NCBI GenBank assembly: GCA_964401385.1 | Contig: CAYNYF010000064.1 | Coordinates: 1 to 24,713 of the forward strand | DNA: 24,713 bases | Reading direction: 5' to 3' | Origin: an uncultured Planctomycetaceae bacterium | Lineage (GTDB): Bacteria > Planctomycetota > Phycisphaerae > SM23-33 | Part shown: in pieces, positions 1 through 24,713 of the stretch | Numbering within the stretch: position 1 is the first letter of the stretch | Layout of the letters: the number at the start of each line of letters is the position of its first letter | Program-made: the position numbers and the translations under genes | Notes under the pieces: model-generated | Databases searched by the model: none | What the model saw: the letters and a program-made list of their open reading frames with translations, nothing else | Told to the model about the DNA's origin: nothing

Positions 1-808
1 TGCTCAGCACCTGCGGCTCGATGATCTTCTGCTCGACCATCGCCACCGTGCCGTATTCCTGGATGATCCGCGGGGCGTCCTTGGGGAAGATGCCCCAGAC
101 GACGGTGAAGTCCAGGTACATCTGCTTGCCGTCGGCCAGCGGGAACGACACGCCCGTGCCTTCCTCGATCTGGCGGACCTGGCGAGCCTTTCCGTCGCTG
201 TCCTTGACGGTCACCATCCTGCCCTTGGTGTGGACCTCCCACACGCTGTATCCGATCTCGACGCTGTCGACGCGTTTCTCGCGGGGGTTGATGTTGTAGT
301 AGCCAGCCTGGAGCACGTCGGGCAGGATGCCCTTCTCCCGTCCCTCTCGCAGGGTCTGCACACCGACGTAGCCCGGCTCGATGATGGTGGCCTGGACGAT
401 CTGGACGACCCGCCCGAACTCGTTGATCCGCCAGACGCCGGGAGTGAGCACCTGCTTCTGCGTGCCCTTCTCATCGGGCCCGGCGATGAACCGCTCCGGC
501 GGCAGGGCTTTGCCGATGTTGCTCTTCACCAGCCCGATCTGCCCGGGCCGGATCTCCACGTCGCCGACCTGCTTGGCGGTGAAGGTCCAGGGATTGAGGA
601 AGTGCCGCCCCGGGCCGCGCATCTGCTTCAGAACGCCCTGCTGGCCCTCGGCGGCGTATTGCTCGCCCGCCGACTCGCCGGTCTTGCGCGTCAGTTGCAG
701 CGATGTGCCGTGAGGGCACCAGTGATAGAGCATGGCCAGCCAGATCGCCCCCACGACCGCCACCAGCACCACCGCGCCGAGGATCGAGGAGAGGATTTTC
801 GGCATCAT
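1..808 (-). CDS. SPFH/band-7 (stomatin/prohibitin/flotillin-like) domain membrane protein, N-terminal part (runs off left edge)
   Basis: Hand translation of the minus strand from ATG at 808 gives 'MMPKILSSILGAVVLVAVVGAIWLAM...RHFLNPWTFTAKQVGDVEIRPGQIGLVKSN...KGILPDVLQAGYYNINP...'. It has an N-terminal TM helix and is clearly paralogous to the downstream 867..2552 gene (RHFRNPWTWY / KGILLEPIKPGRYYLNVW). An SD-like 'AAAGGA' lies 8 nt upstream (cgaaaggacccgatcATG). It is missing from the ORF track because no stop falls inside the window. Confidence 0.7.
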   Translation of the reverse strand, partial: MMPKILSSILGAVVLVAVVGAIWLAMLYHWCPHGTSLQLTRKTGESAGEQYAAEGQQGVLKQMRGPGRHFLNPWTFTAKQVGDVEIRPGQIGLVKSNIGKALPPERFIAGPDEKGTQKQVLTPGVWRINEFGRVVQIVQATIIEPGYVGVQTLREGREKGILPDVLQAGYYNINPREKRVDSVEIGYSVWEVHTKGRMVTVKDSDGKARQVRQIEEGTGVSFPLADGKQMYLDFTVVWGIFPKDAPRIIQEYGTVAMVEQKIIEPQVLS

Positions 809-866
809 GATCGGGTCCTTTCGAAACTCGCCTTCGGTTCGTTCATCTCCGCGGCCAACGCCGCGC

Positions 867-2552
867 TCAGTTCTTCTCGCCTTCCGACGAGCGGATCCTT
901 GCGAACCGGTTGAACAGGTCCGCAAACAGGCCCTCGGTGTTGGACCAGATCCGCCGCACGCCGGGGGAGAACTTCATAATCAGTTGGTACTCGGCGTACT
1001 TCTCGCCGGTCTTGAAGGCGGAGATCTTTGCCTTGACGGCCTCGGCCTCGGCCTTGTGCTTCATCACCGTCACGTCGGCTTGGGCGATGCCGGTGGCGAT
1101 GACCTGGGCGGCCTTGTCCTTGGCGGCCTCCAGGTTGATCTTCGCCACGGCGAAGTCGCGTTCGGCCTTGGTGACCTCGACGCCCCGGTATCGCTCCGCG
1201 TCGCGGACGAGCTCGGCAATGGTGCCCCGGACCTCGCCAAACTTGCTCTCGCGGTCCTTTCGGCGCTCCTGGATGACCTTGGCCAGCCGGCCTCCCTTGC
1301 GCAGCGGCTCGCCGTCGGGGCCTAGCTTGGCATTGCCCCCGACCATCACGACGTTGCCGCGTTCGTCGAGGACGGGCTTTCCGTCCGGGCCGAGCTCGGG
1401 CCCGGCGCCTACCATGACCACGTTGCCGATTTGCATCTCGATTTCCTTGGTGAACTGGTCGATCTCCCGACGGGCGATCTCGCGGCGCTCGTACTGCTCG
1501 CGGATGCGCTTCGGGGGCTCGGTGGAACGGATGACGAACGCCTTGATCAGGATGCCCTCCTGCGCGCAGGCGTCTCGCAGGCGGCGCTCCACCTCGTTCT
1601 GCACCTGGATCCGCGTGTCGCCGGTGATGTAGTCCACCGCCCGGTATTGCCCGCCGACCATCCGGAAGAACGACCGCGCGAAGGGAAGGATGATCTTGCG
1701 CTGCATGTTGTCGATCCCGCCGGATTCCTCCAGGTCCTGCTTGTCCACGTACTTGACGAACACCTCCGGCAGCTTCTTGACGTCCGGGGCCCACTCGGTC
1801 GTGCCCTCCACGCGAATGTCGAAGCCGTACTTGGAGGGAAACCTGATAATGTACTCCTGCCCCATCTCGAACTTCTGCGAGCGGACGTCGATGGGCGTGA
1901 CCTTGTAGACGTAGGGGTTGGAATACTCGGGGAAGGTCCCGGCCGGCAGGAGGAACGGCTGCGTGCCGCGCTCCTGTTTCTTGACCACGAAGACGCTGCT
2001 CTCCGCGGACTCCTTGCCCACCAGGCGGGTCACCACGCCCATGAAGCCCGGCTCGATCTTGACCATGTCGGTCTCTTCCACGTCGTAGGCCCAGACGTTG
2101 AGGTAGTAGCGGCCGGGCTTGATCGGCTCGAGGAGGATGCCCTTCTGCCTGTCGTTTTCCACCACGACCTGCCCGCCCTCCAGCGGCTCGCCGTAGCGGC
2201 GGATCAGCACGCCGACCTTGCCCTTGGGAATGACGGTGGCTTTCATGGGCCTCGGCCAGTACCAGGTCCAGGGGTTGCGGAAGTGTCGGCCTTCCTTGAG
2301 GATTTCAAACTGCGGACCCTTGAACTCCCCCGAGGGCGAGAGGACGTCTTCGTTGGAGATCTCCTTGCCGGTCTTTTTCAGCAGGGGCGCGAACTCGCCC
2401 TTTTCCACCTCGATGCGGCAGAAGAACCAGACGAACACCACCGCCGCGACGACCAGGACGCCCACCGCGATCCCGCCGTACTTGAGCAGGTCGCCTCGGC
2501 GGACGCCGTATTCGTCGCCCGACTGCCTCGGCTGCTGTCGAAGTATGCTCAT
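867..2552 (-). CDS. SPFH/band-7 domain protein, flotillin/YqiK-like with long C-terminal coiled-coil (561 aa)
   Basis: The track ORF 867..2861 was trimmed to the internal ATG at 2552 ('MSILRQQPRQ...'). That start is preceded by 'gaaaggatgcagcg' (AAGGA SD) and followed by a TM helix (GGIAVGVLVVAAVVFVWFF). The SPFH core is present (GEFAPLLKKTGKEI..RHFRNPWTWYWP..KGILLEPIKPGRYYLNVWAYDVEE), as is an Ala/Lys/Glu-rich C-terminal coiled-coil typical of flotillin-like proteins. Confidence 0.85.
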   Translation of the reverse strand: MSILRQQPRQSGDEYGVRRGDLLKYGGIAVGVLVVAAVVFVWFFCRIEVEKGEFAPLLKKTGKEISNEDVLSPSGEFKGPQFEILKEGRHFRNPWTWYWPRPMKATVIPKGKVGVLIRRYGEPLEGGQVVVENDRQKGILLEPIKPGRYYLNVWAYDVEETDMVKIEPGFMGVVTRLVGKESAESSVFVVKKQERGTQPFLLPAGTFPEYSNPYVYKVTPIDVRSQKFEMGQEYIIRFPSKYGFDIRVEGTTEWAPDVKKLPEVFVKYVDKQDLEESGGIDNMQRKIILPFARSFFRMVGGQYRAVDYITGDTRIQVQNEVERRLRDACAQEGILIKAFVIRSTEPPKRIREQYERREIARREIDQFTKEIEMQIGNVVMVGAGPELGPDGKPVLDERGNVVMVGGNAKLGPDGEPLRKGGRLAKVIQERRKDRESKFGEVRGTIAELVRDAERYRGVEVTKAERDFAVAKINLEAAKDKAAQVIATGIAQADVTVMKHKAEAEAVKAKISAFKTGEKYAEYQLIMKFSPGVRRIWSNTEGLFADLFNRFARIRSSEGEKN

Positions 2553-2584
2553 CGCTGCATCCTTTCTCACCCGTTGGCTGTTCG

Positions 2585-3055
2585 TTACTCGCCGGCGGAC
2601 CGCGCGGCCAGTGAGGCCTTGACCTCCGGCACCACCCACACCTGCGTCTCGCCGCGCTGCTCGAGCTTGGCGTAGCCCTTCCGGGCCAGGGCCGTGAAGA
2701 TTCGCTCGGCCGTTCCGATGGTGACGTGCAGCTCGCTGGTCAGGTCGGTAACGGTCAGCTCGCCGCGGCAGTACTTGGCCACTTCGATGGTCTCTTCCAA
2801 CGGCAGGCGTTTGGCCGAGAGCCACAGGCCCGTCCCGGCGGCCACCACCACCAGCCACCACGCCGCGTACTGTCCGCGCACGGGCGTCGGAAAGCTGGTG
2901 GTCATGTCCAGCACGAGCAGGGCCAGGCTACCCCAGAACAGAACGATCCCCGCAAGGCGTTTCCGGCGCCGGCCTTTCCTGAAGTCGATCAGGGAAAAGC
3001 CGCCGCCCCTCGTGACGACCCGTGAGAACCGTCGATTGTCCCACCTCGAGATCAT
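2585..3055 (-). CDS. small membrane protein (2 predicted TM helices) with C-terminal winged-helix-like domain; first gene of the SPFH operon
   Basis: 156-aa ORF in the same orientation, 32 nt upstream of the SPFH gene. Hydrophobic stretches are LAGIVLFWGSLALLVL and AAWWLVVVAAGTGLWL. The C-terminus 'ELTVTDLTSELHVTIGTAERIFTALARKGYAKLEQRGETQVWVV' has a helix-turn-helix-plus-wing pattern. No clear SD; the start is uncertain (3055 or the internal ATG at 2905). Confidence 0.5.
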   Translation of the reverse strand: MISRWDNRRFSRVVTRGGGFSLIDFRKGRRRKRLAGIVLFWGSLALLVLDMTTSFPTPVRGQYAAWWLVVVAAGTGLWLSAKRLPLEETIEVAKYCRGELTVTDLTSELHVTIGTAERIFTALARKGYAKLEQRGETQVWVVPEVKASLAARSAGE

Positions 3056-3147
3056 CTGGATATCAGCTTATCCGCCGCCACCGGCGCCCACAAACAAATT
3101 CTACCCGCCGGCAGCGGGGCTCGGGCCCGCCCCGCCGCGCGCCGGAC

Positions 3148-3291
3148 GCTGAGTCAGGCCGGCGCCTTCATGCGCCAGCGGGCCAGGACCTCCATCCGCA
3201 AGCGCAAGGGCGTCTCGCCGTCGGCGCCATGGAGGCGCCGGAGGGCTGGTACGCGCTGCCCATGCCGGAAGACAAGCCGGTGGAGCATTAG
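3148..3291 (+). repeat. R1: 5'-truncated copy (3148-3229) of the ~250-bp R repeat, fused to a C-terminal-like coding remnant ending with 'PEGWYALPMPEDKPVEH*'
   Basis: 'gctgagtcaggccggcgccttcatgcgccagcgggccaggacctccatccgcaagcgcaagggcgtctcgcc' aligns to R3 8053-8135 and R2 5130-5210. It encodes 'AFMRQRARTSIRKRKGVS'. The downstream piece ends at stop 3289-3291. Confidence 0.6.
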
Positions 3292-3321
3292 CGAATGCGT
3301 GAGACGCTCCACTCAAACCGC

Positions 3322-3780
3322 TCAACAGTCGCGAGGGTCCCATTCAGCATCACGATTGTGTTGACTGCATCGTTGTGGCTTTATCTTGTTCAGCGCTGGC
3401 TCAAGTTCGTCAAAGGCGGCGATCTCCTCGCACCTCGCGCAGCCTCGAGTCTTCCACCACAAGTAAAGCCGCGACGGGTCGATTTTGTTCTCCTGACACC
3501 ACGCTCGGATACGAGGCCCAGCGCAATGGCGCGATCGTCTGTGTTCGGAAAAGAACCCCAGCATATCCGCGATCAGATCACCAACCCGGATGCGGAACCG
3601 GTTCTGTTTCTTCCGCCCGCCGACGTAGAGGACATTCGGCAGTCCACCCACTTCCTCTTGTTTATATTCTTTGGTGAGTGTCAAGACATAGACCGTGCCA
3701 TTATCGGGAGGCAATTCCACAGCGTCACCAAGCGTGTGGGACAGGAGGTAATCGATTCGGTAAGGCCCATGCCACGGCAT
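3322..3780 (-). CDS. hypothetical 152-aa protein on a low-GC island; weak GIY-YIG-like signature and C-terminal Cys cluster (possible small nuclease)
   Basis: Minus-strand ORF with an internal ATG at 3780 preceded by 'CAGGAGAAACGAC' (AGGAGA SD 7 nt upstream). GC is about 50-52% against about 68% in the flanks. 'GTVYVLTLTKEYKQEEVGGLPNVLYVGGRKKQNRFRIRVGDLI' resembles GIY-(Xn)-YIG-R with a longer-than-usual spacer. Cys-rich tail (C-X8-C ... C-X2-C). The opposite-strand 281-aa ORF 3295..4140 has a poor, S/R/P-rich composition and was rejected. Confidence 0.45.
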   Translation of the reverse strand: MPWHGPYRIDYLLSHTLGDAVELPPDNGTVYVLTLTKEYKQEEVGGLPNVLYVGGRKKQNRFRIRVGDLIADMLGFFSEHRRSRHCAGPRIRAWCQENKIDPSRLYLWWKTRGCARCEEIAAFDELEPALNKIKPQRCSQHNRDAEWDPRDC

Positions 3781-4095
3781 GTCGTTTCTCCTGATTCGCG
3801 GCTCAGTCTCAGACATGAGCATATCTGGCAGACAAGCGGAGGCAAGCCAAAAGTGGCCAGCGCAAGAGGCATCCGGGGCAGCCGGGCGTTCGTCGAGTTG
3901 TTCGCCCTTCAACGGGCTCAGGACAAGGCCCACGACAAAAACCTGCCTGCGGGCAGGCAGGGCTCGTGCGCGCACTGCGGCGTGCGGACGATCTACGTCC
4001 CGGGCGGAGAGGCCGTCCCCCTGCGGGAAACATTCAAGGGCGTGAAGGTCTGGGTCCTGGACGCTTCCGGGCAGCCGGTCCCCGGCCGGATGGAC

Positions 4096-4140
4096 CTGCC
4101 GGAGGGCTGGTACGCCCTGCCGCTGGAGAGACAGGATTGA
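4096..4140 (+). repeat. second copy of the 'PEGWYALP'-encoding C-terminal remnant ('...GRMDLPEGWYALPLERQD*')
   Basis: 'ctgccggagggctggtacgccctgccg' matches 'gcgccggagggctggtacgcgctgccc' at 3234-3260. Both are followed within 10 codons by a stop. Confidence 0.4.
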
Positions 4141-4164
4141 TCCGGCAGGGCTTGCCTGAACCCC

Positions 4165-4395
4165 TCAGCCCCTGTCCTCCCGATACTGGAATACCTCTTC
4201 AACGGAGCGGCCAAACGTCCGGGCGATGCGAAATGCCAATGCCAACGACGGAACGTATCCGCCGGCTTCCAGAGCAATGATCGTCTGGCGTGTAACGCCG
4301 ACTTTCTTCCCAAGCTCTGCCTGGGTCATTTCGCCATGGTCGAAGCGGAGCCGTCGAACCTGATTTGTCAGACGGTGGCGATCATCCCTGGCCAT
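4165..4395 (-). CDS. XRE-family (Cro/CI-type) helix-turn-helix transcriptional regulator, 76 aa
   Basis: '[69 protein letters not shown]' is a canonical HTH_XRE (Q-x-x-L-x-x-x-x-G-V-x-x-x-T-I-x-x-x-E). The start was trimmed from 4446 to 4395. It overlaps the upstream membrane gene's stop by 14 nt. Confidence 0.75.
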
Positions 4396-4825
4396 GGGAT
4401 AGCTCCCGCCTGCGAATGCACCAGATCGCCGCCGTTCGGACAGCACTCATGATGCCGAGGCCAAGACACAGAGCGGGAAGGAGCCAGTTGGCGCTGAACG
4501 AGATGGTCTTCTCGCCTTGTGCCGTGGCGATCGCCCAGGGAACGGCGCAGGTCAGCGTCCACAGGATCACGAGAGCGAGAGCGCCTGCGTTGTCGCCGCG
4601 AGCCCGTATCGATTCCTCGCGCTCGTCCGTGGTCGGGCCGTCTCCGTACCGCCTCCTTCTCCAGGTCAGTGCAAGGGCCCCGGCCGCGACAGGAAGGCAT
4701 CCGAGAGCAAGCAATAACACCCCCAGCAAAGCGCTGTGCTGGAGTTGGAAGACGCCCAGAGCCATGACGAAGACTCCGAGCCCGGTCAGTCCCAAGAGTC
4801 CGATCCACGATCCATCCTTTAGCAT
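4382..4825 (-). CDS. small integral membrane protein (about 4 TM helices), co-transcribed upstream of the XRE regulator
   Basis: The track ORF 4382..5236 was trimmed to ATG 4825 ('[60 protein letters not shown]...[18 protein letters not shown]...[27 protein letters not shown]'). An XRE plus small membrane protein pair is a recurrent architecture. Confidence 0.6.
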
Positions 4826-4890
4826 TGCTCGCCACACGGGATTTCCTTTCCGGCTGTAGTCGCAGTTGCACGTCAAGGTAACAGAACATG

Positions 4891-4918
4891 ATGTTATCAA
4901 AGAAGGACTAGATGTCAA
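4891..4918 (-). promoter_or_regulatory. sigma70-like promoter for the membrane-protein/XRE operon (-35 TTGACA, 16-nt spacer, -10 TAACAT) with an 11-bp palindrome 'AACATcATGTT' overlapping the -10
   Basis: Minus-strand reading 'ttgcTTGACAtctagtccttctttgaTAACATcatgtt' lies in an AT-rich (about 42% GC) 170-bp island. The palindrome is at 4885-4895 on plus-strand coordinates and is a candidate operator for the XRE protein. Confidence 0.35.
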
Positions 4919-5024
4919 GCAAATTTTACACAAACTCGGCGAATTCTCGTTGAGGACTTCCTCACACGGCATCCGACCCGGCCAGGCCTTCGTCGGGCTG
5001 TTCGGGCACGTCAGGCAGCTCGGG

Positions 5025-5277
5025 CACGGGCCCAGGGAGAGGATGAAGTCATGATCGAAATGCAGATGAAGGCGCTGTTTTTCGACTCGCCCCGCGTTCT
5101 GCGGGCGATGGACGCCGCCACGCGCCGAGAGATGTCCTGGGTCGGGGCGTTCATCCGCCAGCGGGCCAGGACTTCCACCCGCAAGCGCAAGGGCATCTTT
5201 CGTCCCGGCGGCCCGCCGCACTCCCGCGCGGGGCATCTGCGGCGGCTGAGGGGCACGGGCGGGCCTGGCGGCCGTGC
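5025..5277 (+). repeat. R2: full-length copy of the ~250-bp R repeat with SD+ATG and N-terminal coding-like sequence 'MIEMQMKALFFDSPRVLRAMDAATRREMSWVGAFIRQRARTSTRKRKG...'
   Basis: About 88-90% identical by eye to 7947-8207 (R3), with small indels that shift the downstream reading frame. 'gggagaggatgaagtcATG' with ATG at 5051. The track ORF 5051..5413 (120 aa) starts here. Confidence 0.7.
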
Positions 5278-5482
5278 CCGCATGCGGGAGGCTTGGAGCG
5301 CCACTTGGTCCTTCCGAACTATCACAGTAGTCCGCGTGGCCATCTGCTCAATCACCGGCTCTCCTGGCTGGATACTCAACAAAGCAGCTTCGTTCGCTGG
5401 CGCACTTTCCTGATTGACGTTAGTGTAGGCCTACCCTGAGCAGTGGGTATCAGGCAGCAGGCTCTGTTGCACTGTCGCTCAA

Positions 5483-6883
5483 CTATTCCGACATCAGGCC
5501 CTTGATCACGTTGTCGGGCCAGTCCTTGCTGATGCACTGGTGCTTGCCGTCGAGGCCGTACAGCACGACCTCCGGCCGCTTGGGCGAGCCGAGGGGTGAA
5601 CCCGGCGGCACCATCACGCATAGCTCCCGCGCCGAGCGCCAACTCGCCGGGGGTGCGGGCATGTATCTGTTCTCCGGGAGCCACCCCTTCTCGACAGGGC
5701 TCTGCGTCCGTCCGGTTTTCAACTCGACGATGCCGACCTCTCCTTTCTCTCCGGGCACACTGACCCACTGCGCGTCGGGGCTGAGGCGGAACATAAGCAC
5801 CAAGCTCGGCAGCGTCTTGTACGCCAAATCCGGCAGCAGCTTGGAGACGACGGCGGCGTTGCCGGGGTGGATGACGAACAAGGTAAAGTTTGTCGGCAAC
5901 GTGCCTGCCGTCGCCGGCAGCTCAACGCGCACGGAGCTGAATATGATCCGCCCGTCCGGAAGCCACCGTAGTCGGGCAAAGGGCGAAAAGAGAACGGCGG
6001 CGACTTCCTCGGTTTGGCCGGGCGGTCCGATAAGCTCACCGGCCTCCGATGCCACCCTACGCTTCACGATACTGCCCGTGTTGAGGTCCTTGCCTCGGCC
6101 GACGGCTGTGTAATACAGCAACGACCGACTGTCGGGCGACCAGTCGAACTGCCAACTGACCTCGGTCTCCAGAAGCTGCGAGCCCGTCTTGGCCTGCCCT
6201 TGTGAAAGCTGCCTCACGTGCAGCCGAGCGCCAGTGGACGATACGTCAGACCCCCCCTCCTTTGTGAGCGACTGGGTCGTGAAGGCCAGCAGCTTGCCAT
6301 CCGGGCTGGCGGAGACGTGGAGAATCCCTCCCGGGTACTCCAGGACCTCCTGGTCGGCCTTGGCCTGGCCGTTCTCGACGTGTGCCATGATGATCCGCGA
6401 GCCCTCGACCTTGGCACCCCCGAACTCCCGCCAGAGCTCGCCCAGCTTGGGCTTGAGCTCCTCGGCGTGCTTGGTCGCCAGGTACATCTTCATCATCCCC
6501 AGCGTGCTGGACGAGAGACCTTGAGTGCTGGCCATCCGGCCGAGGTCCTTTTCGGAAGAGCGAATGATCTCCGACCGGAAACGCTCGGCTAGCACGATGA
6601 CCTCCTGCTCCGTTTCAGGCGGCAGGGCCCGTTCCACCCGGTCCCATTTGGCCATGTCCGTGCTATCCACGGCCAGGAAACGCTTGGAGTCGCCAAACCA
6701 GGAAACGAAAGCGACACGTGATTCCTTCAGGCGGTTCAGCTTTCCTTTGGCGTCTGTGACATACAAGCCATCGGCCAGTACCAAAGCCTGCTGCCCGTCG
6801 GGCGACCAGCAGATTTTCTCCGGCAGGCAGCCGCCGCAGTTCAAGCCCAGTATTCCCAGTAATGCGAACAGATACGATTTCAT
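5483..6883 (-). CDS. secreted/lipoprotein-like beta-propeller protein (TolB/PD40-WD40-like repeats), 466 aa
   Basis: Signal peptide 'MKSYLFALLGILGLNCGGC'. Repeated 'SPDG' propeller motifs (WSPDGQQAL, SASPDGKLLAF, WSPDSRSLLYY, WLPDGRIIF, LSPDAQWV). 'gggagatagaa' SD before ATG 6883. The start overlaps the anti-sigma stop (ATGA). The 5' end is lower in GC. Confidence 0.8.
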   Translation of the reverse strand: MKSYLFALLGILGLNCGGCLPEKICWSPDGQQALVLADGLYVTDAKGKLNRLKESRVAFVSWFGDSKRFLAVDSTDMAKWDRVERALPPETEQEVIVLAERFRSEIIRSSEKDLGRMASTQGLSSSTLGMMKMYLATKHAEELKPKLGELWREFGGAKVEGSRIIMAHVENGQAKADQEVLEYPGGILHVSASPDGKLLAFTTQSLTKEGGSDVSSTGARLHVRQLSQGQAKTGSQLLETEVSWQFDWSPDSRSLLYYTAVGRGKDLNTGSIVKRRVASEAGELIGPPGQTEEVAAVLFSPFARLRWLPDGRIIFSSVRVELPATAGTLPTNFTLFVIHPGNAAVVSKLLPDLAYKTLPSLVLMFRLSPDAQWVSVPGEKGEVGIVELKTGRTQSPVEKGWLPENRYMPAPPASWRSARELCVMVPPGSPLGSPKRPEVVLYGLDGKHQCISKDWPDNVIKGLMSE

Positions 6884-7383
6884 TGTTCTATCTCCCGAAC
6901 CTGCATTTCAGAGGGCGAGTGCCAGTTGACAAGCGGCTTGCGCCGATCCTGAGTGGCCTTGGTTGTATCAATGAATGCCTGAAGGCTCCACAGCTCCGAC
7001 GTCCTCATGGCCGGCGTGGGCGCGGGCACGACGACGACAGACGGTTCCGGCGCGGGCAATTGCCGTTCGCGTGGAAACAGCCAGCGAGCAGACAGCCCCA
7101 CCAGCAGGCAGCCTGCCATGGCGATCGCCATGACAGCGGCCCGCCATCGTGATCGCTGACGCGGCCGTGCAGCCAGCGGCGGCAACTCCAGCCCCGCCGA
7201 CACGCTCCGCCTCTTCATCGCCTCGTGCGCCTGGGCAGCGGTCGTGAGGAGCTCCGACTGACGCGAGTTCCGTCCGGCATCCTCGGCCACAACGGCTGCT
7301 AGCAACGCCTCGACGTCTTCGGATAGCTGGCCTAGCGCCCGATCCAACATCAGTCGCTCAAGCAGGTGGGGCTCGACATTCAT
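6880..7383 (-). CDS. anti-sigma factor (single TM helix), 167 aa
   Basis: N-terminal 'MNVEPHLLERLMLDRALGQLSEDVEALLAAVVAED' is typical of an anti-sigma N-domain. TM helix 'WRAAVMAIAMAGCLLVGLSARWLF'. ATGA overlap with the upstream ECF sigma stop. Position is between the ECF sigma and a periplasmic protein. Confidence 0.7.
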   Translation of the reverse strand: MNVEPHLLERLMLDRALGQLSEDVEALLAAVVAEDAGRNSRQSELLTTAAQAHEAMKRRSVSAGLELPPLAARPRQRSRWRAAVMAIAMAGCLLVGLSARWLFPRERQLPAPEPSVVVVPAPTPAMRTSELWSLQAFIDTTKATQDRRKPLVNWHSPSEMQVREIEQ

Positions 7384-7859
7384 CTTTGATTCTCCTGTCC
7401 TCCCAACTGCTCCCGCAGTGTCCGGACGGCGTTGTGCAGGCGAGAGCGGACCGTCCCCAGCGGGATGCCCAAGACGAACGCGATTTCCTGGTACGATAGT
7501 TCGTGCTCGAGCCGCAGGTCCAGTGCTTCGCGCAACTCTGGCCCAAGCCGCCTAATGGCCCGAAGCATCATCTGAATTCGCTCATCCGGCTCCGAAGAAG
7601 CAGGAGTGGCCGGGAAGTCATCCTGGAGGGGAAGCGGGCGAGACCGTCGGTGCGACTTTGCCGCCAGGTGCCGCGCCACGGCATACAGCCACGCGCGCGG
7701 ACTCTGGAGGTGGCTCTGGCTGGCCTGCTCCACCAGGGCCCGAAATGTCTCCTGCACGATGTCCATCGCCCCATGCCGATCGCCCACCAGCCGGCGAACG
7801 TACGCTGCCAGTCGAGGTGCTTCCAATCTGTACAACGCCGCTATCTCAGTCGAGTCCAT
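7380..7859 (-). CDS. ECF (sigma-70 family group IV) RNA polymerase sigma factor
   Basis: Region 2 'DIVQETFRALVEQASQ...SPRAWLYAVARHLA' and region 4 'LRLEHELSYQEIAFVLGIPLGTVRSRLHNAVRTLREQL'. The start was trimmed to ATG 7859 (MDSTEIAALYRLEAPRLAAYVRRLVGD); 7895 is the alternative. Confidence 0.85.
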   Translation of the reverse strand: MDSTEIAALYRLEAPRLAAYVRRLVGDRHGAMDIVQETFRALVEQASQSHLQSPRAWLYAVARHLAAKSHRRSRPLPLQDDFPATPASSEPDERIQMMLRAIRRLGPELREALDLRLEHELSYQEIAFVLGIPLGTVRSRLHNAVRTLREQLGGQENQR

Positions 7860-7946
7860 CCTGGATCCCGGGGGTTTCCATAAGGATGTACCCATTCAGC
7901 CGGGAAAGTTCATCCTCCATCGGGATCTTTTTGAGTCGAGCCCGCG

Positions 7947-8207
7947 CGCGGGCTGCGGGAGGGGATGAAGTCATGATCGAAATGCAGATGAAGGCGCTGT
8001 TTTTCGACTCGGCCCGCGTTCTGGGGGCGATGGACGCCGCCACGCGCCCGGCGCTCAGGCAAGCCGGGGCGTTCATGCGCCAGCGGGCCAGGACCTCCAC
8101 CCGCAAGCGCAAGGGCGTCTCGCGGGCCCGCGAGGCGGCCCGCCGCACTCCCACGCGGGGCATCTGCGGCGGCTGAGGGGCACGGGGCGGCCCTGGCGGC
8201 CGTGGCC
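7947..8207 (+). repeat. R3: full-length copy of the R repeat; contains an apparently intact 68-aa ORF 7973..8179 ('MIEMQMKALFFDSARVLGAMDAATRPALRQAGAFMRQRARTSTRKRKGVSRAREAARRTPTRGICGG*') with SD 'GGGAGGGG'
   Basis: Direct repeat of 5025-5277 in the same orientation. Together with R2 it brackets the ECF sigma/anti-sigma/propeller module. Confidence 0.7.
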
Positions 8208-8329
8208 GGTTCTCAGGAGTGCTCCAATTCGCATGTAACCCGCTCGGCCGGACGGTCCACTCACCTTGCGCAGAAGCAGTGAGAAGAGGGCCGGCGATTG
8301 CCGGGCCCGGATGCGTGAAGGAGAAAGAC

Positions 8330-8620
8330 ATGAACGCCAGGAGACTGCGTGTGCCCAAGCCGGTGAAGTGGATTGTGACAGTGATTCTGGTCCTCGCCGC
8401 CGGGGCGCTGCTGGGCGGATGCCACAAACGCAAGGTCTTCGTCCTGCACGAACCCGGCCCGTATGTGGCCAGACACGGAAGGCGCCCCCGCGTCGTGCTG
8501 GTCGACCGCGGCAGGGACCGCCGACACAGGGAGGAGGCCCGCCATGAGCGTCGAGAACGCCCGGATAAGCGTCGTTCGGATCGCCGTCAGGACGATCGGC
8601 CCCGGCCGCGGCGACGCTGA
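8330..8620 (+). CDS. small lipoprotein (96 aa) with extremely Arg/Asp/Glu-rich C-terminal tail
   Basis: Strong SD 'GAAGGAGAAAGAC' before ATG 8330. Signal peptide plus lipobox 'WIVTVILVLAAGALLGGC'. Tail 'RGRDRRHREEARHERRERPDKRRSDRRQDDRPRPRRR'. The start was trimmed from the track ORF 8219..8620. Confidence 0.55.
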   Translation: MNARRLRVPKPVKWIVTVILVLAAGALLGGCHKRKVFVLHEPGPYVARHGRRPRVVLVDRGRDRRHREEARHERRERPDKRRSDRRQDDRPRPRRR

Positions 8621-8867
8621 GGCGGTGCCGGTGGCCGTCCGACAGTGCCCGCTGCCCGAGCGGTGGTTCGTGCTGGACCGGCTGCTATCCCGGCGGGGCG
8701 ATCCCCGTCGCCGACACCGTCGAGGCTGATCCGCCCGAACGCCGGCGCACTCGCCGGGTCAATGCAATTCCACGCATGTGACGCGACGGGTGTCCCACAA
8801 GCCGCGGCGCGTGGTACAATGCCCGCCGGACGGAGACGAAGGCAACTTCCGGGAAAGGGCAACCGCA

Positions 8868-9932
8868 ATGACCGGCGATGCAGAGGCTAAGTTCACGCGA
8901 GAGATCATCGACACCCACCCGCCGCAGGACCCCCACGTGAAAACGGCCGGCGACATCACCGGCAACGGCGCGGCCGACGTCGTCGCCGCCAGCAGCGCCG
9001 GCGGGCCGTTGGTGTGGTATGAGTCCCCGACGTGGGAGCGGCACGTGATCGCCGAGTCCGGCCGGTGGAGCTGCGACGCTAAGCTGCTCGACATGGACGG
9101 CGACGGCGACGCCGACCTGCTGATCTCCGAGTGGTACACGCACGACCGCCTGGAGTGGTACGAGAACCCCCGCCCGGCGGGGGACCCGCGCGTGGACCCG
9201 TGGAAGCGGCACGTCATGGGCAGCCCGCGGGCCCACGACATCCGACCCGGCGACGTCGACGGGGACGGGGCGATCGAGATCGTCACGCGCCAGCAGGGCC
9301 AGCCGGGAGACCGGATTGTCCTGTGGAAGCGGACGGCCGGCGATGCCTGGGTCCAGCGGGCGATTGCCTGCCCGGCCGGCGAGGGGTTGGCTGTGGCGGA
9401 CCTGACGGGCAACGGCCGGCTGGACGTTATCATCGGCGCCCGCTGGTATCAGGCCCCGGACGACGTGCTGGGCGGCGACTGGGGCGAGCACGTGCTGGCG
9501 GACTGGCCGGCCGACGCGGTGGTGGCCGTGGCCGACGTGAGCGGCAGCGGCCGCGGCGACGTGATACTGACCCGCTCCGAGGGGCCGCACCGGCTGGCGT
9601 GGTTCGAGCCGCCGGCCGACCCGATGGCCGGTAAGTGGGCCGAACACGTCGTCGACGACTCGGTGGACTTCGCCCACGGCCTGGCTTTGGGCGATCTGAC
9701 CGGCAGCGGCCGGCTGGACATCGTCGTGGCCGAGATGCACCAGTCGCCCCGCAGGCGCGTGATGGCCTACCTCAACCAGGGCGCGGGGCGGTCGTGGCGG
9801 CGGGTGATCCTCGCGGAAACGGGCAGTCACGACATCTGCCTTGCCGACGTGGACGGCGGCGGCCGACCGGCCGTCGTCGGGGCCAACTGGAGCGGGCCCT
9901 ATCAGCCTCTCGAGCTGTGGCGGCCGCGCTGA
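8868..9932 (+). CDS. FG-GAP/VCBS-repeat beta-propeller protein (ASPIC/UnbV-like)
   Basis: Repeated 'D-x-D/N-G-D-G-x-x-D' FG-GAP calcium-binding motifs (GDITGNGAADVV, LDMDGDGDADLL, GDVDGDGAIEIV, ADLTGNGRLDVI, ADVSGSGRGDVI, GDLTGSGRLDIV, ADVDGGGRPAVV). The start was trimmed to ATG 8868 (SD-like 'GGGAAAGGG'). There is no obvious signal peptide. Confidence 0.75.
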   Translation: MTGDAEAKFTREIIDTHPPQDPHVKTAGDITGNGAADVVAASSAGGPLVWYESPTWERHVIAESGRWSCDAKLLDMDGDGDADLLISEWYTHDRLEWYENPRPAGDPRVDPWKRHVMGSPRAHDIRPGDVDGDGAIEIVTRQQGQPGDRIVLWKRTAGDAWVQRAIACPAGEGLAVADLTGNGRLDVIIGARWYQAPDDVLGGDWGEHVLADWPADAVVAVADVSGSGRGDVILTRSEGPHRLAWFEPPADPMAGKWAEHVVDDSVDFAHGLALGDLTGSGRLDIVVAEMHQSPRRRVMAYLNQGAGRSWRRVILAETGSHDICLADVDGGGRPAVVGANWSGPYQPLELWRPR

Positions 9933-9933
9933 G
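9791..9933 (+). repeat. DR-A1: the last 143 bp of the FG-GAP gene, repeated at 14567-14709
   Basis: About 5 mismatches in 143 bp between the two copies, in direct orientation. Confidence 0.8.
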
Positions 9934-10278
9934 GCCGCCCCGCCATTGCTCATGCCGGGCGAGGGTGTACGCCGCCCACCGCTCACGCTGTCGGAGGTAG
10001 GGCTGTACCGACGCCCTGTCAACAACCCGCCTTGCCCGGCGCCTCTGACCAGGCCTCCCCGGCATGTAAATAGGACTCCATAAGCTGCAAATTGTGCTTG
10101 CAAAGACGGACAGGACGCAATAGAATCCTTCCTCTGTGGGACCGTTCAAGTCTACGTTGCTGTGGTAGTGTCCCAGGTTTTGATGCAATAAGCGCCTCGT
10201 CACGAGCAGTTTCAGCCGAGCTGTAGACAGGCGACCTGGACAGTGTGGGGCGCCTCTGATCTGGCAAGGAGAACGAAC

Positions 10279-11358
10279 ATGACGAAGCGGATCGGGCCCG
10301 CAGTGATTGAATTGCGCTTCGGCACGGACAGGGCGCCGAGGCAGCGCGAACGCCGAGGCTTCACGCTGATCGAACTTCTGGTGGTCGTCTCCATCATCGC
10401 CCTGCTGGTTTCGATGCTGCTGCCGACGCTCGGCAAGGCCAGGGACATGGCCAAGAAGGCGGGGTGTGCGTCACAGATGGGGGTGTACGGCCGGCAGATC
10501 GCCCTCTACCTGACCGAGTACAACTCCTACCCCCACTACGGCCCGTACGGAATCGGCGTCCCCGGCTTCTACTACGAGAACCTGGCGTTTCCCAAGTTCT
10601 ACGGGATCATGGAGACCTACGGCGTTACGGGCACGCACCGCACGAACTGGGGCGTTTACACCTACATCTGGGAAGCCGACGAGGTATGGGACGGGGCGCT
10701 GTGCCCGGGGATGGACGCCCTGGAGGTCTGGCAGGTCGCCGACCAGGCGTTCGATGCCGGACGGGCGTCCTACGACGGCAAGCCGTCGTTCCATAAGGGG
10801 GCGGTCGGCTACCAGTGGAACCCGACGCTCCGGGCAAGACACCCCAAATTCTCACCAGGGCGATGGCCCACTTGCCTGGAAGACTGGCCGGACGCCGGCG
10901 ACCACGACTATACCATGTGGATCGACTGGGTGATCAACCTGCCCGTCGGCAGCTTCGGCACGCAGGCGGTCAACCAGGAGGAGGTCAACCAGCCCCAGAC
11001 AGTCGCGGAGGCCTGGGATTCCTGGGATGTCAATGCCGCGCCCAACGTCAACATCGCCGGGAGCTACGCGGTGGAGGGCGTGGTGCCCGGCTGGCACGTC
11101 GGGCCGCAGTCGCGGGGCACGAACGGCTGGGCCCTGCTCAACGCCGCGCGGCACCCGAACGGACCGAACGTATTGTACGCCGACCATCACGTCGCCTCCG
11201 ACGTGAACAAGGCGATCGACCCCGGTCAGTTGGGGCCCTGCCCGTCCGGCAGTTGGAACGGCATTAAGGCGGTCAGTTGGAGCGACTACCACGAGGATTT
11301 CGGGACGATGTGGCACATCTGCCCGCAGCGGAAGTTCAAGGTTCCTCCAGAAGATTAG
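10279..11358 (+). CDS. DUF1559-type protein with prepilin-type N-terminal cleavage/methylation domain (type IV pilin-like N-terminus)
   Basis: 'RRGFTLIELLVVVSIIALLVSMLLPTLGKARDMAKKAGCASQMG' is the hallmark class-III signal / DUF1559 N-terminus, massively expanded in Planctomycetota-Verrucomicrobiota. Perfect SD 'AAGGAGAACGAAC' before ATG 10279. Confidence 0.85.
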   Translation: MTKRIGPAVIELRFGTDRAPRQRERRGFTLIELLVVVSIIALLVSMLLPTLGKARDMAKKAGCASQMGVYGRQIALYLTEYNSYPHYGPYGIGVPGFYYENLAFPKFYGIMETYGVTGTHRTNWGVYTYIWEADEVWDGALCPGMDALEVWQVADQAFDAGRASYDGKPSFHKGAVGYQWNPTLRARHPKFSPGRWPTCLEDWPDAGDHDYTMWIDWVINLPVGSFGTQAVNQEEVNQPQTVAEAWDSWDVNAAPNVNIAGSYAVEGVVPGWHVGPQSRGTNGWALLNAARHPNGPNVLYADHHVASDVNKAIDPGQLGPCPSGSWNGIKAVSWSDYHEDFGTMWHICPQRKFKVPPED

Positions 11359-11367
11359 GCGGCCACC

Positions 11368-11802
11368 ATGCAAAGCACACCCTCGGTGATCCTGGCCTGC
11401 ATCCTGACCGGGCTGATCGGCCTGGCCGGATGCAAGGACGCGGCCGAGAAGATCAGCTCGGCCGACCACCTCCTCTCCCGGCAGCACAAGGCCTGCGCCG
11501 ACGCCCTCGAGACCCTGCGCTCAGACCAGCCCAACTATAACCTGGTCCGAGCGGCCGGCGGGCGCTTCCGCAGGACCCTGCGCCGGGTCGAGAAGGACTA
11601 CACCGGCTCGAACAAGCACGAGGTCATCGCCAAGCTGAACCTGCTGGCCGATAGGTTCGACGCCGAGGTTGCCCCGAAGCTGACCATGGCCAGCCCGGAG
11701 GTCCGGTTGCAGACCGGCGTGACCCCCGAGGAACTTCGGGCCGCGTTCGAAAGCCTTCAGGCCGATTTTGAGACGCTAAAAGACCTGACGTCCGGCGGCT
11801 AA
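11368..11802 (+). CDS. small lipoprotein (144 aa), hypothetical
   Basis: Signal peptide plus lipobox 'ILACILTGLIGLAGC'. The start is 10 nt after the preceding stop, suggesting co-transcription. Confidence 0.65.
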   Translation: MQSTPSVILACILTGLIGLAGCKDAAEKISSADHLLSRQHKACADALETLRSDQPNYNLVRAAGGRFRRTLRRVEKDYTGSNKHEVIAKLNLLADRFDAEVAPKLTMASPEVRLQTGVTPEELRAAFESLQADFETLKDLTSGG

Positions 11803-11904
11803 ATTCGTATAACTCGCCTTGTAGTATAGGCGTGCGCGAACAGGGCGAGGCTGTTTGGTCTGTCCGGCCTGCAAGGGCGCAGGTGCAGAGCAAAAGAATG
11901 CTGG

Positions 11905-11922
11905 ACAGTTTAGCTAAACTGT
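11905..11922. promoter_or_regulatory. 18-bp perfect palindrome 'ACAGTTTAGCTAAACTGT' in the AT-rich promoter region upstream of the first PEP-CTERM gene
   Basis: Read directly from the sequence. It sits in a 280-bp stretch at about 48% GC that also contains a 'TATATT' -10-like element at 11936-11941. Confidence 0.5.
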
Positions 11923-12080
11923 GGTATTAGATAGGTATATTGGGTAGTTTACCTGCGGGCGGCGGGGTTGCATGTGCATGTCCGTGGGATTCTTTGTAGA
12001 GACACAATTCATACGAGCGAGGATACAGACTCTCGCCTTCGTGTGGTGAGAGCGGGAAATTTGATCTGGGAGGTAAGCTT

Positions 12081-13253
12081 ATGCCAATAACAACGAAGAC
12101 CTTGTGGACTGGGTTGGCGGCCGTGGTTGCGCTGGCTTGGCTGGCCGCTCCGGCCTCAGCCTTGGACTTGGGTTACGGCAAGTACATACCCACCAAGGAC
12201 GAGCCTACGAACGGGCAATGCTGGGCCGAGTTCGTCAACATGGGCGCCAACGAGTACGCCTTCATCAAGGCCGGCGTTGCTACCTGGCAGGCGGACTTCG
12301 ACCGGGACGCCATCGCGGCCGTCCTGGCGGCCTGGCCTCAGCATGAGGTGAGGCTCTACATCACGACTGCCGATAGCGATGATCCCTCTCTGGACGAGCG
12401 ATTCATGCCCTACACGTGGCAGAGCCAGAGCGTCTGGGGCGCCGAAGGCGACGGTTACTGGGACTTGTCCGGACAGCTCACGTGGAACGACTACGGCGAT
12501 CCGCTGAACTACAACAGCCACGCCTTCAACTGGACCGCAGGCACTCAGGCCATCTGCCAGTGGGGCATTTGCAGCCATCTCGGGACCGGCGTGGTGGACA
12601 CGGCCAACAGCCAGCATTGGCTGGATGCGGCCGGCAACCCGATCGGTAATCCCTGCTCCGCGTTCGGCGGGCCGCCCGCCGGCAGCGACCCGACGGGGTG
12701 GTGCCAGAGCAAGATGGAGTGCTGCTGGGGGGCGTTCGACTCAGCGGCCGACAGCAAGCTGCTCAACTCCGAGCCGATCATCGGCCTCGGGGACATGGTG
12801 CAGGCGTGGGTGAAGCTCGACCAGGAGCTGGTGGAGGATATCACCGGCACCGGGCGGGCGAACGTCTTTGCCCTGGGCGTTGCCCTGGCCGACGAGAACA
12901 ACGACATCTGGACCAATTGGAACAACCTCTGGATGTGCACCAAGGAGAACGAGGGCAACGAGCCGTACATCCGGCTGATGTGGCCCGGCGACGCCAACTT
13001 CGACGGCTGCGCCAACGGCGCCGACTACACCCTCTGGGCTGACAACTATCAGCTAAACCCCGGCGGGCAGGGCTGGGAAGAGGCCGATTTCAACGGCGAT
13101 ATGAACACCGACGGCGGGGACTACACCCTCTGGGCTGACCACTACGTAGGCGGAACCGGCGGTCCCGGCTGCACGGGCACGGGGCAGATCCCCGAGCCGG
13201 TGACGCTGGGGTTGCTCAGCCTTGGGGCTGTGGCGCTGCTGCGTCGGAAGTAG
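12081..13253 (+). CDS. PEP-CTERM sorting-domain secreted protein with two dockerin-like Ca-binding repeats
   Basis: Strong SD 'GGGAGGTAAGCTT' before ATG. Signal peptide 'LAAVVALAWLAAPASA'. C-terminal 'IPEPVTLGLLSLGAVALLRRK'. Repeats 'GDANFDGCANGADYTLWADNY' and 'ADFNGDMNTDGGDYTLWADHY'. Confidence 0.85.
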   Translation: MPITTKTLWTGLAAVVALAWLAAPASALDLGYGKYIPTKDEPTNGQCWAEFVNMGANEYAFIKAGVATWQADFDRDAIAAVLAAWPQHEVRLYITTADSDDPSLDERFMPYTWQSQSVWGAEGDGYWDLSGQLTWNDYGDPLNYNSHAFNWTAGTQAICQWGICSHLGTGVVDTANSQHWLDAAGNPIGNPCSAFGGPPAGSDPTGWCQSKMECCWGAFDSAADSKLLNSEPIIGLGDMVQAWVKLDQELVEDITGTGRANVFALGVALADENNDIWTNWNNLWMCTKENEGNEPYIRLMWPGDANFDGCANGADYTLWADNYQLNPGGQGWEEADFNGDMNTDGGDYTLWADHYVGGTGGPGCTGTGQIPEPVTLGLLSLGAVALLRRK

Positions 13254-13575
13254 CATTCGAAATCGAGGACGAATGGCCCAAGCGGCCTGGCGCGGATCCT
13301 CATCTCGCCCGGTCGCCTGGGCCAAGAACGAGGCCGGGAGGGTTGACCGGGGAACCGGGCGGCGCCCGGACGCAGGGAGCAGAACGGATGCGTTGAGCTT
13401 CGCTTCCGGTGATCCGGACCGCCGGGTTCTTGCAGCCCGGCGTGGCCCTTACGGAGAGCAAATCAGAAAGGAGGTGTGTGGAAGAATGCCGGTGAGCGAT
13501 TGTCCATATTGTGAGGACACTGAGAGACGGAATCCCCGCTACAGTGGGGCATTCCAATGGAAGGAGGGAGTATCG

Positions 13576-14478
13576 ATGAAGACACTTTTGGTCATTCTAA
13601 CAGCGCTGGCTGTATGCGCCGTCCCGGTGGTGGGGGAGCCCTTCCTCTGCCAACGGGACAACGCCAACGACCAGGCCGGCGGCCCGCCGCCGCCGGGAGA
13701 GTGGCACAGCAACGAGGGTGCCAACAACGTTGCCCGCATCAAGGCCTCTGACCACCAGTGGTACGGCGACTGGGATATGGGTGCGATCCTGGAGTACATG
13801 GACTGCAATCCGTGCCCACAGGGCATGTACTACGAGGCCCGGCTGTACGTCGTCCCCGACGCGGGCGAGGGCGGTTGGGTGCCCGGGGCGATGAACCCGG
13901 TGCAGATCGCCGCGGTGTGGAGCGAGAACGACTGGGTCGAGGGTGACGCTGGTCGGACGTATTCGAACTACAACTGGACCAACCCGACCGAGAACTTCGC
14001 GGCCACGGAGGCGTACGCCGGGGACACCGAAGACCCCAACAACCCGGGGAATTCGGACCCCGTCCGTGCCGTCCCCTGGGTCCACCCGACCCGAGGCGTA
14101 TGCACGATGATGGGGACGTTCCTGGACTATAGCGACAAGAGCGGCACCCTTCCGGATCCGCTGACGCCGTGGCAGCCGTGGTTGGGAGTGTGCAACTCGG
14201 TCAGGAACTCCCAGGACTTGATGATCGACCCGGACCAGACGGGCGTGTACCACAGCGTGGTCCTGGACGCCGCGCTGTTCCAGGACATGCTGACCAACCC
14301 GAACAACCGCGGGTTGGCGCTGTATAACCTGCCGCCGGACAGCTTTGCCAACCGCAACATCCGGACGCGGGAATATGTCGACAGCGAGCCGTACCTGGAC
14401 GTCGTCTGTGTTCCCGAGCCGGCAACGTTGCTGCTGCTGGTCTCCGGCGGCCTGCTGATGATTCGCAGGAAGCGCTAG
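13576..14478 (+). CDS. PEP-CTERM sorting-domain secreted protein (300 aa)
   Basis: SD 'GGAAGGAGGGAG' before ATG 13576. Signal peptide 'MKTLLVILTALAVCAVPVVG'. C-terminal 'VPEPATLLLLVSGGLLMIRRKR'. The track ORF 13222..14478 was trimmed. Confidence 0.85.
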   Translation: MKTLLVILTALAVCAVPVVGEPFLCQRDNANDQAGGPPPPGEWHSNEGANNVARIKASDHQWYGDWDMGAILEYMDCNPCPQGMYYEARLYVVPDAGEGGWVPGAMNPVQIAAVWSENDWVEGDAGRTYSNYNWTNPTENFAATEAYAGDTEDPNNPGNSDPVRAVPWVHPTRGVCTMMGTFLDYSDKSGTLPDPLTPWQPWLGVCNSVRNSQDLMIDPDQTGVYHSVVLDAALFQDMLTNPNNRGLALYNLPPDSFANRNIRTREYVDSEPYLDVVCVPEPATLLLLVSGGLLMIRRKR

Positions 14479-14524
14479 GGCCTCCGGGCCAAGTGACTGG
14501 CGAAAGAGGCGACTGACATTCCTC

Positions 14525-14557
14525 GGCCGGGGCCTTCCCCGGCCGGGGCCTCTTTCT
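14525..14557 (+). terminator. candidate intrinsic terminator after the PEP-CTERM genes (8-bp GC stem 'GGCCGGGG-cctt-CCCCGGCC' followed by 'TCTTTCT')
   Basis: Hairpin read directly from the sequence; the T-tract is short and interrupted. Confidence 0.4.
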
Positions 14558-14566
14558 GCGCCGCCC

Positions 14567-14709
14567 GCCGTAGCGGCGGGTGATCCTCGCGGAAACGGGC
14601 AGCCACGACATCTGCCTTGCCGACGTGGACGGCGGCGGCCGACCGGCCGTCGCCGGGGCCAACTGGAGCGGACCCTATCAGCCTCTCGAGCTGTGGCGGC
14701 CGCGCTGAG
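14567..14709 (+). repeat. DR-A2: second copy of the FG-GAP gene 3'-end repeat
   Basis: Aligns to 9791-9933 at about 96% identity; encodes '...RVILAETGSHDICLADVDGGGRPAVAGANWSGPYQPLELWRPR*' with no gene body upstream. Confidence 0.8.
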
Positions 14710-14725
14710 CCGAACGGCCGGCCGG

Positions 14726-15655
14726 CTACGGCCAGTCCACCCTGCGTTCGGTCAGGAAGCGGATGACATCGTCCCGGCCGGGAATGCCCGCCCGGCCGCC
14801 CATCTGCCTGCACTTCATGGCCGCCGCCGCGGAGGCGAACTGGAGGTTCTTCACGAACGGAAATCCCTCCACCAGCCCGTAGCAGAAGGCCCCGTGGAAG
14901 GTGTCGCCCGCGCCGGTGGTGTCCACCACCTTCACCGGGAACGCGGGCATCTCCGCCAGGTCCTCGCCGTCGAGATACACCAGTCCCCGCTCGCCCAGGG
15001 TGATGACGACGCGCTCCGGCCCCATCGCGCGGACGGCCGTGCAGGCGGCGAGGTAATCATCGCTGCCGGCCAATCGCCGGGCGCAGCCCTCGGAGATGAT
15101 GGCGAAGCCCACGTAGGCCAGCAGGGCCGCGGTCCGCTCGCCGACGCCGCCCAGGTCCGCGACGACCGGCACGCCGAGCCGCCGGGCCTGCCGGGCGGCC
15201 CGCAATGCGCTGGCCGGATACGTCCCGTCCACCAGCAGGCAGCCGGTGCCCTTCAGCGCCTCGGGCGAGCCGATCGGCTCCTTCGGCTCGGAGAAGCCCG
15301 CCCCGTAGGGGAAGTGCCGCTGCCCGGTGGGGCTGTCGACGCAGACCACGACCATGGGCCCCCGGCCGCCGGGCATCACGACGACATGGCGCGTGTCCAC
15401 CTTCTCGCGCCGCAGCCCGTCCAGGATCATCCGTCCCATCCAGTCGTCGCCGACGGCGGCCCACAGCTCCGCCCGCCCGCCGAGCCGCGCCACCGTCACC
15501 ATGGCCGTGCCCACCATGCCGCCGCCCTGCACCTGGAAGTCGAGGATCTTGTTGTCCACCAGCGGGGCCTGCACGTCCTGCCACAGGATGAGCTGGTCCA
15601 GGACGGCCAGCCCGACGCCGACGACCTTCTTCCCGCTGTCGGAGCCCGCGTTCAT
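14726..15655 (-). CDS. PfkB-family carbohydrate kinase (ribokinase/tagatose-6-phosphate kinase-like), 309 aa
   Basis: 'VDTTGAGDTFHGAFCYGL' is the PfkB signature 2 (DTxGAGD). N-terminal 'VVGVGLAVLDQL'. The track ORF was trimmed to ATG 15655, which overlaps the aldolase stop (ATGA). Confidence 0.85.
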   Translation of the reverse strand: MNAGSDSGKKVVGVGLAVLDQLILWQDVQAPLVDNKILDFQVQGGGMVGTAMVTVARLGGRAELWAAVGDDWMGRMILDGLRREKVDTRHVVVMPGGRGPMVVVCVDSPTGQRHFPYGAGFSEPKEPIGSPEALKGTGCLLVDGTYPASALRAARQARRLGVPVVADLGGVGERTAALLAYVGFAIISEGCARRLAGSDDYLAACTAVRAMGPERVVITLGERGLVYLDGEDLAEMPAFPVKVVDTTGAGDTFHGAFCYGLVEGFPFVKNLQFASAAAAMKCRQMGGRAGIPGRDDVIRFLTERRVDWP

Positions 15656-16500
15656 ATCAGCCCGCCTGCCCCCAGCTCGCCGAGGTAGCGGGTGACGGTG
15701 GCGGCGACCGCCTCTCTGCCGGCCTTCAGCGCCGCCGACCAGCCGCACCGCCCGCCGGCATCGGTAACGGCCGCGCACAGGGCGTCGCTGAAGTCCTTGT
15801 GGAGCTGCGTGGCGATGTTGAGCTTCCGCACGCCCAGTTCGGCCGATCTGCGAATGTCGGCCGCGGGCAGGCCCGTGCCCCCGTGAAGGGCCAGCGGCAC
15901 GCCCGCGCGCGAGGCGATCGCCTCGATCAGGTTGAACCGCAGCCGCGGCGGCTTCTTGTAGAACCCGTGCGCGTTCCCCACGGCCGGGGCGAGGATGTCC
16001 ACGTGCGTCTCCCGGACAAAGCGGGCGGCCTCGTCGGGGTCGGCCAGCTCCGCCGGCTCGCCGCCGGCCGACTGCTCCTGGCTGAAGCTGCCCAGCTCGC
16101 CCTCGATGGTCGCCCCGTGGGCGTGCGCGAGGGCGGCCATCTCGCGGGTTCTGCGGACGTTCTCGTCGAACTCGCACGCCGAGGCGTCGAACATCACGCT
16201 CTTGAAGCCGAGCTTGAGGGCGGTCTCGATCTCCCGTTCCTCCCGGCCGTGGTCGAGGTGGAGAATCACCGGCACCGACGACCGCGCCGCGAAGGACCGC
16301 GCCAGGTCCGCGCAGGCCTCCAGCCCGATGTAGCCGGCCCCCGGCGCCCACACCAGCAGCAGCGCCGGCGCCCGCGCCGCCTCACAGGCCGTCAGCACCC
16401 CCAGCAGGAAGTCGCTCTGCCCGCCGCCGATGTCGAAGCCGGGAAGGCAGAGCTTCCTCGCGTTCAGAAGGGGCATCACCTCGTTGAGGCTCACCAGCAT
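15652..16500 (-). CDS. class II ketose-bisphosphate aldolase (fructose/tagatose-1,6-bisphosphate aldolase, GatY/KbaY-like), 282 aa
   Basis: 'PVILHLDHG' and 'LALHGGTG' Zn-ligand motifs of class II aldolases. The length matches the GatY/KbaY subfamily. It forms an operon with the PfkB kinase. Confidence 0.85.
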   Translation of the reverse strand: MLVSLNEVMPLLNARKLCLPGFDIGGGQSDFLLGVLTACEAARAPALLLVWAPGAGYIGLEACADLARSFAARSSVPVILHLDHGREEREIETALKLGFKSVMFDASACEFDENVRRTREMAALAHAHGATIEGELGSFSQEQSAGGEPAELADPDEAARFVRETHVDILAPAVGNAHGFYKKPPRLRFNLIEAIASRAGVPLALHGGTGLPAADIRRSAELGVRKLNIATQLHKDFSDALCAAVTDAGGRCGWSAALKAGREAVAATVTRYLGELGAGGLI

Positions 16501-16881
16501 GCCTTCTCCTTATCCGGTCGGGCCTGGCTCCCGCGCCCTGGTGAAATGCCGGCCGCCGGGCGGTCCCGCCCGGGCCGGGCGATCTGGAGTATAAGCGGAC
16601 GCCGCCCCGCAGCACATGCTTTTCCGCGGCCGCGGGGCCTCTCTGACCTCCCGCCCGCGACCGCCGGCGTCTCCCGGATTCTACCCCCGCAACGCTTCGC
16701 CACAAGTTTGGATTCACCCATGACCTGCGCCGGTGGCGAGTGAGCTACGTGCGCCTGGGACACCCCATACGGAGCTTCCACGTGATTATCTGGCCATCAG
16801 ATGACGAACTTCGTTTCTTCGCCTGGTGGAAGGATGTAGCCGATGAGGCGAAGAAGAGAAAATGTGCTGAGAACTGAGCCC

Positions 16882-17331
16882 CTAGCGCAGCTTGAGCCGT
16901 CGCACGAGCTGAATCCCGTTCTTGTCGAGCACCCTTCGCTGTGGTGAGTTCGGCAGTATGTTTATTCCTCCGGCACTCACCCACACAAACCTGCCTCGCT
17001 GTACTTCGTTCAGAGGTTGGCCCGTCATCCAGCTCTCGAGCCACCCCTTCTTCCTGAGCACGAGCTGGATCTCGCTGACCTTCGCCCTGTGGAATTCAAC
17101 GAAAAACGCTTTGTCATTCTTGTTGCTTATGCGATAGCCGATTGCATAGTCCCATCGGTTGGCGTTCGGGTAGGTCGCTCGCAAGGCAGCGTCTATGTTG
17201 ACGCTGCCTGCGATTCGGCGCGGGTCACGTGCATTGATGCTGGACCTATGGGCCTTGCTCAGCGAGCGGAGCCCTACACGAAAATGTGTGGCAATCTCGA
17301 GTGTGCCTTGGACAGCGGTCTTGAACTTCAT
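16882..17331 (-). CDS. hypothetical 150-aa protein, second gene of the ATPase operon (candidate effector/partner)
   Basis: Trimmed to ATG 17331, preceded by 'GAGGGACACGA' (GAGGG SD). That ATG overlaps the ATPase stop (ATGA). No cysteines and no recognisable catalytic motif. Lower GC (about 54%). Confidence 0.55.
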   Translation of the reverse strand: MKFKTAVQGTLEIATHFRVGLRSLSKAHRSSINARDPRRIAGSVNIDAALRATYPNANRWDYAIGYRISNKNDKAFFVEFHRAKVSEIQLVLRKKGWLESWMTGQPLNEVQRGRFVWVSAGGINILPNSPQRRVLDKNGIQLVRRLKLR

Positions 17332-18524
17332 TCGTGTCCCTCGGGACTGCCAGCTGCGATCTCGCCAATCACCTGGCCCACTCGACCGCTGAACTCCGTC
17401 AAGCCACCCCATCCTGCCTCTGCGGGATTGTCTGCCCCCGGATCAAGCCCGGATATGTCCCGGGCCACATGGCCTCTAGAGCCCCGTAAGCGTTCAAAGT
17501 AATAGACGCGTTTTTCCTTCCGGATAGCCGCTCGGGCGATTTTCCTCATCTCAGGGCTGTGTCTGCTAAGACCGAACATGTCAATGACCTTGTCGGGCAG
17601 AGCGCCGTAGCCCTGAATGGTTCGCAGCCCCCAGACGACATCAAGGACGTGGGGAGAGTGCGTGGACAATACAACGCGGTATCCTCGCCACAGCAACTCG
17701 AGGATGACAAGCATTACGGCCGAAATTGCTGCGGGGTGGAGGCCCATCTCAGGTTCCTCAACGATCACCCATTCGGTATCACCTCGCCGAGCGGTCTTCG
17801 CCGAAGGACAGAGCCAGTAGAGACCAAGCAGCAGCGGAACGAACTCGCGCTGCCCCGCCGACCACACCATGAAAGGAAGCTTGTCGCCTTCGCCCTGCAA
17901 AACAAGACGCCGCTGAACGCCTCCCATCCGGTCAAGCTTCAAGGAGAATCCGTGGAAGACAGCGGCATCGAGGGCCTTGCGAAGCTCGGCCTTGAGCCTG
18001 CCTGCCTGCGGAAACACGCTTGCGGTCTTGCCTCCTCCTAGGCCGGCCTGCATTTGCATACGGAGCTTCTCACTGAAGCTTGGTACAACATATGGGTCTC
18101 CTGCGGCGAAATCGGTAAACGGCCTCGGCCACCCCATGCTCAGCGACAACACCCGCTGGGCGGGAATGTACAACATCTTCTCCATGCGCTTGTGACGTTT
18201 GGCTTTCGCGAAGTTCTTCAACCTAGTGGGAAGATCAACATGCTCTTCTTCCCAGACAAGGACGCTGGCGCCGCTTCCTGATTCCGTCCACACGCCCCGC
18301 ATGCCCTCGCCCAAGTACAGGTTTAGGAAGAGGTTCAAATTGCCCTCCCACTCATACCCGTACCTCTTCAGATCGTCGGTGATCTTTGGGCCGTCAACCA
18401 TCAGTTTCAGGAACTGAAGGAAGATGCTCTTCCCACTGGCCTGGGGGCCGACAAGCACGGTCAGGTCGCCGAACTCAACATTGGCGTCCTTGAGCGGTCC
18501 AACGTTCTGCAAGGCGAGCTTCAT
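17328..18524 (-). CDS. ABC/SMC-like AAA ATPase (AAA_21/AAA_15-type, OLD/AbiEii-like ATPase head without nuclease domain), 398 aa
   Basis: N-terminal 'LTVLVGPQASGKSIFLQFL' is a Walker A at residues about 22-34. Walker B/D-loop 'WVIVEEPEMGLHP'. H-loop 'VLSTHSP'. A roughly 200-aa insertion separates Walker A and B, as in SMC-like/AAA_21 ATPases. SD 'CGGAG' 9 nt before ATG 18524. Confidence 0.8.
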   Translation of the reverse strand: MKLALQNVGPLKDANVEFGDLTVLVGPQASGKSIFLQFLKLMVDGPKITDDLKRYGYEWEGNLNLFLNLYLGEGMRGVWTESGSGASVLVWEEEHVDLPTRLKNFAKAKRHKRMEKMLYIPAQRVLSLSMGWPRPFTDFAAGDPYVVPSFSEKLRMQMQAGLGGGKTASVFPQAGRLKAELRKALDAAVFHGFSLKLDRMGGVQRRLVLQGEGDKLPFMVWSAGQREFVPLLLGLYWLCPSAKTARRGDTEWVIVEEPEMGLHPAAISAVMLVILELLWRGYRVVLSTHSPHVLDVVWGLRTIQGYGALPDKVIDMFGLSRHSPEMRKIARAAIRKEKRVYYFERLRGSRGHVARDISGLDPGADNPAEAGWGGLTEFSGRVGQVIGEIAAGSPEGHE

Positions 18525-18576
18525 GGTCTGTACTCCGATGTGCTCCCTGACACTGTGGGCCGTCGCGCCCGAGTCT

Positions 18577-18605
18577 GCTAAGCCTAATACTACCCGAGAG
18601 GAGCT
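18577..18605 (-). promoter_or_regulatory. possible sigma70-like promoter of the ATPase operon (-35 TTGCCT, 17-nt spacer, -10 TAGTAT)
   Basis: Minus-strand reading 'TTGCCTcaatagctcctctcgggTAGTAT', about 50 nt upstream of ATG 18524. Confidence 0.3.
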
Positions 18606-18744
18606 ATTGAGGCAACCAACGGCAAGAACACACGGTGCGCGAATTCACCACGATGCCTTCTCCTATTGCGGCGGCAGCGCGCCGTTCGAAGATGCCGTCA
18701 ATACCGCCCGGAGCAAAGGTGTCGATAGCAGCCACCATATCCCT

Positions 18745-18776
18745 CCCCGGCAACGGTCCGTATGTCGTTGCCGGGG
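18745..18776. other. perfect 11-bp stem / 10-nt loop hairpin (CCCCGGCAACG-gtccgtatgt-CGTTGCCGGGG) immediately 3' of thi4
   Basis: Read directly from the sequence. There is no U-tract on either strand, so it is not a canonical intrinsic terminator. Confidence 0.4.
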
Positions 18777-18781
18777 CCAGA

Positions 18782-19555
18782 TTACTGCCCGGCCTTGGTC
18801 AGTTCGTCGGCGATGAGTTCGGCGGCGCGGCGGCCGGAGAGGAGCATGCCGCCGAAGATCGGTCCCATTCTCGGCCCGCCCAGGACGGTGCAGACGCTCA
18901 TGCCGCAGACCCACAGGCCGGGGTAGACCTGGCAGACGTTCTCGACGACGAAGGCCTCGCCGGCGGCGGCGTCCATGGGCCCCTCGCCGCCACCTTTGGC
19001 CTGCACGATTCCCCGCTTCCGGAGGGCGTCGAACACGGCCGCGTCGTGCCCGGTGGCGTCGACGACGGCCCCGGCCGAAAACGTGATGGGGTCGATCGGC
19101 AGGGCTTCCCCGATCATGCTGCGGTTGACCACCGCGCCGGCGACCCTGCCCTGACGCACGCAGACGTCCTCCACCGTCAGCAGGTTCAGCAGCACCGCGC
19201 CGGCCTGCAAAGCCTTCCAGCACAGCCCGGCGGCCAGCTCGACGCTGTCGGCCGTGTGCAGCCCGCCGCCGCAGGGACGGTGCCTCACGCCGACCTCGTC
19301 CAGCAGGGGCAGGGCGCCCTCCTGGAAGACGGCCTCGCTCATGGCCATGCCGCCGCCCCAGATTCCCCCGCCGGGGGAGAGGCGCTTTTCCAGCACGGTC
19401 ACCTTCACGCCCTTTTGGGCGAGGTCGAACGCGGCCGTCAGCCCCGAGGGGCCGGCCCCGCAGATGAGCACGTCGCTGACGATCCTGTCGGCGAGCTTCT
19501 CGTGATAGGTGCTGATGATCGCCTTGGAGATTTCTGTTTCCTGCAAGCCGGGCAT
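18782..19555 (-). CDS. thi4: thiazole synthase Thi4 family (thiamine thiazole moiety biosynthesis; FAD/NAD-binding)
   Basis: 'DVLICGAGPSGLTAAFDLAQKGVKVTVLEKRLSPGGGIWGGG' is a Rossmann GxGxxG followed by the Thi4-characteristic 'SPGGG(A/I)W' segment. Trimmed to ATG 19555 with 'GGAGTGAGGATAGAA' SD. Confidence 0.85.
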   Translation of the reverse strand: MPGLQETEISKAIISTYHEKLADRIVSDVLICGAGPSGLTAAFDLAQKGVKVTVLEKRLSPGGGIWGGGMAMSEAVFQEGALPLLDEVGVRHRPCGGGLHTADSVELAAGLCWKALQAGAVLLNLLTVEDVCVRQGRVAGAVVNRSMIGEALPIDPITFSAGAVVDATGHDAAVFDALRKRGIVQAKGGGEGPMDAAAGEAFVVENVCQVYPGLWVCGMSVCTVLGGPRMGPIFGGMLLSGRRAAELIADELTKAGQ

Positions 19556-19686
19556 TTCTATCCTCACTCCTGCGGCGTCCCTGCCTGATCGCGCCGCCCA
19601 TCGGCGCAGAGCAAAGATACTACTATCTTGGCGGCAATGCTCAAGTGTCTGCTTGCCTGACCTATCCGGAGTTTGCCGAACCGGGC

Positions 19687-20232
19687 TGGGAGCTGGCAAC
19701 TGCGCGGGTGGCGAGAGCCATGGAATGAGACATCGCCGAGACAATTCCGGTGCGTGCGAGCACGCACCCTACGCCCCGCCCCAGCCCCATCGGGGCGTCT
19801 TGACCGGATGGGCAGGCAAGGCGCCCCTACGGGGCTCCGGCCGGGCTAACCCGGCCACCTCCCAGGGCTCGCGCCCTGGGCTAAGAAAGGCGCCCCTGCC
19901 GGGGCTGCCCGTGGAACCGGCCACACGTCAGTCTGCTTGCGGGTTGCACCGGGCGGGGCGGGAGCCGGCAACTGCGCGGGTGGCGAGAGCCATGGAATGA
20001 GACATCGCCGAGACAATTCCGGTGCGTGCGAGCACGCACCCTACGCCCGGCCCCAGCCCCATCGGGGCGTCTTGACCGGATGGGCAGCCAAGGCGCCCCT
20101 ACGGGGCTCCAGGGCGGCGAAGCCCTCCACCTCCCCGGGCTGGCGCCCTGGGCTAAGAAAGGCGCCCCTGCGGGAGCTACCCATGGAACTGGCCACACGT
20201 CAGTCTGCTTGCGGCTTGCACCGGGCGGGCCC
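19687..20232. repeat. tandem direct duplication, period ~273 bp, 2.0 copies (plus a short partial third start at about 19644), extremely GC-hairpin-rich
   Basis: Unit 1 'gggagctggcaactgcgcgggtggcgagagccatggaatgagacatcgccgagacaattccggtgcgtgcgagcacgcaccctacgcc...' recurs from 19961. Each unit contains the 8-bp-stem hairpin 'GGTGCGTG-cgag-CACGCACC' and several GCCCC/GGGGC stems. No ORF is conserved between units. Confidence 0.8.
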
Positions 20233-20345
20233 GGCGGGCATGATACCCCGGCCGGGACTTTTCGACGAGCGACGAGTCGACGAGCGACGTGGGAGGCAGG
20301 CATTCCCGCAACGTAGCCGCGGCGCGAATGCAGCACGGGCAGACC

Positions 20346-21485
20346 ATGAACGGAAAGCAGCGCGTCAGAGCGGCCATCGCCCGCGAGGCGCCGGACAAGG
20401 TGCCGCTGGGCTTCTACGCGGTCGACCACGACACCATCGAGCGCGTCCTCGGGCGGAAGACCTACGTCCGCAACAAGGTCGAGACCGAAATCGCCCTGTG
20501 GCAGGGGCGGCGCGACGAGCTGGCCGAGAGCCTCAAGAAGGACACCGTCGAGTTCTACCGCAAGATCGACTGCGCGGACGTCATCCTTCCCAAGGAGGCG
20601 CACGTCCTGCCGCCGGCCGACTACGAGCCCATCGGCGCCAAGCGGCTCGATACGGACAAGTGGCAGACCGGCGACGGCCGGGTCTTCCAGGCCGTCCCGG
20701 AGGTCAACGAGATCCGCTGCATGCACGATCCCGCGGCCGGGGGGCGCCAGTTCACCGTGGCCGACTTCGCCGACGAGTCGGCCCCGCCGCCGCCGGACGC
20801 GAGCTGCTACGAGGTCGTGGACTACCTGCTGGGAGAGCTGGGCGACGAGCGGTACATCCCCAGCCTCATCCCGACGGTGGGGCTGGTGCTGCTGGGCGGC
20901 ATGGAGAACGGGCTGATGCTGTACGCCCTGGCCCCGGAGGTGGTGCGCGCGGCCGCGAGGCAGCAGGTGAAGCGCCAGAACGCCCTGGACGAGCACAACA
21001 TCCGCCCCGGCTCGGCGGGCGTGATGTTCGACAACGACATGGCCGGGACCCGCGGCCCGCTGATCTCGCCGGCGATGTTCCGCGAAATGGCCTTTCCCTA
21101 TTTCAAGGAACGCGCCCGCCACGCCAAGGGCTTCCACGAGCAGCTCATCCTGCACAACTGCGGCAACAACATCCCGCTGATGGAGATGTTCATCGAGGCC
21201 GGCGTGGACTGCTATCAGTCCCTCCAGACCACGGCCGGCATGGAGGTCGGGCTTCTCAAGGAGATGTTCGGCCAGCGGATGTGCTTCTGGGGCGGCGTGG
21301 GGCTGGAGGTGCTGATTGCGGGCACGCCCGCCGACGTCCGCCGGGCGGTCCGCACGGCCATGGAGCGCGGCGCCGGCGGCGGGGGGTTCATCCTCGGGCC
21401 CAGCCACTCCATCGCCATGAACACCAAGTACGAGAACTTCATGGCCATGCTGGATGAGTTCGTTAAGCTGCGGGAGAAGTTCTGA
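20346..21485 (+). CDS. uroporphyrinogen decarboxylase (URO-D) family protein (MtaA/CmuA-like methyltransferase/decarboxylase fold)
   Basis: N-terminal 'MNGKQRVRAAIAREAPDKVPLGFYAVDHD' is the typical URO-D-family N-terminus (PDRVPV-like). 380 aa, TIM-barrel-like composition. The start was chosen at 20346 (alternatives 20289/20328); no clear SD. Confidence 0.75.
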   Translation: MNGKQRVRAAIAREAPDKVPLGFYAVDHDTIERVLGRKTYVRNKVETEIALWQGRRDELAESLKKDTVEFYRKIDCADVILPKEAHVLPPADYEPIGAKRLDTDKWQTGDGRVFQAVPEVNEIRCMHDPAAGGRQFTVADFADESAPPPPDASCYEVVDYLLGELGDERYIPSLIPTVGLVLLGGMENGLMLYALAPEVVRAAARQQVKRQNALDEHNIRPGSAGVMFDNDMAGTRGPLISPAMFREMAFPYFKERARHAKGFHEQLILHNCGNNIPLMEMFIEAGVDCYQSLQTTAGMEVGLLKEMFGQRMCFWGGVGLEVLIAGTPADVRRAVRTAMERGAGGGGFILGPSHSIAMNTKYENFMAMLDEFVKLREKF

Positions 21486-21597
21486 CAGGGAAGCGGCCCC
21501 CGTGCGGAAGCGGTGAGCGGCGAATATGGCGATGCGACGCTGGCGAGACAATTGGCTGGCGCGTCTGACGGCCGCGGCGAGCTTGCGGAAAGGAGTA

Positions 21598-24549
21598 ATG
21601 TCGATGCGTATACGCGTTTGCAGGGGCGTTCCGGGCGTTTTGGCGTGCATCCTGGCGGTCGGGTGTCTCGTCGGCTGCGCGGCCCCGGCCGCGGTCGCCG
21701 AGCCGAGCTGGCCGCCGAGGGGCCGGCCCCTCAGGATCAAGATCGCGCGCGACACGTGGGTCTCGTCGGCCGGCAGCGAGCGCGAAGGCAACAACGGCGG
21801 CGCGGCCAAGCTGAAGCTCAAGGGCCGGATGGAGTACACCCTCTTCGACGCCGACCTGTCGGTGCTGAAGGGCAAGATCGTCACCGCCGCCCTGTGGCAC
21901 TTCCACACCGCCAGCCCCGCCGACCCGCTGCGGCGCGTGACCGTCTCCACGGTGGCCGCGCCCTGGGTCGAAGGCACCGCCAGCAGGTACGCCCGCCAGG
22001 AAGGCGCCGCCTGCTTCGCCCAGGCCGAGCTGGGCAAGCGCGACTGGGCCTACCCCGGCAGCACCTTCATGGACGCCGCCTACGGGCGGGGGCGGACGAT
22101 CTGGCGCTTTGCCGAGTCGACCGCACCCGACGCCGACGGCTGGCAGAGCTGCGCGGTCGACGCGGACGTGGTGGCCGCGCGGGCCGCCGGCCTGAGCCAC
22201 GGCTTCGCCGCCCAGGACGACGTCGGCAGCGAGTGGTCGTACAAGGACGGCCAGTTCAAGTACATGCTCATGCCCAACCGCTTCATCCACAGCCGCGAGC
22301 AGCCCCAGTTTGCGCCGTACCTTCAGGTGTGGACGGCGGGGACCGACCAGGTGCCGCCGGCGATGGTGACGGCCGTCCGCGTCGAGACGGGCGATCTGCC
22401 GGCCGGCGAGGCCCTGGTCACCTGGCGGACGCCGGCGGACCGCGGCGGCGGAAAGACCCTCGGCTTCCACGTCAGTTACGAGGCTGGCGGCAAGCGCGGG
22501 CAGGTGCCGCGGTACCTCATCCCCATGGCCGGTGAGCCCGGGCGGGAGGTCCGCATGCACCTCCAGGACCTTCCGTTCGAGCCGGGCGAGTCGGTGAAGC
22601 TTTCCATCGCGCCCGTCGACAGCGCCGGCAACGTGGGCAAGAGCCTCGCCGTCACGTTCCGGGTATCGGCCAAGCCGCCCGTCTTCAAGATCGCCCCGGC
22701 CGAGCTGAAGCCGTTCCCGCCCTCGGAGAAGCTGCCCGAGGTCGGCGGGCTGAAAGTGGCGGTGGTGGACTTGGTGGACAAGATCCACGCGGAGACCGGA
22801 AAGATGGTTCCCGCCCACCCGGCCGGCTACAAGGGCGGCAATCACATCTGGTCGGCCGCCAGGAAGCTCATCCGGCTCCAGTCGGCGCGGAACGAGGCGG
22901 TGTGCTTTCAGGTGAACCTGGCGGGCAAGTCGGCCGCGGCCGACGTCAAGCTGGCCTTCGACGCCGCGGCGGGCGTGAAGACGCGCGTGTACAGGCTGGA
23001 CTGCGTCAAGACGCGGGCGGGAATCATGCCCGACGTCTGCGTGCCGCTGACGGGCACCTTCGCCGTGCCCTTCCAGGACGACCCCGAGGCGGCCGGGGCG
23101 ACCAACGTCTCCCTGCTGTGCGAAGTTTACGTCCCGCACGCGGCGGCCGCCGGCAGGAAGGCCGGAAGGCTCACCGTCGCCTCGGGCGGTGAGTCCGTGG
23201 AAATCAGCGTGGAGCTGACGGTCTGGGATTTCACGCTGCCGAACAAGCTTTCGTTCATCCCGGAGATGAACTGCTACGGCACGGCCGGGCCGACCAAGGC
23301 CGGAATGGAGTACTACCGGGCGGCCCACGAGCACCGGCTGTGCCTCAACCGCCTGTACTACCACTGGCGCGGCGACGTGGACTACCCGCCCAAGTGGACC
23401 GGCCAGAGCCTGGACCTTTCCGAGTGGGACAAGCTCTTCGCCCCGCTGCTGGACGGATCGGCCTTCGCCGACCTGCCCCGCAAAGGCGAGCCGGTGGACG
23501 TGTTCTACCTGCCCTTCAACGAGCACTGGCCCATGGACGTCTACGCCAACTACCGCCCCAGCTACTGGGCCGACGAAGCCTTCACCGACGCTTACGTCAA
23601 AGGGCTCCAGAAGGCCTTCGCCGACATGGCCGCCCACTGCGACAAGCGCGGCTGGCACGACACCATCTTCGAGTTCTTCCTCAACGGGAAGGTCTACAAC
23701 AAGCGCGGCGGCTGGAAGCGGGCGTCCAGCCCGTGGGTGTTCGATGAGCCCAGCACCACGCAGGACTTCTGGGCGCTGCGGTGGTACGGCCTCCTGTTCC
23801 ACCAGGCGGTCGCGCCGGTTCAGGGCAAGGCCAGGATGTGGTACCGCTGCGACGTCTCCCGCACGCAGTTCGGGCGGAACCTGCTGTGGGGCGTGATGGA
23901 CATGGAGGTGCTCGGCGGGGCCAACGCCCAGAAGATGCGGATGAAGCGCGACGAGCAGGTGCTCTCCGGGCGGAGCTATTTCAGCCCGTACGGCTCGGCC
24001 AACGACCCGGCCGGGGCCAACACCCAGGCGGTGGTCTGGTGCCTGAAGACGTGGTCGGAAGGGGCCGTCGGCTTGGTCCCCTGGCAGACCATCGGCAACG
24101 CCGGCAACATGTCCAGCGGGTCACGGACCGGCCTGTTCATTCCGCACGCCGGCGGGGTCGCACCGTCGGTGCGGGTGAAGGCCTTCCGCCGCGGGCAGCA
24201 GGACGTGGAATACCTGACGCTGCTGGGCGACGTGTACGAGCAGCCTCCCTACGCCGTCGCGGCCGGCGCGAGGCACATGGTCAACCTGGCCGGCAAGATC
24301 CTCAAGACCTTCGAGGCCGACGCCGGGACGATCCGCTTCGACGCGGCGGACCCCGGCGCGCTGTGGCTGCTGCGGGCCAGCGCCGCCGCGATGGTCTCGG
24401 CCAAGCGGCCGGCATATAAGCGCTGCGTCCGCCCGATCCCATTGCCGCCGAAGGACTTACGCCGCCTGCCGGACATCGGCTACGTCCGCGCCGCGCCCAA
24501 GCTGCCGCCGAGCAAGCCCGAATACGCACCGCCGGCGCCGGCGGATTGA
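21598..24549 (+). CDS. large secreted (lipo)protein, 984 aa, with FN3-like middle region and a C-terminal domain of glycoside-hydrolase-like / DUF character
   Basis: Excellent SD 'GGAAAGGAGTA' before ATG 21598. Signal/lipobox 'VLACILAVGCLVGC'. 'VTAVRVETGDLPAGEALVTWRTP' is FN3-like. The C-terminal 550 aa is rich in W/Y/F ('WDFTLPNKLSFIPEMNCYG', 'YYHWRGDVDYPPKW'). The domain assignment is tentative. Confidence 0.75.
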   Translation: MSMRIRVCRGVPGVLACILAVGCLVGCAAPAAVAEPSWPPRGRPLRIKIARDTWVSSAGSEREGNNGGAAKLKLKGRMEYTLFDADLSVLKGKIVTAALWHFHTASPADPLRRVTVSTVAAPWVEGTASRYARQEGAACFAQAELGKRDWAYPGSTFMDAAYGRGRTIWRFAESTAPDADGWQSCAVDADVVAARAAGLSHGFAAQDDVGSEWSYKDGQFKYMLMPNRFIHSREQPQFAPYLQVWTAGTDQVPPAMVTAVRVETGDLPAGEALVTWRTPADRGGGKTLGFHVSYEAGGKRGQVPRYLIPMAGEPGREVRMHLQDLPFEPGESVKLSIAPVDSAGNVGKSLAVTFRVSAKPPVFKIAPAELKPFPPSEKLPEVGGLKVAVVDLVDKIHAETGKMVPAHPAGYKGGNHIWSAARKLIRLQSARNEAVCFQVNLAGKSAAADVKLAFDAAAGVKTRVYRLDCVKTRAGIMPDVCVPLTGTFAVPFQDDPEAAGATNVSLLCEVYVPHAAAAGRKAGRLTVASGGESVEISVELTVWDFTLPNKLSFIPEMNCYGTAGPTKAGMEYYRAAHEHRLCLNRLYYHWRGDVDYPPKWTGQSLDLSEWDKLFAPLLDGSAFADLPRKGEPVDVFYLPFNEHWPMDVYANYRPSYWADEAFTDAYVKGLQKAFADMAAHCDKRGWHDTIFEFFLNGKVYNKRGGWKRASSPWVFDEPSTTQDFWALRWYGLLFHQAVAPVQGKARMWYRCDVSRTQFGRNLLWGVMDMEVLGGANAQKMRMKRDEQVLSGRSYFSPYGSANDPAGANTQAVVWCLKTWSEGAVGLVPWQTIGNAGNMSSGSRTGLFIPHAGGVAPSVRVKAFRRGQQDVEYLTLLGDVYEQPPYAVAAGARHMVNLAGKILKTFEADAGTIRFDAADPGALWLLRASAAAMVSAKRPAYKRCVRPIPLPPKDLRRLPDIGYVRAAPKLPPSKPEYAPPAPAD

Positions 24550-24670
24550 CAGACAAAGGGGTCAGCAGACAAAGGGGTCAGGTACCTTTTCTGGCTGAGA
24601 CAAAGGGGTCAGGTACCTTTTACGGCTGATTCTCAGCTGAGAAAGGGGTTACGGCGAGAAAGGGGTCAGG
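24550..24670. repeat. five iterations of a ~14-16-nt motif 'AGA(C)AAAGGGGT(C/T)A(G/C)G' within 120 bp, two of them extended as 'AAAGGGGTCAGGTACCTTTT' hairpins
   Basis: Motif copies start at 24550, 24566, 24597, 24637 and 24656. The array directly follows the stop of the large secreted-protein gene, and the window ends 43 bp later. Confidence 0.5.

Positions 24671-24713: not shown

Follow-up and report, generated by a model that had tools for sequence, protein, structure and literature searches.

What strings unrelated gene modules together between copies of one short, coding-like repeat? The question is raised by positions 3,148 to 8,207 of a 24,713-nt contig of an uncultured Planctomycetaceae bacterium (GCA_964401385.1 CAYNYF010000064.1:1-24713; hereafter the window), where an initial annotation had described three same-orientation copies of a repeat, R, bracketing cargo genes of opposite orientation. 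A repeat search of the window bears out the three same-strand copies. R2 (5017..5277, + strand) carries codons 1-66 of a phage gene, referred to as gp10-like, at 5051-5248, colinear with that gene and followed at 5249-5277 by a copy of flanking sequence; R3 (7939..8207, + strand) carries the same codons at 7973-8176 with a frameshift and passes into the right flank from ~8177; and R1 (3146..3221, + strand) is a 5'-truncated stub of codons ~28-52. R2 and R3 are indeed close repeats, with 235 matches in 272 alignment columns, i.e., 86.4% identity with gaps counted and ~91% with gaps ignored, in place of the 88-90% first given. Both full copies keep the SD, the ATG and the common N-terminal peptide that had been described, and their codons 1-25 are identical. 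Their frames differ, again as described, because R3 contains a 5-nt insertion near 8127-8133, just after RKRKG, relative to R2 and the phage gene; the R3 ORF, taken earlier as intact and 68 aa long, measures 67 aa plus a stop codon and is frameshifted against the phage gene. The true homology of R1 spans ~3143/3149-3221, with 79 nt that match R3 at 87% identity. The ~12 nt at 3132-3143 earlier ascribed to R1 belong to the conserved left flank, which is present in R-less relatives too; the match with such relatives (L019/L021) stops at ~3130-3148, and the left joint of R1 to this flank is a GC-rich microhomology.

The R peptides themselves had no match in Pfam and PHROG scans. Because a word-indexed protein search with R returned self matches and one sister-strain protein only, its relatives were sought by back-translated DNA scans. 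Intact homologues of ~143 aa, 58-68% identical across the 66 codons of R, are located in Planctomycetota MAG contigs L005-L008, viral contigs L009 and L032, and metagenome contigs L011-L018. Their neighbours encode a major tail protein (Phage_tail_2, phrog_1407) and a tape-measure protein (TMP; phrog_8462, E=1.6e-44), and this tail-block position recurs in L009, L012, L049 and 74 of 80 viral loci, in agreement with the earlier suggestion that the peptide derives from a phage virion gene. The intact homologues match phrog_5 ("tail completion or Neck1") weakly (E=0.0028 and 0.011) and no Pfam family, and the gp10-like protein has no match in a cultured-phage collection. With tblastn, residues 28-55 of the L032 gp10-like protein match R1 at 3149-3229 (71% identity, E=8e-6), and the same protein matches R2 over 66 aa (68% identity, E=3e-25) and R3 as two segments. 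None of the window copies reaches the full length of about 130-150 aa with an intact frame, and none is continued by the remainder of the gp10-like gene, R3 being fused at codon 66 to chromosomal flank. The R copies are pseudogene fragments, left over from the 5' part of a phage tail gene and no longer functional.

The chromosomal nature of the final ~28 nt of R had been overlooked. R2 5249-5277 copies the chromosomal sequence after R3, so that R consists of a coding part plus ~28 nt of right flank. Homology to this flank begins at 8134 in the sister strain (L001/L105) and at ~8165-8185 in a distant relative, L108; the chromosomal origin of the last ~28 nt of R is read from the match to L108, which is ~70% identical along a brief, GC-rich segment. 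Since R2 has ~28 nt of the flank of R3, the two duplicate one chromosomal junction and are not independent imports. R2 is moreover a mosaic, L001-like to the left of ~5030 and R3-like (97-100%) to the right. This bears on whether R could be a functional small gene family, consisting of the N-terminal domain only and multiplied by ordinary gene duplication. Gene callers do predict proteins here (P0001, P0002), and the SD and ATG of each full copy and the identity of codons 1-25 between R2 and R3 would suit such a family. However, the R2/R3 identity runs into non-coding flank, which points to a recent duplication or to gene conversion and not to selection; the copies have three different C-termini, one frameshift (R3) and one truncation (R1), and the database proteins resembling R number only three, every one from this locus type. 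We therefore regard a functional family as very unlikely. Nor does R behave as a dispersed REP/MITE-type repeat, a possibility raised at the outset: R2 16-mers recur in the window solely within R1 and R3, and a metagenome-wide degenerate-pattern scan returned nine stretches, all of this locus type or intact phage genes.

The sequence between the R copies holds stubs of two further phage genes, also on the + strand. A second repeat family, formed by 3222-3291 and 3976-4140, had escaped the first reading, as had a tape-measure 5' stub ahead of R2. The first member of this family (c1, 3222..3291) is a 3' stub of a gene termed lpp, comprising the last ~20 codons and the stop; residues 103-118 of the L032 lpp protein match 3223-3270 (E=2e-4, tblastn). 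It forms a direct repeat with 4083-4121 and is fused to R1 one frame out of register, and the resulting joint of gp10' to lpp' (R1-c1) is homologous to L001 2463-2592 (81.5%); in L001 the joint stands elsewhere in the array. The second member (lpp', C2/c2, 3976..4140) is a 5'-truncated pseudogene that begins at the lipobox Cys, extends to the stop and lacks a signal peptide; it is matched by residues 67-120 of the L032 protein at 67% identity (E=6e-23, tblastn); phmmer returned 220 matches at E<=1e-3 among 1.8e9 representatives, small lipoproteins, and lpp has one weak match in the cultured-phage collection. Two TMP' stubs represent the 5' end of the tape-measure gene. One (3854..3906, peptide ASARGIRGSRAFVELFA) is detected at E=4.9e-9 by an nhmmer profile of 63 phage tape-measure starts and at E=0.008 by tblastn; the other (4956..5031; E=2.1e-9, nhmmer) lies directly upstream of the R2 ATG, and 32 phage contigs contain a match to it immediately after lpp, i.e., at tape-measure starts. 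The joint of TMP' to gp10 is found also in the phage-like contig L032 (3215-3282), and L105 has a TMP' stub as well (E=2e-11, nhmmer). Together, these matches establish the identities of the stubs. A TMP-like remnant upstream of R3 was considered and rejected, identity to R2 and phage there being only at background level, and blastx against phage ORFs found no recognisable stub at the left edge of the third cargo module (5278-5482). Because tblastx of the window against the phage loci gave GC-rich noise, it was replaced by this composition-corrected blastx.

In the phages, lpp and TMP enclose a site of variable content. lpp is encoded by 130 IMG/VR contigs, and in 74 of the 80 contigs fetched a gp10-like gene lies on the same strand within ~2.5 kb. 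The lpp stop and the TMP start are no more than 17 nt apart in 47 of 73 viral contigs; in the other 26 the gap measures 96-923 nt and is filled with accessory genes, often antisense, including antisense GNAT, antisense DUF6946, Mom, PAPS reductase, antisense ORFs without assignment and, in some family members, the gp10-like gene itself. These loci establish the lpp/TMP junction as an intergenic slot for accessory ("moron") genes in this phage family, with variable occupancy. Cargo 1 and cargo 2 of the window each have an lpp stub on one side and a TMP stub on the other, i.e., they occupy the slot position. The fragments run lpp', TMP', gp10', all on the + strand and colinear with L032, in which lpp, an antisense ORF, TMP' and the gp10-like gene follow one another in the order of window 3976-5248; the succession gp10', lpp', TMP' is likewise colinear with the usual phage order. 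L032 is the sole match of a junction-spanning pattern scan of IMG/VR, and duplicated stubs occur in one of 83 bona fide phage contigs, again L032; accretion may be confined to chromosomes rather than free phages.

Three cargo modules occupy the spaces between the stubs, all on the - strand. Cargo 1 is a 152-aa ORF (3322..3780), antisense to the stubs and situated in a lower-GC stretch (GC ~0.59); its AF2/AlphaFold model from the single sequence has a pLDDT of 38 and is unusable. Putative GIY-YIG-like motifs were noticed in this protein by eye, and searches of Pfam, PHROG, NCBIfam, PADLOC and PDB gave no match. Cargo 2 consists of an XRE-type HTH regulator (4165-4395; Pfam HTH_3, E=4.6e-12) and a DUF2178-like 4-TM protein (4382-4825; weak Pfam match). 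Consensus scans place a promoter-like site near it (4918-4891, - strand) and, downstream of the operon and between the TMP' and lpp' stubs, a hairpin followed by a T-run (3942..3961, - strand), a putative terminator. Cargo 3 encodes a PD40 beta-propeller protein (5483-6883; Pfam), a putative anti-sigma (6880-7383; weak NCBIfam match) and an ECF sigma factor (7380-7895, start possibly at 7859) with r2 and r4 domains (E about 1e-12 to 1e-14, Pfam); PADLOC gave no match for this module. The XRE, 4-TM, ECF sigma and beta-propeller assignments first made thus hold, that of the anti-sigma is weak and the 152-aa ORF is without a match. No match to the window cargo proteins was found in the fetched phage loci or in IMG/VR close-relative scans, the sensitivity of which is low; none of the 4-TM, propeller and 152-aa proteins yielded a match in such scans, an exact-sequence contig look-up with the last two returned no record, and a sister-strain GNAT gave a single 26%-identity match to a phage-locus GNAT. 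Because no cargo gene occurs in the fetched phage contigs, it is solely position and orientation that speak for a phage origin of the cargo.

Promoterless-looking short modules between roughly 90%-identical repeats, all in one orientation relative to them, recall an integron-like or CALIN cassette array with R as the recombination site, and a cassette array had been among the first proposals. This reading fails, and we give it almost no credence. R is phage coding sequence, ~260 bp long, and not an attC, which would be an imperfect palindrome folding over 55-140 nt; its single-stranded DNA fold is not significant on either strand (z = -1.31 on +, -0.48 on -). The junctions are heterogeneous, and some modules are operons of several genes, equipped with promoter-like and terminator-like signals of their own. 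Nor was an IntI-like ORF found among those scanned across the contig, which alone is not decisive because a CALIN would lack IntI.

Strain comparison, covering two strains and one distant relative, with a single 24.7-kb contig for the window, reveals how the array changes. The flanks of the sister strain L001/L105 are 95-97% identical to the window, and the cargo 2 block is kept (95% identical to L001 1417-2542). The 152-aa gene is absent from the sister strain, window 3143-4069 corresponding to 76 bp in L001, and cargo 3 is missing, window 5195-8133 being swapped for L001 2543-4412, such that GNAT/TM/GNAT stands in place of the ECF operon. The module breakpoints coincide with repeat edges, establishing that the strains differ at stub or repeat edges and supporting the initial idea of an accretion hotspot, one that varies between strains. 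In L105, moreover, 4804-4893 holds the 3' stub of the gene that follows TMP. In L108, a Dit 3' stub and a 5' stub of the next gene, each duplicated, surround antisense GNAT, 209-aa and methyltransferase genes, demonstrating the same architecture made from a different repeated stub; an apparent R remnant left of the right flank of L108 was discarded as untrustworthy, its alignment overlapping the real end of a sulfatase-like gene. The array sits at a synteny breakpoint, its left and right flanks having other neighbours in L019-L024 and L108, and is most likely seated in a Planctomycetota chromosome.

Same-orientation repeats around unrelated modules, with strain differences at repeat edges, would also be produced by integrase-mediated tandem accretion, in which small elements that bring replacement 5' ends target an att within the 5' portion of the gp10-like gene, much as the initial annotation had envisaged for a living gene. 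The a/c joint, the y/b joint of L001 and the R2/R3 indel do cluster at gp10 codon ~50-53; in L001 only ~10 nt in gp10 coordinates separate the joint of gp10' to lpp' from the y/b joint, at the place of the R2/R3 indel, which could hint at a site preference that the prophage-remnant model does not need. Yet the last R copy runs into flank and the remainder of the gene does not follow it, the ~28 nt of chromosomal flank in R2 duplicate the R3-flank junction, and L108 has the same architecture with unrelated stubs. Other joints lie in different genes; the unit junctions fall at gp10 codon ~52, gp10 codon 66, TMP codon ~20-25 and the lpp lipobox, and since they vary from unit to unit they share no att core. 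In the 24.7-kb contig, no scanned ORF matched an integrase or transposase family, as the first reading had noted, and none is listed in the L001/L105 gene tables; an integrase could lie outside the contig. On balance, integrase-mediated accretion appears improbable.

We consider it probable that the locus is a prophage-remnant array whose cargo was gained by recombination between variants, followed by deletion. From the left flank, the layout is gp10' joined to lpp', the 152-aa gene, TMP' joined to lpp', and XRE/4-TM; then TMP' with gp10' (codons 1-66) and 28 nt of flank, the ECF operon, and gp10' (codons 1-66) joined to the right flank. The array reads as a series of units, each an lpp 3' stub, antisense cargo and a TMP or gp10 5' stub. 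Each module would have been gained by recombination between related sequences that held different cargo in the same slot, either through one off-register crossover at the level of microhomology or through homologous (Campbell-type) integration of a superinfecting phage into a resident stub, after which the essential phage genes would be deleted. Either route would leave, between two cargos, a scar in which the 5' stub of a downstream gene abuts the 3' stub of an upstream gene. The R2/R3 pair may have been made likewise, between two chromosomal variants, by a duplication that followed truncation of the phage fragment against the right flank. The same TMP'-lpp' and gp10'-lpp' scars would arise if whole prophages had stood side by side at a normal att site (polylysogeny) and decayed by deletions that spared the slot regions; deletion within a tandem dimer has the same topology as an off-register crossover, and the synteny breakpoint at the array would fit. 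Such pure decay is unlikely, although less so than an integrase: repeated deletions of ~40 kb would each have to end in the same two or three genes, the duplication of R2/R3 with chromosomal flank is left unexplained, and Rfam and tRNA scans of the window were empty, with no att site or integrase remnant seen.

In the prophage-remnant array, the stubs are persisting scars and not expressed genes; promoters or terminators that serve convergent or divergent cargo genes may reside in them, and by their homology they would now allow modules to be gained, lost and exchanged further. A more tentative extension, which we hold to be possible but doubtful, is that they act as recombinase-independent "landing pads" for superinfecting phages via lpp, TMP or gp10 homology, the lethal phage part being deleted while the slot cargo stays. 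If so, the host clade would have a standing way to harvest phage accessory genes into a growing array that is exchangeable among strains via the same homologies, and phage accessory genes would pass into the host accessory genome by a simple route that needs no integrase. The prophage-remnant reading itself would account for an odd-looking repeat array without a new recombination system. For an uncultured Planctomycetota phage family, the survey reveals a hotspot of accessory genes within the block of tail genes, and duplicated ends of the flanking genes would be readable scars of cargo stacking that outlives the phage in the host chromosome.

Several known systems resemble parts of this locus. 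Prophage remnants recombine with superinfecting phages, and phage-prophage homologous recombination and morons are established (PMC6379469). Integron arrays and CALINs are similar superficially, in their one-directional, unrelated short modules between roughly 90%-identical repeats, but here no integrase is seen in the contig and there is no attC-type fold, and the repeats are stubs of different genes. Tandem island accretion at tRNA, tmRNA or other gene-end att sites likewise leaves direct gene-end repeats between insertions; in the window, by contrast, no integrase is seen, the target is not regenerated, and the repeats stem from each other and from chromosomal flank, not from each incoming element. 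Cryptic or "grounded" prophage remnants with morons are exemplified by the DLP12/Rac-type remnants of E. coli and by HK97-type morons. The locus shares with them structural-gene fragments without a complete phage, accessory genes with their own signals, and strain variability; it differs in that only ~50-200 nt stubs remain, repeated and stringing together several unrelated modules, in that the R2/R3 duplication takes in chromosomal flank, and in that both its host clade, Planctomycetota, and its phage family are uncultured. Rousset et al. reportedly described, in 2022, accessory-gene hotspots of P2 and P4 between conserved phage genes. Like these, the lpp/tape-measure junction is a fixed slot of diverse, rapidly exchanged cargo, occupied in 26 of 73 contigs; unlike them, it lies inside the tail-gene block, survives in the window without the phage, and holds cargo (GNAT, Mom, PAPS reductase, DUF6946, XRE/4-TM, ECF operon) without a PADLOC defence match.

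The window, one entire GC-rich contig of 24,713 bp (~65% GC), carries three same-strand copies of the ~250-bp repeat R, as the initial annotation had claimed and as a repeat search and a three-way alignment bear out; R is a stub of a phage gp10-like (tail-completion) gene. The two full copies, R2 (5017-5277) and R3 (7939-8207), agree in 235 of 272 alignment columns (86% with gaps counted, ~91% without), and R1 (~3143-3221) matches only the middle of the unit, with 87% identity to R3. Each full copy has its own GGAG-type SD and ATG and the common N-terminus MIEMQMKALFFDS...RKRKG, and the frames then diverge, both as annotated: because of a 5-nt insertion directly past RKRKG, the R3 frame closes at 67 aa, while that of R2 stays open for 120 aa. 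A patch at R codons ~26-33 (window 5127-5150 and 8049-8072; 2475-2500 in the sister-strain contig L001) is far more divergent than the rest, hinting at gene conversion in patches or at exchange with further homologues.

A word-indexed protein search with R had just three hits, the two ORFs of the window itself and a 96-aa protein of the sister strain. Back-translated scans recovered intact genes of ~143 aa that match R over their first 66 residues at 53-68% identity; the carriers are four Planctomycetota MAGs (L005-L008), the IMG/VR viral contigs L009, L032 and 70 others, and metagenome contigs. Genes for a major tail protein (Phage_tail_2/phrog_1407) and a tape-measure protein (phrog_8462, E=1.6e-44) adjoin them. 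The intact protein matched none of the Pfam models, and its sole PHROG match, to phrog_5 'tail completion or Neck1', is weak (E=0.003). The resemblance to gp10-like virion proteins, proposed in the initial annotation, is thus right in kind, chiefly on the strength of the tail-gene neighbours. Homology between R and the phage gene stops at ...GHLRRL, codon 66. The last ~28 nt of R, present in R2, in R3 and also in the sister strain, can be aligned to right-flank sequence of L108, a distant relative that has no R, so R2 is a copy of the junction between R3 and the chromosome.

Stubs of two other phage genes accompany R. The segment ...MDLPEGWYALP...stop is encoded twice, at 3222-3291 directly after R1 and at the end of ORF 3976-4140. 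With window 3883-4137 as query, HMMER run in full against 1.8 billion representatives returned 220 small proteins at E<=1e-3, and the members retrieved and aligned have a common lipobox and a conserved ~55-aa domain. This uncharacterised small-lipoprotein family, here lpp, has an N-terminal TM helix, the lipobox and the ~55-aa domain ending MDLPEGWYALP (IMG/VR contigs L025-L104, e.g. L049, 5847-6179). It is encoded in 130 IMG/VR contigs; of the 80 fetched, 74 have the gp10-like gene on the same strand, no more than ~2.5 kb away. The ~70 nt 5' of the R2 ATG, found again in 32 phage contigs directly 3' of lpp, proved to be the 5' end of the tape-measure gene (TMP): a profile built from 63 tape-measure starts matched window 4956-5031 (E=2e-9), a second window site at 3854-3906 (E=5e-9) and 3947-4022 of the sister-strain contig L105 (E=2e-11). 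Beyond the gp10, lpp and TMP stubs (written gp10', lpp' and TMP'), no phage-gene resemblance was found in the window, the remainder of which is ordinary chromosome (Band_7, FG-GAP, N_methyl, PfkB, URO-D).

These stubs partition three cargos. From the left flank, the array opens with gp10' (codons 28-52) joined to lpp' (the 3' 20 codons), followed by a 152-aa ORF (-), TMP' and a hairpin. Its middle part consists of lpp' (lipobox to stop), the XRE and 4-TM genes (-), and TMP' fused to gp10' (1-66) with 28 nt of flank; its 3' part comprises the propeller, anti-sigma and ECF genes (-) and a last gp10' (1-66) abutting the right flank. The identities first assigned to the second cargo (an XRE HTH regulator and a DUF2178-like 4-TM protein) and the third (an ECF sigma factor, a putative anti-sigma and a PD40 propeller) held up. 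The low-GC 152-aa ORF (3322-3780, - strand) had no match in family scans or PADLOC; by eye its product displays GIY-YIG-like motifs (VYVL..LYVGG..R..E..PALN), a reading to which profile, PDB and structure-prediction searches gave no support. Every cargo gene is antisense to the stubs, and each of the first two cargos has an lpp 3' stub on one side and a TMP 5' stub on the other, the position of a slot in the phages. The joints between cargos place the 5' stub of a downstream gene before the 3' stub of an upstream gene, i.e. TMP'-lpp' and gp10'-lpp'. The latter joint may have formed at a short microhomology between the phage gp10-like gene (..CAGCCGGG..) and lpp (..CAGCCGGT..). At the left edge of the ECF module, no recognisable stub was found.

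In the phage family, the gap from the lpp stop to the tape-measure start is at most 17 nt in 47 of the 73 contigs having both genes, and the other 26 carry 96-923 nt between them. The inserts include antisense GNATs (L062, L065, L092), an antisense DUF6946 protein (L089), Mom (L067, L094), PAPS reductase (L100) and several unknown antisense ORFs. In L035/L036, L042 and L054 the insert is the gp10-like gene itself, directly 3' of lpp. The gp10-like gene occupies two alternative positions, upstream of the major tail gene in most contigs (e.g. L049) and just upstream of the tape-measure gene in a minority (the same four contigs and L009). The order lpp, antisense 161-aa ORF, TMP', gp10-like gene in viral contig L032 is identical to that of window 3976-5248, as is the TMP'-gp10 joint, and the L032 gp10-like gene shares ~80% DNA identity with R. 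L032, of the phage-like contigs the one closest to R, has undergone rearrangement too: a tape-measure 5' stub (3215-3282) precedes the gp10-like gene, and a second tape-measure 5' piece (3774-3845) is fused to a terminase-large-subunit-like ORF (3747-4625; phrog_38, E=1e-12). L032 may be a remnant instead of a phage. Separately, the long phage-like contigs L012 (4962-7270) and L018 contain a perfect 1154-bp tandem duplication that takes in the gp10-like gene and the major tail gene; it is either genuine or a product of assembly.

The sister strain carries a differently composed array. It is represented by L001 (4.7 kb) and L105 (12.2 kb), which are 99.7% identical to each other; their left flank matches that of the window at 95-97%, their right flank at ~91%. 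After the left flank come an lpp stub retaining the signal peptide and 3' end around an internal deletion, XRE and 4-TM genes, and TMP' fused to gp10' (1-52) and joined to lpp'; then GNAT (-), a 3' stub of the gene after TMP, a TM protein (-), a second GNAT (-) and gp10' (52-66) at the right flank. The 152-aa unit is missing, GNAT cargo stands at the place of the window's ECF operon, and the window's gp10'-lpp' joint is present at another array position. In a sliding comparison, R2 is orthologous to L001 left of ~5030 (90-97%); past 5037 its identity is 97-100% to R3 and just 75-85% to the L001 copy. This switch places a strain breakpoint at the 5' edge of R and indicates that R2 and R3 were recently duplicated or homogenised.

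In relatives retaining the left-flank genes (L019-L024), other neighbours follow past window ~3130-3148, with no stubs, and L108 has the right-flank gene with a sulfatase-like gene upstream of it; these differences place the array at a synteny breakpoint. About 4 kb away, L108 carries a second array (4915-7708): an lpp' stub, GNAT (-), stub D1, a 209-aa ORF (-), stubs D2 and D1, a methyltransferase (-) and D2 again. D1 (67 nt) comes from the 3' end of the gene that follows TMP, D2 (65 nt) from the 5' part of the gene next in line, and the copies of each are 78-79% identical. The L108 array thus has the architecture of the window's array, made with different stubs in a different slot.

Elsewhere on the contig, a 97% identical 141-nt direct repeat (9793-9933 and 14569-14709) encloses a 4.8-kb segment with an N_methyl-motif protein, at whose place L105 has ~2.2 kb of other sequence (7843-10034); 9793-14709 is a second variable region bounded by repeats. 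Two adjacent genes at 16882-18524 (- strand), in the lowest-GC stretch (~57-59%), have PADLOC hits to PDC-M56, a candidate defence system (A at E=3e-144, B at E=1.5e-42), and a 272-nt unit occurs in two 92% identical tandem copies at 19682-20225.

No integrase or transposase family was matched among the ORFs scanned, in agreement with the earlier impression, tRNA and Rfam scans of the window found no element, and R has no significant single-strand fold. Since the junctions differ in position and in the genes joined, a site-specific recombination system is an unlikely source of the array. We infer that out-of-register recombination, between two related sequences carrying different cargo in the same slot between genes X and Y, would leave a scar made of a Y 5' stub followed by an X 3' stub. 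Alternatively, homologous recombination with a resident stub could integrate a phage whose body is later lost, with the same scars as the result; deletion in a tandem dimer amounts topologically to the same event. The R2/R3 pair would require an event of this kind with two chromosomal variants as partners, given that the duplication takes in chromosomal flank. Several observations limit the mechanism: TMP stubs are duplicated in just one of 83 phage loci (L032), so accretion seems to take place, or be tolerated, chiefly in chromosomes; neither IMG/VR scans nor the fetched phage loci yielded the window's cargo genes; and the ECF module has the stub-free left edge noted above. The proposed mechanism also leaves unaccounted for the clustering of three junction features near gp10 codon 52.

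Among known systems, an integron and an integrase-driven island array were rejected for the array, and a REP/MITE for R, in each case because a defining feature that was tested is absent. P2/P4 phages have accessory-gene hotspots between conserved phage genes, and such hotspots are among the closest known counterparts of the array. Another such counterpart is the cryptic or 'grounded' prophage remnant that bears morons, i.e. phage accessory genes; recombination between prophage remnants and superinfecting phages has been described (PMC6379469). What is unusual here is that repeated, readable stub scars string several cargos together, a pattern seen again with other stubs in L108.

Follow-up and report, generated by a model that had tools for sequence, protein, structure and literature searches.

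Introduction

An insertion that duplicates the 3' end of its target is exemplified by prophage e14 in icd of E. coli, where a 163-bp stretch of the icd 3' end lies orphaned beyond the far border of the prophage (PMC6379469, PMC13626634). A second class of described elements, the CIMEs, is defined by loss of the integration and transfer genes with retention of attL and attR (PMC5704250).

The locus described here combines features of both. As in the e14/icd type, the insert is flanked by direct repeats that derive from the 3' terminus of the gene it occupies, and an unoccupied site is found in a relative (L001); an integrase beside an att site and a separate origin of the element-borne gene end were not found in this locus. 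In common with CIMEs, it is devoid of integration and transfer genes while the flanking repeats are kept, and, as at HGT hot spots, the same flanking genes enclose different content in related genomes. The islet represents an ordinary type of genomic-island footprint and no new kind of element.

Results

Repeat pair and target gene

The analysed window is the whole 24,713-nt contig of an uncultured Phycisphaerae bacterium, and the insertion site within it is the end of a gene in a sugar locus (Table 1). Repeat search and alignment within the window revealed that positions 9793-9933 recur as a direct repeat at 14569-14709, with identity at 137 of the 141 nt (97%). The four mismatches between R_A and R_B (9796 G/A, 9827 T/C, 9877 T/C and 9896 G/A) leave identical runs of at most 49 bases. 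A first-pass annotation had described a 143-bp repeat with about five mismatches; it differs from the present match only in taking in two more bases on the left. The repeat begins at codon position 2 of the FG-GAP frame.

Table 1. Features of the FG-GAP/PfkB interval and its flanks in the window.
Feature	Position	Strand	Evidence or remark
FG-GAP/VCBS beta-propeller gene, 354 aa, no signal peptide, target gene	8868..9932	+	Pfam FG-GAP_3 7e-25
Repeat copy A (R_A)	9793..9933	+	last 46 codons of FG-GAP gene, stop, +1 nt
Cargo segment, not present at the L001 empty site	9934..14568	+	comparison with L001; L011 carries segment and both junctions, 99.5%
Sigma-70-like promoter TTGCAA-17-TAGAAT, upstream of pilin-like gene	10098..10126	+	consensus match only
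Prepilin-type N-terminal methylation (pseudopilin-like) protein, 359 aa	10279..11358	+	Pfam N_methyl 7e-8; NCBIfam TIGR02532 above cut-off
Predicted lipoprotein, 144 aa, signal peptide, lipobox LAGC	11368..11802	+	sequence reading
AT-richer intergenic stretch, GC ~0.52, upstream of first PEP-CTERM gene	11803..12080		GC profile
PEP-CTERM protein 1, 390 aa, two dockerin-like repeats	12081..13253	+	TIGR02595 17.9 bits (cut-off 16); weak Dockerin_1 match
PEP-CTERM protein 2, 300 aa	13576..14478	+	TIGR02595 21.6 bits
Terminator-like hairpin with T-rich tail, 10 nt before copy B	14521..14558	+	12 pairs, 11 G-C; stem-loop 14521-14548
Repeat copy B (R_B)	14569..14709	+	orphan FG-GAP 3' end, joined to ancestral spacer and PfkB
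Ancestral 17-nt spacer (14709-14725) between convergent stops, remainder	14710..14725		15 nt in L001, outgroup to L003; L003 islet inserted here
PfkB-family sugar kinase, 309 aa, right flank	14726..15655	-	Pfam PfkB 9e-40
Class II fructose-bisphosphate aldolase family gene, operon with PfkB	15652..16500	-	Pfam F_bP_aldolase 6e-69

A 74-nt core of the repeat is present twice in the window and in none of 100 dinucleotide-preserving shuffles. In each of nine fetched loci, which comprise contigs of five distinct relatives and otherwise duplicates of the L003 type, the core occurs once, and it has no match in viral contigs. A generic repeat scattered over many unrelated loci, which had been named as an outcome that would speak against an integration scar, is thereby ruled out. 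Likewise, a two-copy layout shared by relatives was not encountered beyond the window and the near-identical strain L011, and no second case of duplication of this gene end was seen among the relatives.

Since copy A supplies the 3' end and the stop codon (9930-9932), the FG-GAP gene is intact; its product matches P0001 of the protein collection exactly and has the length of its orthologues. Copy B, as annotated earlier, lacks a gene body and lies just behind the terminator-like hairpin. Its second codon reads TAG instead of TGG, which places an in-frame stop at 14571-14573, and its end is 17 nt away from the stop of the convergent PfkB gene. At the three mismatch sites that can be polarised, the ancestral state is found in copy A and the derived state, including the stop, in copy B, which fits a functional gene end and a decaying orphan. 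About nine differences from L003 are common to both copies, while they differ from each other at the four sites only. R_A and R_B are therefore each other's closest relatives, closer to one another than to any orthologue, and the comparison of R_A, R_B and L003 gave no sign of a diverged, e14-like copy of separate origin. A truncated second FG-GAP paralogue is an unlikely source of copy B, since synteny upstream of the gene body and downstream of copy B matches that of single-copy relatives; the start of the repeat at codon position 2 also disfavours it. No tRNA or known RNA that could have served as insertion target was found in the window.

Empty site and variable filling of the interval

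Scans with the FG-GAP protein yielded two genome loci, one of them just 25% identical, and four metagenome loci. In L001 (82% amino-acid identity) only 15 nt separate the FG-GAP gene from the convergent PfkB gene, behind which lies the aldolase gene; this is the cluster-free arrangement that the first-pass annotation had proposed to look for. Positions 2311-3425 of L001 align to 8819-9933 of the window, and 3279-5196 align without a break to 14563-16482. This empty site, together with the unbroken alignments, identifies the bracketed 4,776 bp (~4.8 kb) as an insertion and places copy B on the ancestral downstream flank. The earlier interpretation of the duplicated gene end as the footprint of an integrative island, or an integration scar, is supported by both observations.

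The flanks of L003, which is more closely related than L001, are 91-97% identical to the window. L003 has a single repeat copy, and its arrangement of repeat, spacer and PfkB gene is interrupted by a different islet of 2.2 kb in the same spacer. This layout implies a common ancestor with an empty site and independent insertions in L003 and in the window. A likeness between the left ends of the two inserts (~18/22 nt) is below BLAST significance and is ascribed to chance. Altogether, one interval is found in four states: with surface genes in the window, with MazG-like and radical SAM genes in L003, L016 and L019, with yet another sequence adjoining PfkB in L017, and empty in L001. Since L003, L017 and the window each have their own content between FG-GAP and PfkB, this interval is an insertion hot spot, and the other fillings bear out the site of cluster exchange that had been offered as an alternative to a scar.

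L011, an independent assembly of a near-identical strain (99.5% identity), contains both cargo junctions. It starts and ends inside R, and its final 55 nt repeat without a mismatch the stretch with which R begins, so that the L011 contig alone fits an integrated as well as a circular form. Between the window and L011, 6 of 133 nt differ in the repeat parts and 17 of 4,633 nt in the cargo, an approximately tenfold excess of substitutions in the repeats, which points to a recombination breakpoint at or near the cargo border.

Cargo segment

The GC content of the cargo is 0.64, compared with 0.71-0.73 in the flanks. GC3 is 0.87-0.88 for three cargo genes and 0.80 for a longer ORF containing the fourth, as against 0.92-0.955 in the flanks. 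The segment has a promoter-like site at its start, a terminator at its end and no truncated genes at its edges.

The assignment of the four genes to a pilin-like protein, a lipoprotein and two PEP-CTERM proteins holds, but the label DUF1559 for the first of them does not: this domain was not detected by profile search even at E<=5. Similarly, the AT-richness of the proposed promoter island at 11.8-12.1 kb is real, whereas the promoter is not found there, as the scan gave no sigma-70 consensus within 11803-12080 and the sole sigma-70-like site lies at 10098-10126. The pilin-like protein and PEP-CTERM protein 2 have exact matches in the protein collection, and the 144-aa predicted lipoprotein has no family match in Pfam or NCBIfam. 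Both PEP-CTERM proteins score above the NCBIfam TIGR02595 cut-off and below that of Pfam. The closest non-self homologue of PEP-CTERM protein 1 is just 51% identical; in L008, a homologue of this protein is encoded next to one of PEP-CTERM protein 2. Exact look-up of the cargo protein P0140 returned no contig, and the cargo was reached via cluster members only.

Search for mobility genes

Pfam and NCBIfam searches detected no integrase or recombinase domain in the cargo ORFs or in the rest of the 24.7-kb contig, in line with the earlier remark that no integrase is in view. Neither a transposase nor a reverse transcriptase was detected in the window with the same collections, no inverted repeat pairs the two cargo ends, and no att core was found. 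A transposon or insertion sequence is ruled out by the lack of a transposase and of terminal inverted repeats and by a duplication that, at 141 nt, is not short. Among the few relatives retrievable, which sample the group thinly, there was no FG-GAP 3' end occupied by an integrase-bearing or otherwise autonomous element, and viral contigs contained no related element.

A second repeat pair in the same contig, R' (~265 nt; 5017-5280 and 7939-8208), flanks a cassette with an ECF sigma operon. Identity between its two copies is 86-87%, against 80-81% for either of them with L003. The search for a reciprocal chimera, i.e. for one diverged, element-borne copy, was accordingly negative, and the closer mutual relationship of the copies means that duplication in situ fits equally well.

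Discussion

Origin of the islet

We tentatively favour the reading that the 4,776-bp unit of cargo and one repeat copy is an islet which entered the 3' end of the FG-GAP gene by way of a circle and a single crossover. A circular intermediate, made up of the cargo together with an FG-GAP gene end of ~141 nt, would have recombined with the chromosomal copy of that end, giving rise to the order gene body-R_A-cargo-R_B-spacer-PfkB. By this event the FG-GAP gene would stay intact and the orphan copy would be free to decay (TGG to TAG). A Campbell-type single crossover of such an intermediate is probably the most likely route. Since the islet encodes no recombinase, the crossover would have depended on an integrase acting in trans, in which case the islet may be a CIME-like, non-autonomous or decayed element, or on RecA acting on the 141-nt homology. 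Recombination between the repeats in their present form could still permit loss or renewed movement of the islet. Recurrence of both novel junctions in the independent assembly L011 argues for integration of an islet, as do the repeat pair itself, the empty site of L001, the unlike insert of L003, the promoter-to-terminator layout and lower GC and GC3 of the cargo, the derived states of the orphan copy and the e14/icd precedent. Against it stand the lack of a recombinase in the contig, of an autonomous relative at the site and of anything related in viral contigs, as well as the mutual closeness of R_A and R_B; moreover, the model does not account for the acquisition of R by the first circle. 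No integrase, att core or autonomous relative was found that would tell site-specific integration apart from Campbell insertion by RecA or from a duplicative illegitimate insertion.

The last of these would have duplicated the gene end in situ, the 141 nt being a long target-site duplication formed with neither circle nor att site. A nascent strand may have left its template after the FG-GAP stop, copied the cargo elsewhere and re-entered 141 nt upstream, i.e. MMBIR-like template switching, a model that covers events of this type (PMC2621351); alternatively, DNA may have been captured between staggered breaks. All lineage-specific states are common to both copies and three of the four differing sites are derived in the orphan, as such a duplication would leave them. 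Absence of a recombinase and of terminal inverted repeats agrees with it, and the ~265-nt repeats of the second cassette show the same pattern, with L003 more distant from either copy than they are from one another. However, a tidy promoter-to-terminator cargo without gene fragments at its ends is improbable as the product of two arbitrary breakpoints, and no clear microhomology could be scored without the donor sequence, so that we consider duplication in situ rather unlikely. To our knowledge, long target duplications are not well documented as an outcome of bacterial DNA capture. Shuffling by homologous recombination at the hot spot, with the duplication as a secondary effect, for instance through a crossover within the cargo between two alleles bearing it at positions 141 nt apart or through unequal exchange between strains with different islets, would account for the differing content of L001, L003, L017 and the window and for the contrast between repeats and cargo in the comparison with L011 (6/133 and 17/4,633 nt). 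It would also be in keeping with the many hot spots without mobile elements and the frequent homologous recombination in their flanking core genes (PMC5635113). Nevertheless, shuffling is improbable, because it presupposes that in some allele the cargo interrupts FG-GAP, of which no example was observed, and because ordinary double-crossover replacement leaves no duplication.

Two further explanations were considered. An empty-site chromosome and a separate circle of cargo and R, or two strains, might have been threaded into one path during assembly, and the end of L011 in R with an overlap of 55 nt is what a de Bruijn graph with k=55 would produce at a loop edge. Yet the copies in the window differ at four sites, with no more than 49 identical bases in a row, and are thus not collapsed; a second, independent sample shows both junctions again, and a 4.8-kb circle without replication genes would hardly persist at chromosomal coverage. 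An assembly effect is accordingly very unlikely. The superficial geometry of a ~140-nt repeat that includes a gene end, with an orphan copy a few kb away, also resembles a diversity-generating retroelement with copy A as variable and copy B as template repeat. The chance of this is negligible: the window contains no reverse transcriptase, only two of the four mismatches fall on adenines of copy B, 18 of its 20 adenines are unchanged, and L001 has an empty site, which together refute it.

Beyond islet integration by a circle as favoured above, the repeats could be portable homology arms and no passive scar. Recombinase-less islets of Phycisphaerae would then take 140-270 nt of target sequence with them and pass from strain to strain in circular form, with RecA mediating their excision and a Campbell-type event their re-integration. 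We regard this as quite improbable. If true, the ECF sigma cassette between the R' repeats would be another instance, and the tenfold excess of substitutions in the repeats over the cargo relative to L011 would reflect re-integration into a different host allele.

Significance

The islet is of value as a documented case, a clean, dated example of the gain of a surface-protein cluster in an uncultured Phycisphaerae lineage. The site is known unoccupied, occupied and with another insert, in a group whose mobile elements and transfer routes are almost unknown. The FG-GAP/PfkB interval is a hot spot useful for strain-level comparisons, and, should the second repeat-flanked cassette share the mechanism, the locus would point to a possible recombinase-independent route.

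Comparison with known systems

Like the HGT hot spots between core genes (Oliveira et al. 2017, PMC5635113), the FG-GAP-PfkB interval is either empty or variably filled, here with unrelated small islets of which none has a recognisable mobility gene. However, turnover of hot spots by double crossover leaves no duplication, and the 141-nt repeat of the islet needs an additional event.

Compared with a CIME, the islet has kept no trace of genes from an ICE or IME, its FG-GAP site is not known to be used by a related autonomous element, and its repeats are no more than putative att sites. Typical att cores are far shorter than these repeats.

In contrast to the islet with its lack of a recombinase, e14 encodes an integrase and leaves the chromosome when the SOS response is induced. 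The cargo of e14 consists of phage genes, that of the islet of four genes for surface or secreted proteins, and the gene end borne by e14 differs from the host copy, which marks its separate origin, whereas the two copies at the islet are each other's closest relatives. Despite these differences, e14 (and phage 21) in icd, with the orphan icdC, and the islet have the same overall architecture: the insert resides in a protein-coding gene, at its 3' end; a repeated stretch of ~140-165 nt ahead of the insert supplies the terminal part of that gene with its stop codon and keeps it complete; and an orphan, non-functional 3' end is situated at the far end, beside the ancestral downstream flank.

Insertion of a gene cluster next to a duplicated gene end

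A repeat search revealed two direct copies of a 141-nt sequence with 97% identity (R; copies A and B in the table below), which bracket a four-gene segment at 9934–14568, the cargo. In a pairwise alignment the homology sets in abruptly with ...CGT(G/A)GCGGCGGG and runs to one base past the TGA stop; extension of the match by two bases to the left reproduces exactly the 143-bp repeat with five mismatches reported in the first-pass annotation. A 74-nt core of R occurs twice in the window versus not at all in 100 shuffles. The copies agree at 137 of 141 positions: the G/A mismatch at 9796 changes TGG to TAG in copy B, the remaining mismatches being (copy A/copy B) 9827 T/C, 9877 T/C and 9896 G/A. 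Copy B had been described as devoid of a gene body and preceded by a terminator-like hairpin, and both features are seen: it starts 10 nt behind the T-tail of a 12-pair hairpin (14521–14548) and 17 nt lie between its end and the stop of the convergently oriented PfkB gene.

Features of the window referred to in the text
Feature	Position	Strand	Remarks
Third partial R' copy	3132–3261		
R' copies	5017–5280 / 7939–8208		Direct repeats of about 265 nt
ECF sigma factor	7380–7895	-	Within the R' bracket
Copy A of R	9793–9933	+	End of the 354-aa FG-GAP/VCBS protein gene, 8868–9932
Prepilin-type N-methyl protein	10279–11358	+	Matches Pfam N_methyl and NCBIfam TIGR02532 only
144-aa protein	Within cargo		Lipobox
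Two PEP-CTERM proteins	Within cargo		Other two of the four cargo genes
Copy B of R	14569–14709	+	No gene body
Overlapping gene pair	16882–18524	-	PADLOC candidate defence pair
Tandem duplication	19682–20225		272 nt, two copies, 92% identical; upstream of URO-D/MtaA-like methyltransferase gene, 20289–21485
Tandem repeat	24567–24628		31 nt, two copies, 94%; about 85 nt from right contig end

By FG-GAP protein, the nearest named relative is Phycisphaerae bacterium SM23_33 (82%), and the closest homologue outside the strain cluster, P0002 (82% amino acid identity), is encoded on contig L001. The first-pass annotation had raised the question whether the FG-GAP gene directly adjoins the PfkB/aldolase operon in relatives devoid of the cluster. 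This is the arrangement of L001, where the FG-GAP gene is followed by 15 nt, the PfkB gene on the opposite strand and the aldolase gene. BLASTN aligns L001 2311–3425 with window 8819–9933 and L001 3279–5196 with window 14563–16482; since both alignments overlap, one stretch of L001 matches both copies of R. Moreover, the spacer and PfkB C-terminus behind copy B are the same as those behind the single copy in L001, which shows that the window holds a 4,776-bp insertion relative to the L001 arrangement.

Compared with L003, a closer relative, copy A is identical at 132/141 and copy B at 129/141 positions, and about 9 differences from L003 are common to both. Polarisation of three mismatches with L001, L002 and L003 assigns the ancestral state to copy A and the derived state to copy B, so that copy B is a decaying orphan whereas copy A is kept by selection. 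Either the duplication drew on the lineage's own sequence, or the copies undergo homogenisation; in the comparison of A, B and L003 nothing points to a diverged copy of foreign origin.

A second occurrence of the cargo

Cluster look-ups located all four cargo proteins on one independent ENA contig of 4,768 nt, L011, which corresponds to window 9856–14623 without gaps and with 99.5% identity. L011 begins in copy A and stops in copy B, and so contains both novel junctions. It thereby supports both junctions and would fit an integrated unit or a circle plus empty site alike. Its final 55 nt are exactly the first 55 nt of R, resembling a loop edge of a k=55 assembly graph. The 23 mismatches to the window fall into copy A (4/78 nt), copy B (2/55 nt) and cargo (17/4,633 nt), so that the substitution density of the repeat parts (6/133 nt) is about ten times that of the cargo. 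This split places a recombination breakpoint at or near the cargo border, and the denser substitutions point to gene conversion or an exchange of alleles that stopped at the borders of the cargo. At the first two mismatch sites, copy B of L011 retains the ancestral G and T. In a third sample (L018) the last cargo gene is present with 95% identity.

Properties of the cargo

The cargo extends from a promoter-like site (10098–10126) to the terminator hairpin. Its description as a cluster of pilin-like, lipoprotein and two PEP-CTERM genes was borne out, the lipoprotein gene by a lipobox, but the DUF1559 label of the pilin-like protein is unconfirmed, because no DUF1559 match was obtained even at E<=5. 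GC content is 0.64 versus 0.71–0.73 in the flanks. GC3 amounts to 0.87–0.88 for three genes and 0.80 for the longer ORF holding the fourth; the FG-GAP, PfkB and aldolase genes have values of 0.92–0.955. Self-matches aside, the best homologue of PEP-CTERM protein 1 reaches only 51% identity, and the cargo is therefore rare. The window is a complete NCBI/IMG contig of 24,713 nt; as noted before for the integrase, neither integrase, transposase nor reverse transcriptase is encoded anywhere on it. No inverted repeat pairs the two cargo ends, no tRNA or Rfam family was found in the window, and the viral contigs searched contained nothing related.

Other islets at the same site

L003 (FG-GAP protein >90% identical in amino acids, flanks 91–97% in nucleotides) contains only one copy of R and, within the short spacer, a different 2.2-kb islet (small inserted gene cluster), on either side of which the spacer halves are discernible. 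L003 and the window therefore descend from a common ancestor with the empty arrangement, after which each lineage acquired a different islet, the two insertion points lying no more than about 155 nt apart. The L003 islet (7856–10033) encodes a 119-aa MazG-like protein (weak match) and a 381-aa radical-SAM/pVip-like protein (weak viperin match, 8.5e-4), which may constitute a defence pair. L016 and L019 are of the same type. In L017 (PfkB gene 94% identical in nucleotides) yet another sequence begins 5 nt past the PfkB stop. L002, L006, L007 and L014 are more distant, and their homology to the window breaks off no further than about 8 nt from the FG-GAP stop. Each of 9 fetched loci, which represent five distinct contigs and additional duplicates of the L003 type, has exactly one R core.

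A 61-nt repeat is present in both L003-specific inserts (7981–8041 and 5317–5377, 88%). A 40-nt hairpin-forming motif (GGCATGCCGCTATTGCGGAT...) is found beside the PfkB stop in L017 (1256–1298) and again where the L003 islet begins on its left side (7859–7898); it may represent a small element, repeated or terminator-like, tied to islet borders.

Synteny between the window and L003 ends at 16521, and the overlapping gene pair that follows (PDC-M56B, 1.5e-42; PDC-M56A, 3.3e-144, an AAA_21/AAA_15 ATPase) is therefore another islet adjoining the PfkB/aldolase operon. GC3 of the ATPase gene, the one gene measured, is 0.69.

The window contains a second direct repeat pair, R' (87% identical over 273 aligned columns), enclosing an operon of ECF sigma, anti-sigma-like and PD40 genes, among them a gene for 167 aa and a PD40-like one for 466 aa. 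In L003 the two halves of R' are separated by 1.85 kb that holds other genes. A reciprocal chimera was tested for with a negative result, each R' copy being 80–81% identical to L003 and the copies 86–87% identical to each other. Pattern and architecture are the same as for the main pair, and a single process may have produced both.

Window 3143–4047 (905 nt, GC 0.61) is missing in L003, where 55 nt stand instead. This segment, with a minus-strand 217-aa ORF lacking a family match, is flanked by 39-nt repeats (3222–3260 / 4083–4121, 82%), parts of fragments of one small repeated ORF-like sequence (MIEMQMKALFFDS...PEGWYALP).

Origin of the duplication

The order gene body, R, cargo, R and ancestral flank is that of a Campbell-type insertion. 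The most likely origin, which we favor tentatively, is a single crossover: a circular intermediate carrying cargo and R would recombine once with the chromosomal R, catalyzed by an integrase acting in trans or by RecA on the 141 homologous nt. Its main rival is an illegitimate insertion of duplicative type, through either template switching or staggered breaks (compare PMC2621351). This accounts for the near-identical copies and the lack of any recombinase but leaves the tidy promoter-to-terminator cargo unexplained, and is considered less likely. That the duplication was made secondarily, by homologous exchange at the hot spot (compare PMC5635113), seems improbable, and an assembly effect is very improbable. 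A DGR is excluded, since reverse transcriptase is absent and only two of the four mismatches lie at template adenines.

Altogether, the segment is an islet that lacks an integrase, occupies an insertion hot spot and has a duplicated gene end on both sides. The proposal of an integration scar or cluster-exchange site is thus upheld, the site being empty in L001 and occupied by other sequence in L003 and L017. Prophage e14 of E. coli likewise leaves an orphan 3' end, that of icd, at its far side; however, e14 brings a diverged foreign copy to icd, which the R pair does not display. An element without its integration genes but with such flanking repeats is termed a CIME (PMC5704250). In general terms, the islet belongs to an already known kind of element.

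Follow-up and report, generated by a model that had tools for sequence, protein, structure and literature searches.

What is encoded by the gene pair lying between thi4 and a sugar operon in this stretch of DNA, and is it, as an initial annotation proposed, an unclassified defence-like module? The stretch analysed, referred to here as the window, is 24,713 nucleotides long and comes from a probable Phycisphaerae (Planctomycetota) genome. The location given in the annotation holds, since the flanking genes are Thi4 (18782-19744) on one side and a class II FBP aldolase and PfkB kinase (14726-16500) on the other. The main features of the locus are as follows.

17328-18524, minus strand: gene A, an ABC-type ATPase with a SMC/Rad50/PtuA-like head, 398 aa, PADLOC PDC-M56A.
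16882-17331, minus strand: gene B, the partner, 149 aa, PADLOC PDC-M56B, with a predicted PD-(D/E)xK (restriction-endonuclease-like) fold.
17328-17331, minus strand: ATGA stop/start overlap of 4 nt from gene A to gene B, read from the sequence.
18525-18781, minus strand: leader of 257 nt from the thi4 stop to the ATPase start, read from the sequence.
16700-18750, no strand: region of reduced GC (about 0.49-0.65 per 100 nt in a fine-scale composition profile), marking the probably acquired segment.

Both open reading frames are on the minus strand and they overlap, as had been claimed: the ATG of gene B (17331-17329) shares bases with the TGA of gene A (17330-17328). The GC content of positions 16882-18605 is about 58% (58.1-58.2%) compared with 66.5% in the rest of the window, so that the reported drop in GC is real, although smaller than the figure of 54% had implied. 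The immediate flanks of the pair are at 69-71% and the host background at 66-70%, and GC3 is 0.69-0.71 in the pair against 0.85-0.96 in the adjoining genes. In the leader, GGAG (18533-18536) lies 8 nt ahead of the ATG of the ATPase gene. The sigma70-like promoter postulated for the pair was not borne out, as a consensus scan of 16400-18900 gave 0 sites where 0.7 were expected; the best upstream candidate found by eye (TTGCCT-17 nt-TAGTAT) matches at 8/12 positions. A weak terminator-like hairpin in the leader (18652-18631) is no more than shuffled sequences yield.

The pair proved to be already classified. The ATPase matches PDC-M56A over its full length (E 3.3e-144, 478.6 bits; its residues 2-390 cover positions 3-378 of the 382 in the profile), the runner-up PADLOC family being at 3.6e-18. 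The partner also matches over its full length, to PDC-M56B (E 1.5e-42, 143 bits; its residues 2-149 cover positions 6-150 of the 151 in the profile), and this is its only PADLOC match. Gene order and orientation are those of PDC-M56, with A upstream of B, adjoining and on the same strand. By these profile matches, the gene pair is a further copy of the catalogued defence candidate PDC-M56, with identical architecture. PDC-M56 corresponds to cassette CAS_00181 (FAM_00005>>FAM_02395) and is one of 145 'guilt-by-embedding' candidates, drawn from genes that sit inside defence systems already known, a set called untested by its authors (Payne et al. 2024, bioRxiv 10.1101/2024.01.29.577857). As the pair is already listed there, it is not a new effector class. 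PDC-M56 is not mentioned in the main text of the literature searched, and thus no published description of the partner fold was found. The window copy differs from the catalogue entry in being solitary between thi4 and the sugar operon rather than embedded.

All five motifs expected of an ABC ATPase are present in gene A, and their conservation was assessed in an alignment of 34 homologues (A3).

18426-18449, minus strand: Walker A (P-loop) GPQASGKS, residues 26-33, read from the sequence; G26, P27, Q28, A29, G31 and K32 invariant.
18153-18164, minus strand: Q-loop PAQR, residues 121-124; P121, A122, Q123 and R124 invariant.
17850-17861, minus strand: ABC signature SAGQ, residues 222-225; W221, S222, A223, G224, Q225 and R226 invariant.
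17748-17771 (residues 252-259), minus strand: Walker B VIVEEPEMGLHP, residues 253-264 (codons WVIVEEPE 252-259, then GLHP), read from the sequence; E256, E257, E259, L262, H263 and P264 invariant.
17652-17666, minus strand: H-loop STHSP, residues 287-291, read from the sequence; H289 and S290 invariant.

Walker A, Walker B and the H-loop had been correctly picked out by the initial annotation, and the Q-loop and signature can now be added to them. The 'roughly 200-aa insertion' by which it had the two Walker motifs separated is instead a normal ABC layout, made up of the Q-loop, the signature motif and a compact insert. Pfam identified AAA_21 (67.9 bits, cut-off 27), AAA_15 and AAA_23 only, in agreement with the claim that the ATPase carries neither a fused Toprim nor a fused HNH domain, and its model has an ABC head fold with no extra nuclease domain. 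That Pfam describes AAA_21 as 'AbiEii toxin' was given no weight in favour of a type IV toxin-antitoxin system.

By sequence, the sole PDB match of the ATPase is the class 2 OLD protein 6p74 (E 1e-4), with the Walker B region of which its own Walker B stretch aligns. By structure, the closest relative is PtuA, the similarity being in fold only, and the nearest group is that of sensor ATPases of proven defence systems. A housekeeping pair for DNA repair or chromosome maintenance, composed of a RecF/RecN/SbcC-like ATPase and a nuclease, is a very improbable explanation of the locus: scores with repair-family HMMs all fall well short of their cut-offs (RecN, for instance, reaches 13 bits where 408 are required) and the ATPase has no coiled-coil insert. 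The distribution of the pair, described below, bears on the same question.

Less could be read from the sequence of the partner. It is free of cysteine and belongs to no family in the Pfam, NCBIfam or PHROG profiles, as had been stated, its length being 149 rather than the 150 aa first given. Relaxing the Pfam threshold to E 5 for 150 family members yielded only noise, with two weak AHJR-like matches as the sole hint of a nuclease, and profile searches of the PDB gave nothing meaningful. The label 'RelE', attached by JGI to one homologue (P0014), was rejected, since it has no profile match behind it and the fold lends it no support.

The model of the partner is confident (pLDDT 95.2) and almost all of its best structural neighbours are PD-(D/E)xK nucleases, many of them from defence systems (Card1, Can2, Cap4, HamA, Hna and Shedu). 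On the strength of this model, the partner can be assigned a restriction-endonuclease-like alpha/beta core of the PD-(D/E)xK fold. Its putative active site is encoded as follows.

17050-17205, minus strand: candidate active-site codons of gene B, namely S43 (17203-17205), D47 (17191-17193), D61 (17149-17151), E79 (17095-17097), H81 (17089-17091) and K94 (17050-17052).

Across 176 diverse family members (median identity 37%), S43, W60, D61, E79, H81 and K94 are 100% invariant and position 47 is D or E in 99%. In the model, D61 lies just ahead of strand 62-67, strand 73-84 contains both E79 and H81, and K94 belongs to helix 85-102, from which we infer that D61, E79/H81 and K94 occupy the positions of the PD...(D/E)xK motif. 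Where (D/E)xK has its canonical lysine the partner has His81, and the invariant Lys94 is in the next helix. An hhalign comparison placed FVEFH of the partner on FVEIK of a YraN-like protein, at a probability below 1%, which is not significant.

With histidine in place of the canonical lysine, catalysis may be altered or lost altogether. The partner might then be a non-enzyme with a degenerate restriction-endonuclease fold, serving as a sensor of nucleic acids or nucleotides or as an adaptor, while the response would come from the ATPase or from an unlinked host factor. Inactive restriction endonuclease domains paired with NTPases have been proposed as immune sensors (PMC12839542), and the fold similarity of the partner to active nucleases is only moderate. 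Nevertheless, such a role is unlikely, since 100% invariance of D61, E79, H81 and K94 in sequences as divergent as these is typical of a catalytic site, whereas the described inactive domains lack conserved motif residues (PMC12839542). Furthermore, no other effector gene is conserved beside the pair.

How widely the two genes travel together was determined from a pattern-based scan of one genome per species (185,579 species), which found 58 loci of the partner family. In 53 of them the ATPase gene directly precedes the partner gene, both being on one strand, and paired loci occur in Bacteroidota, Planctomycetota, Cyanobacteria, Verrucomicrobiota, Proteobacteria, Firmicutes, Acidobacteria and Chloroflexi. 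In all loci measured (29/29) the gap between A and B is -11 to +19 nt. The 4-nt overlap of the window recurs in 14 of 29 related loci, and also in L062, L063 and L069, and one protein (P0083) is an in-frame fusion of ATPase and partner. The flanks of the cassette vary between loci and its GC content is below that of the flanks in 43 of 47. No third gene is conserved among the 138 nearest neighbours, and the leading PADLOC families there (AriA-, HEC-01A-, mad2- and AbiLi-like models) account for only 3-5 each, which counts against a role in defence. A family found in so few loci of that scan, with variable flanks and deviating GC, is not what a repair or chromosome-maintenance pair would be expected to show.

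The surroundings of the window copy were compared with those in metagenome relatives, in which aldolase-PfkB synteny is kept (77-94% identity) and the upstream neighbours differ. Close relatives carry this operon too, but the upstream stretch that was covered (396 nt in L070, 2.6 kb in L072 and 5 kb in L074) lacks the cassette, which also argues against a housekeeping function. In L070 the upstream neighbour is an aminotransferase-like ORF (read from the sequence); in L072 it is a divergent gene of 546 aa. No empty site joining thi4 to the aldolase was recovered among the metagenome relatives, and an exact-protein look-up of the aldolase gave no match. On either side of the pair there is an imperfect direct repeat of 27 nt; it is unlikely to be a target-site duplication because native homology with the relatives extends beyond it. 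Overall, the two-gene cassette was probably acquired horizontally by the host of the window.

What such a cassette does can be approached from the systems that it resembles. In Septu, the ABC ATPase PtuA is paired with the HNH protein PtuB (as also in the PtuAB effectors of retrons Ec78, Ec83 and Eco7). However, identity to the window ATPase is 17%, the PtuA model NF041760 of NCBIfam scores it at 24.6 bits where the cut-off is 500, and the cysteine-free partner, with its predicted PD-(D/E)xK fold, has no HNH match. In PARIS, the ABC ATPase AriA acts with AriB (DUF4435/Toprim); AriA matches of the window ATPase are partial (about 90-105 residues), and the partner has neither Toprim nor DUF4435 in Pfam and no PADLOC match to AriB. 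OLD and Gabija GajA share with the window ATPase the AAA_21/AAA_15 type and a Walker B of the form hhhhEEPExxLHP. In these proteins, though, Toprim is fused to the ATPase, while here the putative effector is a separate protein with a different fold.

HEC-02 is built on the same principle. This Hma-embedded candidate, one of those put to the test in Payne et al. 2024 (bioRxiv 10.1101/2024.01.29.577857), consists of an ABC ATPase and a NERD protein (a PD-(D/E)xK nuclease). As in PDC-M56, an embedded ABC ATPase has a separate partner of the PD-(D/E)xK superfamily. The HEC-02A HMM nevertheless makes only a weak partial match to the window ATPase (7e-9 over about 40 residues), and NERD is absent from the partner and from 150 family members (Pfam, E up to 5). 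As the predicted fold of the partner belongs to a superfamily already paired with defence ABC ATPases, the suggestion of a new partner or effector class is not upheld on this ground either.

By analogy with Septu and PARIS, the cassette is fairly likely to be a horizontally acquired PDC-M56 anti-phage candidate in which the ATPase gates a small PD-(D/E)xK nuclease. Gene A would supply a compact ABC ATPase with the SMC/Rad50/PtuA head and all catalytic motifs intact. Gene B, translationally coupled to it, would supply a minimal putative nuclease of 149 aa with an unusual D61...E79-x-H81...K94 site. An oligomer of the ATPase may bind the nuclease and hold it inactive, and may sense a cue of infection; a phage protein, the ends of foreign DNA or a shift in ATP are examples of what this cue might be. 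The ATPase would then free or activate the nuclease, and cutting of nucleic acid would stop phage replication, possibly at the expense of the cell. That the cassette defends the cell and that its partner is an active nuclease are inferred, and complex formation between the two proteins, the trigger and the substrate are argued from such analogies only. There is perhaps an even chance that the cassette is a working anti-phage system made up of a PtuA-like ATPase and a 149-aa PD-(D/E)xK effector with a D-ExH site and a relocated lysine, acting on DNA or also on RNA (compare Card1 and Can2).

ABC-ATPase-plus-effector cassettes are among the largest and least understood bacterial immune families, of which PDC-M56 is a rare candidate member. 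To its catalogue entry are added the predicted fold of the partner, the candidate active site (D61/E79/H81/K94), PtuA as nearest structural relative of the ATPase, an independent BREX-embedded case, evidence of repeated transfer across phyla and a copy in a cultured organism (Opitutaceae TAV5). With these data, mutational and biochemical tests become straightforward, and if the PDC-M56 design is true, the window copy and the plasmid copy in culturable TAV5 are ready test cases. For annotation, a specific candidate-defence label can replace 'hypothetical protein', although this does not amount to a new kind of system.

The genomic settings of the cassette bear on whether it acts against phage or for its own persistence. 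It could be a selfish module, addictive in the manner of toxin-antitoxin systems or directed against plasmids or competing elements, in which a nuclease toxin checked by the ATPase persists because its loss is harmful or because it excludes rival elements, with no real protection from phage. Tight coupling of two genes, one of them small, would suit such a module, as would the patchy, transfer-like distribution with deviating GC and the presence of a copy on a mobilizable plasmid of Opitutaceae TAV5. Many copies are outside defence islands: the cassette is solitary among housekeeping genes in the window, and likewise in L062 and L063, a setting that also speaks against the anti-phage explanation. 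In L067, a decayed partner gene lies beside an intact ATPase gene, which is also in keeping with addiction. This explanation is still rather improbable. One copy sits between BREX core genes, the ATPase is nearest to sensor ATPases of proven defence systems and, at 398 aa with every hydrolysis motif kept, it is unlike the typical small, labile antitoxins. In addition, the explanation is only partly distinct, as abortive infection and toxin-antitoxin action overlap mechanistically.

Protection against phage is favoured, and the proposal of a mobile cassette of the anti-phage type, with an ATPase and a small partner, has gained from the 53/58 co-occurrence, the uniformly tight gaps and the BREX-embedded copy. 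The outcomes that the initial annotation had named as counting against it were not what was found: the partner has no housekeeping homologue, the two genes are found together in many genomes and defence ATPases are the group with which the ATPase clusters. In the BREX-embedded pair, the ATPase is 75% identical to that of the window, and the two genes are flanked by BrxC and PglX (E 0 for each) within a type 1 BREX system, beside a HEC-01 module. The order in L068 and L069 is BrxB-BrxC-Fic-HEC-01A/B-...-PDC-M56A/B-PglX-...-PglZ-BrxL.

Embedding in BREX is also the same criterion as that by which PDC-M56 was defined as a candidate.

The module belongs to an already catalogued candidate system, PDC-M56, of which it is a further member. 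In the PADLOC comparison proposed by the initial annotation, which had called the module unclassified, the ATPase gave a full-length match to profile PDC-M56A (E 3.3e-144) and the partner a full-length match to PDC-M56B (E 1.5e-42). Other PADLOC-DB defence ATPase models align only to the Walker A or Walker B/H-loop ends, with the AriA, HEC-01A, NsnB, Old, GajA and PD-T4-4_A models at E 1e-18 or worse. The locus is a PDC-M56 member on every criterion examined. The supplement of Payne et al. 2024 (bioRxiv 10.1101/2024.01.29.577857) lists PDC-M56 as cassette CAS_00181 (FAM_00005>>FAM_02395); the 145 untested PDC (phage defence candidate) entries of that study, derived from genes embedded within known defence systems, were added to PADLOC. 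In the literature searched, no text mention of PDC-M56 was found. The partner has no family in NCBIfam or PHROGs, and the ATPase only sub-threshold ATPase matches there.

The two genes and the ATPase motifs are arranged as follows.

17328-18524, minus strand: ATPase ORF, 398 aa
8 nt before the ATPase ATG: GGAG
16882-17331, minus strand: partner ORF, 149 aa
Upstream flank, same strand as the module: Thi4
Downstream flank, same strand as the module: class II aldolase and PfkB kinase
ATPase residues 26-33: Walker A, GPQASGKS
ATPase residues 121-124: Q-loop, PAQR
ATPase residues 222-225: ABC signature, SAGQ
ATPase residues 253-264: Walker B, VIVEEPE then GLHP
ATPase residues 287-291: H-loop, STHSP

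The partner ATG (17331-17329) overlaps the ATPase TGA (17330-17328), giving the ATGA overlap read initially, at 17328-17331. The siting between thi4 and a sugar operon was also borne out, and the partner is cysteine-free as described, at 149 rather than 150 aa. Aligned with 34 homologs (53-79% identity), all five ATPase motifs, including the Walker A, Walker B and H-loop picked out initially, show no variation. The motifs predicted to serve ATP binding, hydrolysis and dimerisation are intact. Pfam matches were confined to AAA_21, AAA_15 and AAA_23, in agreement with the earlier statement that no nuclease domain is fused to the ATPase. The sole PDB match by sequence was the class 2 OLD nuclease 6p74 (E 1e-4). 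In structural comparison the Septu and PARIS ATPases are the nearest relatives, and transporter nucleotide-binding domains rank lower still.

The partner carries a conserved site with a putative role in metal binding and catalysis. Among 176 family members (median identity 37% to the window protein), S43, W60, D61, E79, H81 and K94 are 100% conserved and position 47 is D/E in 99%. In the predicted model D61 directly precedes strand 62-67, E79 and H81 lie within strand 73-84, and K94 is in the helix that follows. From this secondary structure we infer a PD...(D/E)xK layout, with His probably at the lysine position and Lys supplied from the next helix. The nearest structural neighbours are Card1 and Can2, type III CRISPR ancillary nucleases that are reported to cleave RNA as well as DNA. 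The JGI label 'mRNA-degrading endonuclease RelE' on one homolog (P0014) found no backing in profile searches or the predicted fold. The partner might instead be a non-catalytic sensor, but this is unlikely given that its polar residues S43, D61, E79, H81 and K94 are strictly conserved; such conservation favours an active enzyme over a degenerate sensor domain.

Co-occurrence of the two genes, raised initially as a check, was found in most loci. Searching 5.8 billion protein clusters by word index, a method that misses distant relatives, gave 33 partner relatives, and a profile search of 1.84 billion proteins gave 1189 representatives; nearly all of the best 150 of these stand alone, at about 150 aa. 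Scanning one genome per species yielded 58 partner loci, from groups that include Bacteroidota, Planctomycetota, Cyanobacteria, Verrucomicrobiota, Proteobacteria, Firmicutes, Acidobacteria and Chloroflexi. Directly upstream on the same strand, 53 of them have an ATPase homolog (26-55% identity), and in three of the remaining five the partner is at a contig edge. For the loci that allowed both gene ends to be placed, the gap was -11 to +19 nt (29/29 loci), with a 4-nt overlap in 14. No third gene was common among the 138 nearest neighbours in 54 loci. Most of these neighbours come from unrelated housekeeping families, and a few are integrases, HTH proteins or further AAA_21 ATPases; the leading PADLOC families (AriA-, HEC-01A-, mad2- and AbiLi-like) each account for only 3 to 5. 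The cassette is therefore a self-sufficient two-gene unit.

Two proteins join the pair in one reading frame. P0083 (366 aa) fuses the C-terminal half of the ATPase in-frame with the partner, running from the ATPase C-terminus straight into the partner start MTFQKAV, and P0066 (389 aa) similarly combines ATPase sequence and partner; both may be genuine fusions or artefacts of sequencing or gene calling. Locus L067, from a 659-kb contig, has at 10001-11330 an intact homolog of the ATPase (P0219, 55% identity) with only a 58-aa ORF at the expected partner position. This copy looks decayed, and about 7 kb from it there is an AbiEii-like gene.

On two long metagenomic contigs (L068 and L069) a homologous pair (P0184, 75% ATPase identity) sits within a type 1 BREX locus, in the order BrxB, BrxC (E 0), Fic, HEC-01A/B, PDC-M56A/B, PglX (E 0), a Schlafen/AlbA_2 protein, PglZ (E 1.5e-273) and BrxL. 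This locus independently reproduces the embedding by which PDC-M56 was defined. The defence-like reading first proposed is reasonable. In positions 1-21200 of both contigs the BrxC-BrxL passengers are Fic, HEC-01A/B, a DUF433/DUF5615 pair and the PDC-M56 pair; L069 also carries a Schlafen/AlbA_2 and HATPase_c_4 protein. The window copy and other close relatives are surrounded by housekeeping genes; that the pair itself serves housekeeping repair is very improbable.

The low GC first noted is real, although 54% was too low: GC is 58.2% in 16882-18605, 66.5% in the remaining window and ~69-71% in the immediate flanks. The two genes have a GC3 of 0.69-0.71, versus 0.85-0.96 in neighbouring genes, and a fine-scale profile places the depressed tract at ~16700 to 18750. 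Across loci, module GC was below the flanks in 43/47 (mean difference 6 points). In the cultured Opitutaceae bacterium TAV5 a copy (49% ATPase identity) is carried on a mobilizable 99.8-kb plasmid, and is usable for experiments. The window PfkB is closest to Phycisphaerae MAG proteins, being 72% identical to that of Phycisphaerae bacterium SM23_33, and this suggests a Phycisphaerae-like host from sediment. For the cassette, the closest named relatives come from Candidatus Latescibacter. Metagenomic relatives with an aldolase-PfkB operon 77-94% identical have different upstream neighbours, and in them the upstream DNA covered does not contain the cassette. Together these observations fit horizontal acquisition. 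The insertion borders are approximate, as no clean empty site was recovered. Cassette copies were not found in the phage collection. A mainly selfish cassette, with a toxin-antitoxin or anti-plasmid role, is an improbable reading of the pair.

The pair is mobile and tightly coupled, comprises an ATPase and a nuclease-fold protein, and is also found inside BREX. By analogy with Septu and PARIS, whose ATPases are the nearest structural relatives, the ATPase probably gates its nuclease partner. An ATPase oligomer would keep the nuclease in check, sense an infection cue and then free or activate the nuclease, which would cut nucleic acid. PDC-M56 resembles Septu, PARIS, OLD, Gabija and HEC-02 in outline of working, but is none of these. 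The PtuA HMM scores far below cut-off on the window ATPase and the partner is not the HNH nuclease of Septu; the Toprim domain of PARIS, OLD and Gabija is absent from the pair; and the partner lacks the NERD match that HEC-02 would require. In HEC-02 a separate PD-(D/E)xK nuclease already accompanies an ABC ATPase (Payne et al. 2024), so the effector class is not new, contrary to what had been suggested. What remains of value is an orphan predicted-nuclease family with a D-ExH-K site, and copies open to testing. The initial observation was largely correct; the GC value, the length of the partner and the promoter claim needed correction. A consensus scan of 16400-18900 found no sigma70-type site, leaving that claim unsupported, and terminator-like hairpins there were no more numerous than in shuffled sequence.

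Several minor features accompany the cassette. A 45-aa ORF (…HVIIWPSDDELRFFAWWKDVADEAKKRKCAEN) at 16740-16877 (plus strand) converges on the partner stop within the low-GC tract; it has no Pfam match, its relatives among 89 fetched loci are window-identical contigs only, and it may be a gene remnant brought with the cassette. An imperfect 27-nt direct repeat (22/27 matches; roughly 0.03 pairs expected by chance in 2.5 kb) brackets the cassette at 16491-16517, where it forms the aldolase RBS and start codon, and at 18645-18671, 120 nt ahead of the ATPase start. A target-site duplication is improbable, since homology with relatives that are cassette-free in the DNA covered extends beyond the first copy. 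An independent assembly (L059, an ENA contig of 1075 nt) matches the window at 99.7% identity from 17425 to 16549 and carries 198 nt of unrelated sequence beyond the latter position, being either a second genomic context of the same cassette or a chimeric contig. In the locus from the TAV5 plasmid (L090, CP007054.1) the pair occupies locus positions 6816-8498; its 165-aa partner ORF (locus 8001-8498) is absent from the PLSDB gene table and the ATPase (OPIT5_00420) is labelled hypothetical. Further low-GC stretches (0.55-0.59) of the window lie at 3251-4000, 6501-7000 and 11751-12250. ORFs at 3295-4140 (plus) and 4382-5236 (minus) are without Pfam matches, the latter adjoining rather than lying within the first stretch. 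Upstream of the sugar operon, 10243-14478 (plus) encodes a prepilin-type N-methyl protein and two PEP-CTERM proteins.
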